Shown here: positions 1 through 64,000 of the stretch, piece by piece
How positions within the stretch are numbered: the stretch's first letter is position 1
How the letters are laid out: each line of letters begins with the position of its first letter
Source: Bacteroidia bacterium
GTDB taxonomy: Bacteria; Bacteroidota; Bacteroidia; UKL13-3
DNA length: 64,000 bases
Assembly (NCBI GenBank): GCA_021740845.1
Contig: JAIOYZ010000005.1
Coordinates: forward strand, 3,693 to 67,692
Direction: 5' to 3'
Notes under the pieces: model-generated
Told to the model about the DNA's origin: nothing
What the model saw: only the letters and a program-made list of their open reading frames with translations
Database searches by the model: none
Program-made: the position numbers and the translations under genes

Positions 1-92
1 ATAAAGAAAAAAAACAATAAAAGAATTGAGTGGAATCATAATTTAAATGAAACGATTGTTTCAATTTTGAATAAACACTAAAACAAAACAAA

Positions 93-1466
93 ATGTACGT
101 AGAACAAATTTATACCAAATGCTTAGCAGAAGCAGCTTACTATATTGAAAGCAATGGCGAAGCTGCTATTATTGATCCGCTACGTGAGACCGAACCTTAT
201 ATTGAAATGGCAGAAAAAAGAGGGGCAAAAATTAAATATGTTTTTGAGACTCATTTTCATGCTGATTTTGTAAGTGGACATATTGACTTAGCGCGTAAAA
301 CGGGAGCTCAAATTGTGTATGGTCCAACCGCAGAAGCAGGTTATGATATTTATGTAGGAGAAGATGAAGAGGTTTTTTCTGTTGGTGATATTACTTTAAA
401 GTTAATGCATACTCCTGGACATACACTAGAATCTATGTGTTTGTTATTGAGTGATGAAAAAGGCAACCCAAATGCAGTTTTTACTGGAGATACTGTTTTT
501 GTTGGAGATGTTGGGAGACCAGATTTAGCGGTTAAATCTGCCTTGACCCAAGATGACTTGGCGGGTTTGTTATTTGATTCTATTCAAAAGAAAATAAAGC
601 CATTAGCAGATGATGTAATTATATATCCTGCACATGGCGCGGGTTCTGCCTGTGGCAAGAATATTGGGAAAGAAACACAAACAACTATCGGTGAACAAAA
701 GAAAAGCAATTATGCCTTCACAATTACCTCTCGCGAAGAATTTATTAAAGCAGTAACAGATGGTTTGGAAGAACCACCTAAATACTTTTTTATGGACGCT
801 GCCATAAACAAAAATGGCTACGATGATATTGATGCTGTAATGGCAAGAAATACCATTGGGCTTGATCCAAATGAGTTTGAAGCAGAAGTAAAAAAAGGTG
901 CTATTATTTTGGATGCTCGTGATGCCGAAATTTTTGAAAAAGGATTTATCCCTGGTTCTATAAATATTGGATTGAATGGTCAGTATGCTGTTTGGGTTGG
1001 TTCATTAATAGACCATGCCACACCTATTTTGGTTGTTACTGATGAAGGAAAAGAAAACGAAGCCGTTTTGCGATTAGCACGTGTGGGTTACGAGCATGTA
1101 TATGGCTTCCTAAAAGGTGGTTTTGAAGCTTGGTTGGTAAAAGGGAAGCATATAGAATTGGTGGAGTCTATTGAGCCAGTACAAATGTTGGGCATAGATC
1201 ATCATACCATTATTGATGTAAGAAATGCCAGCGAATGGCATGGCGGTGTTTTGGAAGGCGCAGAATTAATTCCCTTATCCAAATTGGAGGCGCAGTTAAC
1301 CAATCTCGATAAAGAACAAAAATATTTAATCCATTGTGCAGGAGGTTATAGAAGCATGATGGCTACTTCACTAATGAAGAAACATGGATTTTTACATGTA
1401 AAAAATGTAAGAGGTGGCATTAACAAAATCAAAGAAAGTGGCTTTATGTTAGTTATTCCAGCTTAA
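93..1466 (+). CDS. MBL-fold metallo-hydrolase (persulfide dioxygenase-like) fused to two rhodanese domains, CstB-like
   Basis: HxHxDH metal motif THFHADFVSGH near the N-terminus. Two C-terminal rhodanese-like modules, the last with an active-site Cys in IHCAGGYRS. Confidence 0.8.
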   Translation: MYVEQIYTKCLAEAAYYIESNGEAAIIDPLRETEPYIEMAEKRGAKIKYVFETHFHADFVSGHIDLARKTGAQIVYGPTAEAGYDIYVGEDEEVFSVGDITLKLMHTPGHTLESMCLLLSDEKGNPNAVFTGDTVFVGDVGRPDLAVKSALTQDDLAGLLFDSIQKKIKPLADDVIIYPAHGAGSACGKNIGKETQTTIGEQKKSNYAFTITSREEFIKAVTDGLEEPPKYFFMDAAINKNGYDDIDAVMARNTIGLDPNEFEAEVKKGAIILDARDAEIFEKGFIPGSINIGLNGQYAVWVGSLIDHATPILVVTDEGKENEAVLRLARVGYEHVYGFLKGGFEAWLVKGKHIELVESIEPVQMLGIDHHTIIDVRNASEWHGGVLEGAELIPLSKLEAQLTNLDKEQKYLIHCAGGYRSMMATSLMKKHGFLHVKNVRGGINKIKESGFMLVIPA

Positions 1467-1471
1467 TAGGT

Positions 1472-1669
1472 TTGAACCAAATGAAACTAATTTTGAAATA
1501 TAAATTTATCCTAATTGGAAGCCTTTTAGGAATTGTAGCAGGGTTTTCATATTACTATTTTATTGGATGCGCTAGCGGCACTTGTGCCATTACCTCTAGT
1601 CCAGTAAATAGTAGTTTATATGGAGCATTTATGGGAGGATTGTTGGGGGATTCATTTAGGAAAGGGTGA
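1472..1669 (+). CDS. small membrane protein with CASGTC cysteine pair, 65 aa
   Basis: Starts 5 bp after the MBL-rhodanese stop. One TM helix followed by GCASGTCAIT. Sits in a sulfur-metabolism gene neighbourhood. Confidence 0.4.
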   Translation: MNQMKLILKYKFILIGSLLGIVAGFSYYYFIGCASGTCAITSSPVNSSLYGAFMGGLLGDSFRKG

Positions 1670-1775
1670 GAATGGCTGTTGGCTATTAGCTTCTGGCATC
1701 TGGCTACTGGCTACTGGCTTTTAGCTATTTCTTTGAGTGAAGTTGTCTACTTATTTATTGGGATAAAAAAGGACA

Positions 1776-1930
<155 letters not shown>

Positions 1931-1968
1931 GTAGTAGGATTAATAAAAAAAAATAAAAGTAAAAATAT

Positions 1969-2268
1969 ATGTCAGCATTTAACGATTTAATTAACGGTAC
2001 TACCCCGGTTTTGGTAGATTTTACGGCCACTTGGTGTGGACCTTGCAAAATGATGTCGCCCATTTTAGATGAGGTGGCGGGCGAATTGGGTGAAAGTGTA
2101 AAGATTATAAAGGTGGATGTAGATAAAAATCCACAAGCAGCGCAGCATTACCAAGTACAAGGCGTGCCAACATTAATATTATTTAAAGAAGGCAAAACGG
2201 TATGGCGTCAATCTGGAGTTGTACCAAAAGGACAATTAATTTCAAGTATTCAACAATTTAATAAATAA
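1969..2268 (+). CDS. trxA: thioredoxin
   Basis: WCGPCK active-site motif. Length is 99 aa. Confidence 0.9.
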   Translation: MSAFNDLINGTTPVLVDFTATWCGPCKMMSPILDEVAGELGESVKIIKVDVDKNPQAAQHYQVQGVPTLILFKEGKTVWRQSGVVPKGQLISSIQQFNK

Positions 2269-2272
2269 AGTT

Positions 2273-2587
2273 ATGATGAGTTTTATAAAGAAACTATTTT
2301 CTAGTCCTGTTAACGAAGAAATGAAGGAACAACTTGCGGCAGGAGCTGCAATTATTGATGTGCGCAGCGAAAGTGAATTTGCAGGCGGACATGTTAAAGG
2401 CTCTAAGAATATCCCATTAAACAAGTTATCAGATAAATTGGCCGGAATAAAAAAATTGAATAAGCCAGTAGTTTGTGTTTGTGCAAGTGGGATGAGAAGT
2501 TCTCAAGCCACTAATTTCTTAAAGCAAAACGGAGTAACTGCATACAATGGTGGTTCATGGCATTCGGTAAATAGATTAATTGATTAA
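2273..2587 (+). CDS. single-domain rhodanese sulfurtransferase
   Basis: Rhodanese fold with catalytic Cys in CVCASGMRS. Starts 4 bp after the trxA stop. Confidence 0.8.
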   Translation: MMSFIKKLFSSPVNEEMKEQLAAGAAIIDVRSESEFAGGHVKGSKNIPLNKLSDKLAGIKKLNKPVVCVCASGMRSSQATNFLKQNGVTAYNGGSWHSVNRLID

Positions 2588-2589
2588 AA

Positions 2590-3003
2590 ATGGGAACAGT
2601 ACATCAAACCAAAACCCAGCATATGGGTAAAATGGAATTTGATAGTGTTATCAATAACCATCATATTACGATTGATACGGTAGAAGCTGGTGGTGGCGAG
2701 AATCATGGCCCAAACCCAAAGCCACTTATGCTTAGTGCACTTGCTGGTTGCACCGGAATGGATGTTGTTTCTTTGCTCAATAAAATGCGTGCAGAATACA
2801 GCGATTTTTCCATTGATGTAGATGCTGATTTAAGCGATGAGCATCCAAGAATGTATACCGAAATTCGCGTTAAATACTTTATCAAAATAAACGATAGAGA
2901 GAAAATGGAAAAGGCGGTACGACTTTCAAAGGACCAATATTGCGGCGTTAGTGCTATGTTGAAAAAAGTTTGTCCGGTAGAATTTGAGATAAATTATTTG
3001 TAG
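2590..3003 (+). CDS. OsmC/Ohr family peroxiredoxin-like protein
   Basis: OsmC-like pattern PKPLMLSALAGCTGMDVV. Starts 2 bp after the rhodanese stop, so it is co-operonic. Confidence 0.7.
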   Translation: MGTVHQTKTQHMGKMEFDSVINNHHITIDTVEAGGGENHGPNPKPLMLSALAGCTGMDVVSLLNKMRAEYSDFSIDVDADLSDEHPRMYTEIRVKYFIKINDREKMEKAVRLSKDQYCGVSAMLKKVCPVEFEINYL

Positions 3004-3082
3004 GCTGTTTTTGGGTTTTGGGCTTTGGGGAAGGACATGGTTGTTGGTAAATAGTACTTTTTTGCGGGGTAGTTTTTGGGCG

Positions 3083-3130
3083 GGTAGTTTGTTTATTTCG
3101 TTTTGAACCGAGACAATTTGAAAATAGAAC
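3083..3130. repeat. partial copy of mosaic intergenic repeat, module A (ggtagtttgtttatttcgttttgaaccgagaca...)
   Basis: Shares about 40 bp with the 5' end of the element at 5329-5456. Confidence 0.6.
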
Positions 3131-3575
3131 CTTTATGGAGAATATAAATTTTAGACATTTTGTAAAAATAAAAAAAACACGCACGAAACAACTACAAAAA
3201 GTACCTTCATGGTACTAAATTAGGTTCAAAGCCTTCGAAAAAAACGAACTCCTCATTGAACAGGGGATCTCCTAAGCTGTTTTCTTATATTAAATATATG
3301 TTGTTTATTTATGTTCAATCAGATTTTATTTTTTTGTTGATTACCATTTCTTTGTGATGAAAGTACCAATTACAATTTGCAAATTTCATATAGGCATAAA
3401 AGAAAACCCAATTAACGATTGTTTTTATGGTTTGTCTTATAGAGCATTACTTTAAAAATCCAAAAAAATAATTTGAATATAATTGATTATCAAATTCCTT
3501 TTGAAAAGTTAAACTCATTTCATACTTTTATTGGACCTCAGTGATAAAAAAGAAATATTTTCGGGTCCTATTAAA

Positions 3576-5213
3576 ATGAATTTTATGCAATTATTTATGA
3601 ATCGTATTATAATTTTACTTCTTACATTAATTATTTTTCATTTCACTTCATGTGAAAATAATAGCAATAAAAAACAAAATATAAATTATTCGAAAATTGA
3701 AATAAAAAGAATAGTTTACTTGTGCAAAACCTGGGGTGCATTAAAATACTTAACTAGTAATACTAAATACAATAATATTGATTGGAATACAGAATTATAC
3801 GAGCAACTTTCTGAAAATCCAAATTTTTACTCCAATAACCAAATATTAGAAAAGGTATTAGTAAATTTAATAAGTAAAGCTGATGACGGAGAAAATAAAG
3901 TTGAAGAAAGGGCATGCAATTTTAATCTATATTGGGTAAATGATACTTCAATAGTAAATAAAAGCACGACAACTAAATTGTTGAAAATAATTAAAACGAA
4001 CCATGGTGTTATTAACAACCCAAATTTAGTATATGTTAATGGAGTTATAGATTTTACTGAAGAAAATAAAAAATTTTTGGATGAAGAATTACCAGAAATT
4101 AATTCGAAAATGGTAAATATTTTCAGGTATTGGAATATTATCAATTATTTTTTCCCTTATAAGAATTTAATGGATAGAAATTGGGATGAGGCTTTAAATG
4201 AATATATACCCAAAATATTAAATTCATTTTCTATTTCAGAATATCAATACAATTATCTTGAATTTATTTCTTTGTTAAGGGATGGCCATGGTTTTTCATT
4301 GTGTGACTACACCAAAACTTGGTATGATGACTTTGTTCCTAGTTTCAGCTTAGTAAATGGAAAAATAATTATCGAAAATAACCAAATTCAAACTTTGATA
4401 AATGGTGACTCAGTAATAATGATAAATGGAAAAACCATTGATAGTATTCAATTTTACCTCACAAAAATTTTCCCATCCTCCAATATTTCTTACACAAAAA
4501 AGAAACTTGAAAAGTTGATTTTTGATTTTGACACTACAAAAATTCTTGAATTAGAGATTATTAGAAATGGCTCGCCGAAGTCAATAAAAATTTCAAAAAT
4601 TGAAACATTTTCTAACGAAAAAAATTCAGATTACCCGCCATTTAAATACTATGGAAATATACTTTACTTAAATTATGGAATACTTAATCCAGTATTATTA
4701 GATAGTTTATTAAAAAGCATTTCGAAAAATGAACCAGAAATAATTATAGATTTAAGGGTTTATCCCAAAGAATATATGTTTAATGAAATTTTTGCAAATT
4801 TAGTTGTCACTTCCAAACCCTTTGTTTTGTTGAATTTAATTAATCCAAATTGTCCAGGAAACTTTACAAATTCTGAGATTTATAAAACCGAATCTTTAGG
4901 TGCAAAATTAAAACTTAAAAAATGTATTTTATTGGTTGATGAAAACACAATGAGTCATGGGGAGTTTTCTGCAATGTGTTTTCAAACATTACCTAACACT
5001 TATACAATTGGTAAACAAACTGCTGGAGCAGATGGGGATATTGTTGGAGTAAATATTTCAGGTGGAATAAGTACCTCCTTTTCAGGAATAGAAATTCTAT
5101 ATCCCGATAATACACCGACTCAAAGAAAAGGAGTAAAAATAGATAAATACTTTGATGGAAATAGCGATTCAACTATGATTCATGCAGCCATTAATTTTAT
5201 TAAACATCATTAA
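3576..5213 (+). CDS. S41-family (C-terminal processing / tricorn-like) peptidase lipoprotein, very AT-rich
   Basis: Signal peptide with lipobox FTSC when the start is taken at MNFMQLF. PDZ-like segment NGDSVIMINGKTIDS. C-terminal S41-like catalytic region LVDENTMSHGEFSAM ... TIGKQTAGADGDIV. Confidence 0.5.
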   Translation: MNFMQLFMNRIIILLLTLIIFHFTSCENNSNKKQNINYSKIEIKRIVYLCKTWGALKYLTSNTKYNNIDWNTELYEQLSENPNFYSNNQILEKVLVNLISKADDGENKVEERACNFNLYWVNDTSIVNKSTTTKLLKIIKTNHGVINNPNLVYVNGVIDFTEENKKFLDEELPEINSKMVNIFRYWNIINYFFPYKNLMDRNWDEALNEYIPKILNSFSISEYQYNYLEFISLLRDGHGFSLCDYTKTWYDDFVPSFSLVNGKIIIENNQIQTLINGDSVIMINGKTIDSIQFYLTKIFPSSNISYTKKKLEKLIFDFDTTKILELEIIRNGSPKSIKISKIETFSNEKNSDYPPFKYYGNILYLNYGILNPVLLDSLLKSISKNEPEIIIDLRVYPKEYMFNEIFANLVVTSKPFVLLNLINPNCPGNFTNSEIYKTESLGAKLKLKKCILLVDENTMSHGEFSAMCFQTLPNTYTIGKQTAGADGDIVGVNISGGISTSFSGIEILYPDNTPTQRKGVKIDKYFDGNSDSTMIHAAINFIKHH

Positions 5214-5328
5214 TTCTGTTATAATCTAAATTAATTTGGCTTCTTATTTAGCAAAAAATCTATCAACAACTGAGTGAGTGGCTTATCTATGCCACAAAGC
5301 AAATTGAATCATAGTTAGTCCTTTATCT

Positions 5329-5456
5329 GGTAGTTTTTTTATTTCGGTTTGAACCGAGACAAGTTAGAGAGTAGAAGAAAAAAGCTGAGTGAGGTTTCTG
5401 AGTAGAAAAGGGCGGATCCTGAGTGAAATGTCATTTTTCGTTTACTCTGCTAAAAG
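5329..5456. repeat. mosaic intergenic REP/MITE-like element, full module A (~110 bp)
   Basis: Sequence atttcggtttgaaccgagacaagttagagagtagaag aaaaaagctgagtg...tttttcgtttactctg, highly similar to 8098-8200. Abuts the stop codon of a minus-strand gene. Confidence 0.75.
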
Positions 5457-5466
5457 TTAGCGAAGG

Positions 5467-6396
5467 TTATTCAATTTCAAAATGCTTCTTAATACGCAAC
5501 ATTCTTAACGTGTTCCATTTACTGGGTTTTCCTGCTTTCTCCATGATGACGTGTACTTGTCCTGAATGTGCTGCATGCAAATTCCATGATCCATCCTTAT
5601 TCTGTTTTTTATTCAAATGGGCCAATGCCTCAGTCATTCTATCGTCCCATTTAATTCCTGCGTATTGAAAATAATCCATAGCTCTAAGAATGTCATATTT
5701 CCATCTGCATGGATAGCTTAACTTTAAGAAGTTTTTATCAATTATTTCTCCTGTGTGGTCTGATAAAAATAATCTGTGCATTAAGATAAATTCTATAGCA
5801 GTTTTAATAGCAACAGAAATTTCTTTTTTTCTATAAAAGAATCCCGTTTTCTGAAATTCGGTGAATCCTTCGAGAACTGAAATAGTAGAATGCAATGAGC
5901 TATGTTTTGCTCCACTTCTTGTTGACCTGCAATTAAATCCTCCATCCGGCATAATCTCATTAAGAATACTGTCTATAATGGAATGTAACTTCTTTTCAGG
6001 TGTTTTGAAATAGGAAGCATAATTCAAAAACATTCCATTTACACAAACGTCACTATGCTGCGATGTGGATGGCCCCAATTGAATACCTCCATCATCTGCT
6101 AGGTTATTTTGTAAGACCAGTTCTATTGTCTCTTGTACCATCTCATTGTTTGCTGGAAGATTTAAATTGCGAAGGTCAAGTAAAGTGTAATGGGTGGAAA
6201 TCCATTTGGGTTGATAGAATCTATCGCCCCAATGTCCGTTTGAATTACGTTTTGATAAAATTTTGGTACCCCATCCTTCATTTGGTATTCGGTTTTGAAG
6301 TTTCTTTTTGTCAGAACCTAACAAATCACGCCAAACTTGGTATTGGATAGAGACATCTCCTTCCAATAACCAGTCTATGATTTGTTGATTGTTCAT
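5467..6396 (-). CDS. prenyltransferase / squalene-cyclase-repeat (alpha-alpha toroid) protein
   Basis: Four to five repeats resembling the QW / PFTB motif: NGHWGD, DDGGIQ, PDGGFN, KDGSWN. Confidence 0.45.
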   Translation of the reverse strand: MNNQQIIDWLLEGDVSIQYQVWRDLLGSDKKKLQNRIPNEGWGTKILSKRNSNGHWGDRFYQPKWISTHYTLLDLRNLNLPANNEMVQETIELVLQNNLADDGGIQLGPSTSQHSDVCVNGMFLNYASYFKTPEKKLHSIIDSILNEIMPDGGFNCRSTRSGAKHSSLHSTISVLEGFTEFQKTGFFYRKKEISVAIKTAIEFILMHRLFLSDHTGEIIDKNFLKLSYPCRWKYDILRAMDYFQYAGIKWDDRMTEALAHLNKKQNKDGSWNLHAAHSGQVHVIMEKAGKPSKWNTLRMLRIKKHFEIE

Positions 6397-6451
6397 TTTC
6401 TTTTTGAAATTTAATTTTGAATATACTACTCAAGAATAGATGTGGCATACA

Positions 6452-6748
6452 TTATTGTTTCCATCTTTCAAGATTTGGAATTGACCTTGTAGCCAACCAT
6501 GCAAAGAAAACGTTCATTCCGTCTTTCTTCATTTCTTGTATACAAAACTTTTGCATTTTTTTGGCGGTATCAATCTCTGGAGGGGTTAAAAAAGATCCAT
6601 TTTCATAACACATGGAACAGTACTTTTTACTAATCGTTCCGTCTTTCTCAGTTCCTCCACCTTTTTTATCTTTCTTTAATGGGAAACCACAGCTTTGGCA
6701 AAATTTATATACTTTCATTTTATTATTTATTTCATTGAAGGTTGTCAT
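6452..6748 (-). CDS. putative zinc-ribbon domain protein
   Basis: Two CxxC pairs, FCQSCGFPL ... YCSMCYENG. Length is 98 aa. Confidence 0.5.
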   Translation of the reverse strand: MTTFNEINNKMKVYKFCQSCGFPLKKDKKGGGTEKDGTISKKYCSMCYENGSFLTPPEIDTAKKMQKFCIQEMKKDGMNVFFAWLATRSIPNLERWKQ

Positions 6749-6769
6749 TCGTAATAATTACTGCAAACC

Positions 6770-6850
6770 TCAGTCATACTAAAAACTAAGTTTTGCAACT
6801 CGAAAATAAGATATTTTTTATGCGATTTGGCGATGGCTAGAAAAATAGTT
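6770..6850. repeat. ~80-bp direct repeat (copy A), shared 5' leader module
   Basis: About 92 percent identical to 7811-7891. Lies immediately upstream of the start of a minus-strand gene. Confidence 0.8.
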
Positions 6851-7090
6851 TAGTTAATTGTTATTAAAGAAAATTGGGCGGCTTAATCCTTCCAATCGCC
6901 AAAAGAAAATACGGTTTTCTTATTAAAGCTAAATTCTTAAAAGGCAAACCTTATAGGCCTAGGCTAAAGATTTTACCCACAAAATTAATCGGCCGAAAAG
7001 CCCCAACCCTGAACGTAGTTCCACTCAACACAGGGTTCAAAGTGTGTCCTCCGGCCGCTTCGAACCCTTATCTGTTAGCAGAAGTTTTTT

Positions 7091-7795
7091 TTAAGGAACT
7101 TCATATTCATAAACTACTTGCGTCAATTTATTATCTACAAATTCCATTTCGGCTTTGAATTCAAGTCCATCTATAATGAAAGGTCTTAATCCCCCAACTT
7201 TATTCGATTCTCCATTCTCAAGCATAACAAATTGCCACACCAATAATTTTTTGTTTTCTAATTGTTCAGCAGTATTTGGAACTCCAAATATTCCCTTAAC
7301 TTCATCAATTGACAAACCAAGCTTTATTCCTTTTTTAGTTTGAATTGTGTCAATTTCTATTGTCTTTTTGTGATTGTTAATTTGAATTCCTTCAAATTGA
7401 AGTAGACTTAATAAATTCGAATCAGTGATTTCCGTTTCAGTTAAAATTGCTGTTGTTATTGAATAGTCGGTGTATGGAACAAAATATAATTTACTCTTTC
7501 CATTCGAGCTAATAAACCACTTAGAACCATCTTCTTTAAATTGATTGAATTGAGAAGTATTTAGATTAAAGAAGTCAGGTTGTATTCCCTTAGTGTAGGT
7601 TGGTTTGGTTACTTGAATTTCTAATGATTCATCACTTTCAAAACTTTTCTCTTCAGCTTTTTCTTCTGTTTTTTCTAATACTTGGCTTTCAATTTGAATT
7701 ACAGAAACATTCTTATCCGATTCGTTTTCAGAAGAATTATTCTGCCTGCAAGAAATCAGGCTAATAGCTATTAATATGTATATAAGGTCTTTCAT
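7091..7795 (-). CDS. hypothetical lipoprotein
   Basis: Signal peptide plus lipobox LISC. Acidic, low-complexity N-terminal region. Confidence 0.5.
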   Translation of the reverse strand: MKDLIYILIAISLISCRQNNSSENESDKNVSVIQIESQVLEKTEEKAEEKSFESDESLEIQVTKPTYTKGIQPDFFNLNTSQFNQFKEDGSKWFISSNGKSKLYFVPYTDYSITTAILTETEITDSNLLSLLQFEGIQINNHKKTIEIDTIQTKKGIKLGLSIDEVKGIFGVPNTAEQLENKKLLVWQFVMLENGESNKVGGLRPFIIDGLEFKAEMEFVDNKLTQVVYEYEVP

Positions 7796-7810
7796 TTAAT
7801 TACCGCCAAC

Positions 7811-7891
7811 TTCAGTCTACCAAAAACTAAGTTTTTCAACTCGAAAATAAGATATTTTTTATGCGATATGGCGATGGCTTGAAAAATAGTT
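7811..7891. repeat. ~80-bp direct repeat (copy B), shared 5' leader module
   Basis: Matches 6770-6850. Lies immediately upstream of the start of lipoprotein gene 7091-7795. Confidence 0.8.
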
Positions 7892-8039
7892 GATATAAAA
7901 ATTTATAAAATTTAAGTGGCTTAAAATGAAGGAATAGAAAGTGTAGCAAAGCTAAAACACAGAAAGCTAATCCATTTATAATAAGCAATACAATTCTAAA
8001 TCTAAAAAAGGCAAGGATAAAAAACAATGTAGCTCTATT

Positions 8040-8200
8040 AAAGCAGCTTACTTTATACCCAAAAGGATGTGACCTTTTCAAAACTTGGTTTCAGTCAATT
8101 TCGTTTTGAACTGAGACAAGTTTGAGAGTAAAATAAAAAAGCTGAGTGTGGTTCCTGAGTGAAATCGAAGGGAACGGCCCTTTTTCGTTTACTCTGTTAA
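8040..8200. repeat. mosaic intergenic repeat, module B followed by module A
   Basis: Module B (aaagcagcttactttat.cccaaaaggatgtgaccttttcaaaacttggtttcagtcaa) recurs at 9285-9363. Module A matches 5329-5456 and contains a small hairpin aagggaacggccctt followed by a T-run. Confidence 0.75.
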
Positions 8201-8203
8201 ATT

Positions 8204-8629
8204 TTAACGGCTGGCAGATATAGTTTTCACAAAATTATCTGGTGTCATAACCGCCAAAGAACTATTTTTAAAATCTTTCAAATTTCGTGTGAGTATCAAT
8301 TCTATTTCCTTATTTGTTTCGGCAGAATAATTTTGCAATGCATCCTCAAAATCTTTAAATTTTGAATTTAAAGCATGTATTACAGTATATCGGTCTATAA
8401 CTAGAATTTCGGTTATTGAAACTAGCATTTTCAGATGGTCTATCACTTTTTCATGCTTCTCTGTTTGCCGTAATAAATAGTATACATTACCAATAATTAC
8501 CGGTGTAATATAGCCAGTGATTTTTTTGGATTCGCATAGAGAAAAAACTTTTGCGGCATTGTCCGAAAATGGTTTTCTATCAAAAAAGAAATCTAAAATT
8601 ACATCTGTATCAATCAGTATTTTTTGCAT
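8204..8629 (-). CDS. PIN-domain toxin (VapC-like)
   Basis: N-terminal ILIDTDVILDFF acidic PIN signature. Length is 141 aa. Lies directly downstream of a small antitoxin-like gene. Confidence 0.7.
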   Translation of the reverse strand: MQKILIDTDVILDFFFDRKPFSDNAAKVFSLCESKKITGYITPVIIGNVYYLLRQTEKHEKVIDHLKMLVSITEILVIDRYTVIHALNSKFKDFEDALQNYSAETNKEIELILTRNLKDFKNSSLAVMTPDNFVKTISASR

Positions 8630-8632
8630 TGC

Positions 8633-8881
8633 CTATAAGTATTTCTCTGACAATTTTTTTGTCAACTCTTTTTTATAGTCAAAATTCGTTGGTGCTGTGA
8701 ATGAACCTTTAAGCGACTTTACAATCGGCGTCAATTCTATTTCCTCTGAGTTCGATTCTTTAGTTATTGCACGAAGATAATTTTCTATCAAATTCGAAAG
8801 ACTTCTACCTTTTCCTTTGGCGTATTTTTTTGCGTTTTCAATAACGCTTTCATCTATTGTAAGTGTAAGCTTAGTATTCAT
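8633..8881 (-). CDS. type II antitoxin-like small protein
   Basis: Length is 82 aa. Separated by 3 bp from the PIN gene. Confidence 0.5.
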   Translation of the reverse strand: MNTKLTLTIDESVIENAKKYAKGKGRSLSNLIENYLRAITKESNSEEIELTPIVKSLKGSFTAPTNFDYKKELTKKLSEKYL

Positions 8882-8919
8882 AATTTCTTGTTCAGAACAA
8901 AATTACTAAAGAATATATT

Positions 8920-8949
8920 CACGTGCAAAAATAATTTTAAGTACACGTG
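8920..8949. promoter_or_regulatory. pair of CACGTG palindromes 18 bp apart, candidate TA operator
   Basis: Sequence cacgtg-N18-cacgtg, 40-70 bp upstream of the antitoxin start. Confidence 0.3.
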
Positions 8950-9284
8950 TTGACTGCTTGCCGCTAATCGGTTCACGCAAGAGAGTTTATGAACCCAGAA
9001 TTATTTCAATTCATAGGCGTTCATGATTATTAATTCACCCTTAGGTTCTCAATACCTGTTCCGCATTTTTGGGAGAACCGTGTTTGATCCCGCACCTGAG
9101 GGACACACTGCTCTTCTTGATTCATCACGAATGTATTTATTCATCATGGATTTACCAATAAGTGGTGAGGAAAAATTAATTGGGTTCCATTTAAATTTTG
9201 AAACTAGAAGATTGATTGAGGAAACAAAGGAAGCAATACAATTTAGGCACAAAAAAAGACAAGTATAAACAAAGAAGCCCTGTA

Positions 9285-9363
9285 AAGCAGCTTACTTTAT
9301 TCCCAAAAGGATGTGACCTTTTCAAAACTTGGTTTCAGTCAATTTCGTTTTGAACCGAGACAT
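9285..9363. repeat. mosaic intergenic repeat, module B plus truncated module A
   Basis: Near-identical to 8040-8118. Confidence 0.75.
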
Positions 9364-9511
9364 CTTTAAGAAACGCTCAATAAACTAGCAAAATAGCGTC
9401 ATGGCAAATTGCCTTTACTTCCAAAATTTTGGTTCAAACCAAACCTTAATATTGCTTGGTATTTCTAAAATTTTCTAAATACCATTTTTTGGTTCAAACC
9501 GAACCCAAGAC

Positions 9512-10093
9512 TTATTTATTGCTGCGCAACTTGGCTCTTACTTTACTTAGAAACTCAGGCGAAATACCCAAATAAGCCGCTATTAAATGTTGTGGAACAC
9601 GCTGAGGAATACTTGGATATTTACTTATAAACTCCAAATAACGCTCTTCTGCTGGCTTTGAAATATTGCCTATCAAACGGTTCATAAGCGACTCTAAACT
9701 CTTTTGAACCAATATGCGGAAATACCTTTCAAAAACGGGATATTTAGTTAGCAATTGTGCCTTAGAATTAAATCCTAGAAATAGGAATTCGCAATCTTCA
9801 ATGGCCTGAATAAATAGCTGAGATGGCTTTTGTTCGGTAAAACTTCCAATATCACTTACCCACCAATCTTCTTCTGGAAACGCCAAATCTACCTCAAATC
9901 CTTTCTCATTTAAATAATAAATACGGGCAATGCCTTTAACTAAATATGCTTCAAAAAGGCAAACTTCACCTGCTTGCAATAAGAACTCTTTTTTCTTAAT
10001 TTTCTTAGGAACTAAAACACTATGAAGAAAATCTATTTCCTCTTGGTTAAAGGCAATTCGCTTGGCAATATTTTTATCTAATTCCTGAAACAA
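9512..10093 (-). CDS. Crp/Fnr family transcriptional regulator
   Basis: cNMP-binding beta-roll followed by a C-terminal HTH, IAAYLGISPEFLSKVR. Confidence 0.8.
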   Translation of the reverse strand: MFQELDKNIAKRIAFNQEEIDFLHSVLVPKKIKKKEFLLQAGEVCLFEAYLVKGIARIYYLNEKGFEVDLAFPEEDWWVSDIGSFTEQKPSQLFIQAIEDCEFLFLGFNSKAQLLTKYPVFERYFRILVQKSLESLMNRLIGNISKPAEERYLEFISKYPSIPQRVPQHLIAAYLGISPEFLSKVRAKLRSNK

Positions 10094-10096
10094 ATT

Positions 10097-10813
10097 CTAT
10101 TTTTTGAGCTTCTTTTTTGGAGTACTTGTTTTTAATTGAATTACATCCACTAAAAATGCAAAGGCCATTGAGAAATAAATATATCCTTTTGGGATATGAA
10201 AATCCAAACCTTCTGCCATCAATGAAATTCCAATAACAATTAAAAAACATAAGGCCAATATTTTAAATGAAGGATGCTTTTGAATAAAGTTACTAATGGC
10301 GCCAGAAGCCATTAACATGATGCCTACCGAGATAATTACCGCAGCATACATAATATAAAGATTATCTACCATACCCACCGCAGTTACAATAGAATCAATA
10401 GAAAACACTACGTCTAAAACCAAAATTTGGATCAACAATTCTTTAAATGTATTGGCTTTTCCTTTGGCTAAATTTTCTTCCTCTTCGCCCTCGTGCTCGG
10501 TTTTTAAATAAATCTCTTTGGTACTTTTATACATCAAAAACAAACCACCCGAAATAAGTATTAAATCCTTGCCCGAAATATCAATATCTTGAACACTAAA
10601 AAGTGTATTCTCGAGTTTCATGATATAAGAAATAATGGTAAGCAAGAACAAACGAATAACCATTGCCAAACCAATACCCGTTTTCCTTAATTTGTCTCTT
10701 TGCTCGGCTGGGAGTTTTTGAGTAAGAATGGAAATAAAAATAATATTGTCAATCCCCAAAATCACCTCAAGTGAAATAAGGGTAAAAAGGGCAATTAATA
10801 AATCGCTAGTCAT
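10097..10813 (-). CDS. TerC family membrane protein
   Basis: GIDNIIF motif with multi-pass TM character. Confidence 0.75.
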   Translation of the reverse strand: MTSDLLIALFTLISLEVILGIDNIIFISILTQKLPAEQRDKLRKTGIGLAMVIRLFLLTIISYIMKLENTLFSVQDIDISGKDLILISGGLFLMYKSTKEIYLKTEHEGEEEENLAKGKANTFKELLIQILVLDVVFSIDSIVTAVGMVDNLYIMYAAVIISVGIMLMASGAISNFIQKHPSFKILALCFLIVIGISLMAEGLDFHIPKGYIYFSMAFAFLVDVIQLKTSTPKKKLKK

Positions 10814-10883
10814 GTTATTTAGTTTAAAACCTTAGGTTTTCAATGATACGAGAAAAAGGAATGGATTTCCAAATTCTTTGTTA

Positions 10884-12224
10884 TTATTTTAGAAAATCTC
10901 GGTACCAAAAGCCAGAGTCTTTAATAATTCTTTCTTGAGTTAAATAATCAATGTAAATCAAGCCAAAACGCTGCTCATAACCTTCTGCCCATTCAAAATT
11001 ATCGGTGAGCGACCAAACAAAATAACCTTTAATTTTATGGTTTTCTTCTAATGCTTTGTGCACATTATCAAGATGGGATTTTAGGTAGTGTACACGCTCC
11101 AAATCGTGCACCCTTCCGTTTATGGGTTCGTCGTAAAATGAAGCCCCATTTTCTGTTATTATTACAGATTTCACTCCTTCATAAGAAGAAAAATGCTTTA
11201 TCATTTCGTAAATGGAATTGGGATAAACTTCCCATTCCATGCGAGTATGATGTACTTTTCTTTTTTTTGCAGGAATTAATTTTGCGCGCAAATAAGGAGT
11301 AAAAAAGCTATTGCTCACCACCTCTCTTGTATAAACTTGTACGCCAATAAAATCAAAGTCTGCTTTAAGATTTTCTTTATCGCCAGGTAAGATGTATTTG
11401 TTCATCTTTTTAAGCGTTGGCAAATCGTTAATTGGGTATCCCAAGCCCAAACTTGGTTCAATAAAAAACCTATTTAAAAGGGCATCCATTCTTTTGGCAG
11501 CCCTTACATGACTAGGAGAATAATCTACCGGTGTTACCTGCGTACAACTAAATGTGGTGCCAACAATGGCGCTGGGTTGTAGTTTTTTAATAGTTCTAAA
11601 ACCTATAGCTTGGCAAAGCGCAGCGTGATGAGCAGCCTTTAAAAAATTACCAATTCCTTTTTTGCCGGGCGCGTGTAACCCTGCAAAATATCCTGCACCT
11701 GTAAAAACTAAGGGTTCATTTAAAACCATCCAATGTCTCACCTTTCCACCAAAAGCCTTGATGCAAACCTCAACATATTCTTCAAACCAAGTGAGAATTT
11801 CTCTGTTTGTCCAACCGCCTTTTTTCTCTAATAGCAAAGGTAAATCCCAATGGTAAAGCGTAATCCAAGGTTCAATTCCATTTGCCAAACAATGGTCGAT
11901 TACTTGGTGGTAAAAATCAATGCCATCTTGGTTTATCCTTCCAATTCCATCTGGCAAAATGCGCGGCCAAGATAAGGAGAATCGAAAATTTGGAATGCCC
12001 ATTTCTTTTATTAGGGCAATATCCTCTCTAAATTGGTGGTAAAAATTTGCAGCTACATAATGATTCTGTTTGCCTTTTATCTGGTTTTTATCTGCAAACT
12101 CATCCCATATAGATGGACCTTTACCATTAACATTATGTGCACCCTCTGTTTGCAAGGCAGAAGCAGAAACACCCCAAGCAAACTCTTCCCCAAAATCTTT
12201 TGCTTTTAATCGCTTATTTTCCAT
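10884..12224 (-). CDS. glycoside hydrolase family 1 beta-glucosidase
   Basis: GH1 catalytic signatures LNEP and ITENG. Length is 446 aa. Confidence 0.85.
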   Translation of the reverse strand: MENKRLKAKDFGEEFAWGVSASALQTEGAHNVNGKGPSIWDEFADKNQIKGKQNHYVAANFYHQFREDIALIKEMGIPNFRFSLSWPRILPDGIGRINQDGIDFYHQVIDHCLANGIEPWITLYHWDLPLLLEKKGGWTNREILTWFEEYVEVCIKAFGGKVRHWMVLNEPLVFTGAGYFAGLHAPGKKGIGNFLKAAHHAALCQAIGFRTIKKLQPSAIVGTTFSCTQVTPVDYSPSHVRAAKRMDALLNRFFIEPSLGLGYPINDLPTLKKMNKYILPGDKENLKADFDFIGVQVYTREVVSNSFFTPYLRAKLIPAKKRKVHHTRMEWEVYPNSIYEMIKHFSSYEGVKSVIITENGASFYDEPINGRVHDLERVHYLKSHLDNVHKALEENHKIKGYFVWSLTDNFEWAEGYEQRFGLIYIDYLTQERIIKDSGFWYRDFLK

Positions 12225-12244
12225 TTTTCGGTTTGAACCAAGCC

Positions 12245-13294
12245 TTATAAATTACCAAAGATTTTAGTCATTAATTTTGGGGATTTCTCCACCCTGTTGC
12301 TATTTTGATGTCCGTGATTACGAACAATTAGTTCAACTATTTCAGCAGCATTATCTGGATAATCAACTTTTATATCATCGCCCGTTTTGAACCAAAGTCC
12401 TAATTTTTCGCTATTCTTTTTATTCAATTTTTTGATAACAGTTACCTCCATGCTTTTTAACATGGCTGCATTGCATTGTTGCTCAAATTGAGTTTTCATG
12501 GGAATTACCAATAGCTTTTTACCCATGTACAAAGCCTCGCTGGTAGTACCAAAACCGGCATTGCAAATTACCCCTGCAGAATTGGCCATGCTTTTTAAAA
12601 ACGCATCTTTTTCTATTGGACTAATTTCAATATTATCTTTAACATACCTTTTCTTGCTATGCTTAGAAAAAACCTGAAAAGGAATCGATGGAAAACGACG
12701 TAGGTTTTTAATAATTTTCTCATCCGAGTAGGAAGGCAAATACACCGTATAATGCCCTAGGTTCAAAACGGAATGTTCTCTTACTTCTTTTCTAATTATG
12801 GGAGTAAATATGTGTTGATCCAAAGATTTAAAATGGAAACCATAAGCGTAGGTTACGGGAGCATAATGCAATAAAACCATTTTACCCAAAACATCATTTT
12901 TCTTGGGCATAGGCGCAAGTGGATGGAGTGTTGCCATTTGATTGCTTAAGCCAATGCAAACTCTATTTTGTTTTAAAGCTGCCCATGCAGAAACAGGCTC
13001 AAAATCGGATATGATTAAATCGTAATTTTGGATTGGTAAATTCTTTATTTCCTTGAGTAATTTCAAGGATTTCATTTTCCAATAAGTTTTCCAAACATCT
13101 ACTCCCCCATTTTTGCCAAACACAAAAGACAATCCGTTAAAGCGATATTTTACCTTTAAGGGAATTTCCAAATCAGCCTGAATTCCACTAACCAAAATAT
13201 CCACTTCTCCATACTTTTGAAAATGTGGAATTAGCTCAATTGCTCGTGTTATATGCCCATTTCCAGTTCCTTGAACAGCGTATAAAATTTTCAT
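12245..13294 (-). CDS. GT-B glycosyltransferase (MurG/MGT-like, TIGR00661-like)
   Basis: N-terminal GTGNGHITRA motif. Length is 349 aa. Confidence 0.55.
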   Translation of the reverse strand: MKILYAVQGTGNGHITRAIELIPHFQKYGEVDILVSGIQADLEIPLKVKYRFNGLSFVFGKNGGVDVWKTYWKMKSLKLLKEIKNLPIQNYDLIISDFEPVSAWAALKQNRVCIGLSNQMATLHPLAPMPKKNDVLGKMVLLHYAPVTYAYGFHFKSLDQHIFTPIIRKEVREHSVLNLGHYTVYLPSYSDEKIIKNLRRFPSIPFQVFSKHSKKRYVKDNIEISPIEKDAFLKSMANSAGVICNAGFGTTSEALYMGKKLLVIPMKTQFEQQCNAAMLKSMEVTVIKKLNKKNSEKLGLWFKTGDDIKVDYPDNAAEIVELIVRNHGHQNSNRVEKSPKLMTKIFGNL

Positions 13295-13299
13295 TAGTC

Positions 13300-14157
13300 T
13301 TATTTAATTTTAGCTGGAACTAAAAACTCGGATAGCATTTGGTCGAATATTTTGTCATTGCTCATTTCCACCAATTCATCCTCTTCTTCCAAAACCTCTT
13401 CCTCTTCAAAATCGCTTTCATCGTATCGATATAGTGACCATTTGCCATCATTGTATTCTAATGCGGTTAAATTTTCAATCCAATCTCCAGAGTTTAAATA
13501 CTCCACCGAACCCTTTTCTGTACTAATGGTTTTCATTTCTGGCTGGTGAATATGTCCACATAAAACGTAATCAAAACCGTTGGCAATGGCAATATCTGCA
13601 GTAATCTTCTCAAAATCGTTGATAAACTTTACGGCTTGCTTTACTCCATTTTTAATATTCTTTGAAAGCGAAATTTTTCCTTTTCCCATTTTCTCAGAAA
13701 TCCAATTAACAAAGGCATTGATTAATATTAGCAAATCGTATCCATGAGAACCCAAGCGGGTAAGCCATTTAGAATGCTTCATGGTAACATCAAATACATC
13801 ACCATGAAAAATCCAGGTTTTCTTGCCATCCAATTCGAGCACCAATTTATTTTCAATAGACAAGGTTCCCATTTTAAAACCAGCAAATTTTCTAAGTAGC
13901 TCGTCGTGGTTTCCGGTAATATAATACACCTTAACACCTTGGCTCACCCATTTAATGATTTTGTGAATTACGCGCATGTGAGATTTGGGCCAAAAACGTT
14001 TGCTAAATTGCCACATATCAATAATATCGCCATTAAGCACAATGGTTTTGGGTTTTATTGAACCTAGGTATTTGAGTAAAGATTTGCTCTGGCAACCATA
14101 GGTTCCGAGGTGAATATCAGAAATCACCAAAACATCTATTTTCCGCTTTTTAGACAT
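13300..14157 (-). CDS. UDP-2,3-diacylglucosamine diphosphatase-like metallophosphoesterase (LpxH family)
   Basis: DIHLG, GDIID and GNHD motifs. Confidence 0.7.
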   Translation of the reverse strand: MSKKRKIDVLVISDIHLGTYGCQSKSLLKYLGSIKPKTIVLNGDIIDMWQFSKRFWPKSHMRVIHKIIKWVSQGVKVYYITGNHDELLRKFAGFKMGTLSIENKLVLELDGKKTWIFHGDVFDVTMKHSKWLTRLGSHGYDLLILINAFVNWISEKMGKGKISLSKNIKNGVKQAVKFINDFEKITADIAIANGFDYVLCGHIHQPEMKTISTEKGSVEYLNSGDWIENLTALEYNDGKWSLYRYDESDFEEEEVLEEEDELVEMSNDKIFDQMLSEFLVPAKIK

Positions 14158-14468
14158 AATTTTTCCTAGTATTGAAATAAGTTTGAGTAAGAATTGCTAG
14201 TTGAAATTTTGAGGGCTCAAAAGGATTGGCAATTTTTGCCAGCAAGAATGTTTCGAAAAAGAAACGTTTACAGTTTACCTTCAAGGAATAAGTTTTATAC
14301 AAAACAAAGGTTTAAACACTACGCCAATGTTAGCAAAATATAAAATTAATATTAACAAAATCATGCAAAGGCGCATGAGAATTGAGAGCTTAGAAAAGGT
14401 TGAATAAAAAATTTCGGATTGAAAATCAGGAATTAAGTAGGCCAAAGCATTTTTTTTATAAAAAGATA

Positions 14469-14498
14469 TTGCTTAGAAAAGTATCCTGCATATATTTG
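14469..14498 (+). promoter_or_regulatory. Bacteroidota sigma-A type promoter (TTG N19 TAnnTTTG) for the tRNA-Gly/tRNA-Leu unit
   Basis: TTG at 14469 and TATATTTG at 14491-14498, about 50 bp upstream of tRNA-Gly. Confidence 0.45.
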
Positions 14499-14548
14499 CA
14501 CTCCCCAAACGGGAATATCCAAAGCGACGCAAGTCATGAGGGTAATAA

Positions 14549-14624
14549 GCGAGAGTAGCTCAGTTGGTAGAGCGCAACCTTGCCAAGGTTGAGGTCGCGG
14601 GTTCGAGCCTCGTCTCTTGCTCCA
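14549..14624 (+). tRNA. tRNA-Gly (GCC)
   Basis: Cloverleaf read by eye. Acceptor GCGAGAG/CTCTTGC, anticodon loop TTGCCAA, T-loop GGTTCGAGC, encoded CCA. Confidence 0.9.
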
Positions 14625-14683
14625 AATAAAAAAGTTATAGGAATCGCCTATAACTTTTTTATTTTAATGTTCTTAAGATAATC

Positions 14684-14771
14684 GCTCGGGTGGTGGAATT
14701 GGTAGACACGCAGGACTTAAAATCCTGTGTCCTTTAAAGACGTGCGGGTTCAAGTCCCGCCCCGAGTACCA
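14684..14771 (+). tRNA. tRNA-Leu (TAA)
   Basis: Anticodon loop CTTAAAA, long variable arm, T-arm GCGGGTTCAAGTCCCGC, encoded CCA. Confidence 0.9.
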
Positions 14772-14774
14772 AAG

Positions 14775-14806
14775 GCCTGCAAACATTGTTTGTGGGCTTT
14801 TTTTTT
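14775..14806 (+). terminator. rho-independent terminator after tRNA-Leu
   Basis: Hairpin gcctgcaaaca..tgtttgtgggc followed by T8. Confidence 0.7.
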
Positions 14807-15021
14807 GCGGCGAAAATTTTTGGTCTTTGGGTGTTGGTCTTTAGTCTTTGGTAGAATTGCTTAGGTGAATGTTTTGGATCAAACCTAAAAGTTGTGGGGA
14901 AGAAATAAAAAGTTGACTTTTGGAGGGAATAAAAAACTTTATGCACGAACTTTTAACCTTCTCCTTTAATAATATTACCAGAATCAATTGAAGAATATTT
15001 TGAAGTAAGCAAAGTCAATAA

Positions 15022-15410
15022 GGAAGGCTAGGTTATCCTATTTATCTAAAGGAGTTAAATAAGATCCCAAGCGAATACGCGTCAAATAAGCTGACATCAA
15101 AAGAATTTTTTGATGAGACAACCATTCAAGATTTTCCTATTCGTGGTTTTAATGTATTGCTACATGTTGCACGTAGACGTTGGATAAATGAAGATACAGG
15201 TCAAGTAGTTTATAGAGATTGGGATCTAGTTGCAAAGGGCACGCGAATCACGAAAGATTTTGCGGCTTTTTTAAAAGAATTCCGCCGATACACAGGCTTA
15301 TAGTCTTCAAACCATCGCATCGTTTTATGGAGTTGATGGAAAGAAATTGCAACTGCAATATCGCAATAAACTTAATCCAATTGATCTGATCAAACTGGAA
15401 TTTCTTTTAA
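15022..15410 (+). pseudogene. frameshifted or truncated ISL3-like transposase N-terminal remnant
   Basis: Open frame without a start codon: ...DFPIRGFNVLLHVARRRWINEDTGQVVYRDWDLVAKGTRITKDFAAFLKE. A TAG stop is followed by continuation in another frame, QTIASFYGVDGKK. This resembles the ISL3 N-terminal HTH region. Family assignment is tentative. Confidence 0.35.
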
Positions 15411-15436
15411 AACAAAAAAGCCGCTATATGCGGCTT
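15408..15436 (-). terminator. hairpin terminator downstream of tRNA-Lys
   Basis: Hairpin aagccgctatatgcggctt with a U-run on the minus strand. Confidence 0.6.
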
Positions 15437-15448
15437 CTTTGTTTTTTG

Positions 15449-15521
15449 TGATCCCGCTGGGATTCGAACCCAGGACCCCTACATTAAAAGTGTAATGCTC
15501 TACCAGCTGAGCTACGGAATC
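15449..15521 (-). tRNA. tRNA-Lys (TTT)
   Basis: Reverse complement gives GATTCCGTAGCTCAGCTGGTAGAGCA...CTTTTAA...GGTTCGAATCC...CGGGATCA. Confidence 0.85.
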
Positions 15522-15642
15522 ATCACTGTGTTACCAACTGTAACGGGGTGCAAAGATATGTTTCTTCACCTTTCTCCCAAACCTTTTTTCAATTATTTTT
15601 CATTCATTCTTTACTTGTCTGAAAACCAAGAGAAATAATTTT

Positions 15643-16383
15643 TTAATTCTCTTTAAAAATCATCCTTTCTCCAAAACTTTCTGCCAATTCATCCAAGGTG
15701 GTGGCTTGTTCCAAGCTAAACTCTCCAATCTTCGTTCTACATAAACTTTCTAAATAAGCTCCATTATTTAGTAGTTTTCCAAAATCTCTGGCCAAAGAAC
15801 GAATATATGTACCCTTGCTGCACACAATTTCAAATCCAACTAAAGGTAATTCTATTTCAGTTATGCGAAACGATTCAACAAAAACCTTCCTAGATTCCAT
15901 CTTTATCTCCACTCCTTCTCTTGCTGAAACATAAGCACGCTTACCATCTTTTTTTATAGCAGAGAAAATCGGTGGAATTTGATCTAATGCTCCTGTTAAT
16001 TGTTGGGCTGCATCAGCAATTGCATCAACTGTAATGCCTTCAATTGAAAAAGTTTGATCTTCTGCTGTCTCTTTATCAAAACTCGGTGTAGTGGCTCCCA
16101 ATCTAAATTGTCCTGTATAGGTTTTTGTCCAACCCATATATTTTTCAATATTCTTGGTTTCTTTTCCTACACAGACTATTAATAAGCCCGTAGCCAAGGG
16201 ATCTAAAGTTCCGGCATGACCAACCTTAACTTTTTTCTTTTTGGCCTCAGGGCCTTTAATTTCTCTATGAATTTTGCGAATGATTAATCGCTGAATTTTC
16301 TTTGTAACATCAAAGCTTGTCCAATTGTAGGGTTTATATACCCTTAAAACAGAACCTGTTTCTAGATCTAATAAACTACTCAC
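15643..16383 (-). CDS. truB: tRNA pseudouridine(55) synthase
   Basis: GHAGTLDPLATGLL catalytic motif. Confidence 0.9.
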   Translation of the reverse strand: MSSLLDLETGSVLRVYKPYNWTSFDVTKKIQRLIIRKIHREIKGPEAKKKKVKVGHAGTLDPLATGLLIVCVGKETKNIEKYMGWTKTYTGQFRLGATTPSFDKETAEDQTFSIEGITVDAIADAAQQLTGALDQIPPIFSAIKKDGKRAYVSAREGVEIKMESRKVFVESFRITEIELPLVGFEIVCSKGTYIRSLARDFGKLLNNGAYLESLCRTKIGEFSLEQATTLDELAESFGERMIFKEN

Positions 16384-16392
16384 AGACTAAAA

Positions 16393-17190
16393 TTAAACCA
16401 TTTGAAGGTTATAGCCCATGAAATAAAGAACCAAGATTATTGTTCCTAAAACAATTCTGTACCAACCAAACATTTTAAATCCATTTTTAGTTAAATAGGC
16501 TATAAATCCTTTAATGGCAATTAGGGCAACAATAAATGCTACAACATTTCCAACCAGCAAAAGCAAAAGATTATTATTATTGGCTGTCTCAAATCCACCT
16601 GCTAAATAAAACTTTAACATTTTATAAGCTGTTGCAGCAAACATGGTTGGAACAGCTAAAAAGAATGAAAACTCTGCAGCAGCTTTACGAGTTAACTTTT
16701 GGGTTAAACCGCCAATTATTGTAGCAGCAGAGCGAGAAACACCCGGTACCATGGCAATAACTTGGAATAAACCAATTGTCAATGCTTTTTGATAGGTAAT
16801 ATCATCGTTACCGCTTTCTTTGTTTTCAAACCATTTGTCTACAAAAAGTAATATGAAACCACCTAATAATAAAGTAACTGCAACTACAATTACATTTTCA
16901 AGTAATGCATCTATATAATCATTTAAGAGAAAACCTAAAATTGCAGCAGGAATAAATGCCACAATTAGTTTGAAATAAAAATCCAAACTTTGTAAAAATC
17001 GTTTCCAATACAAGACTATTACAGACAAAATAGCGCCAAATTGAATGGCAACAGTAAACATTTTCACAAAATCATCCGCTGCAATTCCCATAACTGAGGA
17101 AGCAATAATCATGTGTCCAGTTGAAGAAACTGGCAAATATTCTGTTATACCCTCAACAATAGCAAGGATAATGGCTTGAAGGAAATCCAT
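16393..17190 (-). CDS. uppP: undecaprenyl-diphosphatase
   Basis: BacA signature [10 protein letters not shown] with multi-TM character. Confidence 0.9.
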
Positions 17191-17221
17191 AGGTTTTTAG
17201 GATTTAGTTAAAAAAGAGGAA

Positions 17222-17458
17222 TTAATCTTTCGGTTTGCGCATTATGGCAATAATCTCAATCACAAAGCCAACTAATACCACTATCGGTGCCAAAGTTAAT
17301 TTGCGAAAATCGAAGATATCTTCTTTACCAACCATTAATGCAAAGCCAGTAAAAATTACGGCAATACCAATAATCATTAGGGTATAGTTTTCTTTACCGA
17401 ATACGAAATCCTTTTCTGCGCCTTCCGCTTTTTTTGCGCTGATTTTTTCTTTACTCAT
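17222..17458 (-). CDS. DUF3098-like small membrane protein
   Basis: 78 aa with one to two TM helices. Found in the ftsX-DUF3098-uppP-truB arrangement typical of Bacteroidota. Confidence 0.5.
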   Translation of the reverse strand: MSKEKISAKKAEGAEKDFVFGKENYTLMIIGIAVIFTGFALMVGKEDIFDFRKLTLAPIVVLVGFVIEIIAIMRKPKD

Positions 17459-17535
17459 GGGTGCAATATGCTATTTATGTGTTAATAATCCAAGCTCTTT
17501 TGCTCACTCGTTTTCAACCAATATTGAAATACAAA

Positions 17536-18399
17536 TTAATACAAATCTTCCAAACGGGTTCTTAGGTATTTTCGTGTGCTTAAAAAGCTGCTAGCCAAAC
17601 TTATTAATAATCCTATTGAAAACAGGGCTCCATAAAGAATTATTAACATATTTCCATGGTCAAAATCCTTCCATTCTGGAATCCACATAGGAATAGTTTG
17701 GTTTATAGAAATTAACATTAACCAGGCAATTGCCCAACCCCAAACTCCATTTTTAATAGATTGCCAAATAAACGGTTTAGTTATGAACCAATTAGTTGCT
17801 CCCACTAATTGCATGCTTTTGATTATAAAACGTTGCGCATATAAATTAAGCTTTACGGTATTATGAATAAGAACAATAGCAATAATTCCAAAAATTCCAG
17901 CCAATATCATAAATACAAAACCAATGGTTTGAGCATTTTTCTGGGCTTGCTCAAAAGTATTTCTTTGAAAATTTATTTCGTTTACTTTATCAATACCTTT
18001 TAAATATTTTTCAACTCCGTCTAAAGCAGAAGATTCATTAAAATTAGCTTTTACCTTTAATTGGTAAGAACCCATTAAAGGATTATACCCTAAAAAGCTT
18101 ACAAAGTCCTGGCCCAATTCGTTGCTAAAATCTGTTGCAGCTTGGTCTTTAGAAATATATTTAATGCTTTTAGTGAAATCTTGTGATTGCAGTTGAGTTA
18201 AAATTTTTGAGGCATCCTCATCACTTACATCTGGTTGTAAAAAAACATTTATTACCATATTTTCTTTCAAATAGGTTTCCATGTGTTTGCTTGCAATTAC
18301 CAAAAATCCAAAAAGACCTAATAGCAATAATACCATTGAGATACTCAAAATTGCTGATAGGTAACTGAATTTCTTTTTGCGTTTTATAGGTTCATTCAT
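17536..18399 (-). CDS. ftsX: cell division protein FtsX-like permease
   Basis: N-terminal TM, periplasmic domain, three C-terminal TMs. Confidence 0.75.
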   Translation of the reverse strand: MNEPIKRKKKFSYLSAILSISMVLLLLGLFGFLVIASKHMETYLKENMVINVFLQPDVSDEDASKILTQLQSQDFTKSIKYISKDQAATDFSNELGQDFVSFLGYNPLMGSYQLKVKANFNESSALDGVEKYLKGIDKVNEINFQRNTFEQAQKNAQTIGFVFMILAGIFGIIAIVLIHNTVKLNLYAQRFIIKSMQLVGATNWFITKPFIWQSIKNGVWGWAIAWLMLISINQTIPMWIPEWKDFDHGNMLIILYGALFSIGLLISLASSFLSTRKYLRTRLEDLY

Positions 18400-18578
18400 G
18401 CGCCTTAACTTTAATGAACAAAAATAGAAAGGAATTTGGCGGCAGCAAGATTATTTAAACCACAACTTTGGAAAAGCTTGCCTTGCCGTCTATTTTTGCG
18501 GACTATTGAAAATTTGGGAATTGGTAAAATAACCTATTTTCGCAACACATTGAACCTAATAACAGCTATTTTAAAGGC

Positions 18579-21479
18579 ATGAGCAAAGATTACAACCACC
18601 AAGAAATTGAAACCAGATGGCAAAAATATTGGTCAGATAACAAAATATATGAGGTAACGGAAAACCCTAATCTCCCTAAATATTATGTTTTAGACATGTT
18701 TCCTTACCCTAGTGGTGCAGGTTTACACGTTGGCCATCCGTTAGGTTATATAGCGAGTGACATCTATAGCAGGTACAAAAGGTTGAAAGGATTTAATGTG
18801 CTTCATCCAATGGGTTATGATGCATTTGGTTTGCCTGCAGAACAATATGCCATTCAAACGGGTCAGCATCCTTCTATTACCACCGAGCAAAACATTAAAA
18901 GGTATAGGGAGCAAATGGATAAAATTGGCTTCAGCTACGATTGGAGCAGAGAAGTTAGAACCTCCGATCCAGATTATTATAAATGGACACAATGGATTTT
19001 CTTACAACTATTCAACAGTTGGTTCAACCCGATAAGCCAAAAAGCAGAGCCAATTAGTACACTTGTAACTTTGTTTGAAACCGAAGGATTTAAAGGAAGC
19101 GATGATAGTATTTTAACAGGTGGTATTGAGTTTGACTATCCAGCTTTTACTGCTGAACAATGGAAGAAATTTGGAGAAGTAAACCAACAAAAAATAATCC
19201 TTGGATTTCGTTTGGCTTATTTAAGTGAAGCTTATGTTAATTGGTGTCCTGCCATGGGAACAGTGCTGAGTAACGATGAGGTGAAAGATGGTGTAAGTGA
19301 ACGTGGTGGTTATCCAGTTGAGCGCAAATTAATGAACCAGTGGAGTTTGCGAATTACGGCATATGCAAATAGGCTATTAACTGATTTAGACGAATTAGAT
19401 TGGACAGAAAGTTTAAAAGAATCGCAAAGAAATTGGATTGGAAAATCTCAAGGCGCAAGTGTTTTATTTAAAGTTCAAGACCAAAAATTTGATATAGAAG
19501 TTTTTACTACACGCCCAGATACTATTTTTGGAGTAAGCTTTTTAGCTATTGCCCCTGAGCACGAAATGCTTGACCAATTAGTTACACCTGAAAGACAATT
19601 TGAGGTAATGGACTATGTTGAGGCAAGTAAAAACAGAAGTGAACGCGAACGCCAATCTGATGTTAAACGTGTTAGCGGTGAGTTTACTGGTGCTTATGCA
19701 GTGCATCCTTTTACGGGTAAAGAAGTTCCAATTTGGGTAGCTGATTATGTTTTGGGTGGATACGGAACTGGTGCAGTAATGGGCGTTCCGGCGCATGATA
19801 GCAGAGATTTTGCATTTGCCAAATTCTTTAACCTAGCCATTTTACCAGTTATTGAAAATGGTCACGAACATAATTTCAATGAAAGCTCTTTTGATGCCAA
19901 AGAAGGAAATTGCATCAACTCTGGTTTCTTAAATGGAATGGGAGTAAAAAAGGCCATGAAAAAGGCCATTGAAGAAATTGAATTACGCAAATGTGGTAAA
20001 GGGAAAACCAATTTTAGATTGAGAGATGCCATATTTGGTAGACAAAGGTATTGGGGCGAACCCATTCCAATTTATTATAAAGACGGCATTCCTTATGGTG
20101 TGGAAGAATCAGATTTGCCTGTCATTTTGCCTAAAATAGACACCTTTTTACCAACTGAAAGTGGCGAACCTCCTTTGGGTAGAGCTGAGAATTGGCTATA
20201 TAAAAACGAGTATCCTTATGAACTTTCTACAATGCCAGGTTGGGCAGGTAGTAGTTGGTATTTCTTACGCTATATGAACCCAAACAATACCAAGGAAATG
20301 GTTAGTAAGGATGCGGTGAATTATTGGCAACAAGTAGATTTGTATTTAGGTGGAAGCGAACACGCAACTGGCCATTTACTTTATGTTCGTTTTTGGACTA
20401 AATTCTTGTTCGATTTAGGTTTGATCCCATGCAATGAACCTGCAAAAAAATTGATCAACCAAGGAATGATTCAAGGTAGAAGCAATTTTGTATTTAGGGT
20501 GGATTGCTTTAGAAAAGATATAAAAGAACTGAGCTTTTATGCTTCAAAAGGCTTTATTGATGAAAATGAAAAAATTAAAAACATCCCACAATTATTTGAA
20601 AATTTCAACCAACAAAACAACTTAAAAGTAGGCTTTGATTTTACTAAAATAAATGTGGTAAAATTAAATGTAGATGTAAATTTAGTAGAAAACGATGTAT
20701 TAAATACCGAGGCATATAAGCAGTGGAGAGAAGATTTTGCAGATGCTTTATTTGTGCTAGAAGATGGAAAATATTATTGCACATGGGAAGTTGAGAAAAT
20801 GTCTAAATCGAAATGGAATGTTGTAACTCCGGATTTTATTATAGAACAATATGGCGCAGATACTCTACGCTTATATGAAATGTTTTTAGGTCCTTTAGAA
20901 CAAAGCAAACCATGGAATACCCAAGGTATTGAGGGAGTTCAGCGTTTCCTTAAAAAACTATGGCGCTTGTTTTTTGATGCCAATGGACAACTTCAAGTAA
21001 TTAGGTCTGAACCAAGCAAACAAGAGTACAAAGCCTTGCATAAAACCATTAAGAAAGTTGCCGAAGATATTGAGAATTTTTCTTTCAATACTTCTGTAAG
21101 CACCTTTATGATTTGTGTAAATGAGTTGACAGAATTGAAGTGTAAAAATCATGAAATTCTTAAAAACTTATTGGTTACACTTTCTCCATACGCTCCACAT
21201 ATTAGTGAGGAACTTTGGAATATATTAGGCGAAACAGAAAGTATCACCAAAGCAAGTTTCCCAGCCTTTGTACTAGAGTATTTAATCGAAGATTCATTCT
21301 CCTATCCTATTTCAATCAATGGAAAACATAGAACCAATATCGAATTTTCTTTAGATGAGTCGGTTCAAACCATTGAAGAAACGGTATTAAAAAATGAGTT
21401 AATAGTAAAGTGGTTGGAAGGGAAAACACCTAAGAAAGTGGTATTTGTAAAAGGTAAAATCGTGAATTTGGTGGTATAG
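18579..21479 (+). CDS. leuS: leucyl-tRNA synthetase
   Basis: HIGH-class motif HVGHPLGY and KMSKS motif. Length is 966 aa. Confidence 0.95.
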   Translation: MSKDYNHQEIETRWQKYWSDNKIYEVTENPNLPKYYVLDMFPYPSGAGLHVGHPLGYIASDIYSRYKRLKGFNVLHPMGYDAFGLPAEQYAIQTGQHPSITTEQNIKRYREQMDKIGFSYDWSREVRTSDPDYYKWTQWIFLQLFNSWFNPISQKAEPISTLVTLFETEGFKGSDDSILTGGIEFDYPAFTAEQWKKFGEVNQQKIILGFRLAYLSEAYVNWCPAMGTVLSNDEVKDGVSERGGYPVERKLMNQWSLRITAYANRLLTDLDELDWTESLKESQRNWIGKSQGASVLFKVQDQKFDIEVFTTRPDTIFGVSFLAIAPEHEMLDQLVTPERQFEVMDYVEASKNRSERERQSDVKRVSGEFTGAYAVHPFTGKEVPIWVADYVLGGYGTGAVMGVPAHDSRDFAFAKFFNLAILPVIENGHEHNFNESSFDAKEGNCINSGFLNGMGVKKAMKKAIEEIELRKCGKGKTNFRLRDAIFGRQRYWGEPIPIYYKDGIPYGVEESDLPVILPKIDTFLPTESGEPPLGRAENWLYKNEYPYELSTMPGWAGSSWYFLRYMNPNNTKEMVSKDAVNYWQQVDLYLGGSEHATGHLLYVRFWTKFLFDLGLIPCNEPAKKLINQGMIQGRSNFVFRVDCFRKDIKELSFYASKGFIDENEKIKNIPQLFENFNQQNNLKVGFDFTKINVVKLNVDVNLVENDVLNTEAYKQWREDFADALFVLEDGKYYCTWEVEKMSKSKWNVVTPDFIIEQYGADTLRLYEMFLGPLEQSKPWNTQGIEGVQRFLKKLWRLFFDANGQLQVIRSEPSKQEYKALHKTIKKVAEDIENFSFNTSVSTFMICVNELTELKCKNHEILKNLLVTLSPYAPHISEELWNILGETESITKASFPAFVLEYLIEDSFSYPISINGKHRTNIEFSLDESVQTIEETVLKNELIVKWLEGKTPKKVVFVKGKIVNLVV

Positions 21480-21512
21480 AAAAATTATAATATTTCTTAA
21501 AACAAACTAGTT

Positions 21513-22601
21513 ATGAAAGAGAAATCAGTTTCCCAACAAACCGTAGATATTGCTTTAAGGTTATCCTTGCTTTTTGGGTTATTGTATTGGTGCTTTTTAA
21601 TTCTTTCTCCTTTTCTCATGCCTGTTATTTGGGCCTTAATTATTGCAGTAGCGGCAAATCCTTTACAAATATTTTTAGAAACTAAATTTAGGTTCAAACC
21701 GAGTTTGGCTGCTACCCTAATTGTAGTTTCTTTGCTTTCTATTATTTTGGTTCCTGCCATTTTATTTTTCTCCTCAGCTACACAAGTTATTATTCAATGG
21801 AATAAGCAATTTACTGCTGGCACTTTTACCATGCCAGAAGTGCCTGCCTTTATTGAAAAATGGCCTCTTATTGGTGATAAGCTTCATGAATTTCTTGATA
21901 ATTTTAATAGCAATGTGGAAGCCTTGCTTATTAAATATCAATCACAAATTATTGATATAGCTCAAAGAATTCTTAAAACAATTTTAGGTACTGGTTTGGG
22001 AGTTTTGGAGGTTATATTATCCATTGTTCTTTCTGGAATTTTCCTAGCAATTGGTGATCGTAAAAAGTTTTCAGGACAATTAATGGATCGTATTATCGGT
22101 TCTGGAGGGCATGGTTATGTTGATTTATCTGTTCAAACCATTCGCAGTGTGGTTAAAGGAGTTTTAGGTGTTGCTGTTATTCAAACTTTATTGGCTGGCA
22201 TAGGTTTTTATTTAGCGGGCATCCCCAATGCTCCAATTTGGACATTAATATGTTTAATTTTAGCTATTGTTCAGGTTGGTCCAGGCTTGGTAATAATTGG
22301 TTGTCTATTTTATTTATTCGATGCCGAATCTACTTTGTTTGCATCTTTGTGGACAGCCTATTTTGTTGGTGTTTTATTGTCGGATAATATTCTACGACCA
22401 TTTTTATTAGGCAAAGGAGCTTCGGTTCCAATGGTTGTAATTTTCTTAGGAGTAATTGGAGGCTTTATGCTTTCTGGTTTTATTGGTTTGTTTATTGGCG
22501 CCATCATCCTTTCTATGGGATATAAAATGTTCCTATTTTGGATGGAAAACGATGGAAAAGTTTTATTTAATTCTGAGGAAACCAATTCCCATTCCGAATA
22601 A
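21513..22601 (+). CDS. AI-2E family transporter (UPF0118)
   Basis: Eight-TM profile. Length is 362 aa. Confidence 0.75.
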   Translation: MKEKSVSQQTVDIALRLSLLFGLLYWCFLILSPFLMPVIWALIIAVAANPLQIFLETKFRFKPSLAATLIVVSLLSIILVPAILFFSSATQVIIQWNKQFTAGTFTMPEVPAFIEKWPLIGDKLHEFLDNFNSNVEALLIKYQSQIIDIAQRILKTILGTGLGVLEVILSIVLSGIFLAIGDRKKFSGQLMDRIIGSGGHGYVDLSVQTIRSVVKGVLGVAVIQTLLAGIGFYLAGIPNAPIWTLICLILAIVQVGPGLVIIGCLFYLFDAESTLFASLWTAYFVGVLLSDNILRPFLLGKGASVPMVVIFLGVIGGFMLSGFIGLFIGAIILSMGYKMFLFWMENDGKVLFNSEETNSHSE

Positions 22602-25600
22602 CTAAAACAAATATCTTGCTTCCATTTTCCCTGTATGTATAACCGGTATTGTACCAGATTTCCGGCCATCGTAACTAATATTAATTTGCAAGTTTTGACC
22701 AAACCTTTGTTGCAAACCAACACTCCACAATTGGTTATTACCTAAGCTCAATCCTTGCAACATATCATAAGCTAAAGGACTATTTGTGCTTCCCGTAAAT
22801 GCAACTTTATACAAACTATATTTAACAGTTAATACCCCAATTTTTGCAAAGGAATATCTCAGCTCCGCGCCCATTTCATTTACCTCACTTTTCTCCCCTC
22901 CTTTTTCTATTTGGTTTACAGATTTTGAATATGTATAATTTAAGCTTATCCTAAATTGTTGTTGCCATTGAAAATTCACTTTCGGCTTAATTTCCTCAAA
23001 TTGATATTGGTAATTATTTTGACTAAAAAACTCCGAATTAAATTGTCTTAGTCCCCAAGCATATGCCCCATTGATAGTCCAATTGGCATTTATATTTACT
23101 CTTCCACCAAGGGCATTTTCCATTCTATTTCTACTTTCAAATCCATTGGTTTGCAAGTTCTTTGTTTCTTGTTTATTCCATGCCCAATCCAAACCCCAAT
23201 ACGGATTATTCCGATTAAAAAACAAGGTATTTCTAATTGTAGAAGCCAGGTTAACTAAATTAGAATCTGGCACCGCAACCTGCAAAAGATTTCTCCAATC
23301 TTGTCCTGTTCCAATCAATACTTTGCGTTCAAAACGTGCCGCCGCTTGGTCGCTAAATCTATATACAAAACCAAGTAATCCCGTTCTCTTGGGCGATTGA
23401 AAAGTATTGATGTTTAAGGTCTGACTAAATTGGGTATTATTCACCCTAATAAGACTCGTTGTAGGCAAATAAACTTTTATATAATTGGCTAAATTCCTAT
23501 CTGCAAAAGAGGCCAATTGAAACTCATTTAATTGTTGCTGCTCATCGCCATTAAAATCTTTCCAAACATAAGCGCCTTGACCAACCTGTACTTCCACATA
23601 TTGGTAATCTCGTCTTAATTCATTGCCAGAACCCAATTGCAAATAAGAGTTAGCAGTAATCAATCGTTTAAAAAAACCATAATCGTATTCTACCCTACTT
23701 AACAAAGTTTTTTCGGGCTTCAATTGCGCAAAATTGGTATCCAAAATTCTAAAATCTCTAAAAGAAATATCTACATTAAGTTTGTTGAAATTCTTTTGCA
23801 AATAACCAATACCAAACTTGGCTTCATTGGCTAAGGTATGTTCCTTAAATTCGTTGAATTGAGGTAAAAAGTCCCTCCTTAAATTGTAATTGGCAAACCA
23901 ACTAAAACGAGTGGTATCGCTACTTTTTATAAAAAAACCAATTTGTTCATAAGCAAAACTACCATTTAATAAACTGTCTTTTGCACTCTTAAAACTGCTC
24001 CTCTCGGCTTTTAAAGTGGTTCCGGTTTGAACCAACCTAAATAAACGAGTATAAGTAAGTTGAAAATTTTGAGACAAATTTGAACCTATTGAAACTTTAG
24101 AAAGATCCTTATCATTTCCATTAATCCACTCAAAACTTCCTAAAAGTCTGTTCTTAGAATCATATAGGTTTGAACCCAATTGATGTCGTAAACCAGAAAA
24201 GCCACCATCACCTCGATTATAATAAGAGAATTGATAATCCACTTGTCCATTCTTTGGCGTTTTATAGGCTAAAATCCAATTTAAGAGATGCTCTTTGTTA
24301 CCAGAATCAGATGCTATTTGATTGTTCAATTGCCTATTCCAAATCCTGTTAAACTCTACATTCCTATACCGTTCTATATACCTAAAATTTTCATCAGTAA
24401 ATTCATAAGACACTTTACTTTCTAATTTGCTGTTTGAACCAAAGGCCTGAAAGGTATTTGTAGAGTTAACCTTCAAAGCATAACCTGCATCGTTGCTTTT
24501 TCCTAAATCACTGTAAAGGTTTTTATCATTTATACTTCTTGCCCCCTCCACATTTAATTGGTGATTCTTATTAAATTTATATTCCGTTCCAAGGTTAAGC
24601 ATTTGTCTCTGGTTAGGAGCAATTAGCTGAATATAGGGTTCAAAATCTCCTTGAGGAATTCCATTGATTGGTTCAACCCAATTAAAAACTCTACCATTGG
24701 TGCTACTTGCTCCTTGAACGTAATTACCTTTTTGAGTTCCAACAAATGAAAACCGAAGTTCATAAAACACAGTGGCAGAATTTGGGTCGGTAGTATGAAA
24801 ATAAACATTAGAATAACCAAGAGTATCTATTTTCCTGTACAGAATTTTCTTTGGGTCGTAAGGTGAAACTGGCACTTCACTGCTCACTTTGGCATTTTGC
24901 AAATCATCTCCAACCTGCGATAATAGTAGTTTATTGCTATCAGTTAAACTTTGTTGGAAAGGCTGGTTTTTATTATCTTGTTCGGTATAGTAATTTAAAT
25001 AAACCTTTCCCTTACCAATGTCCCACTTGGTGTTTAAGGCAAATAAGGTTCTGGCAAAATTTCTATCTGAATACTGAAACTCAATAATAATACGCGAATA
25101 TTGGGTAATTAACCTTTTAGGCATAAACACAATTTCTCCTGAATTATAATCAATGGTATAGTCATTTTGCTCTCCACGTGTTAGCCTTTCACCATCTAAA
25201 TACACGGCTTCCGTTCCAGAAATAATAATGATAAAAACTTCTCCATTTGGGCCAACCAAACGGTAAGGACCTTGATTTCCTTCTAAGCCATTGATAACAT
25301 TTCTTACAAAGCGGCCTCTTGCCAAAGCTGCTTGTGCCCCAACTTCCAAATGTTGTTTGTTCTTTAAATCAAAATTGGTTTGCGCCGAAAGTCCTCTTGA
25401 TTTTTTATAATAATTAAGAAAATAAGAATCTTGAGGTTTGGTCATTAAATAATCACCAACAACCAATTTGTTTTTGTTTTTGCTAAACTGAACAAACACC
25501 TGGTCAAAGTCTTGCAATTCTTGGGTATTACCTTCTGGTTGAATTGGATTATTCTCATCGCTAATGGCTGCCAAAATATCTACATCGTTGTTTATTTTTC

Positions 25601-26084
25601 CAGCCAATTGTAGGTTTAAATTGGCATTAACAATTGCATTCTGACTATTACCAATACTTAATCCCCGCATAATGCTTCCATTGGTTACCAGACCTTCATT
25701 TTTAAGAATTGGATCAAACCCACCTTTTTCATTTTGAATACTAAATGGATTTACTGTTTGGTTAAATTCTGGGAGGATTATTTTGGTATCTTTGTGTTGG
25801 TATTTTTCTTTAAATGGATACCGAATGGGAGTATAAGTAAGAGTAATTAGACTATTTTTAGGAATCTTAATATTGATAAAGGCACCATAAAAATAATTGA
25901 TTCTATAATCAATACCTTCAACATAATTATCTACTAAAACGCTCCCTTTAATAATTACAGAACTATCTAATTGAAAGGAATCTTGTTGTATTAGAATACT
26001 TCTTTTGTAGGTAATATCAGAGGTTTGGGCTTGAACCAAACCCAAATTTAGCAGGAAAAGAAGTAGTATAAATCTCCACCTCAT
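22602..26084 (-). CDS. large outer-membrane beta-barrel-like protein (1160 aa), function unknown
   Basis: Signal peptide MRWRFILLLFLLNLGLVQAQ. Composition rich in Tyr, Asn and aromatics. C-terminal ...EARYLF. The ATG overlaps the TGA of the upstream histidine kinase. Confidence 0.4.
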   Translation of the reverse strand: MRWRFILLLFLLNLGLVQAQTSDITYKRSILIQQDSFQLDSSVIIKGSVLVDNYVEGIDYRINYFYGAFINIKIPKNSLITLTYTPIRYPFKEKYQHKDTKIILPEFNQTVNPFSIQNEKGGFDPILKNEGLVTNGSIMRGLSIGNSQNAIVNANLNLQLAGKINNDVDILAAISDENNPIQPEGNTQELQDFDQVFVQFSKNKNKLVVGDYLMTKPQDSYFLNYYKKSRGLSAQTNFDLKNKQHLEVGAQAALARGRFVRNVINGLEGNQGPYRLVGPNGEVFIIIISGTEAVYLDGERLTRGEQNDYTIDYNSGEIVFMPKRLITQYSRIIIEFQYSDRNFARTLFALNTKWDIGKGKVYLNYYTEQDNKNQPFQQSLTDSNKLLLSQVGDDLQNAKVSSEVPVSPYDPKKILYRKIDTLGYSNVYFHTTDPNSATVFYELRFSFVGTQKGNYVQGASSTNGRVFNWVEPINGIPQGDFEPYIQLIAPNQRQMLNLGTEYKFNKNHQLNVEGARSINDKNLYSDLGKSNDAGYALKVNSTNTFQAFGSNSKLESKVSYEFTDENFRYIERYRNVEFNRIWNRQLNNQIASDSGNKEHLLNWILAYKTPKNGQVDYQFSYYNRGDGGFSGLRHQLGSNLYDSKNRLLGSFEWINGNDKDLSKVSIGSNLSQNFQLTYTRLFRLVQTGTTLKAERSSFKSAKDSLLNGSFAYEQIGFFIKSSDTTRFSWFANYNLRRDFLPQFNEFKEHTLANEAKFGIGYLQKNFNKLNVDISFRDFRILDTNFAQLKPEKTLLSRVEYDYGFFKRLITANSYLQLGSGNELRRDYQYVEVQVGQGAYVWKDFNGDEQQQLNEFQLASFADRNLANYIKVYLPTTSLIRVNNTQFSQTLNINTFQSPKRTGLLGFVYRFSDQAAARFERKVLIGTGQDWRNLLQVAVPDSNLVNLASTIRNTLFFNRNNPYWGLDWAWNKQETKNLQTNGFESRNRMENALGGRVNINANWTINGAYAWGLRQFNSEFFSQNNYQYQFEEIKPKVNFQWQQQFRISLNYTYSKSVNQIEKGGEKSEVNEMGAELRYSFAKIGVLTVKYSLYKVAFTGSTNSPLAYDMLQGLSLGNNQLWSVGLQQRFGQNLQINISYDGRKSGTIPVIHTGKMEARYLF

Positions 26085-29000
26085 TCTGCTTTTTTTAGTG
26101 GTAGTCTTATTTTAAATATTGTTCCAGTACCCCACTTCGTTTCAAACCAAATACTTCCTCCTCCACTTTCTATCATACTTTTTACAATGGGTAAGCCCAA
26201 TCCCATTCCAATTACTTTGGTACTAAAATAAGGCATGAATACCTTTTCTTTTTGTTCCTCCGAAATTCCAGTTCCATTGTCTTGTACCTCAATTTGCATC
26301 CAATCCTCATCCACATTTACCCTAATATTTATGAGGCCTTCGTTATCTTCGGGTATTGCCTGGGTGGCATTTTTAACTAGATTGGTTAAGGTTCTATTTA
26401 AATAACTTGCATCATACCAAAGTAATAACTCTTGTTGGCAGTCTACTTCAATTTTGCCATCAAAGGTTTGGAGTTGAAGATGTACTATTTGATCCAATAA
26501 ATTATAAACATCAATGTTTTCGTAACGAGGCGCTGGCATTTTAGCGAAACTACTAAACTCAGTTGCCAAATCACTTAAGGTATCAATTTGTGTAATAAGT
26601 GTTTTTGTAACTCTAGCAAATGTTTCTGGCAGTTTTGGCGATTGGTCGTTCCATGCTCTTTCCAAATGTTGAACACTTAATTTCATTGGAGTAAGAGGAT
26701 TTTTTATTTCATGTGCAATTTGCCTAGCAATATCTCGCCATGCCCCTTCCCTTTCGCTCTTTGCCAATTTGCTCGCGCTTTCTTCTAATTGGTTCAACAT
26801 TAAATTGTATTCTTTAACCAACTCTCCAATTTCATCTTTACGGTTCCAAAGTATGGGTTCATTTTTCTTTTCAAAAGAGGTATTTGCCATTTGCTTTTGC
26901 AATAACATTAATGGGAAAGAAATATTGCGGGAAACTATCCAAGCCATTATTCCAATTACCAAAAACATCAATGCATATAAATTGATAAACCCAACGATGA
27001 TGGAGGAGATTTCGGTATACAAATCGGTGCTTTGGTAGAAATTTGGCAATTGAACATAACCCAATAAATTTCTATTCTTACCAAATACTGGAACATAAGC
27101 CCCTGTATATTGAAAGGTGGCTATTTGCTCTTGTTGCACATACTGTGATTCGCGTAAATTATTCAGATGGTAGAATGCAGTGGCATTCATTAAAGGAGCT
27201 AAAATCCCATCGTCGTATACTTTTTTGATGGTAGAGGCTATTAGCTCACCTTCTGGGTTAAAGAAGGTAATATCTGTATTGTAAAAATCAGCAATTTGGT
27301 TAATACTTGCCTCTGCATCAATTTGGTTATTGGCAAAATTTACCTCCTGACTTTCATTTTCAATTGCACTAAGAACATTTCTAATCTTTTTTACAAGCTT
27401 TTCATTTTGTTTTTCAAGATTTTGTTGGCTTATAAAATCAATTGTAAAATAGGCGGTTGAACCAAGTGTAACAAAAACAATTAACACAATGCCCAATTGA
27501 ATTCTGGTTCTAATAAGCGAAAGGTCGGTATCTTTTATGATTAAGAATTGATTGGCATGTTTTTGTACCCAAATCCAAATTTTATTTTCTTGCCATTTAA
27601 GTTGTTTGGTCCAACGGTTGTTGAAAATGAAATACAAGAAAATAAAGGCCAATAAAATGAGTGTAAAAAAGGTAAATGAAAGTGAAAACAGTCCAAATGG
27701 TTCGAACCAAGATGGAGCCTCTTTGCTTACAACCACAAACAATTGGTCACTTTCCTTAAATAATAAATGACTATAACCATCTTCCTCAAAAATGGCACTT
27801 TTATCATTAATATTATTCCAGGTAAAGGTGGTTCTATAAGCAAAATCTCCACTCTGACTTAATAACCTCCTATCTCTATAAATGGCATAGGAATAATTAT
27901 AATGCTTGTTGTAATTGGTTCTAAAACCTTCAATCAACAATTCATCAAATCGGTTTTCATCCTGTAAAAGCTTTGGTTGAAGATGAATAAAGAAAACGCC
28001 TAAAATTTCTCCATTTTCTTTTATTACAAACTTTCCCAAATACCCTTTGAGGTAGGCATTGTTTTTTAAGAATTTAAAATTTTGGTTTATGGTGGCCGAA
28101 CCAAGATTTTTATAAATATAATTTACTTGTTGATAGCTAAAAATATTACGAACCTGTTTGTGATTAAAGCTAGAATCAAAATCGTAAATTGAAATATCAT
28201 ATTTACCCAAATATCCCGAAAAATAAAGCTGCCTAAGTCGTTTCACCAGCTGGGATTTTAAACCAATTGGGTTCTTATAGTACGACCTAATAATATTTCC
28301 TTCAGCAATTTTCTTCTCAACATTCAAGAGAAAATATTCTGCATTTACATCGTTTTGAGAAACTCTTTTTGAGGCATATAAAAACCTGCTTTCTTCCTCT
28401 TCTTTTAAACTATAGTAATAAATGGTTAAGGATGCAAAAATGCTCAACAAAACCACTAAAACAAAATACTTTTGAAAGCGGTTCATTTTGTCTTGAACCC
28501 AATGTTTGTATGCAATAAAACTTAAAATAAGAAAGCTACTGGCGAAGGAATAATCAGCTTTGCGTTCAAAAAGAAATAATACGAGATATGGATGCAAAAA
28601 ATAAAATACCAAGCCTACCATGAAAAACTTTTCATAGAAACTTAAATCCCTCCTTTGCAATAATTGATAGAACCTTAAAACCATTTGGTAGCATACCAAT
28701 AAAAGCAGGAAGGCAAGTAACAATCCTAAAAAAGTATAAACATTGATATCGTAAATATTTTTAATATCAAATGAAATCTGAGAATCGAAAACCAAACTTT
28801 TAATGCTATCGAATGCTGCATCAGACAAGACAATTGTTAACCAAGACACAAAGCCCAATTGCAGAAATTGGATGGCTTTATTTTTGGGATAATGTGGTTT
28901 AACATCTTTTATTATTAATAAATACCAAAGAAGGGTTAAAGTAGCCACTAAAAAATCTCCTAAGGAAGGGTTATACAAAGAGCTTGCATAAATATCTGGG

Positions 29001-29797
29001 CTAAATAGTTTTTGGCTATATATAAATAGCGGAGTTTTGGAAGTAAGGAAAAGCCAACGAGCAATTTGAGTTAAAGAAAGAAAAGTGATGCTGGTAAGGT
29101 AAAAGTATTTCCCTATAAGATCTGAAATTACGAGGTGAAACAACCAAGCAGAAACTACCAAATTTACTAGAATTAACAAGCGCAACCACAGAGGTGTTAA
29201 TTTTGGAAATCCAAAAATTTGTATGGAGCAAACGTACTTTCCTTTTCTATCAAAAATATCGTGAAAGTCTTTAATGGGTGAAGGACTAAAAAGGGCTGAA
29301 CCAAGAAAAGACAAATCAGAATTGATATGGTTTTGTATGTATTGATTTTGAAAAAGGTAGTTAGTTTTTAATTGAAAAAAGATGGCAATTTTATACGACC
29401 CTTTCTGTAAAAAGGAAACCAAATAAGCGCCATTATTGGTATTGAGATAAAAAAAGCCATCCTTTAAGGCAGGTAAATATTTAATGGAATTTACCGTATT
29501 GTCTGTCCAAAGTATGAGTGAATCGTTTCTAAATAAATGAACAATAAAACTTTCGTTCTTGGCTTGATCCAAAAAATCTGTCCACTTTCTGGAAGCAACA
29601 GAAGTATCTTTAAGCAATTGGTAAATGAGGTCTTTACTTTCTGCTTCTTTATCAAAAAATACCTGTTGAATCCTCTCGTAATTGTTTTTTTCTTGCTGTG
29701 CAGTATTTTGTAAAATGGTAGCTTCCCAACCAATAAACGAGCTAAGAATAGCCAAACTAACGACTAACCAAATTAGATATTTAAGGGCTCGGTTCAA
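26081..29797 (-). CDS. 7TM-receptor type sensor histidine kinase (no receiver domain)
   Basis: N-terminal sensor domain, block of 7-8 TM helices, second extracytoplasmic domain. HisKA H-box HEIKNPLTPM and HATPase GMGLGLPIVK. Confidence 0.8.
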   Translation of the reverse strand: MNRALKYLIWLVVSLAILSSFIGWEATILQNTAQQEKNNYERIQQVFFDKEAESKDLIYQLLKDTSVASRKWTDFLDQAKNESFIVHLFRNDSLILWTDNTVNSIKYLPALKDGFFYLNTNNGAYLVSFLQKGSYKIAIFFQLKTNYLFQNQYIQNHINSDLSFLGSALFSPSPIKDFHDIFDRKGKYVCSIQIFGFPKLTPLWLRLLILVNLVVSAWLFHLVISDLIGKYFYLTSITFLSLTQIARWLFLTSKTPLFIYSQKLFSPDIYASSLYNPSLGDFLVATLTLLWYLLIIKDVKPHYPKNKAIQFLQLGFVSWLTIVLSDAAFDSIKSLVFDSQISFDIKNIYDINVYTFLGLLLAFLLLLVCYQMVLRFYQLLQRRDLSFYEKFFMVGLVFYFLHPYLVLFLFERKADYSFASSFLILSFIAYKHWVQDKMNRFQKYFVLVVLLSIFASLTIYYYSLKEEEESRFLYASKRVSQNDVNAEYFLLNVEKKIAEGNIIRSYYKNPIGLKSQLVKRLRQLYFSGYLGKYDISIYDFDSSFNHKQVRNIFSYQQVNYIYKNLGSATINQNFKFLKNNAYLKGYLGKFVIKENGEILGVFFIHLQPKLLQDENRFDELLIEGFRTNYNKHYNYSYAIYRDRRLLSQSGDFAYRTTFTWNNINDKSAIFEEDGYSHLLFKESDQLFVVVSKEAPSWFEPFGLFSLSFTFFTLILLAFIFLYFIFNNRWTKQLKWQENKIWIWVQKHANQFLIIKDTDLSLIRTRIQLGIVLIVFVTLGSTAYFTIDFISQQNLEKQNEKLVKKIRNVLSAIENESQEVNFANNQIDAEASINQIADFYNTDITFFNPEGELIASTIKKVYDDGILAPLMNATAFYHLNNLRESQYVQQEQIATFQYTGAYVPVFGKNRNLLGYVQLPNFYQSTDLYTEISSIIVGFINLYALMFLVIGIMAWIVSRNISFPLMLLQKQMANTSFEKKNEPILWNRKDEIGELVKEYNLMLNQLEESASKLAKSEREGAWRDIARQIAHEIKNPLTPMKLSVQHLERAWNDQSPKLPETFARVTKTLITQIDTLSDLATEFSSFAKMPAPRYENIDVYNLLDQIVHLQLQTFDGKIEVDCQQELLLWYDASYLNRTLTNLVKNATQAIPEDNEGLINIRVNVDEDWMQIEVQDNGTGISEEQKEKVFMPYFSTKVIGMGLGLPIVKSMIESGGGSIWFETKWGTGTIFKIRLPLKKAE

Positions 29798-29835
29798 ACC
29801 AAGTTTCTACTAAGTTTTATTAAAAAAATTATTAA

Positions 29836-30807
29836 TTAATAATATCCTTCACCTTTTTCTAAATACTCCAAAACATAATCTTTTATCCCATCTTCTAAGG
29901 ATGTAAATGGTTTTGTATATCCAATGGCTATTAACTTATCCATTTTTGCCTCAGTAAAATACTGATAGGTATCTCTAATATCTTCTGGAATAGGAATGTA
30001 TTGAATTTTTGGTGCTAAACTTAAAGCATTAAACAAGCCATATGCCAAAGAATTCCAAGTTCTTGCCTGGCCAGAACCAAGGTTATACAAACCACTTGAT
30101 TTGCGGTGATGCATTAAAAACAGGCAAACATCGCAGAGGTCTTTTACATAAATAAAATCGCGCTTTTGCTCCCCATATTTATAATCTGCTCTATGTGATT
30201 GAAACAATTTTACTTCACCCGTTTCCTTTATTTGATGATAGGCATGTAAAACCACACTGGCCATTCTTCCTTTGTGGTATTCATTAGGGCCATACACGTT
30301 AAAAAACTTCAATCCTGCCCAAAAATAAGGTTGTTCGGGTTGATCCAAAACCCATTTATCAAAGTCGTTTTTTGAGCGGCCATAGGGATTCATAGGCTTT
30401 AAATTTTGCAAATCAGTTTGTTGGTCGGAATAACCAAGCTCGCCCTCTCCATATGTTGCAGCGCTAGATGCATAAACCAATGGAATACCTTCTTTAACGC
30501 AAATATTAAATAATGATTTACTAAAATCTAGATTCAATTCTTTGAAAATTTGCTCGTCTTTTTCAGTGGTATCGGTTCTAGCTCCAATATGAAATACAAA
30601 TTGAACCTCATGGGCATTGGTTTCCATCCATTGAAAAAAGGCTTTACGCTCAACTTTCTGATTGAATTTCTTACCCAATAAATTTGTTTGCCTTCCATCA
30701 ATATGGCCAAAATCATCCACTAAAACCAAATCTGTATAAGAGGCATTATTTAGGTGTGCAACCAAACAACTTCCAATAAAACCTTCTGCTCCCGTAATAA
30801 CTATCAT
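29836..30807 (-). CDS. hldD: ADP-L-glycero-D-manno-heptose 6-epimerase-like NAD-dependent epimerase
   Basis: GAEGFIGS Rossmann motif, YASSAATYG, FNVYGPNEYHKGRMASV, YIPIP. Colinear with HldD. Confidence 0.7.
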   Translation of the reverse strand: MIVITGAEGFIGSCLVAHLNNASYTDLVLVDDFGHIDGRQTNLLGKKFNQKVERKAFFQWMETNAHEVQFVFHIGARTDTTEKDEQIFKELNLDFSKSLFNICVKEGIPLVYASSAATYGEGELGYSDQQTDLQNLKPMNPYGRSKNDFDKWVLDQPEQPYFWAGLKFFNVYGPNEYHKGRMASVVLHAYHQIKETGEVKLFQSHRADYKYGEQKRDFIYVKDLCDVCLFLMHHRKSSGLYNLGSGQARTWNSLAYGLFNALSLAPKIQYIPIPEDIRDTYQYFTEAKMDKLIAIGYTKPFTSLEDGIKDYVLEYLEKGEGYY

Positions 30808-30954
30808 AAATTAGTCAATAATCAACGAAAGTACAAAGTTTTTGCGGCCTTCCCAAGAAGAGAAAAGGTCCTTTGGTTCAAACCGAAATTTTAGAAGAAA
30901 AATTAAAATATAAGGAAACGGGATTTGTTAGAATAAACCAATCCAATTAGGAAT

Positions 30955-31380
30955 TTATTCCCCGAAATATTCTACGAAATTATTTTCTGTTTCAATTAAT
31001 TTAATGGAATGTAATTTTCCATTTTCTATCTGAGGAGCCATAATATCCCAAACTGCAACTACAATATTCTCAATGGATGGCATAAATCCTTTTAAGAAAT
31101 CTACATCTTCATTAAGGTTTTTATGGTCCAATTTTTCTGTTACAGATTCTTTGATAATTTTCTTAAGCTTCTTTAAATCCATCACCATTCCAGTTTCTGG
31201 ATTGGCAATACCTTTTATGGTAACAAATAATTCAAAATTGTGACCATGGTAGTATTTATTGGAGCATTTCCCAAAAAAATCCTCGTTTTCTTGTTCGGTC
31301 CAATTTGGATTATACAATTTATGAGCAGCGTTAAAACGCTCTCTTCTGGTAATATAAACTATTTTCTGTCTGTCTGCCAT
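30955..31380 (-). CDS. queD: 6-carboxy-tetrahydropterin synthase / PTPS family
   Basis: CxxxHGH-type motif YHGHNFEL. Length is 141 aa. Confidence 0.65.
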   Translation of the reverse strand: MADRQKIVYITRRERFNAAHKLYNPNWTEQENEDFFGKCSNKYYHGHNFELFVTIKGIANPETGMVMDLKKLKKIIKESVTEKLDHKNLNEDVDFLKGFMPSIENIVVAVWDIMAPQIENGKLHSIKLIETENNFVEYFGE

Positions 31381-31455
31381 CTAGGTAAAAAAATCGCCCG
31401 CAAATATAATTAAGTTTCGTTTTTTTTTAGAATTAGTTTGCCTTGAACCAAAATC

Positions 31456-32349
31456 CTATTGCCAAATGTCTGGATGTTCTAATAAATTGGGCGAATAACA
31501 GATTTCCTCCAAGGCAGGCAAACGGTCGATAATATGAAGGGATTTCAAATCATTTAAAATGGAAACCATCTGAATTTCATCAATTTCTTCAGCATAATTG
31601 TATTCCAATTCGCTAAACCATTGTTTGGCATCGGCCAATTTCAATTGGTAACGCCATGCTACCATTTGTGTGGCTTCTTCTTCTTTAAACTTCAAAGAGT
31701 AACAAGATTTGTTTACCACTTCAATAACCTTTTTCAATAAATCAGGATCGCTTTCTATCAATTGGTTGTGAGCAACTACAGCAAAACATGGCCATGGAGT
31801 TGTGCATTCTCCTAACAACCTAAATTCACCACTATCAACCAAAGGCTTAGTCATGTATTTTTCCCACATAAAAACTTGGGCTTCATCTGCTGCCAATGCC
31901 TTTCTTGCTCCTTCCATATTTCCAACCAAAACAAAGTCGGTTTCTGGGTTTATGGTTTGATCCAAATTTCTTGCATTTACAAACGACATCAAATGCGAAC
32001 CAGACTTATATCGGCTTATGGCATATTTCTTTCCTTCGATTTGGCTCAAAGAATGAATATCATTTTTGGTACTTGTATAAATTCCCCACATCAAAGGTGA
32101 ATTCACGTAAAACTGAACAATTTTTGAAGGATTTCCCACCATGATATCTGCTATAATACCTTCTGTTAAGGTAATGGCAATATCAAGTTCGTGGTTGCGA
32201 AGAGCATTGCACATAGCACCTGTGCCGCCAGGAACATCTTGCCATTCAATCTCTATTCCTTCTTCACTAAAATGGCCATTTTCGTTGGCTAGGTGCCAAG
32301 CCAAATTAAAATGCTCGGGCACGCCACCAACACGTACCACTTTTTTCAT
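31456..32349 (-). CDS. NMT1/THI5-like (SsuA-like) substrate-binding fold protein
   Basis: Periplasmic-binding-protein-like pattern. Start taken at the internal MKKVVRVGG. Low specificity. Confidence 0.4.
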   Translation of the reverse strand: MKKVVRVGGVPEHFNLAWHLANENGHFSEEGIEIEWQDVPGGTGAMCNALRNHELDIAITLTEGIIADIMVGNPSKIVQFYVNSPLMWGIYTSTKNDIHSLSQIEGKKYAISRYKSGSHLMSFVNARNLDQTINPETDFVLVGNMEGARKALAADEAQVFMWEKYMTKPLVDSGEFRLLGECTTPWPCFAVVAHNQLIESDPDLLKKVIEVVNKSCYSLKFKEEEATQMVAWRYQLKLADAKQWFSELEYNYAEEIDEIQMVSILNDLKSLHIIDRLPALEEICYSPNLLEHPDIWQ

Positions 32350-32431
32350 GCTTTTTTTCTCTAATAAATCCATATGTGTAAACAACAATACTAGATAAAG
32401 AAAGATTCAATTACCTAGAAGTATTTTGAAA

Positions 32432-33418
32432 TTAAGATTCAGAATCCTTTCTATCTTCTAGGAAGATAATTCTGTTTTCATTGCTTCTTCTGTTTCTGTT
32501 TTTGGATTCTTGTCTTAATGCCAAATCCAAAGCCACGTTTAAATCATAACCCAGTAATAAAATAAAGGTATTGATATATATCAACATCATGATAACTATT
32601 AAAACCCCAATGGAACCATAAACCTTGTTATAAGAATTGAAATGGTTAACATATTGAGAAAAACCATAAGTGGTAATTAATATAACAGAACTGGCAAATA
32701 TGGCACCCGAATTAAAAAATTTCCAATGTCTTTTGTGGGCAGGAGCAATAAAGTAAATTGCACCAACTATTCCCATAACAATTAGACCTACAATTAGCAA
32801 ATTGAAAAATGAAATTAAGGAAGGAATGGTAGACGTTGGAAAATACTTTACTTTCTCCAAATAAGAAATCAGGAGAGTACCAGTTGTTACCATTACAACT
32901 GAAAACAGGATAAGAATAGTAATGAAAAAAGAAAGGCCAATAGCCACCAAACGTTGTTTCCAAAAAGGTCTACTTTCCTCAAAATGACTGTATTTATTCA
33001 ATAAAATCATGAGGTTATGAAAACCATTGGTAGAAAAATACATCGCCGAAATAAAACCTACACTCAACAAATCTCCACGCTGATTTTTCAAAATATCTAA
33101 TAATGTTTCCTTTATCGTTTCATAGGCATTTGCTGGAATAGAGTCTGCCACAAAAAATAAAATCTCATCTGGCGTATACTTTAAAGGAAGGTAGGCAATT
33201 AATGTAAAGAAAAAGATTACCGTTGGAAACATAGCTAAGAAGAAAGTAAAGGCCAAGGAAGATGCCCTTAGGTTCAATTCGCTTTTACCAATATTTCTAA
33301 TAAAAAACTCCATTACCGCGTAAACAGACACTTCCTTATTTCCAGGCATACCAATAGAAGCGGTCTTTTTATAAAGCCATTTAAACGGTTTAGTGAAAAA
33401 TAGTTTCTGACGTTTCAT
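32432..33418 (-). CDS. YihY/BrkB family membrane protein
   Basis: Six-TM profile with YihY-like conserved regions. Confidence 0.7.
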   Translation of the reverse strand: MKRQKLFFTKPFKWLYKKTASIGMPGNKEVSVYAVMEFFIRNIGKSELNLRASSLAFTFFLAMFPTVIFFFTLIAYLPLKYTPDEILFFVADSIPANAYETIKETLLDILKNQRGDLLSVGFISAMYFSTNGFHNLMILLNKYSHFEESRPFWKQRLVAIGLSFFITILILFSVVMVTTGTLLISYLEKVKYFPTSTIPSLISFFNLLIVGLIVMGIVGAIYFIAPAHKRHWKFFNSGAIFASSVILITTYGFSQYVNHFNSYNKVYGSIGVLIVIMMLIYINTFILLLGYDLNVALDLALRQESKNRNRRSNENRIIFLEDRKDSES

Positions 33419-33439
33419 GAGTCAATACGAATATAATTA

Positions 33440-33853
33440 TCAGCTTGGGTCAAAAAAGCTTTTTAAATTATCTAACAATATTTGCGGAGAACCACAAGGC
33501 CTATTGGTTTGCATATTTATACAAACCAAAGTGGTTTCTCCTTGGTTTAATAAAATGCCCTCTGCGTTGTAAATATCATAAAAAAAATGAATTCTCACAC
33601 CAGGTAATTCTTTTATGCTCGTTGTAATCGTTAGTAAATCGTCGTATTTAGCAGGTTTAAGGTATTTGCTATTAAGAGAGATTACAGGCATCATTATGCC
33701 CATATCTTCAAACATTTTATAACTCAAACCCATGCTACGCAAGCATTCTACACGAGCAACTTCATAGTACTGAGCGTAATTGCCATAATAAACATAACCC
33801 ATCTGGTCGGTTTCGGCGTATCTAACTCTTAAGGTATTGCTATAAGAGTACAT
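33440..33853 (-). CDS. acyl-CoA thioesterase (4HBT / YbgC-like)
   Basis: YAETDQMGYVYYGNY hot-dog fold signature. Confidence 0.7.
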   Translation of the reverse strand: MYSYSNTLRVRYAETDQMGYVYYGNYAQYYEVARVECLRSMGLSYKMFEDMGIMMPVISLNSKYLKPAKYDDLLTITTSIKELPGVRIHFFYDIYNAEGILLNQGETTLVCINMQTNRPCGSPQILLDNLKSFFDPS

Positions 33854-33854
33854 A

Positions 33855-35045
33855 TTATTTTAAAGCCATTAAAGCAATGGTATTTCCAATACTTAAACTA
33901 GAAGTTGCAGCTGGCGAAGGTGCATTTAAAATATGAATGGCATGCTTTTCTTCAATAATTTTAAAATCATCTATTAAGCCGCCAAACTTATCACATGCCT
34001 GCGCTCTAACTCCTGCTTCTGCAGGAATAAGATCGTCTTCTTGCACTTCTGGAATCAGTTTTTGCAAGGCTTTGGTAAAAGCACCTTTAGAAAAAGAACG
34101 GTGAAATTCTCCCAAGCCTGTTTTCCAATATTTCCCCATTACTTTTCTAAATCCTGGCCAAGCTAAGGATTCAAACATTTCTTCTAGGTTCACATCAGAC
34201 ATTTGGTAACCTTCTCTTTTAAATGCAAAAACAGCATTCGGACCAGCCTCTACTCCACCATCAATCATGCGGGTAAAGTGAACCCCTAAGAACGGGAAAT
34301 TAGGATCAGGAACAGGATAAATTAAATTCTTTACCAAAGACCTTTTCTCAGGCTTTAGCATATAATACTCGCCCCTAAATGGAATTATTCTGGTATCTAT
34401 ATTCTTTTGGGTTAAAGCGGCTACCTTATCGCTATACAAACCAGCACAATTGATATATCTATCCGTTACAAAAGTTTTTTGAGCTGTTTCTATATATGCG
34501 TTTGGTTCAAACAGATTTATTTTTTCTACTTTATGGTTCAAGTATATTTCACCGCCCATTTCCTTAACCAATTCTGCTAGCTTTTCGCAAACCACAGAAT
34601 AATCAATAATTCCAGTATAAGGAACTTTCATGCCTTCTACCACCTTCAAATGAGGTTCTATTTCATTGGCTTCCTTTTGAGTTATCCTCGTAATTTGGGT
34701 CAAACCATTTTCCAAACCTCGTTGGTAAAGCTTTTCTAATTCAGGAATTTCTTCCTTAGAAGTTGCCACTACCAATTTACCGCATAACTCGTACGGAATT
34801 TCATATTCATTGCAAAAATCTAAGAGCATTTGGTAGCCATCAATGCAATTTTTGGCTTTTAAACTTCCCGGTTTATAATACAAACCACTATGAATAACAC
34901 CGCTATTATGACCAGTTTGGTGGGCAGCAACGTGGTCTTCTTTTTCAATAACTGCCAACTTTAAGCCTGGCTGTTTCTTTAGCATTTGATAGGCTGTGGC
35001 CAAACCTACAATGCCACCACCAATGATACAATATTGATATTTCAT
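33855..35045 (-). CDS. lhgO: L-2-hydroxyglutarate oxidase / FAD-dependent oxidoreductase
   Basis: FAD-binding IIGGGIVGLATAY. Start taken at MKYQYCIIGGG. Confidence 0.75.
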   Translation of the reverse strand: MKYQYCIIGGGIVGLATAYQMLKKQPGLKLAVIEKEDHVAAHQTGHNSGVIHSGLYYKPGSLKAKNCIDGYQMLLDFCNEYEIPYELCGKLVVATSKEEIPELEKLYQRGLENGLTQITRITQKEANEIEPHLKVVEGMKVPYTGIIDYSVVCEKLAELVKEMGGEIYLNHKVEKINLFEPNAYIETAQKTFVTDRYINCAGLYSDKVAALTQKNIDTRIIPFRGEYYMLKPEKRSLVKNLIYPVPDPNFPFLGVHFTRMIDGGVEAGPNAVFAFKREGYQMSDVNLEEMFESLAWPGFRKVMGKYWKTGLGEFHRSFSKGAFTKALQKLIPEVQEDDLIPAEAGVRAQACDKFGGLIDDFKIIEEKHAIHILNAPSPAATSSLSIGNTIALMALK

Positions 35046-35227
35046 GAATTGAATTTTCGGGGGCGAAGATAAGGTAAAATCTAATATGACAAGGGAATTC
35101 CAACACAAAGTGCACCCTCAATTTCAGTCACTATATAAGTAAATATTTGTACAAAAAAATTAGTTTAATAAAAGTTTTAGTAGGTTCGGTTTGAACCAAA
35201 AGTATTTACTAGGCCCAATTGAAACTT

Positions 35228-36058
35228 TTACGGTTTAAATATTTTTTTATAAATGTAGGAATGCTCTGTATAAATAGTTGTAAAATAAACTCCACTTGTC
35301 AATTCATCTATTTGTATTTCAGCTGTGTTTTCTAAAGATAGATTTGATTTTTTGAAAACAATTTTGCTTGTTATATCCATAATTTCAATTTGTGCATTGG
35401 ATATTGGATTTGGAGTGGATATGACCAAGTTATTTTCATTCATGTGAATGGAAACATTGGTTTCATCTGCTTGATCAAAAACTCCCGTTTCTAAGGAATC
35501 AAAGATTAAAATTCTAAAACAAAAGAAAAACTTTCTAGGGGTCTCATAAAAATTATAACTTGGGAATTTCTGTTTTGGTAATTTATTAAAAAATAAAAAT
35601 GAAACACTATTATAATCCCATGAACCAATAGAAGACCCTTTAGGACCTTGTCCTGAAATCGAGGTTTGGTAAGGTGAGATATATAATTGCAAGGTATTGG
35701 TATCGTAAAATATTGTTTTAGGTAATCTGTCAATATATGACCAAAATGCAGTCAAGCCTGGCTTGTCCGGAAATTTTCTAATATCCTTTTTAAGTTTTTT
35801 ATTTTGAAATTCTGTATAGAAAATTGAATCAACAAAAAAAGCATGAAACTCATCGCTTGAATCAACGTATTCGTCAAGCCCAAGCTGAAAACCAGCATCC
35901 CCATCTTTATCTAATCCAATCGTTAATGTGTCATAAATAAGTACCTGGGACGTGTCATCTCGCCAAAATTCTATAACAAATTGAGTTTCCCATTTTTGTT
36001 GAGATTTAGCAATCAATGAAATGAATCCTAAAATGAAAATTAAAAATGTTTTTCTCAT
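35228..36058 (-). CDS. T9SS C-terminal sorting domain (type A) secreted protein
   Basis: Signal peptide. C-terminal ~80 aa with LTSGVYF...KKIFKP, typical of Por_Secre_tail. AT-rich. Confidence 0.55.
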   Translation of the reverse strand: MRKTFLIFILGFISLIAKSQQKWETQFVIEFWRDDTSQVLIYDTLTIGLDKDGDAGFQLGLDEYVDSSDEFHAFFVDSIFYTEFQNKKLKKDIRKFPDKPGLTAFWSYIDRLPKTIFYDTNTLQLYISPYQTSISGQGPKGSSIGSWDYNSVSFLFFNKLPKQKFPSYNFYETPRKFFFCFRILIFDSLETGVFDQADETNVSIHMNENNLVISTPNPISNAQIEIMDITSKIVFKKSNLSLENTAEIQIDELTSGVYFTTIYTEHSYIYKKIFKP

Positions 36059-36216
36059 TGTTTATTCTAGCAACTCAAAGTTAATTGCTTTTAAACACTA
36101 AAAGCAAAAATTAATCTGAGCCATTTTTTTGGGGAAAGGAGGATTATTGAAAGGACTAAGTTCAACTCAAAAAAGCAGAAGTTAATCCTATTTTGAAAAA
36201 ATCCATATCACACAAA

Positions 36217-36867
36217 TTAATTTCCATCAATGTCTAAATTCAATATTTGCAAACCTATGCAAGGTTGAAAATTATATTCAATCAATTTGGCTCTATAATT
36301 TAGGTGATAATAAAATCCCAAGGGGATAATGAATTTGTTGTTTTCCCAAGCAAGATTTAAATGACCATCAATTGTATCAATAATTTGCCCATCGGGAAAT
36401 GGACCATTAATCTTAAGGTCTAAAGCCTCTATCATTAAATTGTCTTGGGCGGTGAAAACTTTGTTTGTCTTGATTTTTACAATTATTTGAGCATTTTTCT
36501 GAAATAGATTAATTGAACCCAAATTTGAATTTATATAATTCGGAAGATAAACTGAAATATCACCTGTATCTGAATTTAATATTAAGTAATCACTATAATG
36601 GGCTTTATATTCAAAGGTAAATTTGCCATTTTCATCTGTAGTTATTTCTGTAATGCTTTCTTGACCTGGATCTTCAGCTTCTACACTGTATTCATTGGTA
36701 ACAGAGAGCTTGCCATTTTTATAGGGAATGGTATTAGCACAATCACTGAAAATTGTACCTTCTAATTTATAGTTTTTCCCTTCATGGTCATTTTTGTCTT
36801 TGCTACAGGCGATAATGATCAATAGAATAGATATCAGCATTACAATTTTGGTAGGATAGATAGTCAT
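36217..36867 (-). CDS. hypothetical lipoprotein
   Basis: Lipobox IIACS. Confidence 0.4.
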   Translation of the reverse strand: MTIYPTKIVMLISILLIIIACSKDKNDHEGKNYKLEGTIFSDCANTIPYKNGKLSVTNEYSVEAEDPGQESITEITTDENGKFTFEYKAHYSDYLILNSDTGDISVYLPNYINSNLGSINLFQKNAQIIVKIKTNKVFTAQDNLMIEALDLKINGPFPDGQIIDTIDGHLNLAWENNKFIIPLGFYYHLNYRAKLIEYNFQPCIGLQILNLDIDGN

Positions 36868-37119
36868 AATTTTTACATTTAAACAAACTTACTTAAATCT
36901 TACCACAATTTTGCCTCAGAAATTGTTGGTTTGAACCAATACTTTTAAGCGGAAGGAAAGATCAAAGGTGAAGACTCTCAAGCCCTTTTTAGGCTGTCAA
37001 AATTATTCGCTTAAAAAAATCCACCCACAGGTTTTGTAAATGATCCGTACTTGACCCCTGAACCCGCTGAGCTATAAGTTTGCAATATAAAATATTCTCC
37101 CTCTATAGTAAAAGAAAAA

Positions 37120-37142
37120 GCCCGAAAATTTCGGGCTTTTTT
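37120..37142 (-). terminator. hairpin terminator after tRNA-Val
   Basis: Hairpin gcccgaaaattttcgggc flanked by T-runs on both strands. Confidence 0.65.
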
Positions 37143-37143
37143 G

Positions 37144-37218
37144 TGGAGGCACATGGATTCGAACCAAGGACCCTCTGCTTGTAAGGCAGATGCTCTGAAC
37201 CAGCTGAGCTATGCCTCC
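37144..37218 (-). tRNA. tRNA-Val (TAC)
   Basis: Reverse complement gives GGAGGCATAGCTCAGCTGGTTCAGAGCATCTGCCTTACAAGCAGAG...GGTTCGAATCC...TGCCTCCA. There is one U-U mismatch in the T-stem. Confidence 0.85.
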
Positions 37219-37335
37219 TTATTTCCTCTCGTAAGGGGAGTGCAAAGATAGGATTGGCAACAATAAATGCAAATGGAATTGAATAAATTTAATGCTAAAG
37301 AATAATATTTACTCATAATCAATATATTAAAATTA

Positions 37336-38157
37336 TCAATACTCATCTAAGTCAGAATCTAGTTCCAACAAACCATTATTTTTATTCTCAGAATCTATCA
37401 AAACTTCAATAGCATTGTCCTTTAAATTTGAATCTTCATTGATTGATAAATTATTTGGAGTTGAAATTTTAATAAGCATACTTTTAAACATTCGCTTTTC
37501 AAACCAATCATCAAAACTATATTCTGTTTGTTGGTCATTTGAAGTATATATTATTTTATTGAAAAGTAAATGTCTTAAATCTTTTCCATCTTTCGAATAA
37601 TATTGAAGATAGCACAAATCATAAAAAACCGCACTCTCACCATTAATAAACTTTTCATATTGTGGCGCAATTGAAAGTATCCTGGCGAAATATTGATTAA
37701 GTCGTTTATCAAACATCCAGGCTTCAACAATTTTATATTTATAAATTCTAACTTTTGGATCAAAACTAAGAATAGAAAATTTTGCTACATTAATAGAATC
37801 ATTTCGACTTGATTCATAAATTGTATCACAACCAATCAATACAAAATCTTCTAGTGAAAAAATCTTACTACGATTTTCATCTACGTAAGGAAGTAAATTA
37901 TAATCGAGTATTTGCTGATAAATAAAATAAGAAAAATTGTTAAGAGGATAATTTAAAACGCTATTCTGTTTTTCTCTCGTATCAAGCATTCTTTCCACCA
38001 ACCTTAAACATATTACGTCTCTGCTATTTAATTCAGGCCATGGCTTTAAAACACGTAATTTTGGTCTATTATTATCCAATTCAAACTTGCTTGAGTCAAT
38101 GGTTTGACCCAAAAGCATAAATGGCAACAATAAAACAAGGGCAAAAATCGATTTCAT
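37336..38157 (-). CDS. GldN paralog (GldO-like), AT-rich
   Basis: Colinear with GldN: PW..L...DV...R...LDTREKQN, QYE.....DLRHLLF, DDWFE.R.F. Ends in the same DEY tail. Confidence 0.6.
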   Translation of the reverse strand: MKSIFALVLLLPFMLLGQTIDSSKFELDNNRPKLRVLKPWPELNSRDVICLRLVERMLDTREKQNSVLNYPLNNFSYFIYQQILDYNLLPYVDENRSKIFSLEDFVLIGCDTIYESSRNDSINVAKFSILSFDPKVRIYKYKIVEAWMFDKRLNQYFARILSIAPQYEKFINGESAVFYDLCYLQYYSKDGKDLRHLLFNKIIYTSNDQQTEYSFDDWFEKRMFKSMLIKISTPNNLSINEDSNLKDNAIEVLIDSENKNNGLLELDSDLDEY

Positions 38158-38269
38158 ACAAACTTGTTAAGAATATAAAATCAACGAAATCTAGAAGAAA
38201 AGAGTACAAAAATAATGCATAAAAAAAGGCCACCAGTAAACTGATGGCCTTTCAAATACCTCTTTAGGA

Positions 38270-39106
38270 TTAATATTCCCAAAGATCGTGTTCTTTTTCG
38301 AACAATTCATTTTTAATACGTTCACCTTCTAATAAAGTTGCAACGCCATTATCTCTAAACTCAGCATAATCCTTGATATACATATCTTGCTGATTAGCTT
38401 CTTTAGTAATATAACTTGTAAATAATCTTTGCTCAAACCAGTCGTCATAAGTTAGTCTTGCAGCATCATTTTGCCTGTTAAAAACTTCATAGTTTACAAG
38501 GAAATGACGTAAGTCTAAACCATCTTTTGAATGGTATTTAAACACACATAAATCTTGTTCACCTAAATCTACACCACCTAAACGTACATTGTATTGAGGT
38601 GAAATAGATACTATTCTAACAAACATCTGTGAATGTTTTTTATCAAAAATCCAATCTTCAACTACACGAAACTTAAAAATTCTCAGTTCCGGTATCATTG
38701 CATTAACAACGGTATCAGTTACTGTAAATGTAGGATCATTAGGATCAATAGGTACATCAAAGTATTCTGTATCGGTTCCCAATGATAGAAACTTTTCAAT
38801 AGACATTTGAGTGTTTAATGAGTCACTTTCATAAGGAACTAATTTACCATCACGCACAGCATTGTACAAAATCACACTTAATGGGTTTTTAGGCCATGTC
38901 ATGGGTTGATTTGCTTTTTCACGCGTATCAATAATTCGCACAACACGTTTTGCGTACATTACATCTGCCTCACGTAAGTATGGCCATGCAATAACTTTAC
39001 GCTCGGTAACTGCCTGACGGTTATAAATGAAATCATCATATACACCTTGGGCAAAATTGCTATACGAAAGCAACAGAAAAACTACAATACCTATTAATTT
39101 TTTCAT
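38270..39106 (-). CDS. gldN: gliding motility / T9SS protein GldN (PorN)
   Basis: Last gene of the gldKLMN block. Conserved DTREKANQ and DWFEQRLF segments. Confidence 0.8.
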   Translation of the reverse strand: MKKLIGIVVFLLLSYSNFAQGVYDDFIYNRQAVTERKVIAWPYLREADVMYAKRVVRIIDTREKANQPMTWPKNPLSVILYNAVRDGKLVPYESDSLNTQMSIEKFLSLGTDTEYFDVPIDPNDPTFTVTDTVVNAMIPELRIFKFRVVEDWIFDKKHSQMFVRIVSISPQYNVRLGGVDLGEQDLCVFKYHSKDGLDLRHFLVNYEVFNRQNDAARLTYDDWFEQRLFTSYITKEANQQDMYIKDYAEFRDNGVATLLEGERIKNELFEKEHDLWEY

Positions 39107-39124
39107 TTCTGATTTGATTCTTTT

Positions 39125-40657
39125 TTATTGTCTAACCTCTAATGCCAAAGAAGCTGGAATTGGCACTGCACCAGCAGGTCCTTTAGCTTTAATGTTCATC
39201 AGGATAAAACGATCTCCAGGACGAGCATTCATCAATGCATTTTTAGCACCAGGAGTTAAATTTTGACCTGAACCATTCTCTACACGAGCAGGACCATTCT
39301 TTGGTTGGTAAACCAAGTTCCAGCTAATTGGTGTAAAAGTAACGCCTTCAAATGCAAAATCTTTTAATACTGTAAGAACAAAGTTTGCTGATTTTAATTG
39401 TCCCATGGATACAGAACCTGATTGTTCTATTGGTCCTAACATTGGAGTTGGTTTTGGTATCTGGCGTACTCTATAAGTTGCAAAACCCATAGTTTTACCA
39501 TCAACAGAAGCCGAAATTTTTACTTCTCTATTTTTACCATCCACTGTTAATACATATTCTCCACCACTACCAACTTTCTTAATACTACCACCTTCGCAAC
39601 GAACATCTACTTTATTAGCAGCAAACCCTGGTACTGAAACTGAAATAGGATTATCTAAACCAATATATACAACATTCATTTTTGTAGCAGAAATTACAGC
39701 TAAAGGTGCAAGTGCAAAGAAAGAACCCTCTTTTTCATAGGTCTCTTTTTTACCACTTGAATTCACAGTAGTTATAACTGCTTTAAACTTATTTTCACCC
39801 TCACGACTGGCAGTAACTTCATACTTACCAATACCACTTTCATTCTTCAATTGAGTACCGTTTACTGAAATACTAGCTTCTGATCTTGATGAAGAGGCTG
39901 CTAAGAAAATTTCAGCTTGATATTTATTACCTAAAGTAATATTGGTACCATTAACTGGAATAATTTGAGGTGTTAATTGGTCAATAATCATAACATTAGC
40001 AGTTAATGAACTTCTCAATTCATCCAAAACTTGTGCTTCAGTGTTTTTGATATCATTTTGAGTTTTAGACATTAAAGCAACCACAGCTGCTAATGGTGTA
40101 TGCTCAAACATTTCAGACTCCCAAGTTTGATTAGATCCTTTTTTAATTTCAGTAATTAAATCACTTTTTATTACATTCCTTTTATCTTGAGGAAGAATTT
40201 CAATCAACTTCTTATTTAGTTCATCAATTTTAGCTTTTACCTCTTTTCCTTTTCCTTGATTAATCATCAAATTGGCATGCAATTCAATGTTACTAGCTTG
40301 GGCAACCTCTTCATCAGGGTTACCATCTTTACGACCACCTGCTTTTTCTATTAACTGATTTTTTAAGTCTGTGAAATACTTCACACCCTCATCAGCAATT
40401 TTCTTTACCTGTAATGATTTATTAAAAACATCAGTACCAGTTGGGTCGGTAGGGATATCTTTATGGTATTGAGCGATAGCCTTTAAGGTATTTTCATTTT
40501 TCTTATCAATGTTCATACCCGCACGGTCCATGCTCACCTCCACCATATGGAAGGACTTTAAGATTTCAGCAGATACATTCAAAGCTAACAATGCTGTTAA
40601 CACTAAATACATCATGTTGATCATCTTCTGCCTTACTGTTACTTTACCTCCAGCCAT
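39125..40657 (-). CDS. gldM: gliding motility / T9SS protein GldM (PorM)
   Basis: N-terminal TM MINMMYLVLTALLALNV followed by a long periplasmic domain. Length is 510 aa. Confidence 0.85.
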   Translation of the reverse strand: MAGGKVTVRQKMINMMYLVLTALLALNVSAEILKSFHMVEVSMDRAGMNIDKKNENTLKAIAQYHKDIPTDPTGTDVFNKSLQVKKIADEGVKYFTDLKNQLIEKAGGRKDGNPDEEVAQASNIELHANLMINQGKGKEVKAKIDELNKKLIEILPQDKRNVIKSDLITEIKKGSNQTWESEMFEHTPLAAVVALMSKTQNDIKNTEAQVLDELRSSLTANVMIIDQLTPQIIPVNGTNITLGNKYQAEIFLAASSSRSEASISVNGTQLKNESGIGKYEVTASREGENKFKAVITTVNSSGKKETYEKEGSFFALAPLAVISATKMNVVYIGLDNPISVSVPGFAANKVDVRCEGGSIKKVGSGGEYVLTVDGKNREVKISASVDGKTMGFATYRVRQIPKPTPMLGPIEQSGSVSMGQLKSANFVLTVLKDFAFEGVTFTPISWNLVYQPKNGPARVENGSGQNLTPGAKNALMNARPGDRFILMNIKAKGPAGAVPIPASLALEVRQ

Positions 40658-40690
40658 TTCTTTTTATATCTATTAAAGTAGTTTGTAAAA

Positions 40691-41485
40691 TTAGTTACTA
40701 CGAGTATTCATGGCAGCAAGCATGTTACCATAAACACTGTTTAGTGAAGATAAATTCTTGTTCAATTTATCCATTTCACCTTTAAAATGCTCAGCATTTG
40801 TAGTTGATTCATTTAAAGTATTAACTACTTTAGATAATCCACCAACAAATTCATTAATAGATTTCAAGTGATTATTTGATTCTGAAATTTCTAATTCATA
40901 GATAGAATTCAATGAATTCAAATTCTTAGTCATTTTTTCAATTTGTGCACCGTATTCACGTGAACCTTCTGAAGCATTTACTAAACCTTCCATAGCACTT
41001 ACAGCTTTGGTATAAGTAGTATTAATACCTGTTAAAGAATCAGCAGCCGCTTGAACATTTTTAGTGTAAGCATCAGTTGCTACTGCAGCTGTTGATAGAT
41101 CTTTCATGCTAGTAACGTTTTCGCTTAATGTACGCATTCCGTTTCCTAAGCTACTAATCAAATCTGGACCAATTTTAGCCTCTTCCATCATTTTGTCCAA
41201 TTGTTGAGTTAAGGTACCCTTACTTACAGCTTTCTTTTCTTTTGGTTCAAGACCAGCTAATTCAGGATAAACTAATGACCAATCTGGTTCTTGATGAGGT
41301 GGTTCAAAAGCAGAAATAAAGAAAATAGCAGCCTCAGTTAACAAGCCCACCATCAACATCGCATCAGCACCTGGCCAGTGAAGAATTTTGAAAAGGGCAC
41401 CAATAATTACAACTGCAGCACCAATTCCATAAGCCTTTGCCATAAAAGACTTAAAGCCTTTACTTTCTAAAAAACTGTTTTTCAT
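40691..41485 (-). CDS. gldL: gliding motility / T9SS protein GldL (PorL)
   Basis: Two N-terminal TMs and a coiled-coil C-terminus. Operon position is consistent with GldL. Confidence 0.8.
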   Translation of the reverse strand: MKNSFLESKGFKSFMAKAYGIGAAVVIIGALFKILHWPGADAMLMVGLLTEAAIFFISAFEPPHQEPDWSLVYPELAGLEPKEKKAVSKGTLTQQLDKMMEEAKIGPDLISSLGNGMRTLSENVTSMKDLSTAAVATDAYTKNVQAAADSLTGINTTYTKAVSAMEGLVNASEGSREYGAQIEKMTKNLNSLNSIYELEISESNNHLKSINEFVGGLSKVVNTLNESTTNAEHFKGEMDKLNKNLSSLNSVYGNMLAAMNTRSN

Positions 41486-41505
41486 TCGATTAAATTTTAA
41501 AGTTT

Positions 41506-41548
41506 AGAATTTGTTTAGTTTGTTTGTTTGTTTGTTTTGTTTGTTTAT
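41506..41548. repeat. (GTTT)n / (CAAA)n microsatellite in the gldK-gldL intergenic spacer
   Basis: Sequence tttgtttagtttgtttgtttgtttgttttgtttgttt. Confidence 0.9.
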
Positions 41549-41554
41549 TCGATC

Positions 41555-42847
41555 TTATTTCTTGTCTCTATTAGATCTACCAATATAGCTCATGACTGTT
41601 CTAAATCCAGTGTATGAATTACAGCTATCTTGATATTCATAACTTCTACTACCATTTTGAATATAATGTGCAATATCTTTCCAACTTCCACCTCTTATTA
41701 CTTTACGTTTAAGAGTTTCTGCATCCTCATCTTTTGCATCATACTGGTAATCCGAATTCAAATCGTGTGAAAATAAATGTCCTGATTCTGCATAAGCTGT
41801 TATAGTCCACTCAGCAACATTTCCACTCATATCATATAAACCAAAGTCGTTAGGGAAATAAGAAGCCACACGAATAGGATAAACCCCACCATCTGCACCA
41901 TAATCACCTCTACCTGGTTTAAAGTTAGCTAACGAACAACCTTTTGCGTTTCTTACATAAGGACCACCCCAAGGATACATAGTTTGATCTCTTCCTGCAC
42001 GAGCTGCATATTCCCACTCATATTCTGTAGGGATACGGAAAGCTGTTACACCATTCTCTTCGTTTTCTGCATAGAATGAATTTAAATGGAAAGTTCTCCA
42101 ATGTGCAAAAGCTCTAGCTTGCTTCCAATTAACTCCTACTACAGGATAATCATCATATTTTGGATGCCAGTAGTACATTGTAGAAATAGGCTCATTGTAT
42201 GCATAAGTGAAATCACGCATAAATACCAAGGTATCTGGGTAAATTTCTACAATTTCTTCTTTTTTGAAATCGCCTCTATTTTTCAAATATGCATCTTGTT
42301 TATGCAATTGAGCTGCTGCTCTCAAGTCGATATAATCATACTTGTATTTCAATTTACGCACATCCAATTGCTTGGTGCGGTAGTAAATTTCATTACCTTG
42401 ATAGTACATATCATTGATTTCACCATTTTTCATGTCCTCAACTTCCATTCTAGAACGGTAATTGATTGCATGTTCGCCTGTTTCCTCTTCGGTAATTGGG
42501 TCGATAAGTGGAATCCAATACTTGTCACCAAGCTTCTCACGAAATATAGAGTCTGTGATTTCATCAACAAACTGTCTGTATTCGTTATTGGTAATTTCAG
42601 TTTCATCCATGTAGAAAGCTGTGATGGTGATTTGCTTGTTAGGCGCAATCATCTGATTAGGGATGTCCTGCTCATTTGCTCCAACGTGGATGGTACCTGA
42701 AGGGATGTATACGGTTCCGTAAGGCTGTGGATGAAACCAAGCACTTCTTTTACCTACTCCCACTAATTCCCCTTTGTCGCTACTCAAACCACAACTGGTT
42801 AAGATTGTAGCAAACGCGAAGAAGAAAAACCATTTAAATTGCTTCAT
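41555..42847 (-). CDS. gldK: gliding motility / T9SS lipoprotein GldK (PorK)
   Basis: Lipobox LTSC. Formylglycine-generating-enzyme (sulfatase-modifying) fold motifs, including GVNW and RGGSW. Confidence 0.85.
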   Translation of the reverse strand: MKQFKWFFFFAFATILTSCGLSSDKGELVGVGKRSAWFHPQPYGTVYIPSGTIHVGANEQDIPNQMIAPNKQITITAFYMDETEITNNEYRQFVDEITDSIFREKLGDKYWIPLIDPITEEETGEHAINYRSRMEVEDMKNGEINDMYYQGNEIYYRTKQLDVRKLKYKYDYIDLRAAAQLHKQDAYLKNRGDFKKEEIVEIYPDTLVFMRDFTYAYNEPISTMYYWHPKYDDYPVVGVNWKQARAFAHWRTFHLNSFYAENEENGVTAFRIPTEYEWEYAARAGRDQTMYPWGGPYVRNAKGCSLANFKPGRGDYGADGGVYPIRVASYFPNDFGLYDMSGNVAEWTITAYAESGHLFSHDLNSDYQYDAKDEDAETLKRKVIRGGSWKDIAHYIQNGSRSYEYQDSCNSYTGFRTVMSYIGRSNRDKK

Positions 42848-42957
42848 TTTTATGTTAAAAATTAATGACTGTAATGTGGCAAAAATATTAATTCCTGTGA
42901 ATTATACAAGTATCTATGATATTATTTTGTTAATAAAACGTAAAGTATTGAACATTA

Positions 42958-43959
42958 TTACATAAATCTTGGAGTTAATCTATAACGAACGATTGGTTCC
43001 TTTTTAGGAATTGTAATTCCAAAGCAATATCTCAATACTATTTCATGAGAACCAGAACTATAGTTTATAATTCTAGAAGTAGTTAAATCATAGCTATATC
43101 CAACATACAATGGAATTGATTGAAATTGATATCCTGCTAATAATACAGCTGCATCCATAGGTCGCCATGTTAATCCCCCAAATATATTACCATTCATTAT
43201 TAAATAACAGTTTAAATCTGTTTGGATTTTAGCAGGATCCTTTTTTACAATAATGTTTGGTTGTAAAGTCAAGGTTGAGTTTATATCATATTCACCGCCT
43301 GTCATGAAATACATGTGCATTGCGCTATTAATTTCTGAACTACCTCCATTCCATTCGTAAATAATTTTATTTTGATTGAGGTGAGTAGCAGAAAAACCAG
43401 CATAAAAATTATTAATAATTCCGGCCAAATTGTTTTTAGTATAATACAATCCAAAATCAAAATCCATGGCATTACCACTAACAGCGGATGGTGGAATTCT
43501 TGGATCATTTGGATCAATCGCTTTTAATTGGGTTCCATCCATACTTCTTTGCATATAGCCTAAACCAACACCACCTGCTAAAACTCCATCACCAATTTCT
43601 TGACGCCAAGACAAAGTTAATCTAGGCATAACCATAGTTTCAAAACCCAATTTATCAGAAACTATTGTACCTCCAATTCCAAGATGTTTGCCTACGGCTG
43701 CATTTATTGAACCAACTTGATTAGTTGGAGCATCACCTTGAGGCAAACCATTTACTATATCTCCTCCAAAACCCATCCATTGGGTACGGTATAACAAAGT
43801 AGCACAAATTTTACCATCTGTTGCACCAGCAAAACCTGCATTTAGGTTTAGCTTATTGTGCATCCATTGGCTATAGTGTGGATCCTGTTGTGCCCTTAAT
43901 TCATTGGCTATTCCAAGAATTGCAATGCTAAAGAAAAGACGTGTAAAAATTGACCTCAT
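42958..43959 (-). CDS. PorP/SprF family type IX secretion membrane protein
   Basis: Signature AQQDPHYSQWMHN after the signal peptide. Located upstream of gldK, as in porPKLMN. Confidence 0.75.
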   Translation of the reverse strand: MRSIFTRLFFSIAILGIANELRAQQDPHYSQWMHNKLNLNAGFAGATDGKICATLLYRTQWMGFGGDIVNGLPQGDAPTNQVGSINAAVGKHLGIGGTIVSDKLGFETMVMPRLTLSWRQEIGDGVLAGGVGLGYMQRSMDGTQLKAIDPNDPRIPPSAVSGNAMDFDFGLYYTKNNLAGIINNFYAGFSATHLNQNKIIYEWNGGSSEINSAMHMYFMTGGEYDINSTLTLQPNIIVKKDPAKIQTDLNCYLIMNGNIFGGLTWRPMDAAVLLAGYQFQSIPLYVGYSYDLTTSRIINYSSGSHEIVLRYCFGITIPKKEPIVRYRLTPRFM

Positions 43960-44074
43960 TCGTTTGTTTTAATTATTTACTTCTAAAAACGTAATTACGA
44001 ATATAGAAATTATATGAAAAAAAAACGAAGAATGTTGAAAATTAAGGAAAATTTTAGCGGAGTATACACTTTTT

Positions 44075-44830
44075 CTAGCCCTTATTATGGGCTTCGATAT
44101 GTTTATCTACTGCTGTAATCATAGAAGGTGTTTGTGGTGTAGGTGCTTGTACATTAACCACCAATCCCGCGTCTACCATAGCTTTGATGGTTGTTGCACC
44201 AAAACCAGCGATAAGAGTTTTGTTCTGTTTAAACTTAGGAAAGTTCTCGTAAAGTGATCGAATATCGGCAGGACTAAAAAAAGCGATGATATCGTAATTT
44301 ACATGAGTTAAATCAGATAAGTCAGCGGATTTTATCATGTAGAAAAATGCTTCTTTGTATTGAAACTTACTTTTCTTCATGAATTTTTCAATATCCTGCT
44401 TGCGCCAATCACTACATGGAAATAAATATTTCTCTGTTGGATGATTCTTAAACAATGGGAATAATTCCGATTCAGTTCCTTTACCAACAAAGATTTTCCG
44501 CTTTCTAACTTGGATATATTTTGCCAGGTAATTGGCAATACTTTCGTTTACACAAAAGTATTTCATATCAATTGGTATTTCAATTTTCAATTCACCAGCA
44601 ATTCTAAAAAAATTGTCGATTGAATTTCTTGAATTAAGAATAATAGCGGTATGATCGAGAATATTTACTTTTTGCTGTCTGAACTCTTTTCCAGATACAG
44701 GTTCCACTTGAATAAACGGACGGAAATCCATTTTCAATTTATATTTTTTCTCTAATTCATACCAAGGCGACTTTTCGCTTTCGGGTTTAGGCTGAGAAAT
44801 GAGGATACTCTTAATTTTTTCGTTTTTCAA
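44075..44830 (-). CDS. hemD: uroporphyrinogen-III synthase
   Basis: HemD-like two-lobe pattern. Length is 251 aa. Confidence 0.6.
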   Translation of the reverse strand: MKNEKIKSILISQPKPESEKSPWYELEKKYKLKMDFRPFIQVEPVSGKEFRQQKVNILDHTAIILNSRNSIDNFFRIAGELKIEIPIDMKYFCVNESIANYLAKYIQVRKRKIFVGKGTESELFPLFKNHPTEKYLFPCSDWRKQDIEKFMKKSKFQYKEAFFYMIKSADLSDLTHVNYDIIAFFSPADIRSLYENFPKFKQNKTLIAGFGATTIKAMVDAGLVVNVQAPTPQTPSMITAVDKHIEAHNKG

Positions 44831-44831
44831 T

Positions 44832-45764
44832 CTACCTACTATTTAAAAATAACTTAAACAATACCAACCAAGGCAGTATTTCGAGGCTGCAAAGATATAA
44901 AAATAAGTGTAAAAATTGAAACCGTCCCATTTGAGAGGTAAGAATTAGATTTTTAACTTGCCTAAAAATAACAGCTACAAATATGGTGATTAGGATGATA
45001 GCTGAAATTAACGTGTAAATTTCACCCTCAGAAACAAATACAAAAAACAGATTTAACAACACCAATCCAACCCCAAAAAGGTTGTTTACCATAAATGAAT
45101 TATATAAAACTGCCTTCGAAAACTTGCCCATTTTAAAAACAGAACCTATTAAAATTTGAATAACAATCTTAAAAAAATAAACTATTAAAATTATTAAAAT
45201 AACCTCCCAAAAAAGAAGCATAGAATTTCCCAGCTCAAAATGCTTACTTTCCAAATAAGTAGTTATGTATACCGAAACAGCGAAAACGTAATTTAAAAAT
45301 AAGCCTCCTACACTAACAAGATAATTACTTCCTTTTTCATTTAGAACTTGTAAATCTATTTGGGTATCAAAACCTCCTACCATTAACTCGTCAAAGCGTT
45401 TGATATGAATAAGTCTTACTAAGGCTAAAAACAAAATATTAAGTAAAACTAGCCAGAATTTCCACCTTGATTTCTCTGATTTTCTTAAATGAATAGCTTT
45501 TAACCTAGGTAAATCTCTTGAGCTTTCCTGGCTTTGAATGTTTATTAACCTATCTTTTATTTTTTCATGTAAAAAGAAGTAGGGACGAATTAATTCTGGT
45601 TGACCCAAACTATCTAATAAATTTTGAGGATTTGAAATTTTGAGAATTTTAATAGAATCAGATTGAATTGAATCAGTTTGGATATTAGGTACAAGCATAT
45701 TTTGGGCAATTATTTTGCCTCCTAAAAAAACTATCATACCTAATAATCCTATCAGCTTTCGCAT
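44832..45764 (-). CDS. DUF4271-like integral membrane protein
   Basis: Multi-TM. Start abuts the hemD stop. Confidence 0.45.
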   Translation of the reverse strand: MRKLIGLLGMIVFLGGKIIAQNMLVPNIQTDSIQSDSIKILKISNPQNLLDSLGQPELIRPYFFLHEKIKDRLINIQSQESSRDLPRLKAIHLRKSEKSRWKFWLVLLNILFLALVRLIHIKRFDELMVGGFDTQIDLQVLNEKGSNYLVSVGGLFLNYVFAVSVYITTYLESKHFELGNSMLLFWEVILIILIVYFFKIVIQILIGSVFKMGKFSKAVLYNSFMVNNLFGVGLVLLNLFFVFVSEGEIYTLISAIILITIFVAVIFRQVKNLILTSQMGRFQFLHLFLYLCSLEILPWLVLFKLFLNSR

Positions 45765-45769
45765 TTTTA

Positions 45770-47539
45770 TTAAAAATAATTTATCAAGCCAAAATGAATT
45801 TTTGCCTGGTTGAATTCAAAGGGATTATTTTTTTGCTTTCCCATTGCGTAATACAAAGAGAAAATTCCAGCACCTGTTTCTAGGTTCAAACCAATACCAA
45901 CACCCCATGGCCGATCTGAAATTATTGGGTTTTGAGCTTGATTTTGATACCAAGCGCCATTCCAAAAAACCAAGAAATTAGAATTGGTTTGAAGTAAATA
46001 GCGCAGCTCTATATTTCCAATAAAATACTGAGAAGCAAAAATACTTTGTTCATCAAATCCGCGTAATGTTTTTAATCCACCGATGCGGAAAAGTTCATTG
46101 ACGAATAAATTATCATTTGCAATAATAGCTGCCTTTACTTGTGTTAACAACACAAATTGCTTATATAATTTAGTGAACACCGCAGCGTCTATCTTAAATT
46201 TATATTGTAAACTCGATAACTTTAAAGAATCATAAATACCAAATGAATTTCCACTGCCATCAGAAATTTGAATATTCTCAAATGTGGAATTCTTAATTAT
46301 TCTCTTTGTTCCTGCTCCACCTTCCATTTCTAAAACATACCCTTTACTTGGGTTACTAAAGTAATTTAAAGTGGATTTTCTGAAAGCCAAACCAAAAAGA
46401 TCATTCTTTACATCATGAGTATTTGGAAGTTTTTTTTGATTTTTAATAAAATTGGTATCTGCTGTAAGCAATGAAATATTTTGGTATTGGTAAAATACTT
46501 TTAGGTAGTTATTTCCCATAAAACGGTATTGCAAGCCAATATCATTAACTAACTCCAGCCATGATGAATCAAATTTTAATAACTTAAATGAATAATCTAC
46601 TCCCAATTTTGATTGTAGAAAATATGGCCACATAAATTTGAATTGCAAATCTTGTGAATTATTGAGATAGCCTCTATAAGCCAATTCTAAGTTTTTACCT
46701 GAACCGACAATATTTTGAAGTTTTAAATTTAAATCTCCTGTAATAACCAATTTGTTATTTACTTCGCTATTGGGTGCAAATCCAATTACTCCATCAAAAC
46801 TAGAGGCTTTTCTATTATTGATATAAACATAAGGTTTGGCCTTATTGCCATAAAAATATACTCCCAAAGGGCGAATTACTTGCACATAGGGTAGTTCGCT
46901 TAATCGTGAATCTAAGTTTTTTAATAAAGATTCATCATAAATGGTGGTTGGTTTAATTCCCGAATAATTCTTTAGAAATACTTTGCTCATTTTGGCATCG
47001 CCTCCAAAATCTATGGAATCAAAATAGGTAAGTTCATTTTTTTGAAGGAATAATGAAGCCTCTACACCTTGAGTATCCACTTCTATAGAATCTAAAAAAA
47101 TAGATGCAAAGGGAAACCCATTATTTTCGGCATAAGTAATAATTTTATATATTTCTGAACCAAGCAATTTGGAATTAAATTTATTTCCTTGGAGCTTCCC
47201 TCCTCTCCAACCCGAGGCAGATAGCCATTCAATGGGCACATTTCCTTGTCTTATTTCTTTTATTAAATAAGACTTACCCAAATCAATTGTAACCAAACAG
47301 GTATCTGCTTTCCAAACAATAGAGGATGTTTTGGCTGTTAAGTATGATTTTACCTGACATTGAAGTACTAATTCCTGAATTCTTTTATTAATAAAAATTG
47401 AGTCTAATCTTTCAGGCTCGTTATAATTTTTTGTCAGTTCTGTATTTTTTGGTTCAAACCGAAATTTTAAAATAGAATTTGGCTGTGCATTAAGAATGAC
47501 AGTAACTAAAATGGCCCATATAGTAATTGCGTTTTTCAA
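45770..47539 (-). CDS. Omp85 (BamA/TamA-like) family outer membrane protein
   Basis: Signal peptide. C-terminal beta-barrel motif RPWGVGIGLNLETGAGIFSLYYAMG ending in F. Confidence 0.5.
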   Translation of the reverse strand: MKNAITIWAILVTVILNAQPNSILKFRFEPKNTELTKNYNEPERLDSIFINKRIQELVLQCQVKSYLTAKTSSIVWKADTCLVTIDLGKSYLIKEIRQGNVPIEWLSASGWRGGKLQGNKFNSKLLGSEIYKIITYAENNGFPFASIFLDSIEVDTQGVEASLFLQKNELTYFDSIDFGGDAKMSKVFLKNYSGIKPTTIYDESLLKNLDSRLSELPYVQVIRPLGVYFYGNKAKPYVYINNRKASSFDGVIGFAPNSEVNNKLVITGDLNLKLQNIVGSGKNLELAYRGYLNNSQDLQFKFMWPYFLQSKLGVDYSFKLLKFDSSWLELVNDIGLQYRFMGNNYLKVFYQYQNISLLTADTNFIKNQKKLPNTHDVKNDLFGLAFRKSTLNYFSNPSKGYVLEMEGGAGTKRIIKNSTFENIQISDGSGNSFGIYDSLKLSSLQYKFKIDAAVFTKLYKQFVLLTQVKAAIIANDNLFVNELFRIGGLKTLRGFDEQSIFASQYFIGNIELRYLLQTNSNFLVFWNGAWYQNQAQNPIISDRPWGVGIGLNLETGAGIFSLYYAMGKQKNNPFEFNQAKIHFGLINYF

Positions 47540-47597
47540 TAATTAGAGAAACGTTTTGGAAAGCCATAACATTGCAAACTTATTTTGTAAACTAAAC

Positions 47598-48728
47598 ATG
47601 GCAGGTATTTATATTCATATTCCATTTTGTAAGCAAGCTTGCAATTATTGTAATTTCCATTTTAGTACTGTACTTTCTTACAAAGAAAAGCTTGTTGAAA
47701 CAATTGCAAAAGAACTTTTTTTGCGCAAAAATGAATTGAGGTCTGAACCGATAGAAACAATTTATTTTGGTGGAGGCACTCCAAGTTTATTGAATCCAAA
47801 AGAATTGGATCTTATTATTGATACCATTTACAAGCATTACGATATTTCTGGTCTTAAGGAGTTTACTTTAGAGGCAAACCCAGATGATATGAAACCAGAA
47901 TGGCTTCAAAATCTTAAGGGAACACCGGTAAATAGGCTGAGTATTGGGGTGCAGAGTTTTGAGGATGAGCATTTAAAATTAATGAATCGAGCACATTTGG
48001 CCAATGAAGCTTTAACATGTATTGAGGCTGCAAGGAATAATGGAATTGAACAAATAAGCATTGATTTGATTTACGGAATACCTGGGATGAGTTTAAAAAC
48101 TTGGGAGAAGAACATTCAAAAAGCCTTGGATTTGAATGTGGAGCACATTTCTAGTTATTGTTTAACCATAGAGCCAAAAACCGTTTTTGGGCATCAGCAA
48201 AGAAATAGTTTATTGAGATTGCCTTGCGAAGAGGATATTGAAAAACAATTTTTCACCCTTTTAGAAAAAACGGGAGAAGCTGGTTTCGACCATTATGAAA
48301 TTTCAAATTTTGCTAAAAAGGATTTTTATGCACTGCATAATACTAATTATTGGAAAGGCAAATCCTATTTAGGAATTGGCCCAGGTGCACATAGTTATTT
48401 CCCAGGAATTAGGCAATGGAATGTGGCAAATAATCAGAAATATATTCAAGAATTAAGTTTAGGTAATTTGGTTTATGAGCAAGAGAAATTGAGCAAAAAC
48501 GACCAATTTAACGAATATGTAATGACTGGTTTAAGAACCAAGTGGGGAATAAATTTAACGGAAATTGAAAATCAATTTGGCCAAAAATATATTGATAGTT
48601 TAAGGAAGGATTTAGCACCTTATCTTGAAAACAAAAAAGTTAAAATTGAGGGTCAATATTTAATACTTACTCCATCAGGTAAATTTTTGGCAGATGGCAT
48701 TGCATCTGCTGCCTTTGTAATTGATTAA
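47598..48728 (+). CDS. hemW: radical SAM heme chaperone HemW (HemN-like)
   Basis: CKQACNYCNF radical-SAM cluster motif. Start taken at MAGIYIHIPFC. The open frame extends up to 47556. Confidence 0.8.
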   Translation: MAGIYIHIPFCKQACNYCNFHFSTVLSYKEKLVETIAKELFLRKNELRSEPIETIYFGGGTPSLLNPKELDLIIDTIYKHYDISGLKEFTLEANPDDMKPEWLQNLKGTPVNRLSIGVQSFEDEHLKLMNRAHLANEALTCIEAARNNGIEQISIDLIYGIPGMSLKTWEKNIQKALDLNVEHISSYCLTIEPKTVFGHQQRNSLLRLPCEEDIEKQFFTLLEKTGEAGFDHYEISNFAKKDFYALHNTNYWKGKSYLGIGPGAHSYFPGIRQWNVANNQKYIQELSLGNLVYEQEKLSKNDQFNEYVMTGLRTKWGINLTEIENQFGQKYIDSLRKDLAPYLENKKVKIEGQYLILTPSGKFLADGIASAAFVID

Positions 48729-49625
48729 TTATGGTTTGACCCTAATGCTTTGAGTAATTTCTACCTTATCTTCCGCTAAAGATTTAAGTAAAACTACAAA
48801 TTTATTATCGCTACTAAGTCCCAAGCGATTGATTCCATTTTCATATTTTTCTTGGTAAACAACCATACCTAAAGAATCTAAAATCAATAATGCAGATTGC
48901 CCTTGTATAGCGGGCGACAATGCCAAAACATTTACTTGTTTAAAGGTAGAATTGCCAATTAAATAAACTTGTTCTATTGGTGCAATTGGTATGTTATGCG
49001 AAAATGTAAATCCATTCTTTTGGTTCATAAATAACAATCTTTTTGAGGAATGAAAATCAACCAAAATAGAATCGAAAAGTTGAGATGGAATAGCAGGCAA
49101 TATGGGTTCTTTGATATTAAAATCGCCCACTTCAAAATTATTAATATTTATACTTTTTTCTTTGGGTGCTGTATTTATTGAACCTAAAGCGAGATTCATT
49201 GTTTCTCTGAGCGGTTTAATTAACAAAACAAATAAGAGAGTTGGGGCAATTATTATTAAGCTAATGTTCATTAATTTAAAAGCATATTGAGCAGCTACTT
49301 TTATTCCTCCATAATATATCATCCAACCTACCAAAGCGCCAATTGCAGCGCTAATTAATGCCAGCGGGAAAAACCAAATAAAGGAAAAGTATAGGTCATT
49401 AGGTAACCTAAAAAACGAATCCATGGCATTCAATACCAAATAGGAAAAGGTAGAAATAGCATAAAAAACGAAGGCATAAAAGAAAATTCCATAAGCTTTT
49501 AAGGTTCCTTTTTTTTGAAACTTCACCTTAATTATGAAGAAGAAGAATACAGTTGAGAGCAAGGAGATGCTCAACCAAATTGCATCTATTTCTTGTAGTA
49601 TTGGCCAAAGGAATTCGAAATGCAT
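48729..49625 (-). CDS. hypothetical membrane protein
   Basis: Four N-terminal TMs. Start overlaps the stop of the M23 peptidase gene. Confidence 0.4.
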   Translation of the reverse strand: MHFEFLWPILQEIDAIWLSISLLSTVFFFFIIKVKFQKKGTLKAYGIFFYAFVFYAISTFSYLVLNAMDSFFRLPNDLYFSFIWFFPLALISAAIGALVGWMIYYGGIKVAAQYAFKLMNISLIIIAPTLLFVLLIKPLRETMNLALGSINTAPKEKSININNFEVGDFNIKEPILPAIPSQLFDSILVDFHSSKRLLFMNQKNGFTFSHNIPIAPIEQVYLIGNSTFKQVNVLALSPAIQGQSALLILDSLGMVVYQEKYENGINRLGLSSDNKFVVLLKSLAEDKVEITQSIRVKP

Positions 49626-50710
49626 TAGTTTGATTTAAATTTATCGTTTCTAATAAGAAAATCATTCTCAACTGATTGCCACCCAAAATATCTTTTTCTT
49701 TCCATTTTCTTGAACCTAAAAGGCAATCCTTGGGCTAAGGTATCATTTATTGTTGGCAAATTTTGGATGTGCATATGTAGGTGAGGAAAGCTGGTATTAC
49801 CAGAATTACCAGCTATTGCAAGTAATTGTCCGGTTTGAACCGAATCTCCAATATTTACTTTAATGCTACCTTTTTGCAAATGAGCCAAAAACAAGAATTT
49901 ATTTACACCTATTTCAATTACCAAAAGGTTACCACCTGGGTGAATAGTATCCTCTCCATGCATTACTTTTTGATTTTCAAAGCCATCCTCTAAGGAATAA
50001 ATTCTACCATTTGTTGGGGCAAAAACCCTTTCACCAAAGGTAAAAAAATCAGTCGTATCCGTTCCATCGTTTTGAAAGAAATCACCCTCCTGATTTAATT
50101 TCACCAAGTCTATTGCATAAAGTTGTGGAGGATAATTGCAATGGTAATTAATCCATTTAGCAGCGCCTGAGTGCATCGCTAAATAATCTCCTTTTACAGG
50201 TAGTTCCAGCAATTCGGAGTCATCTACACTAGGATATTGGAAGGTGCCAGGAACTATGGCAGCTGCTAAAATAAACGAGGTTGTACAAAATACCGCCAAG
50301 AGAAAGAAAAACATCCTTTTAATAAATTGCTGAATCAAAGATTCGGAAACGGTAAAAGATAAAATTAGCTCTTGAATAGTAATAAAATATAGAACAAAAA
50401 TCAAGGCATTTTGGGGCAATTTGGGGGCTACGTTTCTATATTGGGCCACATTCAAAAACCAGACAGGTAGATCAAAAAGGAAGAAAACAAGTCCTATTGC
50501 AAACACCGCTTTCATGGCAATAACAAACCATTCGGGCCCAATATTAAAAATCCATTTTCTGGTATTTCTATTTTTAATAACTAGGTAGGTTCGAACCAAA
50601 CCCAAAATAAGAAATGATGCTGTTGCAATCCACAAACCCTCTGAATAGGTTTGTCCAAATTGTCTAAAATTTTCTTCCATATATCTATTATTCGAAACGT
50701 AAAGCCTCAA
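49625..50710 (-). CDS. membrane-anchored M23 (LytM-type) peptidase
   Basis: Multi-TM N-terminus. C-terminal HxH metal motif in [16 protein letters not shown]. Confidence 0.7.
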
Positions 50711-51920
50711 TAGGGTCTAATTTACTAGCTTTTATTGCAGGATAAATCCCACTAATTAGTCCAACCACAACACATAAAGTTATTCCACTAAAAATCCATA
50801 ACCAAGGAATAATGAAACCAACACCTACAAAAAATGTAACCAAGTTACCAATACCGATGCCTAAAATAATTCCTCCCAAACCACCAATTTGGCAAATTAC
50901 AATTGCCTCAAATAAGAATTGACTTCGAATTGCTTTTTGAGTTGCACCAATTGCTTTTCTGATTCCAATTTCTCGAGTTCTTTCAGAAACAGAAACAAGC
51001 ATAATATTCATTAAACCAATTGCGGCGCCTAAGAGAGTAATAAAACCAATTACTGTGGCAGCTGCAGTAACATAACTTAGGTTGCTAATCATTTCCTTGG
51101 CTATGTTATCGGCTTTATAAATATTAAAATTTTCTGTTCCTCTTACTGGAATTTTCCTGATTTTTCTAAACAAACTTGTTGCCTCTTCCACAGCAAAATC
51201 GATGGTAGAAACATCTTTTACCGCAACCGTAATAACACTGCTCATATTGGGCATTGAAAAGGTTTGATAAGCATTTTGAATGGGTACAATTACCAGTCTA
51301 TCACCTCCAAAACCCATACTAGAACCTTTTGAATTTAGTGTGCCAATTACCCGAAACTTAGCACCTCCAATAAACATATACTCACCTATTGGGTTCCTAG
51401 TTTTAAATAATTTTGTTTTAACCTCAGACCCAATTAAGACGACGCTACTAGCAGAAATCTGTTCCTTTTCTGAGAAATTTCGGCCTTGGTTAATTTCATA
51501 TCCAGCTACAGATAAATAATTTACATCGCCACCCATTACCATAACATTTGGGTCGGACTTAACATTCTCAAATTTTACGGTGCTAGCAAAACTTGCATTA
51601 ACTGAAAGAGAAACTGTACTTGGGAATTTAAAATCTTCCGCAAAGGCATCTGCTTCGGCTTTTGTAATTGGCCGAAATTTTTGCATGCCTTTATTTCCAC
51701 CCGAAAATTTTACACTTTGACCTCTATTTTTAATATTAAAGGTATTGGCACCCATATTAGAAAAGGAGTTGTTGATACCCGCTTTTATTCCATCTATAGC
51801 AGTAAGAATTCCTACCAATGCCATAATTCCAATAGAAATAATGAGGGCAGTAATAGTTGCCCTGAGCCTATTTCCGCGAATGGAACTGAGTGCTATTTTT
51901 AGGTTATCGTTAAAGGTCAT
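50688..51920 (-). CDS. MacB/FtsX-family ABC transporter permease (no adjacent ATPase)
   Basis: N-terminal TM, about 200 aa periplasmic domain, FtsX-domain TMs. Length is 410 aa. Confidence 0.75.
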
Positions 51921-51921
51921 T

Positions 51922-52230
51922 TTATTGGGTTTGAATCAATTTGCTTTTTTCTACGAATTTAAAACCACTTCTTCCATTTTGCTCCTGAAAATCGATGACC
52001 ATGCCTGCAAAAAAGAATATTTGTCCTGCTTGGTATATTACTTCTATTCCATCAATATTTGCTGCCTTATCTTTATCATTTTTAGCATCAAAACCTATTA
52101 AAAGACCTTTGTCTTGTGAGTTTTTTTGTTTGATACCCACACGCAAAAAGTAATCTGTTGGGATTTTTAACGTATTTTGAAAATGAACAATTGCTTCTTT
52201 AGCGGCAGGTGTAAATTCAATTAAATGCAT
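51922..52230 (-). CDS. HesB/IscA-like fold protein lacking cluster-ligating cysteines
   Basis: Colinear with IscA, including the LRVGIKQ and AGMVIDF segments, but without any Cys. Confidence 0.4.
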
Positions 52231-52362
52231 AGTGCCGCAAGTTACACAATCTCTTTAGAAAAGTACGTTTGGTTTAAACCAATAAAAAAAATAGTTGAAA
52301 ACCCATAAATAGTAAAGGAAAAAGTATGGATATACTTATTTTTCGCAAAAAAACAGAAAAGC

Positions 52363-53412
52363 ATGATAGATTTTTCACTGGTAAGTTTAGCAGAAGTATC
52401 CGTTCATCAAATAGGCAACAAAACTAATGGCGAATCGCTAATAGTTTCTAAAGAACCTCTTGCAGAAAAAGATGAAAAATTAGAAGAGTTATTATTGCAG
52501 TACTTTTTAAAACCCTTTCACAATCCAGAGTATTATCATTTAACTTTTAGCAACGATGACCATGCATTAAATCCAATTTATCATTATGCAGAGCAGTGCT
52601 TTGAACACCCAGAAAGTTTTCATATTCAAAGCATTCACCTTGCAAAACATTTATTTGAAACCGCTTTGCACCCCAATATTAAACCAGGAGATTTTTATGT
52701 AGCCAGATTTAAAGATTTGCAATGGGAAGGCAATTTAGTAGAAGGAATGGGACTCTTTAAGGCAGAAACAAAGGACCATTTTATTAAAATGAAAAGGCAA
52801 GGAAGTGGATTTGATGTGCAATATGATTTGGGAACTTCGGTAGACAAATTAGACAAAGGCTGTTTGATCCTAAACATAGAAAGTGAAAAAGGATTTAAGG
52901 TTTGTGTGGTAGATAAAGTGAATAAAGGAGCTGAAGCTCAATATTGGAAAGACCAATACCTAAAAATAAAACCTTGTTCTGATAATTTTCATTTTACAGA
53001 AAACTTGTTAACCCTAACCAAAGATTTTGTTACCAAACAGTTAACAGAGGAATATGAAGTTAGTAAAGCTGACCAGATTGATTTATTGAATAAATCTGTG
53101 TCCTACTTTAAAGATAATGAAAGGTTTGATCAAAAGGAATTTTCTCAATCAGTTTTTGGTGACCATGAAGGCCTTATAACATCTTTCAAAGATTTTAAAG
53201 AACAAACTCAAAAAGAGTATGAGATAGAATTATTAGATAATTTCGATATCTCAGACCAAGCAGTTAAAAAGCAAGCTAAGATTTTTAAAAGTGTTCTAAA
53301 ATTAGATAAGAATTTTCATATTTATATTCATGGCAATAAAAACATGATTGAGAAAGGCGTTGAACCAGATGGCCGTAAATATTACAAAATTTACTATACA
53401 GAAGAAAATTAA
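52363..53412 (+). CDS. nucleoid-associated protein NdpA/YejK-like
   Basis: N-terminal HQIG motif. Length is about 350 aa. Moderate certainty. Confidence 0.5.
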   Translation: MIDFSLVSLAEVSVHQIGNKTNGESLIVSKEPLAEKDEKLEELLLQYFLKPFHNPEYYHLTFSNDDHALNPIYHYAEQCFEHPESFHIQSIHLAKHLFETALHPNIKPGDFYVARFKDLQWEGNLVEGMGLFKAETKDHFIKMKRQGSGFDVQYDLGTSVDKLDKGCLILNIESEKGFKVCVVDKVNKGAEAQYWKDQYLKIKPCSDNFHFTENLLTLTKDFVTKQLTEEYEVSKADQIDLLNKSVSYFKDNERFDQKEFSQSVFGDHEGLITSFKDFKEQTQKEYEIELLDNFDISDQAVKKQAKIFKSVLKLDKNFHIYIHGNKNMIEKGVEPDGRKYYKIYYTEEN

Positions 53413-53418
53413 AAGCAC

Positions 53419-54120
53419 TTGAACTACCGCCATAAAATACAATACATATTAGTTCAAAAGCTTAAAATAAGTAATCAGACTGCAAAAGACTTTTTGACCC
53501 AAAATAAGGTGCTACTAAATAGTGAAGTTTGTTCCGAGAACAGATTGGTTCAGCCCTATGATTTATTAGAAGTAAATGGGAAAGTTGTTCAAAGTAAAGA
53601 ACAATTTGAATATTTTATTTTGAATAAACCAAAAGGTATTGAATGCACTTTGAATAAGAATATTGAGCATAACCTTTCTAATTATTTAGGTGAAGAATAT
53701 TCCAATTTATTCTATGCAGGCAGGCTCGATAAAAACTCGGAGGGCCTTATATTATTAATGAATGACGGATTTGCCTATAATAAAATTATTCATCCAAATC
53801 AGCATCTCCCTAAAAAATATATAGTAAAATTAGAGAAGCGGTTTGAACCAAAATTTATTGAAAAAATGGCGCAAGGAGTTGAAATATTAGGAACCACTAC
53901 CCTACCCTGTTTTGTAAGTCCTATTGATGAACAATCATTTGAAATAATATTAACGCAAGGCATGAATAGACAAATAAGAAGGATGTGTTTTGCTTTAGAT
54001 AATTATGTAATCCAACTCCAACGAACTTCAATTGGAGCAATTGAGTTGGGGGAATTACCAATTGGGGAAATGAGAAAATTAAATAATGAAGAAATTTTGT
54101 GGATTCAGAATTTGACATAG
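53419..54120 (+). CDS. RsuA/RluF-family rRNA pseudouridine synthase
   Basis: S4-like N-terminus and catalytic GRLDKNSEGLILL. Confidence 0.7.
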   Translation: MNYRHKIQYILVQKLKISNQTAKDFLTQNKVLLNSEVCSENRLVQPYDLLEVNGKVVQSKEQFEYFILNKPKGIECTLNKNIEHNLSNYLGEEYSNLFYAGRLDKNSEGLILLMNDGFAYNKIIHPNQHLPKKYIVKLEKRFEPKFIEKMAQGVEILGTTTLPCFVSPIDEQSFEIILTQGMNRQIRRMCFALDNYVIQLQRTSIGAIELGELPIGEMRKLNNEEILWIQNLT

Positions 54121-54167
54121 ATAAAAACGAAATTAAACCTTATGTTTGGAGGTAAATCGTTTTAAAT

Positions 54168-54725
54168 ATGTTAAAAAGAATACTCATTATTACAGGAATT
54201 GTAATTGTTGGACTTATTATTTTCTTTAATTGGTTCAAGAAAGACACAAAAAAACATAGTCCAGCAGCAACAGCACATTACGCTGAAAATGGCTTGGATA
54301 TTAACATTAACTATTGCAGACCTTACGCCAAAGGAAGGATAATTTTTGGGGATGAAGAAGCTGGAGCATTGCAACCATTTGGAAAGTATTGGCGCTTGGG
54401 GGCAAATGAAGCTACAGTTTTTGAAAACAAACAAACACTACTATTTAATAATATTGAATTGGCTCCTGGTAAATATGGGATGTATGCCTATCCAAATAGG
54501 GATAAGTGGACTGTTTGTATCAACAAAGAATGGGATCGTTGGGGTGCACAAGAAGCGGATATGACTCAAGATGTTTTTAGAACAGAAGTAATTCCAAATA
54601 ATGACTCTCCTTTTCAGGAACAATTTGAAATAAGCTTTGAAAGTGCCGATTCATCAGGAAATTTTAATATGGTTTTCCATTGGGATAAAACTATGGTTAA
54701 AGTTCCTTTGTCTTCCAAAAAATAA
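54168..54725 (+). CDS. DUF2911-like protein
   Basis: N-terminal TM plus a domain of about 150 aa. Low specificity. Confidence 0.35.
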   Translation: MLKRILIITGIVIVGLIIFFNWFKKDTKKHSPAATAHYAENGLDININYCRPYAKGRIIFGDEEAGALQPFGKYWRLGANEATVFENKQTLLFNNIELAPGKYGMYAYPNRDKWTVCINKEWDRWGAQEADMTQDVFRTEVIPNNDSPFQEQFEISFESADSSGNFNMVFHWDKTMVKVPLSSKK

Positions 54726-54732
54726 CTGAATT

Positions 54733-55473
54733 CTATTCAAATATTTTATAAGAACCAATTCCCCATTTCTTTAATCGGAAAATGAGGCTTGTTCTTAATA
54801 CCCCTAAACCATATATACTGCTGCGCTTAAAATTAATACTTGAGGCTTCAGGGAAATATTTGGTAGGGCAAGTAACTTCTGCTATTTCAAAACCTTTCAT
54901 AAAGATTTGTGCTGAAATCTCATTGTCGAAAACGAAATCATCACTACATAAATCAAAGTTTACAGCATTGAGCACTTCTGAGCTAAAAGCTCTATAACCA
55001 GTGTGGTATTCGGATAGTTTTTGTCCCATCATTATGTTTTGGAACAAGGTAAGCATCCTATTAAAAATGTATTTATAAACAGGCATCCCTCCTTTTAAAG
55101 CTCCCATGCCTAATATTCTTGAACCAAAAACTACAGGATAAACATCAAAGGCAATAATGCTACTCATAGCCATAATTAACTTTGGAGTGTATTGGTAATC
55201 GGGATGCAGCATAATAACAATATCAGCACCTAACTCAATGGCTTTGTGATAGCACGTTTTTTGATTACCACCATAACCTTTGTTTTGTTGGTGTTTAATT
55301 ACATGTTTGATTCCAATAGATTTCCCCAATTCTGAAGTATCGTCTTTACTGGCATCGTCCACCAAAATTACATCATCAACAATATCGAATGGAATTTCTG
55401 AATACGTTTTTTCAAGTGTTCTTGCTGCATTATAGGCAGGTAAAACCACAATAATTTTTTTTCCGTTTAGCAT
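54733..55473 (-). CDS. family 2 glycosyltransferase (polyprenyl-phosphate sugar transferase-like)
   Basis: VVLPAYNAA ... DDASKD GT-A motifs. Confidence 0.75.
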   Translation of the reverse strand: MLNGKKIIVVLPAYNAARTLEKTYSEIPFDIVDDVILVDDASKDDTSELGKSIGIKHVIKHQQNKGYGGNQKTCYHKAIELGADIVIMLHPDYQYTPKLIMAMSSIIAFDVYPVVFGSRILGMGALKGGMPVYKYIFNRMLTLFQNIMMGQKLSEYHTGYRAFSSEVLNAVNFDLCSDDFVFDNEISAQIFMKGFEIAEVTCPTKYFPEASSINFKRSSIYGLGVLRTSLIFRLKKWGIGSYKIFE

Positions 55474-55483
55474 AGTTTCGTAA

Positions 55484-56830
55484 TCAAATAAAATTAATTA
55501 AATTAAAGTAAAGCAACCAAACCACAAATAAAACTGGTAATAAAATTGGTAAGCTATAGCGCCAAATGTAGTTCCCAAAACTTGGCATTTCTACGCCAGA
55601 TTGCTCTGCAATAGATTTAACCATAAAATTTGGGCCATTACCAATATATGTCATTGCCCCAAAGAAAACAGCAGCAACAGATAACGCACTAAGTAAAGCA
55701 ACTCCAGAGGTTTCCATAAATTGGTGAACATCGGAAATACTGTTCATGCTCAAATTGGCATCCGATAAAATTAAAGCAAAAACATTTAGGTAAGTTGGAG
55801 CATTATCCAAAACGCTACTAAAAATTCCACTCGACCAAAAAATCAAAGTTTGGTTCAAAACGAAACTGCCTTTTTGCGCATGGGCAAAGGCCTCTAATGA
55901 TTGAAGCGCAGGCATCATGCATAGAAAAATGCCAAAAAACAAGAAGGCAACTTCTTTAATGGGTTCAAAATCAAATTTATTACCTTTAAGTGCATTTTGA
56001 TTAGCAAATCGGTAACAAAAGAAAGCAGAACTTAATTGAATGAGTTCACGGATAAAGGATAATTTTTTACCGTGATACAAAATGGATGGCAAACCATCGA
56101 TAATATTTGGATCAAGAAAAACGGTTCCAACCCCAAGTAAAAGCCAGAAAATATTGCGTTTCCCATTAATGATAATCTTATTTGTATAATGGGAACTAAC
56201 ATCCACATCATTAAGTTGGTTGTTTCTTTTCTCAAATACATAAAAGATAGAAAGTATTAAAACAATTGCTGTTGTCCATGGCAAAAATAAATGGCTTAAA
56301 GTCCAGAAGAATGGAACTCCTTTTAAGAAACCCATAAACAATGGCGGATCACCAATTGGGGTTAAAGAACCACCCACATTAGATACAATAAAAATAAAGA
56401 AAATGATGTGGTAAGGTTTAAGACGATATCTATTTATTCGCATAAATGGACGAATAAGTAAAACTGAAGCGCCCGTTGTTCCAATAATATTTGTAAGTAT
56501 TGCGGCGATAAAAAGGAATAAGATATTTACCCAAGCTTTAGATTCTATATCCACAAATAGGTAAATGCCCCCGCTGGCTATATATAGAATGGTTAATAAA
56601 CTAATGAATGAAAGGTACTCCGCCAAGGTTTCAATTGGCAAAACATGGTCGTTTAATTGAAAAACATAATAAGCACCTACTAAAAGACCTAAACCAATAC
56701 TAATTTTCTTGTAATGATGATGCCAAATATTAGGGAAAAGTACTGGTCCTGTTGCAATCATCAGGAGCAAAGAAACAAAAGGAAAGACTAACCATAGGGG
56801 TGGATTTGTAACCAATACGCTTTCAATCAT
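55484..56830 (-). CDS. NhaD/ArsB-superfamily ion transporter
   Basis: About 12 TM helices, duplicated halves. Confidence 0.5.
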   Translation of the reverse strand: MIESVLVTNPPLWLVFPFVSLLLMIATGPVLFPNIWHHHYKKISIGLGLLVGAYYVFQLNDHVLPIETLAEYLSFISLLTILYIASGGIYLFVDIESKAWVNILFLFIAAILTNIIGTTGASVLLIRPFMRINRYRLKPYHIIFFIFIVSNVGGSLTPIGDPPLFMGFLKGVPFFWTLSHLFLPWTTAIVLILSIFYVFEKRNNQLNDVDVSSHYTNKIIINGKRNIFWLLLGVGTVFLDPNIIDGLPSILYHGKKLSFIRELIQLSSAFFCYRFANQNALKGNKFDFEPIKEVAFLFFGIFLCMMPALQSLEAFAHAQKGSFVLNQTLIFWSSGIFSSVLDNAPTYLNVFALILSDANLSMNSISDVHQFMETSGVALLSALSVAAVFFGAMTYIGNGPNFMVKSIAEQSGVEMPSFGNYIWRYSLPILLPVLFVVWLLYFNLINFI

Positions 56831-57143
56831 TCGGCAAAAGTAAGTAATTTGTGTCAGTCTGCCCGCCCTTAAACCTCTAAAAAATGATCATTCATCTACA
56901 ATTTGATTTAATAATTGACACTTAATAAAAAAAATTACAGACTAATCTGTTTTAAGAAAATAAAAAAACGCACCCTGTATCCAAAAAATCTTAGGCAGAA
57001 AATTGGCGAGACCAATTCATTTTCAATGCTTTTTGGAAAAATGGGGTTGGTTCAAACCGAAAATAAAAAAATAAAAGTGAATAGAATGGAAAGAAAGAAA
57101 ATCTAAAAAGAAATTGAATGCAAATTTTCCTATTTTCGCGGCA

Positions 57144-58931
57144 ATGGACCATATTAGAAATTTTTGCATAATAGCACATATTGATCACGGAAAAAGCACA
57201 CTGGCAGACAGACTATTGGAATATACCAATACAACTACAGTTAGGGATATGCAGGCCCAATTGTTGGATAATATGGATTTGGAGCGGGAAAGAGGAATTA
57301 CTATAAAAAGCCATGCAATTCAAATGGATTACCAATTGGATGGCAAAAAATACAAGTTGAATTTAATTGATACTCCTGGCCATGTGGATTTTAGCTATGA
57401 GGTTTCTCGTTCGATTGCTGCTTGTGATGGCGCATTGTTAATTGTTGATTCTAGTCAAGGAATTCAAGCCCAGACAATTTCTAATTTATATTTGGCAATT
57501 GACCAAGGTTTAGAAATTATACCAATTCTTAATAAAATAGACCTTCCGCATTCTATGCCAGAGGAGGTTAGCGATCAAATTATTGATTTAATTGGTTGTG
57601 ATTATGAAGATATTTTAAGAGCTAGTGGAAAAACGGGAGCCGGAGTTCTCGAAATTTTGGAAGCAATTGTTAAACGTGTTCCACCTCCAGTTGGCGATAT
57701 TAACGCTCCTTTGAAAGCTCTTATTTTTGATTCTGTTTTTAATTCATTTAGAGGAATTATTGCCTATTTTAGGGTATTAGATGGGGTAATCAAAAAAGGC
57801 GACAAAGTGAAATTTATGTCGAATAACAGTGAGTATTTGGCTGATGAGGTTGGTATTTTGGGATTAACACCTGAACCTAGAGCACAAATATCTGCTGGTG
57901 ATGTTGGATATATTATTTCTGGAATTAAAGAAGCACGTGAAGTAAAAGTTGGGGATACAATTACCCATGTAGATAGGCCTACGGCAGAATCAATTAAGGG
58001 ATTTGAAGAGGTAAAGCCTATGGTATTTGCGGGTATATACCCTGTAGATACTGAAGATTTTGAAGAATTACGTGAAAGTATGTATAAGCTTCAATTGAAT
58101 GACGCCTCCTTAACTTTTGAACCAGAATCTTCGGCAGCATTGGGATTTGGTTTCCGTTGTGGTTTCTTGGGAATGCTTCATATGGAAATTATCCAAGAAC
58201 GTTTGGAGCGTGAATTTAAGATGACGGTTATTACAACTGTTCCTAACGTGAGTTACCATTGTTATGATAACAAAGGCGTTATGAATGTGGTAAATAACCC
58301 TAGCGATTTACCAGACGCCAATTATATAGACCATGTAGAGGAGCCGTTTATTAAAGCCCAAATAATCACTCACTCCGATTATGTTGGACCAATAATGGGG
58401 CTTTGTTTAGGGAAACGAGGTTACTTAAAAGAGCAAAAATATTTAACAACCGACCGTGTTGAAATGGTATTTGATATGCCTTTGGCCGAGGTGGTATTTG
58501 ATTTTTTTGATAAGTTAAAAACCATTTCTAGAGGCTATGCTTCATTTGATTACCATCCTATTGGATACGTAGAATCTGATTTAGTGAAATTAGATATTCT
58601 TTTAAATAAAGAACAAGTGGATGCGCTTTCTGCTATTATACATAGAGATAGAGCATATGATTTTGGAAAAAGGATTTGCGAAAAATTGCGGGAGTTAATA
58701 CCTCGCCATCAATTTGAAATTCCTGTACAAGCTAGTATTGGTGCCAAAGTTATAGCACGTGAATCTATAAAGGCATTAAGAAAAGACGTAACGGCTAAAT
58801 GTTATGGAGGGGATATTTCTCGTAAGAGAAAGTTATTGGAAAAACAAAAAGAGGGTAAGAAAAGAATGCGCCAAGTAGGTTCGGTAGAAATTCCACAATC
58901 TGCATTTATGGCGGTTTTAAAATTAGATTAA
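57144..58931 (+). CDS. lepA: elongation factor 4
   Basis: [10 protein letters not shown]1 motif, DTPGH, NKID. Start taken at MDHIRNF. Confidence 0.95.
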
Positions 58932-58960
58932 TTCGGTTTGAACCAAATAAAAAAAGGACG

Positions 58961-59410
58961 ATGAAATCTTTGTACCATCCAGAAACTTTAAAGGAAGTTT
59001 TGACAAGAATAGATAATCTAAAAGTTGACTCTTCTGCAAATTGGGGCAAAATGAACTCATCACAAATGATGGAACATTGTGCTAAAACTTTGGAATTTGC
59101 AACAGGAAAAACAAAGGAGCCACGTTTATTAATTGGATATTTATTAGGTGGATTTTTTAAAACACAATATTACAACGAAAAGCCTTGGAGGCAGAACTCC
59201 CCTACTTCCAAATCCTTTACAGTTGTTGATCAACCTCAATTTGAAGCCAGCAAATTGCGATTGATTAATTTAATAAAAGAATTTTCGAATGGAGGTCCTG
59301 AAAAATGTACCACCCACCCTAGTCCATTTTTTGGAAAGTTAACCCCAGAACAAATTGGAATGGGCACCTATAAGCATTTGGATCACCATTTATTGCAATT
59401 TGGAAATTAA
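58961..59410 (+). CDS. DUF1569-like (DinB/YfiT-like four-helix) protein
   Basis: C-terminal HLDHHLLQFG. Confidence 0.45.
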   Translation: MKSLYHPETLKEVLTRIDNLKVDSSANWGKMNSSQMMEHCAKTLEFATGKTKEPRLLIGYLLGGFFKTQYYNEKPWRQNSPTSKSFTVVDQPQFEASKLRLINLIKEFSNGGPEKCTTHPSPFFGKLTPEQIGMGTYKHLDHHLLQFGN

Positions 59411-59422
59411 AACTCAAAAAAG

Positions 59423-60289
59423 ATGGAATTACTCAACGGAAACGAAGTTTCAAAAAAAATTAAACTGGAAATTAAAGAGAAGGTTATTACTTTAAAATCT
59501 CAAGGTAAAAAAACTCCTCATTTAGCTGCTATTTTGGTAGGTTCTGATGGCGCTAGCATGACTTATGTTGCTGCTAAAGAAAAGGATTGTATGGAAGTAG
59601 GATTTGACTCAACCGTATTAAGATTTGATGCCAACCTAAGCGAGGAGGCACTTTTGGAGGAAGTAGAAAAAATCAATAACAATCCAGATATAGATGGGTT
59701 AATTGTTCAATTGCCATTACCTAAACATATAAATGAGAAGAAGGTAACAGAAACCATTTCTTATAAAAAGGATGTAGATGGTTTTCATCCCATGAATGTA
59801 GGAATGATGTTTAAAGGATTAAAGACTTTTTTACCTGCAACTCCATATGGTATTGTTAAATTATTAGAACATTATGGCGTTGAAACCAATGGCAAACATT
59901 GTGTTGTTATTGGGCGTAGCGATATTGTTGGAAAACCAATGAGTGCATTAATGCTACAAAAAAATTGCACGGTTACGGTTTGTCACAGCAAAACTAAAAG
60001 TGTTAAAGACTTCACTCTGCAAGCAGATATTATTATAGCAGCAATAGGGATTCCTGGCTATTTAACAGCAGATATGGTAAAAGAAGGCACAGTGGTTGTG
60101 GATGTTGGAATTACTCGTGTAGAAGATGCCACAGCTAAAAGCGGTTATCGTTTAAAAGGAGATGTGGATTTTGAAAATGTGGCGCCAAAATGTAGTTATA
60201 TAACCCCAGTTCCAGGTGGTGTTGGCCCAATGACACGTGTGGGTCTTTTGTTAAATACATTGGACGCTATTTCCTTGTATTCTAAATAA
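59423..60289 (+). CDS. folD: bifunctional methylenetetrahydrofolate dehydrogenase / methenyl-THF cyclohydrolase
   Basis: FolD signatures [26 protein letters not shown]. Confidence 0.9.
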
Positions 60290-60322
60290 ATATTTAGTTT
60301 GGTTCGAACCAAATAATAAAAA

Positions 60323-60347
60323 TGCCAGCATGCCACTGGCATTTTTT
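60323..60347. terminator. bidirectional hairpin terminator between folD and the fructosamine kinase gene
   Basis: Hairpin tgccag-catgcca-ctggca followed by T6. An A/T run lies on the other side. Confidence 0.65.
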
Positions 60348-61218
60348 ATTTAACCCATTTATTCAATTTATCTTCAACAGAAGGCAAGTATGGCATTCCA
60401 TAATTATTTAAATTAACTAAGGAATAATACATTTGGCAAAATCCAATACGGATTTCCCAATCTTCTATTAATGGATAAGTAGAATTGTAGGATTCATAAA
60501 ATGATGCAGGAAAACTTCCTACCATTTTTGTCATAGCAATATCCATCTCACGATGGCCAAAATAGGACGAAGGATTACACAAAATTGGATTGCCATCTTG
60601 AGTTACAAGAATTTGTTCTTTCCAAAGGTTGCCATGCAATAAAGAAGGTGTTTCTTCTGGAAAAACAACCTCCACTAATTGGTAATATTTCTCAAATTTC
60701 TTTACAATTTCAATATCCAAATACATGTTTTCTGCCGCTTTTCTTACATTTGGCATTAACCTGTTTTTAATAAAGAACTGTCCCCAATTGCTATTTCTAT
60801 GATTAATTTGAGGGGTAATTCCTAGGTAATTATCTTCTACAAAACCAAAATATCTATTAGAATGCATGTGCAACTGAGCAAGTTTTTGCCCCATATCATA
60901 CCAATAAGTTTCACTTGGTGGACCAGACTCAACATAGTCTAAAAACAAGAATTCCATACCTTCACATTCACAAATACCAATTGGATTACAAACTTCAATG
61001 GTATTCGTTTTTTGAATGGTGGAAAGTGAAAACATTTCTTTATCAAAAAATTTCGGGTACCTATCTAAATCATGGACCTTGGCAAAATAAACGCCCTTAT
61101 CGGTAATAACCTTATATAATTGATTAATTTCGCCACCGCCCATATGGTGGAAACCATATAGTTGAGGCTCTTTGCCTAAAACCTTTTCAACTGCTGTTTG
61201 AAGTAGTGTGCTGTTCAT
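60346..61218 (-). CDS. fructosamine/ketosamine-3-kinase family protein
   Basis: APH-like kinase fold. Length is 290 aa. Confidence 0.65.
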   Translation of the reverse strand: MNSTLLQTAVEKVLGKEPQLYGFHHMGGGEINQLYKVITDKGVYFAKVHDLDRYPKFFDKEMFSLSTIQKTNTIEVCNPIGICECEGMEFLFLDYVESGPPSETYWYDMGQKLAQLHMHSNRYFGFVEDNYLGITPQINHRNSNWGQFFIKNRLMPNVRKAAENMYLDIEIVKKFEKYYQLVEVVFPEETPSLLHGNLWKEQILVTQDGNPILCNPSSYFGHREMDIAMTKMVGSFPASFYESYNSTYPLIEDWEIRIGFCQMYYSLVNLNNYGMPYLPSVEDKLNKWVK

Positions 61219-61296
61219 AAGTAATTAACCAAATATCAACAAAGTTTTAAATGAATACAAATTTTCTCACTTTTACAAACCTAAGCAAATAAAGTT

Positions 61297-62664
61297 ATGG
61301 CCAGAATATTAATAATAGACGATGAAAAGGCAATTCGTAGTACACTAAGAGAAATTTTGGAGTATGAGGGTTATCAAGTAGATGAAGCAGCTAATGGCGA
61401 AGAAGGCTTAAGCAAAATTGAGAACGAAGAATTTGATGCCGTTTTGTGCGACGTAAAGATGCCGAAGATGGATGGCATGACCGTACTATCAAAGGCAAAA
61501 GAAATTGACGAGGACCTACCATTTGTAATGATTTCTGGTCATGGCAATGTTGAAATGGCGGTAGAGGCTACAAAAAAAGGAGCTTTTGATTTTATAGTTA
61601 AACCACCAGATTTAAATAAGTTACTAATTACTATTCGTAACACAGTTGACCGCAAGGAACTTGTTATTGAAACCAAAGTTTTAAGACGGAAAGCTAGCAA
61701 AACCCGCGATATTATTGGAGAATCTCCAGCGATAAAGAACATTATGGATACCATTGATAAGGTGGCTCCAACAGATGCAAGGGTGTTAATTACCGGAGAT
61801 AATGGAACTGGAAAAGAACTTGTAGCACGCTGGATTTATGAAAAAAGCATGCGTTCTAAAAATCCTTTAATTGAGGTGAACTGTGCGGCAATTCCAACAG
61901 AATTAATAGAAAGTGAATTGTTTGGACATGAAAAAGGTGCTTTTACATCTGCTATCAAACAAAGAATTGGAAAATTTGAACAAGCCCACCAAGGAACTAT
62001 CTTTTTAGATGAAGTTGGCGACATGAGTTTATCTGCTCAAGCCAAGGTTTTAAGGGCATTGCAAGAAAATAAAATTACACGTGTAGGTGGCGACAAAGAC
62101 ATAGAGGTTGATGTACGTGTAATTGCGGCAACCAATAAAAATTTATTGAAAGAAATTGAAAAAGGTACTTTTAGAATGGACTTATACCACCGTTTAAGTG
62201 TAATTCTAATTCATGTTCCTTCTCTACATGATAGACGAGATGACATCCCATTGTTGGCAGAAAAATTTGTTAAAGAAATTTGTGAGGATAGCGGATTATC
62301 TAGGAAAAGTTTCTTACCTCAAGCATTGGAAGAGTTTAAGAAATTGAACTTTAGTGGAAATATTCGTGAGTTAAGAAATATAGTTGAGCGACTAATTATT
62401 TTGGGTCAACCTAGAATAACGGTTGAGGATATTCAAAAATTTGCCAGTCCAATAAATGCCCGCGATGAAGAAAAGTCTATTTACGAACGATTTTCTACTT
62501 TACAAGATTTTAAAGAATATGTAGAACGTATTTTTATTGAAGAAAAACTAAAGAAAAACGGATGGAATGTAGCTAAAACAGCTGCAGAAATTGATATTCA
62601 AAGAAGCCATTTATATAATAAAATAGAAAAATACAGTCTTAAAAGAGGTGAAGCCAACGATTAA
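61297..62664 (+). CDS. sigma-54-dependent response regulator (NtrC family)
   Basis: Receiver domain (DD..D...K), AAA+ sigma-54 interaction domain with GESG Walker A and the GAFTGA-like loop, C-terminal HTH. Confidence 0.85.
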   Translation: MARILIIDDEKAIRSTLREILEYEGYQVDEAANGEEGLSKIENEEFDAVLCDVKMPKMDGMTVLSKAKEIDEDLPFVMISGHGNVEMAVEATKKGAFDFIVKPPDLNKLLITIRNTVDRKELVIETKVLRRKASKTRDIIGESPAIKNIMDTIDKVAPTDARVLITGDNGTGKELVARWIYEKSMRSKNPLIEVNCAAIPTELIESELFGHEKGAFTSAIKQRIGKFEQAHQGTIFLDEVGDMSLSAQAKVLRALQENKITRVGGDKDIEVDVRVIAATNKNLLKEIEKGTFRMDLYHRLSVILIHVPSLHDRRDDIPLLAEKFVKEICEDSGLSRKSFLPQALEEFKKLNFSGNIRELRNIVERLIILGQPRITVEDIQKFASPINARDEEKSIYERFSTLQDFKEYVERIFIEEKLKKNGWNVAKTAAEIDIQRSHLYNKIEKYSLKRGEAND

Positions 62665-63458
62665 ATTTCGTTGGTTTCTCCTTCAAATTGAAGCATTATT
62701 TTTGAGCTTGGTTTTAAGCCTAGCAACCTTGCGCCTTTGCCTTTATTCATAGCTATTAGAAGGTTTCCATTTTCATTAAACAGCATCAATTCATCTCCTG
62801 ATTTTCCATCATGAAAATGTTGCGAAATTTTAGAAATTGAATGCTTGCCCCAATAGTATAAAATAAAAGGTCGGTTTGAACCAACTTTAAGGAATAAATC
62901 TTTGGTGATATTTGTGATTGCATTCTGATAACCATCAACATACATAACAGTACCTTCTATGCTATTTTCGGTATATATAGCTGAAATACTTTGTTTTTCG
63001 GTAAGAATGGAACTAGGTTCGGCCAAACCTTTTAAATCTCCTTTTTTAAGGAAATTGGCAATAAGTGGTATGAAAATGTTTTTTTCTACAAAAAGGTCGT
63101 TTTCAAGTTCGGGAGCTATTAGTAATTTATAAACCTTTGTTGGTGTTGAATCAAAAAGAAGGGAAAAAATTCCATTATCTGCTCCAAGAAAATAATGACC
63201 ATTCATCTCAACCAAAAGCAATTGTTTATGTAATGCCAAGCTGCAATCCACACAAATTAGATGAAAGGTACCAACAGGAAAATCAAGGTAAACAGATTTT
63301 AAAATAAAAGCCGACATACTTAAATCAAAGTCGGGAATTTGATGAGAGATGCTAATTACTTTGGTTTCTGGCAATAAAGTAGCGGCTTTACCCAACATTG
63401 AAGCTGTGTAAATGCTATCCGATCCATAATCAGAAATAAGAGTAATAACAGAGTTCAA
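62661..63458 (-). CDS. SAM hydroxide adenosyltransferase (DUF62) family protein
   Basis: N-terminal LISDYGSDSIY pattern. Confidence 0.55.
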   Translation of the reverse strand: MNSVITLISDYGSDSIYTASMLGKAATLLPETKVISISHQIPDFDLSMSAFILKSVYLDFPVGTFHLICVDCSLALHKQLLLVEMNGHYFLGADNGIFSLLFDSTPTKVYKLLIAPELENDLFVEKNIFIPLIANFLKKGDLKGLAEPSSILTEKQSISAIYTENSIEGTVMYVDGYQNAITNITKDLFLKVGSNRPFILYYWGKHSISKISQHFHDGKSGDELMLFNENGNLLIAMNKGKGARLLGLKPSSKIMLQFEGETNEI

Positions 63459-63504
63459 ATTCTTTTACTATTTTCGTGCAAAGTAACAGCAAGTACAGCA
63501 AAAT

Positions 63505-64000
63505 TTGAATACCAAAGAAATCTTAATTGAACATCTTGAATCTGCGGAGGCTTTCGGGGTTCATCATCAAAACCTTAAAACTTTTGAAACTCACTTTCCT
63601 CAACTAAAAATTGTTGCGAGAGGAAACCAAGTAAATCTAAGGGGTAGTGAATTTGATATTTCACTTTTTGAAGAAAAATTTGAGCAAATGCTGAAGCTTA
63701 TAAGAAGGTTTGGAGCAATTACTGAGCTACAACTAGAAGGTATTTTTAGCGGCGATTCGGTTCAAACCGAAAAAACTGCAGCAGCTGAAAATATGGGACC
63801 ACAAGGAGATATTATTTTGTATGGAAACCATGCCAAAGTAATTAGAGCTAAAACTCCAAACCAAAGGAAGATGGTTTCATTGATGCAAAACAATGATATT
63901 CTTTTTGCTATTGGCCCAGCAGGAACAGGAAAAACTTATACTGCCGTAGCACTTGCAGTTAAGGCATTAAAAAATAAAGAAATTAAGCGAATCATTTTAG
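63505..64000 (+). CDS. phoH: PhoH-like ATPase, 5' part (runs off the window end)
   Basis: Walker A GPAGTGKTY near the window end. Frame is open back to a TTG at 63505 with no in-frame ATG, so the start is uncertain. Confidence 0.55.
   Translation, partial: MNTKEILIEHLESAEAFGVHHQNLKTFETHFPQLKIVARGNQVNLRGSEFDISLFEEKFEQMLKLIRRFGAITELQLEGIFSGDSVQTEKTAAAENMGPQGDIILYGNHAKVIRAKTPNQRKMVSLMQNNDILFAIGPAGTGKTYTAVALAVKALKNKEIKRIIL

Follow-up and report, generated by a model that had tools for sequence, protein, structure and literature searches.

A putative integrase-less cluster of integron-type gene cassettes with decayed attC sites downstream of osmC in an uncultured freshwater Bacteroidia genome

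The DNA following osmC in an uncultured freshwater member of the Bacteroidia is probably a small cluster of integron-type gene cassettes, situated outside a recognisable integron, devoid of a nearby integrase, decayed in its attC sites and reshuffled via repeats at the cassette junctions. The region under study (positions 3004 to 9510) was analysed within a stretch of 64,000 nt from one contig, referred to here as the window, and sequence comparison shows that synteny breaks off where the cluster sits, downstream of osmC. Its cargo comprises a Zn-ribbon gene paired with a gene for a 309-aa protein, a 234-aa lipoprotein gene, a PIN/DUF6364 pair and, in reverse orientation, an S41 peptidase gene. 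The Zn-ribbon/309-aa unit and the lipoprotein cassette have kept the ends G/TTRGC (5′) and GCTAAC (3′), where the slash denotes the junction. The units were probably delivered by integron-integrase recombination, and the cargo genes appear to belong to no single pathway.

According to Pfam, OsmC forms the left flank and a cNMP-binding regulator the right flank. The features in between are as follows:
3004–3069, no strand: left junction after the osmC stop, a (TTTTGGG)n-like tract rich in G and T plus the unique flank 'x' (sequence read)
3070–3119, +: repeat copy A, module 'a' and 20-nt core (repeat family D2, core search)
3120–3575, +: AT-rich non-coding S41 leader, 24–30% GC (base composition, sequence read)
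3576–5213, +: divergent predicted S41 peptidase gene (Pfam PF03572)
5316–5365, +: repeat copy B, module 'a' and core (repeat and core search)
5366–5455, −: module 'b' copy 1 (repeat families D5, D8 and D17, sequence read)
5456–6768, −: two-gene cassette, Zn_ribbon_2 and 309-aa alpha/alpha-toroid protein (DNA identity to other copies)
5467–6396, −: gene of the 309-aa protein (alpha/alpha-toroid fold)
6452–6748 (or 6452–6718), −: Zn_ribbon_2 gene (Pfam)
6769–6886, −: D4 copy 1, ending at the exact G/TT cassette junction (repeat search, three-way alignment including sister strain L096)
6950–7068, −: remnant richer in G+C that follows the lipoprotein cassette and opens with a GCTAAC box (by-eye resemblance to donor attCs)
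7069–7809, −: lipoprotein cassette (homologues with the same ends in other contexts)
7091–7795, −: 234-aa lipoprotein-like ORF, no Pfam family
7811–7921, −: D4 copy 2 (repeat search, three-way alignment including L096)
8039–8203, +: repeat copy C, consisting of 'c' (8039–8097), core (8098–8118) and 'b' copy 2 (8119–8203) (families D3, D5 and D8)
8204–8928, −: predicted PIN_3/DUF6364 toxin-antitoxin pair including its promoter (Pfam, promoter scan)
8204–8629, −: PIN_3 toxin (PF13470, 3e-18)
8633–8881, −: DUF6364 antitoxin (PF19891, 1e-27)
9283–9371, +: repeat copy D, module 'c' and core, the right-hand end of the repeat system (family D3)

Pfam searches and open reading frames confirmed the gene content given in the original prediction, namely S41, the 309-aa protein, Zn_ribbon_2, a lipoprotein-like ORF and PIN_3/DUF6364; an integron origin of the cargo was absent from that account. 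Non-coding DNA makes up 35% of the region versus 7% elsewhere in the window, and five of the ten largest gaps of the window fall inside it. The intergenic region 3004–3575, described as unusually large, indeed measures 572 nt compared with a window median of 43 nt. The label "very AT-rich" applies to a single gene: with 26.2% GC, S41 is the lowest among 54 genes and the only strongly AT-rich one, whereas the other genes of the region lie at 30–35%. The whole region has 31.0% GC and the window 33.7% (standard deviation 3.0 in 500-nt windows).

Comparison with related strains agreed with the view that the locus was acquired horizontally and rearranges rapidly. Relatives that are 80% identical remain syntenic exactly up to the osmC stop codon, and behind it the sister strain (L096) carries different cargo between the same repeats, in the order osmC, a-core-b, a cassette for a 306-aa membrane protein, D4, c-core-b and the PIN toxin-antitoxin pair. 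This arrangement was found in three independent samples; S41, the lipoprotein and the toroid pair are all missing from it. At 3004–3069 the sister strain matches the window with 98% identity, its TTTTGGG tract comprising eight copies or more, and the 306-aa cassette shows 14-nt inverted ends (GTTAGCAGGC...GCCTGCTAAAC).

The Zn-ribbon/309-aa cassette is a discrete 1.3-kb unit with sharp ends, the 5′ end at G/TTTGCAG (6768/6767) and the 3′ end at CGCTAAC (5462–5456), and shares 91% nucleotide identity over 1313 nt with L088–L090. A 'Chlorobiota' MAG holds a 91%-identical copy between canonical attC hairpins, and in L089 it is enclosed by 126-nt repeats folding into such hairpins. Further copies are found in unrelated contexts with 87% (L101/L102), 80% (Marivirga, L087) and 79% identity (Aurantibacillus, L092), and this spread of a 79–91% identical unit over unrelated Bacteroidota and 'Chlorobiota' contexts argues for horizontal acquisition. 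By comparison, one housekeeping protein encoded in the window shows no more than 83% amino acid identity with any of the GTDB species representatives, and roughly 60% in Cytophagales. In L101 the unit stands alone in housekeeping surroundings, as a cassette whose attC is intact, and the Marivirga and Aurantibacillus copies are without attC. Being attC-flanked in arrays elsewhere with identical boundaries, the unit can be assigned to the integron cassettes. Its two genes are the only cargo genes travelling together, though not always, since in a Saprospiraceae array the 309-aa gene alone forms a cassette.

For the 309-aa protein, the alpha/alpha-toroid fold of the original prediction stood, whereas the terpene-cyclase or prenyltransferase assignment did not. 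No Pfam family exceeded its threshold (SQHop_cyclase_N, 16.5 versus a cutoff of 26.2), TIGR01787 scored 18.9 at a cutoff of 322, and direct reading of the sequence revealed no catalytic DxDD motif. A class II terpene cyclase or prenyltransferase was rejected on these grounds.

The lipoprotein cassette begins at G/TTGGCGGTAATTAA-ATG (7810/7809), and its junction G/TTGGCGG is unchanged everywhere it was found. Among its 27 homologues, those in L103, L104, L107 and L108 lie in differing contexts and all start with G/TTGGCGGTAATTAA and end with ..GCCAAC or ..GCCAAT. Short attC-like sites, recognised by eye, are located upstream (L107/L108) or downstream (L103/L104) of these homologues, which assigns the lipoprotein to the integron cassettes as well; in L107 the 5′ end of each cassette is complementary to its own inverse core. 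The remnant at 6950–7068 may, judged from its sequence, be a decayed attC. Its folding (z of −2.1 on the gene-sense strand and −0.9 on the other) was not better than that of shuffles in the expected way, and the same applies to a by-eye attC candidate at 5219–5320.

The third unit is predicted to be a type II toxin-antitoxin pair, with adjacent domains 3 nt apart, the antitoxin first and a promoter of its own. This predicted promoter is of the Bacteroidetes type (TTG..TAnnTTTG, 8898–8928) and is accompanied by CACGTG palindromes in the promoter scan. The pair is 94–100% identical in the sister strain. By analogy with the other units we assume that it is an integron cassette; a 5′ cassette boundary was not found for it.

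Integron cassettes are recognised by a 5′ TTRRRY complementary to their own 3′ inverse core RYYYAAC. Such ends are present in L096 (GTTAGCAGGC / GCCTGCTAAAC) and L088 (GTTAGCTGTA / TATAGCTAAC), and are partly degraded in the window (GTTTGCAG / CGCTAAC and GTTGGCGG / CTGCTAAC). For the detection of attC sites, two covariance models were used, R1 with 9 and R2 with 7 seed sites. In donor arrays R1 finds 17 sites and R2 about 16, with E-values from 1e-17 to 1e-5, and in the window neither model finds any (best E of 0.73 and 0.087 with filters off); a borderline R2 match (E 0.09) lies at 7023–7080 within the remnant and the cassette border, on the opposite (+) strand. Since the models miss some of the short by-eye attC-like sites in L103/L107, the window junctions may contain an unusual attC type. 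A tblastn search of the 64-kb window with the recombinase of the L100 array as query gave no IntI-like ORF (best E 0.74), and by this search a complete integron with intI next to an array was not detected within these 64 kb. An integrase or a proper array could be encoded elsewhere in the genome, beyond this stretch of about 64 kb.

The DNA between the cassettes consists of locus-private modules (a, b, c, core and D4), each with 2–4 copies. The 20-nt core TTTCGKTTTGAACYGAGACA occurs four times (3096, 5342, 8099 and 9343), always on the + strand, with zero copies expected by chance and no further copy in 64 kb; a metagenome scan returned this locus and three unrelated single matches. Its flanks form a mosaic in which 'a' is common to copies A and B, 'b' to B and C, and 'c' to C and D, with copies C and D being 94% identical (family D3). 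Together with the D4 pair, this shows that the repeat mosaic described earlier is real and non-random. Module 'b' copy 1 begins directly past the GCTAAC end of the Zn-ribbon/309-aa cassette, has inverted 10/11-mers at its borders (TTAGCAGAGTA / TACTCTCTAA) and includes, besides a terminator-like hairpin, three heptamers of the CACTCAG type; copy 2 starts directly 3′ of the PIN stop codon. D4 is a separate 92-nt repeat (6777–6868 and 7818–7909, 87% identical) whose copies lie shortly before the start codons of the Zn-ribbon gene and the lipoprotein gene.

We infer that cargo would nowadays be gained, lost and swapped chiefly through homologous recombination among the repeated modules, a reading based on two alleles. 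S41 would be deleted if a-core copy A recombined with copy B, and a 'b' copy together with a D4 copy would delimit the stretch in which cargo is exchanged. The toxin-antitoxin pair may stabilise the cluster, and each cassette would be transcribed from sequence upstream of or inside its own junction module.

The exact ends of D4 are not explained by simple mutational decay of attC sites and, because they lie precisely at G/TT in three different cassettes, hint at a site-specific step. An alternative, which we regard as unlikely, is an active non-canonical cassette platform on which an integrase encoded elsewhere acts site-specifically instead of homologous recombination, with D4, and perhaps also the other strand's a/c-core junction, serving as double-stranded attI/attG-like sites or very short hairpins. 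In its favour, D4 (about 110 nt, 80–91% identical) stops at this junction before the otherwise unrelated Zn-ribbon/309-aa, lipoprotein and L096 306-aa cassettes, the similarity between the core copies ends at a GTTRRRY-like box following all four cores on the + strand (TTTGAAA, GTTAGAG, GTTTGAG and CTTTAAG), and cassette insertion by IntI at non-att genomic sites has been demonstrated experimentally (bioRxiv 10.1101/2022.09.11.507474). However, the window is without a recombinase, a single one of the three D4 copies forms a stable junction hairpin (z of −4.2 versus −1.0 and −0.8), a single compensatory pair is seen among the three D4 sequences, and the modules are private to one locus. In addition, the core holds a motif over-represented throughout the window, so that its recurrence need not mean recombination.

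This motif, GGTTTGAACC, occurs 21 times in 64 kb versus 0.34 expected, about half of the copies being intergenic, and also speaks for a reading that seems less probable still, in which the repeats are ordinary intergenic elements dispersed over the genome, either REP/MITE-like or common terminators and regulator sites, that by chance are crowded in an accessory region unrelated to them. The inverted ends of module 'b', resembling a miniature transposable element, and its hairpin would fit as well. On the other hand, the 20-nt core is confined to this locus, as are a, b, c and D4: no copy of these modules exists in the remaining 57 kb of the window or in 1.5 Mb from other loci, and the many scattered copies of a dispersed REP/MITE family are not seen there. 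Moreover, the module boundaries match, to the nucleotide, cassette ends defined from other genomes.

The S41 segment (3120–5315) differs from the rest of the presumed cassette cluster. Its PF03572 domain scores 27.8 bits, above the Pfam cutoff of 24, which places the protein in peptidase family S41, and covers only the C-terminal 87 residues; about 230 homologues with 27–41% identity are annotated as S41. The nearest one (41%) sits in an array containing attC sites (L113). An Rfam search of the leader (3120–3575) gave no match. The segment is bracketed by 50-nt a-core direct repeats of its own, and its gene is convergent to the Zn-ribbon/309-aa pair. It is very improbable that S41, toroid and Zn-ribbon jointly modify peptides or proteins, or that the locus serves surface-lipoprotein variation, as originally suggested: the three are neighbours in the window and a Marivirga S41 gene lies about 0.8 kb from the pair, but tblastn detects no relation between this Marivirga gene and the window S41 and no relative of the window S41 near the pair in the other genomes examined, the pair occurs in at least six other contexts without a related S41 gene nearby, S41 is unlinked by strand, composition, repeats and absence from the sister strain, and the lipoprotein is a single independent cassette.

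Among known systems, CALIN and SALIN are attC clusters or single cassettes without an integron integrase, and cassettes also occur at genomic attG sites (Cury et al. 2016; IntegronFinder 2.0, PMC9024848; bioRxiv 10.1101/2022.09.11.507474). The locus resembles them in having chromosomal integron cassettes with preserved ends, no intI nearby and a toxin-antitoxin pair, and in sharing a cassette with the lone, attC-bearing copy of L101. It differs in that its attC sites are undetectable by two models that recover donor sites, its inter-cassette DNA consists of private repeated modules and S41 is reversed. A CALIN is defined by at least two attC sites, hairpins of the form R″-L″...L′-R′ ending at G/TTRRRY; since none was found in the window, the locus does not qualify as one.

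Capsule and O-antigen loci and Acinetobacter pdif modules likewise show cargo differing per strain between conserved short flanks, and direct repeats such as those bracketing the present-or-absent S41 segment. In contrast, the flanks here are 50–120-nt non-coding modules rather than genes, and direct reading of the core reveals no evident Xer-type 11-6-11 site.

Sedentary chromosomal integrons with a co-oriented ('inverted') integrase and Bacteroidales rAID-1 arrays were also compared (bioRxiv 10.1101/471110; Ross et al. 2019). The definition of the latter, made for gut Bacteroidales, asks for a 5′ XerD-like recombinase with 44% or more identity to that of B. fragilis (BF9343_RS08045), followed by at least two co-directional low-GC genes (bioRxiv 10.1101/471110). 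The window is without a recombinase and is neither fully co-directional nor uniformly low in GC, low GC applies to S41 only, and no cargo gene matches a known immunity or defence family. Similarities exist in the strain-level turnover of cargo and in the cassette-sharing array L097–L100, a long co-directional array with many attCs, a same-strand XerD/IntI-like tyrosine recombinase at its 5′ head, small genes that are for the most part orphans, toxin-antitoxin pairs and hairpins recurring between the genes. As a further likeness to these systems, a single relative of the 309-aa family carries an Imm5-like immunity domain as a fusion.

The region between osmC and the gene of the Crp/Fnr-type regulator (3004-9510) and its two flanking genes were resolved by ORF listing and Pfam searches as follows:

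2590-3003, + strand, OsmC
3576-5213, + strand, divergent S41 peptidase
5467-6396, - strand, 309-aa protein, no family above threshold
6452-6748, - strand, Zn_ribbon_2 protein
7091-7795, - strand, 234-aa lipoprotein-like orphan
8204-8629, - strand, PIN_3 toxin
8633-8881, - strand, DUF6364 antitoxin
9512-10093, - strand, cNMP-binding regulator

The gene content matches the original prediction. The region is 35% non-coding, compared with 7% in the remainder of the window, and harbors five of the ten largest intergenic gaps of the window. Its description as very AT-rich holds for the S41 gene and its leader only: this gene has the lowest GC content of all 54 genes (26.2%; window 33.7%, sd 3.0), whereas the other genes of the region range from 30 to 35%.

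The cargo of this locus is of integron origin, and the framework in which it resides is not a canonical integron. The segment 5456-6768, which carries the Zn-ribbon and 309-aa genes, aligns at the DNA level and with sharp ends to loci whose neighbourhoods are unrelated each time, namely in a ‘Chlorobiota’ MAG (L088-L090, 91% identity over 1313 nt), in Bacteroidia with housekeeping context (L101/L102, 87%), in Marivirga salinae (L087, 80%), and in Aurantibacillus (L092, 79%). The pair is a mobile cassette. In one of the ‘Chlorobiota’ loci (L089), direct repeats of 126 nt (..GCTAAC|ACGGGTTTGGCAAAAGTGGCG...CGCCACCTTCGCCAAGCC.GAAAAC|GTTAGC..) enclose the unit, and four of these repeats occur within 9 kb. 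Each of them folds as a canonical attC with an R box, a bulged L box, and a variable loop, the bottom strand being the more stable one. In L101, the pair forms a single cassette with an intact attC amid housekeeping genes. The copy in M. salinae (CP129971.2, 2637319-2654248) is attC-less; around it lie IS110 and rve transposases, ParE and DUF433/DUF5615 toxin-antitoxin pairs, an unrelated S41 peptidase, and three genes with a beta-lactamase fold, which makes up another accessory hotspot.

Homologues of the 309-aa protein, an alpha/alpha-toroid, fall into more than 5,600 clusters. The best 120 of these are 79-100% identical, have a length of 309 aa in nearly all cases, and derive from Saprospiraceae, Marivirga, Algoriphagus, Aurantibacillus, Lunatimonas, and the ‘Chlorobiota’ MAG. 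Clustered at 50% identity, the wider family forms about 2,500 groups, whose members are almost always approximately 310 aa long. The DxDD motif is absent from the sequence, no Pfam family scored above threshold, a sequence search of the PDB gave no match, and PADLOC returned no relevant match to a known defence system. Fusions occur occasionally in the wider family: the distant relatives P0290 and P0269 carry either a putative immunity domain of Imm5-like type at the N-terminus (E 3e-17) or a C-terminal nucleotidyltransferase/aminoglycoside-adenylyltransferase-like region (a weak match below the Pfam cutoffs). These domain matches may point towards a role in conflict systems, which we regard as a lead and not as a finding. 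The pair of Zn-ribbon and ~310-aa toroid is a very widespread two-gene cassette that moves between phylum-level lineages, and represents a sensible target for functional tests, e.g. for phage defence or toxin immunity.

The lipoprotein has only 27 homologues; in four contigs of related organisms these are found in different neighbourhoods, always with a start of the form G|TTGGCGGTAATTAA-ATG (the bar marking the cassette 5′ junction) and an end of the form ..GCCAAC/..GCCAAT. Short attC-like sites flank them upstream (L107/L108) or downstream (L103/L104), and each L107 cassette has a 5′ end complementary to its own 3′ inverse core. The lipoprotein gene of the window shows the same 5′ junction (7810|7809). 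The nearest homologue of the S41 peptidase (41% identity) is located in L113, an array with attCs. The PIN/DUF6364 pair has its own predicted Bacteroidetes-type promoter; a cassette boundary of its own was not found for this pair. Toxin-antitoxin pairs of this kind are typical passengers of cassette arrays (PMC8618304).

A Saprospiraceae contig (L097-L100) carries a long array of small co-directional genes, among them several toxin-antitoxin pairs, with many attCs, in which two attC sequence subfamilies (~130-145 nt) are interleaved. Here, the 309-aa gene is a cassette alone, and Zn-ribbon paralogues form separate cassettes. At the head of the array, on the same strand as the cassettes, lies the gene of a tyrosine recombinase which scores 223 bits against the model NF040815 ‘tyrosine recombinase/integron integrase’ (cutoff 220) and 207 bits against TIGR02249, under the cutoff of 265. 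The array (L100 6773-7975 and the whole locus of L097) looks like a complete integron, a structure that is reportedly rare in Bacteroidetes reference genomes (PMC9024848); its layout is similar to that of the rAID-1 arrays of gut Bacteroidales.

No ORF resembling the array-associated recombinase was found in the window. For the detection of attC sites, covariance models were built from nine donor sites (R1) and from seven sites of a second subfamily (R2). Both seed and non-seed sites were recovered by these models in L089, L097, L100, L101, L107, and L113 (E 1e-17 to 1e-4). In the window neither model reported an attC, and with filters off on 2900-9700 the best E-values were 0.73 and 0.087. 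Since some short attC-like sites read by eye in L103 and L107 are missed by R1 and R2, this negative result carries much weight with regard to the attC types of the donors and less weight in general. Likewise, a home-made attC finder based on an AAC...GTT closing stem and energy revealed nothing distinctive in the region, and folding of whole inter-cassette regions as long attCs gave no R′′/R′ closing stem. Two candidates had been read by eye. The first, after the S41 gene (5219-5320), was rejected with a fold z of about 0 on both strands; the second, after the lipoprotein gene (6950-7068), is weak, its z of -2.1 in the gene-sense orientation versus -0.9 on the other strand favoring the wrong strand, and is possibly an attC remnant.

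The comparison with other genomes provides a view on the history of the locus. The gene order recurs, at 99-100% protein identity, in four assemblies of this species, two of them NCBI MAGs and two from the SRA. The closest GTDB species-level relatives, in which the MBL-rhodanese protein is 78-83% identical, retain the block MBL-rhodanese / small ORF / thioredoxin / rhodanese / OsmC; none of them has the genes of the region or crp-TerC-GH1 after osmC. In an 81%-identical relative (L009, 12251-20868), homologues of the window genes at 38270-45764 start at most 730 nt after osmC. The 3′ end of osmC is therefore a synteny breakpoint and not a simple insertion site, and about 35 kb of the window (3004-38270) have been inserted or rearranged relative to this genome.

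A second allele was returned by a metagenome scan with the repeat core described below, on a 2.8-kb contig of a close relative (L096), and two more samples, independent of the first, show its arrangement again. With a, b, c, and D4 denoting repeat modules, the contig reads from the osmC flank (98% identical) through a-core-b to the gene of a 306-aa membrane protein, which is encoded on the minus strand; then follow D4, c-core-b, the PIN-DUF6364 pair (94-100% identical), and a truncated IS91-family transposase. Inverted ends of 14 nt (GTTAGCAGGC...GCCTGCTAAAC) bound the 306-aa cassette. Absent from this contig are the S41 gene, the Zn-ribbon/309-aa pair, and the lipoprotein gene; the window has an extra 2.2-kb S41 segment between 50-nt a-core direct repeats, and other cargo in the stretch that runs from a b copy to a D4 copy. 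This allele with other cargo, together with the Zn-ribbon/309-aa unit being 79-91% DNA-identical in unrelated neighbourhoods, bears out the predicted horizontal acquisition of the locus. The suggested modification pathway of S41 peptidase, toroid, and Zn-ribbon protein is not supported, as the S41 gene is missing from the sister strain. The 5′-truncated fragment of the IS91-family (rolling-circle) transposase (L096 3-350, - strand), recognised by eye from the translation and not by profile search, adjoins the antitoxin upstream region at ..GCCGCTAATCGG|. The similarity to the window ends exactly at this boundary (window 8971), where the window has a different 300-nt sequence with no trace of IS91.

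The predicted repeats proved to be real. A 20-nt core (TTTCGKTTTGAACYGAGACA) is present in four copies (A-D, at 3096, 5342, 8099, and 9343), all on the + strand, with no further copy in the 64 kb, where none is expected by chance. Its flanks are mosaic: copies A and B share module a in front of the core, copies C and D have module c at this position, and behind the core module b is common to B and C. Module D4 is present twice (6777-6868 and 7818-7909; the copies are 87% identical), immediately before the start codon of the Zn-ribbon gene and before that of the lipoprotein gene. Outside the locus, neither a, b, c, nor D4 was found in the window or in 1.5 Mb of other loci.

The most economical model is as follows. 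Cassettes would have been delivered by an integron integrase, directly or via an ancestral array; their attC sites would since have been lost or overwritten; the locus would now change through recombination among the repeated junction modules; and the toxin-antitoxin pair may help to retain it. One fact is at odds with pure decay: ahead of three unrelated cassettes, D4 stops precisely at G|TT, and the resemblance among the four core copies likewise breaks off at a GTTRRRY-like box. This keeps alive a rival reading, which we consider improbable, that D4, and perhaps the a/c-core junction, is a new cassette attachment site, i.e. a repeated double-stranded site of ~110 nt which ends at G|TT and is served by a recombinase whose gene lies elsewhere. 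Insertion of cassettes at sites other than attI and attC has an experimental precedent in genomic attG sites (bioRxiv 10.1101/2022.09.11.507474). Against this reading, the hairpin at the D4 junction (AAC..GTT) is stable in just one of three copies, and was likewise not adopted as an attC. If the rival were true, the locus would be an attC-independent, integron-like platform, with cassettes that bear attC hairpins elsewhere being inserted and exchanged at D4. D4 is a doubtful candidate for a promoter: the TAnnTTTG box is absent from it and the closest boxes lie upstream (6980-6987 and 7947-7954). The core as operator of the adjacent Crp/Fnr regulator was dismissed, in spite of its FNR-like palindrome geometry, as copy B has the 3′ ends of convergent genes on either side and the short motif is found window-wide, genes included.

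The locus belongs to a known kind, integron cassettes outside an integron; unusual is its attC-less, repeat-stitched framework. The fate of cassettes that land outside an integron has been studied only recently. Here, bona fide cassettes traceable to attC arrays of other lineages reside in a chromosome without detectable attC or nearby integrase, and still turn over between strains, apparently via private junction repeats. Among complete reference genomes, integrons are considered rare in Bacteroidota (PMC9024848).

Some further sequence elements were observed. Module b contains two to three direct CTGAGTG(A) heptamers, spaced 14-21 nt apart, followed by a terminator-like hairpin (GGGCACGGCCC-TTTTT) on the + strand (window 5380-5430 and 8140-8170; L096 1240-1300 and 2620-2670); by their appearance, the heptamers resemble a set of protein-binding iterons. 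An Rfam scan of 1-14000 gave a spurious lncRNA match only; the repeats are not a known RNA family.

The most over-represented 10-mer of the window, apart from a microsatellite, is the near-palindromic GGTTTGAACC (extended approximately to TCGGTTTGAACCAA), with 21 exact occurrences (0.34 expected) and 34 with at most one mismatch (0.79 in shuffles), for example at 1469, 12230, 35188, 47451, and 58935, and also at 9431 and 9491. It occurs in both orientations and with unconserved flanks, ten of the 21 copies being inside genes and eleven in the ~10% intergenic part of the window. This species carries the motif at 0.33/kb and its closest relatives at 0.05-0.18/kb, whereas the density falls to about 0 in 70 Bacteroidia loci of more distant origin. 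The literature gave no relevant match; possible readings are a DNA-uptake-sequence-like signal, a mini-REP, and a site for a global regulator.

Three low-complexity tracts surround the thioredoxin/osmC block (1675-1730, 1775-1920, and 3004-3035): (TGGCT)-like repeats, a (GTAA)n/(GTAAGTAAGTAT)n microsatellite of 150 nt that closely precedes the thioredoxin gene, and (TTTTGGG)n after osmC. The latter comprises about three copies in the window versus at least eight in the sister strain (L096 2780-2840), where the contig end falls inside the tract.

Follow-up and report, generated by a model that had tools for sequence, protein, structure and literature searches.

A complete integron requires the integrase IntI, which is absent by definition from CALINs, the clusters of attC sites lacking an integron integrase. 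The attC site has the architecture R''-L''-variable loop-L'-R', spans about 57-141 nt and carries extrahelical bases. To our knowledge, integron-type cassette arrays are hardly documented in Bacteroidota. Within this phylum, the rAID-1 orphan-immunity arrays of Bacteroidales are defined by a 5' XerD-like recombinase gene (bioRxiv 10.1101/471110). CALINs can arise through insertion at secondary sites (PMC4889954).

The window analysed here is a 64-kb stretch (64,000 nt) of a contig from an uncultured Bacteroidia bacterium. An initial annotation had described in it a mosaic family of REP/MITE-like intergenic repeats built from a module A and a module B. We find that A, B and a further module, D7, are probably (at a probability of roughly 0.55) the repeated non-coding spacers of a small integrase-less cassette array, which has long non-canonical attC-like spacers and would have been inserted at a REP-like palindrome. 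We call the array CALIN-like because no integrase lies nearby.

A strain-variable island between osmC and a crp-like gene

The repeats are found only in a 6.3-kb island (3.1-9.4 kb of the window) in the 3'-3' gap between the convergent osmC and crp-like genes. The features of the island and its borders are:

3004..3094, plus strand: chromosomal left flank, with a (TTTTGGG)n tract (3004-3030) and, immediately preceding the first head, two GGGTAGTTT arms (3066-3094)
3095..3117, plus strand: head copy 1 (ATTTCGTTTTGAACCGAGACAAT), the resident REP-like palindrome, where the island starts
3118..5340, plus strand: low-GC segment with an S41-peptidase-like gene (3531/3597-5213; Pfam S41 match)
5341..5466, minus strand: module A copy 1 (A proper 5341-5456); in gene-strand order, an R''-like box CGCTAAC (5462-5456), the imperfect hairpin AGAGTAGA...TTTACTCT (A-tail) and the head (5363-5341)
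5467..6748, minus strand: two-gene cassette encoding a 309-aa protein (function not known) and a Zn_ribbon_2 protein, starting at G|TTTGCAG (6768-6761)
6755..6886, minus strand: D7 copy a, ending on the gene strand with ...GACTGAG, then G|TTTGCAG
7023..7080, plus strand: attC-like site of 58 nt, ACTCAAC-AC-AGGGTTCAAAG...CTTCGAACCCT-TATCT-GTTAGCA, from a covariance model
7087..7810, minus strand: lipoprotein cassette (ORF 7091-7795), lying between G|TTGGCGG at 7810-7803 and the box CTGCTAAC at 7078-7071
7796..8039, minus strand: D7 copy b (D7 block proper 7811 to about 7945), then a middle segment and D17a (7983-8024)
8040..8203, minus strand: module B (8040-8097) and module A copy 2, with its head (8098-8120) and hairpin tail (8121-8200)
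8204..8971, minus strand: toxin-antitoxin (TA) cassette, with a PIN_3 toxin (8204-8629), a DUF6364 antitoxin (8633-8881) and a predicted promoter (8928-8898)
9231..9362, minus strand: second D17-B-head copy, without A-tail (86.9% identity), adjoining the right flank
9363..9511, no strand assigned: right flank to the crp-like stop codon, with two more GGTTCAAACC palindromes at 9431 and 9491

The gene content of the island varies among strains, as judged from three alleles. The window allele consists of the S41 segment, the 309-aa/Zn-ribbon cassette, the lipoprotein cassette and the TA cassette. In another strain (L001), the same spacers, A and D7-B-A, enclose geneX, a different 306-aa membrane gene, and the TA cassette, and the allele of a sister species (L092, about 88% identical) is empty, with 306 bp between the osmC and crp stop codons. 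The empty site retains only the left arm and one palindrome. The left flank 3004-3094 is kept in L001 (98%) and in L092, where the blastn alignment extends to window position 3111; homology to the window ends there, L092 having ATTTCGGCTTGAACCGAA in the place of head copy 1, and starts again in the right flank at 9471.

The S41 segment is missing from both L001 and L092. Its GC content is 23-28% compared to 34-38% in the flanks, its gene lies on the strand opposite to the other cassettes, and the segment lacks the core-site hallmark. It closes with a second arm (5316-5340) resembling the left flank, a chance-level match (22/30). The island carries what cassette arrays typically contain: a TA pair under a predicted Bacteroidetes-type promoter of its own, TTG-N20-TAATTTTG (8928-8898), small proteins without known function and a segment of deviant GC.

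Dispersal of the core palindrome

The core GGTTTGAACC (10 nt) occurs 21 times in the 64-kb window, against 0.23 expected copies. Sites matching GGTTYRAACC number 25 in the 64 kb, and about 14 of them are intergenic though only 12% of the window is; these intergenic sites lie mostly 2-70 nt past a stop codon. GGTTYRAACC sites are conserved at orthologous places in the sister contig L092. The 10-nt core is a lineage-specific palindrome and a member of a dispersed REP-like family. Module A does contain this REP-like core, as first reported. Three of the four heads have the variant GTTTTGAAC. At another convergent intergenic region of the sister contig (L092 1290-1530), a combination like the left-flank arm and head recurs, there forming a BIME-like mosaic with another family of palindromes, GGATTGCAAATCC.

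The initial annotation had extended the REP/MITE interpretation to the whole mosaic. Dispersed copies, which characterize REP and BIME elements, are found for the 10-nt core only, whereas neither about 78 kb of this genome (the 64-kb window and about 14 kb more) nor 12 kb of the sister contig has a copy of A-tail, B, D17 or D7 beyond the island. The A-head 21-mer matched none of 185,579 reference genomes, and its single match among 241 million metagenome records is a contig with the same locus from another strain. The A-head and module B patterns had no match in a viral collection, and 5300-9400 had no blastn match in plasmid and phage collections. The annotation had held that, failing further copies elsewhere, the repeats would be a local duplication; such copies were not seen in these sequences and collections, yet plain local duplication is not the alternative if the repeats are, as we propose, cassette-array spacers. 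The MITE-type ends suggested earlier also failed to appear: in the scans, neither terminal inverted repeats nor target-site duplications were convincing, and the inverted repeats picked up were only A's internal stem and arm matches at chance level (22/30). Since dispersed copies were likewise not seen in the sequence inspected, A, B and D7 do not show the marks of a MITE family.

More generally, we consider it unlikely that A and B belong to a dispersed REP/BIME- or MITE-like family, mobile or amplified genome-wide, of which the island merely holds several members. Such a family would fit the dispersal of the head core, mostly after stop codons, and the arm-like and head combination at L092 1290-1530, and the sequence inspected amounts to about 2-3% of a typical genome. 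It does not fit the confinement of the other modules to the island, the missing inverted repeats and target-site duplications, or the positions of the module ends, which fall on integron core sites and not on element termini.

Structure of the repeated modules

The two full copies of A reported earlier are real, at refined coordinates 5341-5456 and 8098-8200; in alignment, identity is 89% in the initial 63 nt and 78% in the final 41 nt, and indels fall in the centre. Their described proximity to minus-strand stop codons holds, at distances of 10 nt (stop codon 5467-5469) and 3 nt (8204-8206). The truncated copies are real as well and comprise only the 21-23 nt head, ATTTCGKTTTGAACYGAGACA, standing alone at 3095-3117 and 9342-9362. 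As stated, module B precedes A, its copies lying at 8040-8097 and 9285-9341; B and head together are 94% identical (8039-8127 versus 9283-9371), and the similarity reaches further left (7983-8118 versus 9231-9362, 86.9%). The mosaic, modular make-up was correctly recognized, with A, head and B recurring in differing combinations.

D7 is a module of 92-135 nt that the first reading overlooked. Its two window copies (6755-6886 and 7796-7909, 87% identity) lie directly upstream of unrelated minus-strand ORFs; positions 7796-7810 of the second are the 5' leader of the lipoprotein cassette and are common to L221, one of the attC arrays discussed below. The entire spacer 7796-8203 is 82.7% identical to a spacer of L001 that precedes a different ORF. 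Each of three D7 copies stands before a different, unrelated ORF and ends ...GACTGAnG|TT. D7 ends at the G|TT core site, and A begins at the AAC box. Their lengths (60-130 nt) and identities (87-94%) put the repeats far outside what chance would give.

From the box to the GTT of the head, A measures 95-135 nt, with AAC and GTT at its ends and R boxes that are not complementary. On the gene strand, head and B are predicted to fold into a compact hairpin, CTCAAAC-TT-GTCTCAGTTCAAAAC-GAAAT-TGACTGAAAC-CAA-GTTTTGA. The GC hairpin and T-run attributed to A are present on the plus strand at 8167-8183, in the 8098 copy and both L001 copies, but deleted in the 5341 copy. Comparison of four copies gives a closing stem of 8 bp and 5-6 bp around a variable centre, with compensated changes (A-U / G-U / G-C) at two positions; pairing is held through G-U only if the stem is read on the plus strand. 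Covariation support for A is thin because there are only four copies, as two orthologous pairs.

These properties raise the question of whether A is mainly an RNA element, such as a 3'-UTR stabiliser, a bidirectional terminator or a plus-strand antisense small RNA gene, that was copied along with its neighbour genes. The start of A 3-10 nt after stop codons, the hairpin and T-run in three of four copies and the strand-specific G-U pairing are all in keeping with such an element. We nevertheless find this very improbable: A has no Rfam match, a terminator scan was at chance level (4 found, 3.6 expected), one copy has lost the hairpin and T-run, and the T-run falls inside the closing stem, at odds with termination at that point. 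Nor would an RNA element account for B, D7, the truncated heads or the variation in cassettes. An RNA element is compatible with the cassette-array explanation and not exclusive of it.

Cassette boundaries at core sites

The boundaries of the island ORFs can be compared with two genuine attC arrays, L221 and L222. L221 is a classical array, in which at least nine cassettes open with GTTnnnnnn and close, past the stop codon, with its perfect 9-mer complement, and its attC sites are 60 to 178 nt long with L''/L' stems and single-base bulges. Over 724 nt that begin precisely at GTT, the lipoprotein segment of the window shares 97.9% identity with a cassette of L221; for geneX of L001, the matching cassette is in L222. 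In both pairs, the identity extends from the exact GTT to the AAC box; where L221 and L222 have attC sites, the window and L001 have D7 upstream and A downstream. On the evidence of these alignments, genuine attC arrays contain two ORFs that also occur in the island or in L001, and the breakpoints fall precisely on GTT and AAC. The TA cassette is 91.5% identical to that of L001 up to 8971.

A G|TT boundary with a complementary ...AAC (R'') box is found in both the lipoprotein and the geneX cassettes. In the window the complementarity between cassette start and R'' box is imperfect, at 6/8 positions for the lipoprotein cassette and 5/8 for the Zn-ribbon/309-aa cassette. From one verified core site to the next, the spacers measure 310-400 nt, much longer than attC sites in L221 and L222 (60-178 nt).

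Homologous recombination could in principle produce similar variation. The island would then be a hypervariable islet shuffled by RecA without a site-specific recombinase, its spacers portable terminators or promoters, and its GTT/AAC-bounded ORFs imported once from integron-bearing donors. The spacers (130-400 nt, 80-94% identical) suffice for exchange, no recombinase lies within 64 kb, the core-site complementarity of the window cassettes has decayed, A has a terminator-like hairpin and D7 is placed as a 5' leader would be. Homologous recombination does not predict, however, that identity to foreign arrays begins at the G of GTT in two independent cassettes, after the same D7 end, nor that an identical ...GACTGAnG|TT junction precedes three unrelated ORFs, and we regard this explanation as doubtful, if the least improbable of the rivals.

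Searches for attC sites and recombinases

We searched for attC sites with a home-made covariance model, trained on 10 such sites from L221 and L222 and biased towards one host's attC type. The model recovers 18 attC sites in L221 and L222, the loci it was built from. Its sole significant match in the island is 7023-7080 (19 bits, E=0.0045), a site antisense to the neighbouring gene, whose fold has single-base bulges as in L221 attC. A, head+B and D7 went unrecognised by this model with its bias to one attC type (best 5-8 bits, E>1). The island thus holds one model-recognised site, where a CALIN is called from at least two on one strand within 4 kb. A strict RYYYAAC...GTTRRRY scan found nothing in the intergenic modules. 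Folding energies are no better than those of shuffles, which is equally true of genuine L221 attC sites.

No PF00589-type tyrosine recombinase or transposase was found among the approximately 50 ORFs of the 64-kb window. We reject membership in rAID-1, there being no recombinase beside the island. Xer/dif-associated elements (IMEX, pdif modules), which carry a 28-nt dif-like site (XerC arm, 6-nt spacer, XerD arm) at their junctions, at the replication terminus, were also rejected: no dif-like 28-mer rose above background, and GC skew tracks gene orientation and marks no terminus.

Proposed organization of the array

In the cassette array that we favour, each unit, read on the gene strand, would open with D7 ending ...GACTGAN-G|TT, followed by a cassette-specific core (TTGGCGG, TTTGCAG or TTAGCAGG) and one or more ORFs, and would close with a box ending ...YTAAC complementary to the core, the A hairpin, the head palindrome and B. 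An IntI-type tyrosine recombinase encoded elsewhere would swap cassettes at G|TT, and the first insertion would have taken place at the GTT inside the resident REP-like palindrome. We infer that the head may have served as a secondary site, that the recombinase may be an IntI acting in trans, and that A, head+B and D7, standing in for attC sites, may themselves be recombination sites. The spacers probably also provide terminator and 5'-leader functions, and may play a part in expression.

A further, tentative possibility, to which we give fairly low odds, is that uncultured Bacteroidia have a non-canonical integron-type system. In such a system, exchange would be limited to the ORF segment between inverted GTT...AAC core sites, composite spacers of 100-400 nt would stand in for classical attC sites and stay particular to each lineage, and the lineage's own palindrome, GGTTYRAACC, would be the landing site. 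With the lineage palindrome as landing site, any of its roughly thousand copies could therefore seed a satellite cassette array.

Comparison with known systems

The head core resembles the REP/BIME elements of enterobacteria and pseudomonads in being a short, strongly over-represented, imperfect palindrome that is mostly extragenic, located just past stop codons and found in mosaics with other short motifs. The classical REP unit is longer than the approximately 16-20 nt unit seen here, no RAYT transposase was seen in the window, and, unlike in REP/BIME, A-tail, B and D7 are not dispersed and the mosaic is tied to variable gene content. MITEs carrying promoters or terminators, such as the Correia elements of Neisseria, are similar in being intergenic repeats of about 100-150 nt with hairpin potential and regulatory signals near genes, but the island repeats have no terminal inverted repeats, target-site duplication or dispersed copies. 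The rAID-1 arrays (bioRxiv 10.1101/471110), also from this phylum, are likewise integron-like, and repetitive sequence between the genes and a skewed GC content are further common features; the island differs from them in having no flanking recombinase and no recognisable immunity genes.

The closest likeness is to CALINs and sedentary chromosomal integrons whose attC sites are homogeneous (for example, the Vibrio cholerae repeats). The island differs from these in its composite spacers (A + head + B + D17 + D7) of 310-400 nt without R''/R' complementarity, in having only 4-5 units and no intI within 64 kb, and in the location of the array at a REP-like palindrome instead of an attI site. Two cassettes, those of the lipoprotein and geneX, are common to the genuine attC arrays L221 and L222, but without their attC bodies. 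As in CALINs and sedentary integrons, the island holds unrelated small genes, mostly co-oriented, with array-specific repeated spacers starting from the stop codon, G|TT boundaries matched by a complementary ...AAC box past the ORF, a TA cassette carrying a promoter of its own, strain variation and an empty allele.

A variable island between osmC-like and crp-like genes

Every module repeat of the window (GC content 33.7%, assigned to Bacteroidota by its gld and T9SS genes) sits between two convergent genes, an osmC-like and a crp-like gene. The repeats described in the initial annotation were all found in the sequence, with slightly refined coordinates, and the two full copies of module A do lie near stop codons of minus-strand genes, at distances of 10 nt and 3 nt. 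The region from 2176 to 15586 is 100% identical to contig JAIOYU010000075.1 of the MAG GCA_021740965.1.

Genes and spacer modules of the island (window coordinates)
2590-3003, plus strand: osmC-like gene, convergent with the crp-like gene
3095-3117 and 9342-9362: head of module A, ATTTCGKTTTGAACYGAGACA, lacking the rest of A
5341-5456 and 8098-8200: full copies of module A (head plus hairpin tail); first 63 nt 89% and last 41 nt 78% identical between copies, with indels between
6755-6886 and 7796-7909: module D7, absent from the initial annotation; copies 87% identical, directly upstream of two unrelated minus-strand ORFs
8039-8127 and 9283-9371: module B plus head, 94% identical; similarity continues leftward to 7983 and 9231 at 86.9%
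9512-10093, minus strand: crp-like gene, convergent with the osmC-like gene

Three alleles were recovered at this position. The window allele carries an S41-peptidase-like segment, a gene pair encoding a 309-aa protein and a Zn-ribbon protein, a lipoprotein gene and a PIN/DUF6364 toxin-antitoxin (TA) pair. The S41 segment lies on the opposite strand without the core-site hallmark and has a GC content of 23-28%, against 34-38% in its flanks. In another strain, represented by a metagenomic locus (L001), the order is left flank, A, a gene for a 306-aa membrane protein (geneX), D7-D17-B-A, the same TA pair as in the window and a truncated IS91-family transposase gene; downstream of the TA pair, the two alleles share a 400-nt spacer at 82.7% identity, followed by a different gene in each. 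The third allele, in a sister-species contig (L092), is empty: the osmC-crp gap is 306 bp and retains just the GGGTAGTTT arms and a single palindrome, ATTTCGGCTTGAACCGAA, with homology to the window breaking off at 3111 and restarting at 9471.

The TA pair has its own promoter, TTG-N20-TAATTTTG, with a perfect Bacteroidetes -7 box and TTG 20 nt upstream; the promoter region (8898-8960, minus strand) also contains an inverted repeat (CACGTG...CACGTG) resembling an autoregulation operator. Similarity between the window and L001 ends, at window position 8971, exactly at the IS91-family transposase gene (Y2_Tnp, E=2e-37), which is 5'-truncated, occupies L001 1-440 and borders directly on the TA cassette at its upstream end. 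The TA promoter and the second D17-B-head are separated by 260 nt of non-coding sequence (8972-9230) with no counterpart in L001 or elsewhere, and an 81-aa ORF called there in one assembly (9023-9268) had no Pfam match. A heptamer microsatellite directly 3' of the osmC stop codon varies in unit number between strains, with about three TTTTGGG units in the window (3004-3030), at least eight in L001 (2780-2840) and five CTTTTGG units in L092 (7757-7795).

A dispersed palindrome and confined modules

The initial annotation had likened the repeats to REP/BIME or MITE families. The REP/BIME label suits the 10-nt core of the head, which is dispersed, but not the A-tail, B, D17 and D7. Within the window these four are confined to 3.1-9.4 kb, and no copy was found in a further 14 kb or so from the same genome (L217 and L220) or in L092. 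The 64 kb contain 21 copies of the core, GGTTTGAACC, where 0.23 would be expected, and allowing any YR centre gives 25 GGTTYRAACC sites (21 exact and four variants) with an extended consensus of approximately TTTCGGTTTGAACCAAA. About 14 of the 25 are intergenic, though intergenic sequence makes up 12% of the window; most of these lie 2-70 nt past a stop codon, often at 2-35 nt, and some fill the short gap between co-directional genes (examples at 1469, 9431, 9491, 12230, 30875, 47451, 57049 and 58935). In L092 (about 88% identical; 10 copies in 12 kb) the motif is found at orthologous positions; a relative at 76% identity (L094) and some 1.2 Mb of other Bacteroidota loci have almost none of it. 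Because it is dispersed in the window, orthologous in the sister species and nearly missing elsewhere, we regard the core as a lineage-specific REP-like palindrome. It could serve as a REP-like element, a protein-binding site or an uptake-type signal; a literature search with the motif string returned nothing relevant.

The 21-mer of the A head had no match in 185,579 reference genomes and one among 241 million metagenome records, which was the osmC-crp locus itself. Gene neighbourhoods of close PIN-toxin homologues (L088-L091), and those around TerC homologues from 80 other genomes (L007-L086), contained neither the modules nor GGTTTGAACC. A viral collection yielded no match to the patterns for the A head and module B, blastn of 5300-9400 against plasmid and phage collections returned nothing, and in the viral, plasmid and phage collections a generic 16-mer gave no more than single chance matches.

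The MITE interpretation did not hold up, as a search for terminal inverted repeats and target duplications found none that were convincing; an inverted match to the left-flank arm at 3166-3195 was rejected, with 22 of 30 positions matching against a background of 20-21. At the gathering threshold, Rfam identified only four tRNAs in the entire window, and at E up to 5 it gave only sub-threshold chance matches in 2900-9700. Scans for Sigma-70 promoters and terminators were at chance level. We also considered a dif site or replication terminus and rejected it: although the sign of GC skew switches close to the island, the skew follows gene orientation across the whole window, and no dif-like 28-mer stands out.

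Cassettes shared with attC arrays

A member of the 90%-identity cluster of the lipoprotein led to a 10.4-kb contig (L221) that is a textbook integron cassette array of small, co-directional ORFs. At least nine of its cassettes start with GTTnnnnnn and, just past the stop codon, have its perfect 9-mer complement with AAC at the end. Its attC sites, the cassette recombination sites, are 60-178 nt long with L''/L' stems and single-base bulges, and end in ...AAAC|GTT; the main type is unusually long at 178 nt. L221 also holds a 409-bp ORF-less cassette in five tandem and three further copies (643-2700, 3488-3900, 6326-6740 and 8500-8920).

The lipoprotein cassette of the window (7087-7810) is 97.9% identical to L221 5557-6280. 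Identity sets in with the G of GTTGGCGGTAATTAAATG and trails off within the box past the stop codon, which reads CTGCTAAC in the window and CCGCCAAC in L221. The geneX segment of L001 also has a cassette counterpart, in a second genuine attC array (L222), where ...gaaaccG|TTAGCAGG...CCTGCTAAC is followed by a 133-nt attC, and the identity spans exactly GTT to AAC. The positions held by attC sites in L221 and L222 are occupied in the window and L001 by D7 upstream and A downstream. An ORF shared between arrays has a different attC body in each. The three copies of D7 in the window and L001 precede three unrelated ORFs and always end in ...GACTGAnG|TT; A following a cassette reads YCGYTAAC-WT-TTAGCAGAGTARAC...

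Resemblance of the modules to attC sites

On the gene strand, the layout of A is attC-like. An AAC box lies 0-10 nt past the stop codon and is followed by a 2-nt spacer, stems of 8 bp (AGAGTARA / TYTACTCT) and 5-6 bp (AAAAAG / CTTTTT) around a variable-length centre, then 7-8 nt of spacer and the GTT of the head, for 95-135 nt in all. Two stem positions change with compensation (A-U, G-U, G-C) across four copies, which lends weak support since these are only two orthologous pairs. Head plus B forms another compact hairpin, with CTCAAAC and GTTTTGA on either side.

A covariance model built from ten attC sites of L221 and L222 recovered 18 sites in those two contigs and did not detect A, head plus B or D7. 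With filters off, its one significant match in the island was at 7023-7080 on the plus strand (19 bits, E=0.0045), a site reading ACTCAAC-AC-AGGGTTCAAAG...CTTCGAACCCT-TATCT-GTTAGCA and antisense to the lipoprotein gene. A strict attC pattern (RYYYAAC...GTTRRRY, at least 6/7 complementary positions) found none in the intergenic modules, but is too strict, since genuine L221 cassettes also deviate from RRRY. By folding-energy z-scores, even genuine attC sites were not separable from shuffled sequences.

Other repeats and remnants nearby

A second repeat-rich convergent intergenic region, at L092 1230-1750 and L220 180-640 (immediately to the left of the window), contains tandem units of about 180 nt in which a TTTTGGGG tract and the head palindrome are combined with several copies of the palindrome GGATTGCAAATCC, of which there are six in L092 and four in L220. 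This BIME-like mosaic is unrelated to modules A and B. A GTAA/GTAT tetranucleotide array of about 45 units lies at 1751-1950, between DUF6132-like and thioredoxin genes. Between tRNA-Leu and tRNA-Lys (14810-15300), a GGTCTTT-repeat tract precedes what is left of the N-terminus of an ISL3-type transposase (15064-15300, weak Zn_ribbon_ISL3 match), and 40 nt at 14878-14917 are an inverted 95% match to the empty osmC-crp spacer of L092.

A probable integron-like array and its possible origin

Integrons are the best-known bacterial gene-capture devices. We put the probability that the locus is a cassette array at about 0.55. Among the roughly 50 ORFs of the window, neither a tyrosine recombinase nor a transposase was found, and in the window's own cassettes the complementarity between cassette start and R'' box is imperfect. 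Together with the off-pattern S41 segment, this leads us to read the array as a decayed or trans-served CALIN (an attC cluster lacking an integron integrase), which fits the locus rather than a complete integron. CALINs may arise via cassette insertion at secondary sites (Cury et al., PMC4889954). The obvious candidate for such a site would be the GTT within the resident palindrome downstream of osmC, as the empty allele keeps the palindrome and homology breaks right after it.

Surveys of complete Bacteroidetes genomes report integrases only in isolation, apart from a single complete integron in Salinibacter (10.1101/2022.02.28.482270). Here, cassettes also known from textbook attC arrays sit in the chromosome of a Bacteroidia bacterium, flanked by spacers that go unrecognised by an attC model, and the locus can be compared in empty and alternatively filled alleles. 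Should the spacers be active in recombination, a class of arrays would be escaping the current integron finders, and the link to a lineage-specific REP-like palindrome would exemplify the seeding of satellite arrays at secondary sites. If they are inactive, the locus would still be a clear example of a CALIN in decay and would caution against calling cassette spacers REP or MITE.

Among known systems, rAID-1 differs in requiring a 5' XerD-like recombinase, which is absent here. The closest known kind is the integrase-less integron cassette array, from which this locus is set apart by spacers that are long, composite and escape an attC model, by ORFs that are common to other arrays whereas the attC bodies are not, and by its anchoring at a REP-like palindrome.

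Follow-up and report, generated by a model that had tools for sequence, protein, structure and literature searches.

The window, by which we mean the whole stretch of 64,000 nucleotides that was analysed, comes from an uncultured Bacteroidia bacterium and contains a segment between a crp-like gene and osmC that differs between strains (Table 1). The open reading frames of this segment are small, lie on the same strand and are mostly without an assigned function, and they include a toxin-antitoxin pair. Such content is typical of cassette arrays (PMC8618304). A lipoprotein gene and a Zn-ribbon gene, the latter followed by a 309-aa gene, are each preceded by a copy of the same block, here called the leader. 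This block is entirely non-coding and both copies lie on the minus strand, which is the sense strand of the genes 3' of them. Together the leaders bracket a unit of 1042 nt. For the Zn-ribbon gene, position 6718 (88 aa) is most likely the start, since it is favoured by the NCBI gene call, by the size of the majority of cluster members listed, and by the points at which the Pfam match and the DNA homology in relatives begin.

Other repeats are present at the locus as well. A sequence of 21 nt, core T, occurs four times in all, with left and right flanks that are reassorted among the copies; the outermost two lie near both ends of the variable segment, and the further two are found at 8098-8118 and 5341-5361. 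A stem-loop element (module A) that starts at the stop codon of the PIN toxin gene has a second copy at 5362-5462, after the 309-aa gene. The toxin-antitoxin module is flanked by direct repeats (7983-8127 and 9231-9371), as are larger units (5341-5462 and 8098-8209; 3095-3115 and 9342-9362), and these repeats are 85-100% identical.

Table 1. Features of the crp-osmC locus, in coordinates of the window.
Feature	Position	Strand	Remarks
Strain-variable segment	3112..9470		Between crp-like gene (9512-10093) and osmC (2590-3003)
Core T, 21 nt, TGTCTCGGTTCAAAACGAAAT	9342..9362	-	100% identical to 3095-3115; near Crp-side edge of variable segment
DUF6364 antitoxin-like gene and PIN_3 (VapC-like) toxin gene	8204..8881	-	Upstream of leader copy 2; kept together with leader in L005
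Module A, stem-loop element	8119..8209	-	Starts at PIN stop codon (ATTTAAC-AGAGTAAA...TTTACTCT)
Leader copy 2 (module D)	7797..7936	-	Conserved block of ~140 nt, end ...GACTGAA|GTT, directly 5' of lipoprotein cassette
Junction GTT of copy 2	7808..7810	-	Homology to L014 and L025 lipoprotein cassette starts exactly at G (7810)
Lipoprotein gene, 234 aa	7091-7795	-	Lipobox LISC, no Pfam match; within cassette core 7087..7810
R''-like inverse core, TTCTGCTAAC	7071..7083	-	Just past lipoprotein stop; similarity to L014/L025 attC (CCGCCAAC) stops right after AAC
GC-rich hairpin	6990..7056	-	Terminator-like stem and T-run (7008-6991); between lipoprotein gene and leader copy 1
Leader copy 1 (module D)	6755..6899	-	End ...GACTGAG|GTT, 5' of Zn-ribbon/309-aa gene pair
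Junction GTT of copy 1	6766..6768	-	Point where conservation among leader copies stops
Zn_ribbon_2 gene, 88 aa	6452..6718	-	First gene after leader copy 1; 98-aa ORF possible from 6748
309-aa gene	5467..6396	-	Function unassigned; travels together with Zn-ribbon gene
Core T adjoining osmC	3095..3115	-	Corresponds to native copy retained in empty-site strains

The initial annotation of this DNA had described direct repeats of about 80 bp at 6770-6850 and 7811-7891 with about 92% identity. Coordinates and identity were essentially right, and the true repeat is somewhat longer. When window-identical contigs were compared with the window, and the region with itself, BLAST aligned 6755-6850 with 7797-7891 at 91.7% identity (96 aligned nt, 1 gap, E ~1e-33). 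A repeat search gave an ungapped match of 87% between 6777-6868 and 7818-7909, and in a profile search based on four copies the alignment extends over 6899-6743 and 7936-7786, the similarity being weaker beyond the BLAST core. A search of the 64 kb window with a 58-nt core pattern of the leader gave exactly two matches, compared to none in any of 100 shuffles. A larger tandem duplication that includes coding DNA, which the initial annotation had itself named as a possible refutation, was rejected: in the self-comparison similarity was confined to 6755-6850 and 7797-7891, and the adjacent genes are unrelated and share no coding similarity. Misassembly is disfavoured, since the same arrangement is found in two further MAG assemblies (99.99-100% identity; contigs L001 and L002 are identical to the window) and positions 4439-6825 of it are also covered by a Logan contig.

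Five copies of the leader were found in total, two in the window and three in other metagenomes. All have the same orientation and stand in front of five unrelated genes. Outside the window, these are a gene for a PadR-like regulator (L004), a gene for a 306-aa membrane protein (L005) and a small gene with a PH_gly_zipper domain (PF27000; L012). A scan of metagenomes for the leader returned only two true copies, those in L004 and L005, and the distant copy in L012 was detected by a profile search of the fetched loci. The search for further copies that the initial annotation had proposed was successful in other metagenomes and added none to the window, and the genes that the copies precede are not related to each other. 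Near homologues of the PIN toxin gene (L009-L012) a weak copy of the leader was seen only in L012, and none was seen beside homologues of a recombinase gene of strain L013 (L017-L022). A 27-mer from the repeat had no match in 185,579 species-representative genomes and the terminal 21-mer none in viral contigs, results that hold for the patterns tried. Three matches to a 20-mer taken from the best-conserved stretch (Acidobacteria, Moraxella) were dismissed as chance on account of their unrelated flanks, and BLAST of the leader against plasmids and phages gave no matches.

In the alignment of the five copies, about 135 nt are conserved. They end at ...GACTGAnGTT, and the sequence beyond is unrelated. 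At the junction the copies read GTTGGCG, GTTTGCA, GTTAGCA, GTTGTAC and GTTATAG, so that, as at the integron crossover point (G|TT in a GTTRRRY core), unrelated DNA stands to the right of the different copies. In the L012 copy, good conservation is limited to the last 21 nt before the junction (20/21), and its promoter-like middle has diverged. An inverted copy that lies 181 nt further upstream pairs with these 21 nt, the order AAC...GTT being that of an attC, and the left arm of 28 nt reaches a score of 41, compared to a shuffle mean of 14.4. In the window, the GTT of copy 2 lies 12 nt from the ATG of the lipoprotein gene (7795), and the GTT of copy 1 lies 17 nt from the ATG of the 98-aa form of the Zn-ribbon ORF (6748) and 47 nt from its better-supported start (6718).

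What the junction means is clearest for the lipoprotein gene. The cassette core is 97.9% identical at the DNA level to L014:5557-6280 and L025:832-1555, a higher identity than that of the core genes between the sister strains examined (87-91%). This homology spans positions 7810-7087 only, from the G of the leader's GTT to four bases past the stop codon. The sequence 5' of the GTT is unrelated in the three contexts: it reads ...GACTGAA in the window, and the joints are ...CCTGGAAAC|GTTGGCGG in L014 and ...GCTGCAAAAC|GTTGGCGG in L025. The GTT of copy 2 is a cassette junction, and the lipoprotein gene is a mobile cassette of the integron type. The idea of the initial annotation that the repeats bracket a cassette of about 1 kb that can be exchanged is thereby strongly supported, with a unit of 1042 nt, a lipoprotein cassette that recurs in two other arrays and a 5' boundary at the GTT of copy 2. 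By analogy, the GTT of copy 1 would be an equivalent junction. It was sought through relatives of the Zn-ribbon/309-aa pair (78% identical in L026-L030), where homology is confined to 6719-5466 and coding DNA alone is common to them.

The arrays in which the lipoprotein cassette recurs are informative about the family of elements. L014 is a canonical array of 15 units bounded by ...AAAC|GTTRRRY, with small, co-oriented ORFs without Pfam matches. The first 10 nt of the cassettes (GTTRRRY...) have an inverse match of 8-10/10 in 15/15 cassettes, situated 128-175 nt before the 3' end in 14/15. A 409-nt unit without an ORF, which has canonical cassette ends and a 175-nt attC, is present eight times. 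One identical attC arm stands 5' of at least five different ORFs, which indicates that a shared leader before unrelated neighbours is a normal feature of such arrays. After the stop codon of the lipoprotein gene, L014 and L025 have CCGCCAAC, then a short hairpin with imperfect pairing and then the next GTT, which together form a canonical attC. The two arrays show R''/R' complementarity. The L005 cassette behind the leader starts with GTTAGCAGGC and has GCCTGCTAAAC right after its stop codon, a match of 9/10 plus one indel. In the window the complementarity is weak for the lipoprotein unit (7/10), and no match is found 3' of the ORFs for the Zn-ribbon/309-aa unit.

An attC site is an imperfect palindrome (R''-L''/L'-R') that as single-stranded DNA forms a hairpin of ~57-141 nt. 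The leader copies of the window are not canonical attC sites, since a complementary left arm is missing from the preceding intergenic DNA (scores of 15 and 19 versus shuffle means of 14.6 and 15.3) and end-to-end pairing was absent when the inter-ORF regions were folded (as stretches of 331 and 410 nt that cover the spans of 312 and 394 nt). We know of no attC that is as long as these inter-ORF spans. A long attC composed of the left arm of module A and the right arm of the leader was also considered and rejected, as by eye the two pair at AAC/GTT and a short A/T run only. The attI site normally occurs once per integron, next to intI, and is the preferred point of cassette entry. Like attI, the leader is non-palindromic, ends in GTT and has different cassettes inserted behind it, and its left side (the toxin-antitoxin module and ~400 nt) is conserved between the window and L005, while the cassette on the right differs. 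Unlike attI, the leader is present twice in one array, the window contains no intI next to it or elsewhere, and the copy in L012 has an inverted partner arm as in attC.

On balance, and with considerable reserve, we favour the view that the leaders represent the right-hand arm, conserved between copies, of a recombination site of the integron type that is located in a cassette cluster without integrase. This site would either resemble attI or correspond to the 3' portion of an attC of the L012 type that is degenerate and unusually long, and the cluster, variable between strains, would have been inserted between the crp-like gene and osmC. Cassettes would become joined to the arm by a site-specific crossover at its terminal G|TT, which would explain why unrelated genes (lipoprotein, Zn-ribbon/309-aa, 306-aa membrane protein, PadR) carry the same upstream sequence up to the GTT. 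The direct repeat and the bracketed unit of 1042 nt would then be the product of two consecutive cassettes that are each preceded by such an arm. The cassettes would be drawn from a Bacteroidota pool that shares the extended 5' consensus GTT-N6-(C/T)AATT with L014, and the joints were presumably made by an IntI-type enzyme that is encoded elsewhere or has since been lost. As terminator-like hairpins are located upstream of both copies, the arm may in addition supply transcription signals to cassettes without a promoter.

This last point leads to the first alternative, that the block is a portable promoter or 5'-UTR module which co-regulates the gene behind it via a shared operator (direct repeat ATCGC-N3-ATCGC) or a 5' hairpin. 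We regard this as a possible but rather doubtful explanation. All five copies point to the downstream gene, the junctions in the window lie close to the start codons at the distances given above, and the terminator-like hairpins suggest that the downstream genes may need a promoter of their own. A promoter of the Bacteroidota sigma-A type consists of a -7 box (TAnnTTTG) and a -33 TTTG located ~19-21 nt upstream. The L004 copy has an exact -7 box of this kind (TATTTTTG), and the other copies have TATTTTCG at this place. The copies in the window contain -7 boxes with one mismatch only (TATTTTCG, TAGTTTTT and TATTTTTC) and no correctly spaced -33 TTTG. The number of sites in a sigma-70 promoter scan did not exceed that in shuffles, with a scanner whose promoter type is not that of Bacteroidota. 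From its sequence, the leader is a possible promoter. Integron cassettes without an ORF but with promoter activity have been documented (Tansirichaiya et al., 2019, as cited in PMC8618304), and a promoter module would be compatible with a recombination site, as in Pc/attI or in such cassettes.

An 8-bp hairpin with a bulged G at its end (AAC-N-TAGT/ACT-G-A-N'-GTT) is 95% paired in five sequences and contains one covarying pair, a covariation that is not significant, as 54 of 500 shuffles reach the same score. When the leader was folded as a transcript, as the initial annotation had advised, z was -0.8 to -1.0, or -0.8 to +0.3 when either strand was considered, and the minimum free energy was no better than that of shuffles. 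The fold of the alignment revealed no net covariation (alifold term +0.5 kcal/mol). Rfam gave no match over the whole window at the gathering threshold or over 5200-9600 and related loci at E<=5; the same search did not recognise even the canonical sites of L014 as attC-like. The suggestion of the initial annotation that a shared operator or a cis-acting RNA leader co-regulates the two genes received no positive support from folding or from Rfam, nor do the window copies contain an exact -7 box. Also, in the L012 copy the middle of the block has diverged while the junction-proximal 21 nt are kept, and a promoter module alone would leave unexplained that the homology of a mobile cassette starts exactly at the GTT.

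The second alternative builds on the variability of the locus. The region between the crp-like gene and osmC is a strain-variable hotspot. The strains L015 and L023 have an empty site, with ~127 nt instead of 3112-9470 and a distance of ~300 nt from the crp-like gene to osmC, and their core genes are 87-90% identical. In strain L005 both genes of the toxin-antitoxin pair are retained, as is the entire 400-nt spacer that includes the leader (91% identity), and here the gene for the 306-aa protein replaces the lipoprotein, Zn-ribbon, 309-aa and S41-peptidase genes. The window and L005 therefore differ by a block exchange between common flanks, with the leader on one side and modules A/T on the other. 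The comparison of strains for presence or absence of the cassette, another proposal of the initial annotation, was in this way answered by the absence of the region in L015 and L023 and a different cassette in L005. The leader repeat could accordingly be a by-product of homologous (Campbell-type) integration or of unequal crossing-over in the hotspot, with no function of its own. Direct repeats of 90-145 nt stand on both sides of each inserted module of the locus, direct repeats also surround the toxin-antitoxin module and the larger units, and the exchange in L005 took place between shared flanks. We nevertheless judge this origin to be improbable. Homologous events would not produce a precise G|TT joint to a cassette that has canonical attC boundaries elsewhere, five different partners at the same nucleotide imply a preferred site, and the terminal 21 nt are retained in a distant genome in which the interior has diverged.

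A recombinase that may act at the hotspot is present in strain L013, which diverges from the window at 9414 and encodes a tyrosine recombinase at that point. In the 64 kb window itself, tblastn detected no recombinase or integrase. The L013 protein has the domains Phage_int_SAM_4 and Phage_integrase, belongs to a very large family of Bacteroidota and scores below the cut-offs of TIGR02249 and NF040815 (the 'XerA/integron integrase' and 'integron integrase' models). A full-length relative with 78% identity has archaeal XerA as its best match, and its alignment to IntI4 (PDB 2a3v) falls into two parts separated by 20 residues, compared to 62 in IntI4. The L013 protein was rejected as an integron integrase, because the IntI-specific insertion is absent in this relative. 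The enzyme may serve the outer frame of the hotspot, that is, core T. Its Xer-like nature, the absence of an integrase from the 64 kb, the fact that attI is normally single and the small number of known copies (five) speak against the leader as an integron arm.

The third alternative, that the leader is the end of a MITE or the remnant of an IS with an outward-facing promoter, is very improbable. It is suggested by the 21-bp inverted ends of L012 (AACGTCAGACCGTCTAAAAAC ... GTTTTTAGACGGACTGACGTT), which span 223 nt. The copies of the window, L004 and L005 lack a second inverted end, and no target-site duplication is seen at L012. An element of this kind would have many genomic copies, whereas there are two in 64 kb and the patterns tried gave no match in the species-representative genomes, plasmids, phages or viral contigs. 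Nor would the native boundary of an integron cassette be expected to fall at the end of a transposon. A structured RNA leader that acts in cis (such as a riboswitch or attenuator) and is common to the two genes, for which only the position of a conserved non-coding sequence directly 5' of genes can be cited, was rejected as hardly credible, since there is no Rfam family, no significant fold on either strand, no net covariation and no functional relation between the genes downstream.

How does the preferred reading, an integron-type arm in a cluster without integrase, compare with known systems? A cluster of attC sites without an integrase is referred to as a CALIN. Sedentary chromosomal integrons with conserved attC sites (e.g., the superintegron repeats of Vibrio cholerae) and CALINs resemble the locus in many respects: co-oriented small ORFs that are mostly unassigned together with a toxin-antitoxin module, near-identical sequence before consecutive genes, a G|TT junction followed by RRRY-like sequence, a cassette that is found in other arrays, a content that varies between strains and no integrase nearby. 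They differ in that the block of the window has no R''-L'' partner or hairpin fold, in that the inter-ORF spans measure 312-394 nt as opposed to ~57-141 nt for attC, in the weak or absent R''/R' complementarity of the window units and in the Bacteroidia host. Surveys of complete genomes detected hardly any integrons in Bacteroidetes (PMC9024848), although integrons have been reported for the phylum Bacteroidota (PMC8618304).

Two other types of elements share part of these features. ORF-less promoter cassettes, to which the 409-nt unit of L014 may be compared, are likewise repeated non-coding units immediately 5' of several cassette ORFs, but the block of the window has no recognizable 5' cassette boundary or attC of its own and its promoter activity is putative. 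Genomic islands of tyrosine recombinases (attL/attR) have perfect direct repeats near their ends, as the 6.3-kb segment has in the 21 nt of core T, and, as for these islands, empty sites exist and a Xer-like recombinase is found at the site in L013. This likeness concerns the outer frame (core T), whereas the junction at the leader is the GTT of integrons. In summary of these comparisons, the chemistry of the junction and the content of the cassettes fit the integron family. Other features do not fit it, namely the lack of a hairpin, the length of the spacers, the lack of an integrase and the reiteration of a non-palindromic arm.

A more far-reaching version of the preferred reading, to which we attach little confidence, would be a new type of Bacteroidota integron site. 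Such a site would be either a largely non-palindromic attI-like arm of ~140 nt or one half, the right one, of a very long attC whose interior measures 180-350 nt. It would be reiterated in the array and would serve as a repeated entry point for cassettes of the canonical attC pool and as their promoter. The locus is of interest since it places cassettes of the canonical attC pool behind a conserved non-hairpin site on a Bacteroidia chromosome, with no integrase nearby. This contrasts with the well-understood integrons of Proteobacteria and with their near absence from the complete-genome surveys of Bacteroidota (PMC9024848). Strains with an empty site, with an alternative cassette and with a recombinase gene are all at hand for comparison. 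If the site is active, it would widen the range of possible integron insertion sites and provide a substrate for the capture and expression of cassettes in a phylum that has different promoters and does not depend on Shine-Dalgarno sequences. For genome annotation, the locus is a warning that a shared upstream leader before unrelated genes can be a recombination scar and not the signal of a regulon.

The 3' end of the lipoprotein cassette offers one further observation. Past the stop codon, the similarity between the window and L014 extends across the inverse core (AAAAACTtCtGCtAAC versus AAAAACTaCcGCcAAC) and is lost right after the AAC, which means that the same ORF carries two different 3' sites. 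This hints that one ORF may exchange its attC at the inverse core, with the switch point right after the AAC of R'', and if so, recombination on the top strand or on the R'' side would take place in nature.

The strain-variable segment between the crp-like gene and osmC contains four copies of a 21-nt repeat, core T (TGTCTCGGTTCAAAACGAAAT), whose neighboring sequences have been reassorted on both sides (Table). In the order of the copies at 3095, 5341, 8098, and 9342, the left flanks are unique, module A, module A, and unique, while the right flanks are of type II, II, I, and I, respectively. The two outermost copies, which lie near both ends of this 6.3-kb segment, are identical. The pattern of the four copies looks like the accretion of modules in tandem at a single att-like core. 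A toxin-antitoxin pair (DUF6364/PIN_3) is likewise located between direct repeats, of ~140 nt with 85% identity, 1244 nt apart, each composed of core T and module B. In a sister strain (L013), a Xer-like tyrosine recombinase is encoded exactly at this hotspot, adjoining the crp-like gene. The protein carries an N-terminal extension of ~110 amino acids. Its family, which has a very large number of members in Bacteroidota, does not have the insertion specific to IntI.

Coordinates of repeats, cassettes, and recombination-related features
Feature	Location	Remarks
Core T (21 nt)	3095-3115, 5341-5361, 8098-8118, 9342-9362	n = 4
Direct repeats, ~140 nt	7983-8127 and 9231-9371	core T + module B
3' sites of the lipoprotein ORF	window 7071-7090; L014:6275-6300	
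Xer-like tyrosine recombinase	L013:3156-4235	position equivalent to window ~9414
409-nt ORF-less cassette	L014:643-2700, 3488, 6326, 8500	5' end GTTAGTAATT; 175-nt attC
GGTTYRAACC palindrome	e.g., 1469, 9431, 9491, 12230, 30875, 35188, 57049, 58935, 62873	examples across the whole window
Heptamer repeats by the osmC end	window 3009-3040; L005:2770-2840; L015:4250-4290	

The lipoprotein ORF is followed in the window by a 3' site that differs from the one in L014, a contig with a canonical integron cassette array. The window resembles the canonical lipoprotein cassette throughout the inverse core (attC R''), and this similarity ends immediately past the AAC of the core, which suggests that an exchange took place at R''. 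Also 3' of the lipoprotein gene, in AT-rich surroundings, lies a GC-rich hairpin (6990-7056; CGGCCG...CGGCCG around AACCCTG...CAGGGTT) that includes a terminator-like stem with a T-run at 7008-6991 and has no match in Rfam. The array of L014 additionally contains eight copies of a 409-nt cassette without an ORF, five of them in tandem; the unit is found directly 5' of several ORF cassettes, for which it may act as a promoter or a spacer. Clustering at 90% identity places the Zn_ribbon_2 protein (88 amino acids; gene 6452-6718) with a total of 218 members, the named ones coming from different Bacteroidota groups (Chitinophagaceae, Saprospiraceae, and Chryseotalea). Either the protein is conserved to an unusual degree or its gene has spread horizontally.

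The 10-bp palindrome GGTTYRAACC, frequently in the form TTCGGTTTGAACCGAAA, occurs 25 times in the 64 kb, with 0.2 copies expected (12-mer, one mismatch). The majority of copies are situated in short intergenic spacers, beside gene starts or ends. A sister strain with an empty site (L015) is also rich in the palindrome (10 copies in 12 kb), and none is present in the cassette array of L014. The palindrome may serve as a regulator site, act in the manner of a terminator, or be a signal of the uptake type.

Several shorter repeats were also observed. A long tandem tetranucleotide array, (GTAA/GTAT)n, occupies ~200 nt (1751-1950). The heptamer repeats beside the osmC end vary among strains in unit and copy number, being of the CCCAAAA type in the window and in L005, the locus with an alternative cassette, versus AGCCAAA in L015. 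Finally, 40 nt of the empty-site spacer (L015:4050-4089) match window 14878-14917, close to tRNA genes, with 95% identity; the segment is a further small dispersed intergenic element.

Follow-up and report, generated by a model that had tools for sequence, protein, structure and literature searches.

Gene organization of the locus

The window, i.e., the whole 64-kb stretch of DNA that was analyzed, carries on its minus strand a trio of genes that encode, in order of transcription, an ADP-glyceromanno-heptose 6-epimerase (HldD), a sensor histidine kinase and a protein predicted to form a giant outer-membrane beta-barrel. The kinase gene (26081-29797) encodes 1238 aa from a TTG start, and the barrel gene (22602-26084) encodes 1160 aa. 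ORF calls and translations agree with the placement of these two genes in an earlier, sequence-only reading of this DNA, as does the junction sequence, gcagaATGAggtgg, in which the kinase TGA overlaps the barrel ATG by 4 nt (ATGA, 26081..26084). Because the barrel start lies inside the kinase stop codon, both genes would share one mRNA and the amounts of their products are probably linked. By itself the overlap is unremarkable, as in the window 8 of the 38 same-strand neighbor pairs lie no more than 5 nt apart.

The first gene of the trio, hldD (29836..30807, minus strand), was identified by its match to TIGR02197 (363 bits against a cut-off of 274.6). A probable Bacteroidota sigma-A-type promoter lies just upstream of it (30808..30850, minus strand), recognized by the match of its -7 box, TACTTTCG, to the consensus. 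The window and most of 35 related loci carry TAnnTTTG-like boxes (TACTTTCG, TATTTTCG, TATTTTTG) about 15-30 nt upstream of the hldD ATG, and no sigma-54 -24/-12 element was found upstream of hldD in the window or the related loci. The operon is probably transcribed in the window from this housekeeping-type promoter. A type IX secretion core cluster lies 8 kb away in the window.

The sensor kinase

Judged by its sequence, the kinase is a class I sensor histidine kinase (HisKA/HATPase_c) with intact catalytic motifs. The transmitter (26093..27034, minus strand) comprises TM12 and a HAMP domain (aa 922-1005), followed by HisKA (aa 1020-1087, 34.7 bits against a Pfam cut-off of 26.9) and HATPase_c (aa 1129-1235, 77.3 bits against 26.4). 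A motif scan located the H box (HEIKNPL at 1029, with His1029 as phospho-acceptor), the N box (NLVKNA at 1139), the G1 box (DNGTGI at 1173), the F box (FMPYFSTK at 1187) and the G2 box (GMGLGL at 1197). The Pfam scan returned no Response_reg match at E values up to 0.1, which upholds the earlier statement that the kinase lacks a receiver domain and leads us to reject a hybrid, receiver-containing kinase.

At the sequence level it is the transmitter alone that resembles the NtrB/NtrY/AtoS class. The best NCBIfam matches of the kinase were LIC_11548 (score 172 against a cut-off of 750), AtoS (143 against 646), ZraS (101 against 479) and NR(II) (78 against 240), each below its equivalog cut-off; with all scores so far under the threshold, identification of the kinase as a named equivalog (NtrY, AtoS, ZraS or LIC_11548) was rejected. 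Homologues of the kinase are labelled NtrY by JGI.

The sensor part of the kinase is unusually large, at about 950 aa. An AlphaFold2 model (pLDDT 82.4) shows 12 transmembrane helices arranged as 1+8+1+1+1 and three periplasmic domains. The first of these domains (aa 32-196; 29210..29704, minus strand) is PDC/Cache-like and follows TM1 (aa 3-30). It leads into an eight-helix transmembrane bundle (aa 203-480; 28358..29191, minus strand), defined by the model together with a hydropathy scan, for which structural and Pfam comparison gave no specific match. The second domain (aa 484-693; 27719..28348, minus strand) has an alpha/beta PDC-like fold, as judged from its modelled secondary structure and the confidence there. 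The third (aa 790-920; 27038..27430, minus strand) is single-Cache-like, lies between TM11 and TM12, and has a weak Pfam match to sCache_3_3 (aa 831-914, E = 0.015) in addition to the model; PF17202 is present in several homologues of the kinase. The kinase is therefore predicted by the model to have three extracytoplasmic sensor domains of the PDC/Cache type. A PAS domain was not detected in the cytoplasmic part.

The sequence-only reading had described the kinase as a 7TM-receptor protein. This description is not retained, as there is no 7TMR-DISM match in Pfam and the model shows 12 membrane helices with an eight-helix core; 7TMR-DISM was rejected on the lack of PF07695/DISMED in the kinase and among the domains precomputed for 120 homologues. 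Full-length homologues of the kinase, 1165-1300 aa in length, occur across Bacteroidota and retain the full architecture with or without an adjacent barrel gene.

The outer-membrane barrel protein

The N-terminus of the barrel protein, MRWRFILLLFLLNLGLVQA followed by Q, is signal-peptide-like as read from the translation. The putative signal peptide spans aa 1-19 (26028..26084, minus strand), with cleavage between VQA and Q, no lipobox Cys, and a helix at residues 2-16 in the model. A small beta-sandwich domain follows (aa 26-85; 25830..26009, minus strand), which is modelled with a pLDDT of about 80-86, contains a DYxIDY motif kept in homologues and is presumably periplasmic. The beta-barrel region (aa 158-1158; 22611..25613, minus strand) is made up of long strands, roughly 38-40 as counted by hand on the predicted model, and the protein ends in Phe (...ARYLF). 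Overall confidence in the model is no more than moderate (pLDDT 67.6, pTM 0.50). The most conserved stretch of the family, defined by the invariant columns of a homologue alignment, covers aa 130-345 (25050..25697, minus strand) and carries the motifs ISDxNNPIQPEGNTQxLQDFD, EGNQGPYRLxGxNGE and a second DYxIDYNxGEIxF. It interleaves with the first barrel strands, its inserts being modelled with low confidence (low pLDDT at 89-160 and 256-342). The signal peptide, the aromatic beta-signal and the antiparallel strands of the model together predict an outer-membrane beta-barrel. The sequence-only reading had likewise noted a signal peptide, a Tyr/Asn-rich composition (Asn 10.2%, Tyr 5.5%) and an aromatic C-terminus, all of which are borne out.

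The same reading had been able to assign no family to this protein, and our searches gave the same outcome: neither Pfam nor NCBIfam nor PDB sequence searches returned a match, the PDB sequence profile search being empty at E values up to 10. Homologues number more than 3164, all of them named "hypothetical", and the family falls into 4273 clusters at 50% identity, with lengths of 1130-1210 aa in almost every case. Foldseek gave generic barrel matches over 200-390 of the 1160 residues at 4-13% identity, with TM-scores of at most 0.24. The closest folds, weakly matched, are those of LptD and SprA.

LptD resembles the barrel protein in being a large barrel and in giving its top Foldseek E-values, and the LPS-core gene hldD lies in the same operon. 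LptD has 26 strands, against the approximately 38-40 counted by hand here. It was rejected as the family of this protein because PF03968, PF04453 and PF19838 are absent in the query and 22 homologues at E values up to 1, OstA and LptD domains thus going undetected, and because TM-scores reach only 0.23 at 6-11% identity. A SusC-like or other TonB-dependent transporter was rejected for lack of Plug, TonB_dep_Rec or STN domains. SprA/Sov, the 36-strand type IX translocon, is likewise a Bacteroidota outer-membrane barrel of very large size made of a single chain, and gives the highest query-normalized Foldseek TM-scores (0.21-0.24), but the resolved SprA chain exceeds 2100 residues, so that the 1160-aa barrel is half its size, and PDB SprA chains have no sequence match to it even at E = 10. 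SprA/Sov was rejected on the lack of any match to a Pfam or NCBIfam SprA model or a PDB SprA chain and on length (1160 aa versus about 2400). The UniRef name of the Algoriphagus ortholog, "Cell surface protein SprA", appears to be an unsupported automatic label. Solan et al. (2021; PMC8346858) predict that outer-membrane barrels of 38 and 40 strands form a superfamily (their families 002 and 003), and the 1160-aa barrel is similar to these in its hand-counted number of strands (about 38-40).

Conservation of the gene pair

Related loci with a barrel homologue number 81, made up of 80 genome loci and that of Algoriphagus (L081). The kinase gene lies immediately upstream of the barrel gene in 46 of these 81. 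In 43 of 44 readable junctions the stop/start spacing falls between -4 and +6 nt (-4 in 30, -1 in 7, 0 in 5, +6 in 1), the exception being L067 at +13, and the tight spacing is conserved over barrel identities of 43-66%. The pair is also present in L067, in L091 (an additional metagenome locus) and in the far outgroup Algoriphagus, where the barrel is 33% and the kinase about 28% identical and the spacing is +42. In a tree of the barrel, adjacency spans a whole large clade with the exception of one monophyletic loss. By sequence comparison, retention of the junction across such diverged loci is beyond chance expectation, and the sequence-only reading's point that would have spoken against a link, a pair not conserved together, does not hold for these loci.

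Adjacency is not obligatory, and other lineages lack it. About 28 related loci with sufficient upstream sequence carry a barrel gene without the kinase alongside, and the kinase occurs without an adjacent barrel in L082-L084, L086 and L092. Kinase-family members lacking a barrel alongside are found in a Bacteroidales MAG, Ginsengibacter and other MAGs. In L092, hldD and the kinase are retained and followed by HSP20 where the barrel would stand.

In 36 related loci, every one of them kinase-bearing, a co-oriented hldD immediately precedes the kinase, as it also does in L091 and L092. This link is limited to the clade of the window and is missing in Algoriphagus. Housekeeping genes that stay nearby are LeuRS, a queD-like gene and hldD. 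The barrel of L064 has a DUF4783 gene beside it, with same-sized ORFs at this position in L062 and L069, and a DUF4783 gene likewise adjoins the kinase in L085, L086 and L093. In L059 the kinase is separated from the barrel by LeuRS and by gmhA, a heptose gene, and LeuRS also stands between the two in L061; DUF4783, LeuRS and gmhA are neighbors shared by lineages in which kinase and barrel are apart. No conserved substrate or export partner gene was found next to the barrel in the related loci.

A candidate response regulator

No REC or sigma-54 gene was found within 8 kb of the pair in the window and 83 related loci, which agrees with the earlier description of the kinase as an orphan with no adjacent response regulator. 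A REC-domain phmmer search against every ORF of 70 aa or more in the window identified the product of 61297-62664 (plus strand, 455 aa) as the sole REC protein in the 64 kb; among the same ORFs there is a single kinase core. This orphan protein has Response_reg (110 bits), Sigma54_activat (237 bits) and HTH_8 (35 bits) matches in Pfam, i.e., a REC, AAA+ and HTH_8 organization that by sequence identifies it as a sigma-54 enhancer-binding response regulator. Its best NCBIfam match is NtrX, at 435 bits, below the 600-bit cut-off. In the window 31.5 kb separate the regulator gene from that of the kinase, and an NtrY-style gene arrangement, with a regulator gene adjoining the kinase, was rejected on this ground.

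A regulator gene of this type adjoins the kinase only in distant members of the kinase family, L085 and L087, whose REC+sigma-54 regulators are 59-60% identical to the 61297 regulator. The 61297 regulator is 80-94% identical where the kinase is 37-76% identical; as the regulator evolves so slowly, 60% identity lies within the range to be expected of an ortholog. Against this, sigma-54 activators as a class are well conserved. The suggestion that the sigma-54 regulator is the output partner of the kinase gains indirect support from these neighbors and from the NtrB/NtrY/AtoS-type H box. Given orthology at about 60% identity and the class of the kinase, the 61297 regulator is the probable cognate partner. 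No sigma-54 promoter was recognized in the window, a scan giving 25 matches against 27.8 expected by chance.

Interpretation of the locus

Since the pair is tightly coupled and conserved in many Bacteroidota, the kinase and the barrel probably act together in the cell envelope of these bacteria. We propose that the locus is a conserved Bacteroidota envelope operon, hldD-sensor kinase-giant outer-membrane barrel, in which kinase and barrel would form one functional module signalling to the 61297 regulator, and we put the probability of this reading at about 0.5. It builds on what the sequences show directly, namely how the genes are arranged, which domains they encode, that the junction is conserved and that the kinase family is linked to regulators of the 61297 type. 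The kinase would join an NtrY/AtoS-class transmitter to a large sensor that combines three PDC/Cache domains in the periplasm with 12 membrane helices, and would be produced from one mRNA with the barrel, probably in linked amounts. From these features we infer the phosphorylation pairing, the contact between kinase and barrel, the signal and the regulon: the kinase would most likely phosphorylate the unlinked, NtrX-like regulator, which could then activate a sigma-54 regulon encoded elsewhere. The barrel, with its roughly 38-40 hand-counted strands, N-terminal periplasmic domain and highly conserved insert, may have its state, or something passing through it, read by the periplasmic and membrane domains of the kinase and reported to transcription, which would amount to physical signalling across the envelope. 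A fuller scheme, which we regard as rather improbable as a whole, would make the barrel family a core outer-membrane component across Bacteroidota and the outer-membrane half of a trans-envelope sensor, its N-terminal domain or insert contacting the kinase so that the unlinked sigma-54 activator relays outer-membrane or LPS status to a regulon for stress or the envelope.

The arrangement might instead be inherited, an old housekeeping neighborhood (LeuRS, DUF4783, kinase, barrel, heptose genes) having become compacted while kinase and barrel act independently, the Cache domains sensing small ligands and the barrel serving as a general porin or transporter. We consider this possible, if not favored: many lineages have either gene without the other alongside, the genes retained nearby are of the housekeeping kind, short or overlapping junctions are common in the window (the 8 of 38 pairs noted above), and the architecture of the kinase is unchanged regardless of barrel adjacency. 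However, neutral synteny of unrelated genes seldom survives such divergence in bacteria, and here all but one of the readable junctions stay within -4 to +6 nt at barrel identities down to 43% and the pair recurs in Algoriphagus at 33%.

A regulatory link with no sensing link is, in our view, unlikely. On this account the barrel would export or build LPS, another surface glycan or protein in a broadly LptD- or SprA-like manner, the kinase and sigma-54 regulator would tune envelope or stress genes, and the operon would group heptose supply for the LPS core (hldD) with an exporter and a regulator. The position of hldD at the head of the operon in 36 related loci, gmhA between kinase and barrel in L059, the weak Foldseek proximity to LptD and SprA, HSP20 after the kinase in L092 and the type IX secretion cluster nearby are in keeping with it, as is the enrichment of chaperones and proteases in predicted sigma-54 regulons of Bacteroidota in one analysis (PMC12316311). 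Against it, the barrel has no LptD, OstA or SprA sequence match and TM-scores no higher than 0.24, the hldD association does not extend to Algoriphagus, and the barrel has no conserved substrate or export partner beside it. It is hardly credible that the 1160-aa protein is a member of some well-known family, such as LptD or the SusC-like TonB-dependent transporters, and lies next to the kinase by coincidence. The sequence-only reading had named this outcome as the one that would overturn it, and no family model matches: Plug, TonB_dep_Rec, LptD and OstA models find nothing in the query or 22 homologues even at E values up to 1, the PDB profile search is empty, the structural matches are generic and partial, and the pair is conserved.

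Bacteroidota envelopes are built and monitored unlike those of E. coli, and their sensing of outer-membrane damage is poorly understood. The locus offers a concrete three-part candidate: a giant barrel family, a 12-TM, three-Cache kinase and a plausible sigma-54 output regulator. The barrel family is very widespread yet unnamed, with uniform length across its clusters and no Pfam model in the release searched, and the kinase, joined to it at the level of translation, is equally uncharacterized. If the hand count of 38-40 strands is true, the barrel would be larger than the largest solved single-chain barrel. If kinase and barrel do form a trans-envelope sensor, a barrel exceeding the 36 strands of SprA would be part of a Bacteroidota counterpart to Rcs/Cpx-type envelope surveillance built from unrelated parts, and if synteny is their only link, a useful annotation of two large "hypothetical" protein families remains.

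Comparison with known signalling systems

Like NtrY/NtrX, AtoS/AtoC and ZraS/ZraR, the system proposed here combines a HisKA and HATPase_c transmitter with an HEIKNPL H box and a candidate partner of the REC, sigma-54 AAA+ and HTH_8 type whose best match is NtrX. Unlike these systems, the kinase has a sensor of about 950 aa with 12 TM helices, three PDC/Cache domains and no detected PAS domain, and its gene is coupled to that of an outer-membrane protein, with the regulator 31.5 kb away.

PilS/PilR also pairs a polytopic NtrB-class sensor kinase with a sigma-54-dependent regulator. PilS spans the membrane several times and detects a partner embedded in the membrane, passing the signal to a sigma-54 regulator, and by analogy the transmembrane bundle of the present kinase may itself be a sensing surface. 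PilS, with about 6 TM helices, is not known to carry large periplasmic domains; the sensor part of the kinase described here has no sequence evidence of relatedness to it, and there are no pilin genes at this locus.

TonB-dependent transducers (FecA-FecR-FecI, and SusC-like proteins with anti-sigma factors in Bacteroidota) likewise place a barrel with an extra N-terminal periplasmic domain beside an inner-membrane signalling gene. The barrel described here differs in having no Plug, TonB-dependent receptor or STN domain, and its inner-membrane partner is a histidine kinase rather than an anti-sigma factor. These transducers could, by analogy, serve as a working model for communication between kinase and barrel.

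The histidine kinase

The kinase gene (26081-29797, minus strand) begins at a TTG codon and encodes a protein of 1238 residues. Its HisKA (residues 1020-1087) and HATPase_c (residues 1129-1235) domains both exceed their Pfam cut-offs, the H, N, G1, F and G2 boxes are all intact, and Pfam detects no receiver domain in the polypeptide, in agreement with the sequence-only reading. That reading had also found no response regulator beside the gene, and a phmmer search of all ORFs of 70 aa or more in the window with receiver-domain and kinase-core queries bears this out, returning this one kinase and a single receiver protein at 61297-62664. As that is the sole receiver protein of the window, the kinase is an orphan within these 64 kb, intact and with a very large envelope-facing sensor. 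The transmitter, whose H-box reads HEIKNPL, resembles the NtrB class. Its top NCBIfam matches are LIC_11548, AtoS, ZraS and NR(II), all far under their equivalog cut-offs, and close homologues carry the JGI label "NtrY".

The sensor (residues 1-1000) was modelled with AlphaFold2 from an alignment of 57 homologues (pLDDT 82.4, pTM 0.72). In this confident model, an N-terminal TM1 is followed by a periplasmic alpha/beta domain (residues 32-196), a run of eight TM helices (203-480), another domain in the periplasm (484-693) and a pair of TM helices flanking a short loop in the cytoplasm. Beyond these come the third periplasmic domain (about residues 790-920), with a weak sCache_3_3 match, and finally TM12 and a HAMP domain. 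The protein is thereby predicted to be a 12-TM, triple-Cache sensor ahead of a complete canonical kinase. The earlier designation of a "7TM receptor" kinase must be abandoned, since the modelled sensor has 12 TM helices; the 7TMR-DISM models of Pfam also gave no match to the protein. Full-length relatives of 1165-1300 aa are found across Bacteroidota, in hosts that include Algoriphagus, Ginsengibacter, Cyclobacteriaceae and Bacteroidales MAGs.

The predicted outer-membrane barrel protein

The downstream gene (22602-26084, minus strand) encodes a predicted giant outer-membrane barrel protein of 1160 aa, with MRWRFILLLFLLNLGLVQA/Q at its N terminus and ...ARYLF at its C terminus. Its Asn content is high (10.2%) and Tyr accounts for 5.5%, confirming the Tyr/Asn-rich composition and aromatic C terminus described from the sequence alone, and every generic criterion marks it as an outer-membrane protein. 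NCBI lists the identical sequence, from a Bacteroidia MAG, as a hypothetical protein, and each of its more than 3164 homologues is named "hypothetical". An HMM of the family, scanned against 1.84 billion cluster representatives, retrieved 4273 clusters at an E value of 0.001 or better; among the best 150 of these, nearly all members are 1130-1210 aa in length.

The protein had been described as belonging to no assignable family, and this still holds: it matched no family in Pfam or NCBIfam, Pfam/NCBIfam searches of 22 homologues and three distant members yielded no Pfam family, and a profile search of PDB sequences with the family returned nothing even at E = 10. One homologue, P0088, bears a precomputed PF27067 hit that the PF27067 model in the Pfam copy used here did not reproduce; part of the barrel protein may already have a family in a newer release of Pfam. 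The Algoriphagus ortholog is called "Cell surface protein SprA" in UniRef, a name that was rejected because no model run backs it. A 1196-aa protein without Pfam matches, encoded downstream in the related locus L085, was ruled out as a barrel homologue by tblastn.

The AlphaFold2 model of the barrel protein is of moderate confidence overall (pLDDT 67.6) and reaches 80-95 across most of residues 490-1158. It places a small beta domain near the N terminus (residues 26-85), followed by long antiparallel strands from residue 158 to 1158, roughly 38-40 when counted by hand on the model, with low-confidence inserts at residues 256-342 and 372-483. The first insert falls inside the most conserved stretch of the family (residues 130-345), which includes ISDxNNPIQPEGNTQxLQDFD and EGNQGPYRL.

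Junction and transcription of the pair

The sequence-only reading had reported an ATGA stop/start overlap between the two genes, and the junction sequence (...gca gaA TGA ggt gg...) confirms it: the ATG of the giant predicted barrel overlaps the kinase TGA by four bases, its start codon thus being embedded in the kinase stop codon. By itself this overlap is nothing unusual in the window, since 8 of the 38 same-strand gene pairs have spacings of at most 5 nt; the kinase/barrel pair is, however, the only one with a -4 overlap.

Directly upstream of the kinase lies hldD (29836-30807), which encodes ADP-glyceromanno-heptose 6-epimerase (HldD; 363 bits against a cut-off of 274.6 bits). In 36 related loci, each with the kinase, hldD is found at this same place. 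Comparison of 36 hldD upstream regions, that of the window and those of 35 related loci, revealed a TAnnTTTG-like -7 box (TACTTTCG, TATTTTTG) 15-30 nt before the hldD start in the window and most related loci, and no sigma-54 element in any of the 36. A generic promoter/terminator scan of 22000-31600 showed no excess over shuffled sequence and no terminator-like site between hldD, the kinase and the barrel gene. We infer that hldD, kinase and barrel would form one transcript from a housekeeping-type promoter. The association with a heptose gene hints at LPS or surface-glycan biology, but the hldD link is confined to the clade of the window and is absent in Algoriphagus.

At its other end the barrel gene meets a convergent AI-2E family transporter gene (21513-22601, plus strand), whose last base directly precedes the barrel stop codon (22602-22604). 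With the two gene ends abutting, no intergenic space is left to accommodate a terminator. About 8 kb from the kinase is a type IX secretion/gliding core cluster (37336-43959, minus strand), comprising PorP/SprF (42958-43959), GldK (41555-42847), GldL (40691-41485), GldM (39125-40657), GldN (38270-39106) and a weak second GldN-like paralogue (37336-38157; 54.9 bits, below the 85.9-bit cut-off), all on the minus strand. Rfam, run over the whole window, detected four tRNA genes (Gly-GCC, Leu-TAA, Lys-TTT and Val-TAC, at 14549-15521 and 37143-37218) and no other RNA family at gathering score.

Conservation of the gene pair

Relatives of the barrel were sought in one genome per GTDB species, which gave at least 524 loci, and the best 80 were kept. 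Adjacency was counted over 81 barrel-carrying loci, these 80 and an Algoriphagus locus. The kinase lies directly upstream of the barrel in the same orientation in 46 of the 81, and the junction could be read in 44: the spacing is -4 (ATGA) in 30, -1 in seven, 0 in five, and +6 and +13 in one each. Barrel identity among the loci with a readable junction ranges from 39% to 66%. An independent metagenome locus repeats both the hldD-kinase-barrel order and the ATGA overlap. In Algoriphagus confluentis (Cytophagales), a 1233-aa kinase of about 28% identity lies 42 nt ahead of a 1152-aa barrel that shares 33% identity with that of the window over 1066 residues. The kinase/barrel junction has been kept over deep divergence. 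In a neighbour-joining tree of the barrels, adjacency extends throughout the large clade of the window except for one monophyletic group that has lost it, and it reappears in one further locus (L067) and the Algoriphagus outgroup, with several other outgroups lacking it.

Several MAG records of the gene pair are titled Bifidobacteriaceae, Bifidobacterium, Vulcanococcus limneticus or Chitinophaga pinensis (L016, L020, L027, L053, L055 and others), and one regulator homologue is labelled Candidatus Methylacidiphilales. These odd titles probably reflect mislabelled or mis-binned assemblies.

The barrel occurs without the kinase alongside in about 28 loci, and kinase-family members occur without the barrel alongside in a Bacteroidales MAG, Ginsengibacter and other MAGs. 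In locus L092, hldD, an SMR gene and the kinase are retained, and HSP20 (9837-10286) takes the place of the barrel directly after the kinase. A DUF4783 gene, of which we found no homologue within the window, flanks the barrel in L064 (7393-7788) and the kinase in L085 (6026-6457), L086 (5963-6361) and L093 (5535-5993); in L062 and L069, an ORF at the corresponding position beside the barrel matches this gene in size, the domain scan having covered L064 only. LeuRS abuts the neighbourhood of the pair in the window; in L059 and L061 it is located between the kinase and barrel genes, and in L093 it is close to the kinase. The order in L059 is kinase, PPIase, LeuRS, GmhA, rhomboid, SpoU methylase, barrel. 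GmhA (sedoheptulose-7-phosphate isomerase; L059, 5742-6305) scores above its cut-off and is, after hldD, the second ADP-heptose pathway gene tied to this neighbourhood; L061 has an equivalent ORF, the domain scan having covered L059 only. These shared neighbours fit an old common neighbourhood that was rearranged several times.

A sigma-54 regulator as candidate partner

The known partners of NtrB-type kinases are sigma-54 activators. The receiver protein at 61297-62664 is of this type, with REC, sigma-54 AAA+ and HTH_8 domains and NtrX as its top, below-cut-off NCBIfam match, and the kinase family is tied to this regulator type, which is present but unlinked in the window. The gene at 61297-62664 has housekeeping genes around it, lepA and folD among them, and across 83 loci no REC + sigma-54 regulator was found within 8 kb of the pair. 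P0218 (L085) and P0214 (L087), two distant members of the kinase family, each lie beside a 382-aa REC + sigma-54 regulator (L085, 10540-11688; L087, 10555-11703). These regulators lack the C-terminal HTH_8 DNA-binding domain, an architecture resembling that of Chlamydia CtcC and Campylobacter/Helicobacter FlgR, and are 59-60% identical to the 455-aa regulator of the window over its first 382 residues.

The 61297 regulator evolves slowly: identity is at least 79% throughout its 120 best matches, and in one MAG the regulator is 94% identical against 76% for the kinase and 63% for the barrel. Given this slow evolution, 60% regulator identity at about 30% kinase identity fits orthologs. In the same MAG the regulator lies about 32 kb from the kinase, as in the window, which shows only that both genomes are collinear. 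Taken together, the class of the kinase, the adjacency in L085 and L087 and the 59-60% regulator identity indirectly point to the 61297 regulator as the partner of the kinase. A scan of the window for TGGCAC-N5-TTGCW identified no sigma-54 promoter: chance alone would give 27.8 matches, and the 25 obtained all carry at least two mismatches. In one published analysis, sigma-54 regulons in Bacteroidota are predicted to be enriched in chaperones and proteases (PMC12316311), which would fit an envelope-stress output.

Proposed mechanism and alternatives

In the mechanism we propose, the kinase and barrel proteins would be produced in coupled amounts, the kinase would sense the state of the barrel, or of something the barrel conducts, and it would then phosphorylate the 61297 regulator. 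The main rival to this proposal is inherited synteny, in which kinase and barrel have stayed together with no function in common, a reading kept viable by the many lineages that have the two genes apart. A second rival takes the barrel to be an exporter or biogenesis device, with the kinase merely regulating envelope genes.

Comparison with known systems

The kinase works like those of the NtrY/AtoS/ZraS class, yet it fails every equivalog cut-off, and we found no description of its sensor architecture. The barrel protein could have proved to be LptD or a SusC-like transporter; tests for LptD, SusC/TonB-dependent transporters and SprA were all negative. It may belong to the superfamily of 38- and 40-strand barrels predicted by Solan et al. 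2021 (PMC8346858). The literature searched, which covered the pair, Bacteroidota NtrY-like kinases, giant barrels and Bacteroidota sigma-54 activators, contained no characterisation of either the kinase or the barrel family. Within the incomplete coverage of that literature, there was also no account of a giant outer-membrane barrel whose gene is translationally coupled to that of a histidine kinase. The pair would join two-component signalling to an uncharacterised outer-membrane protein, through a conserved link between two families that are both large and unnamed.
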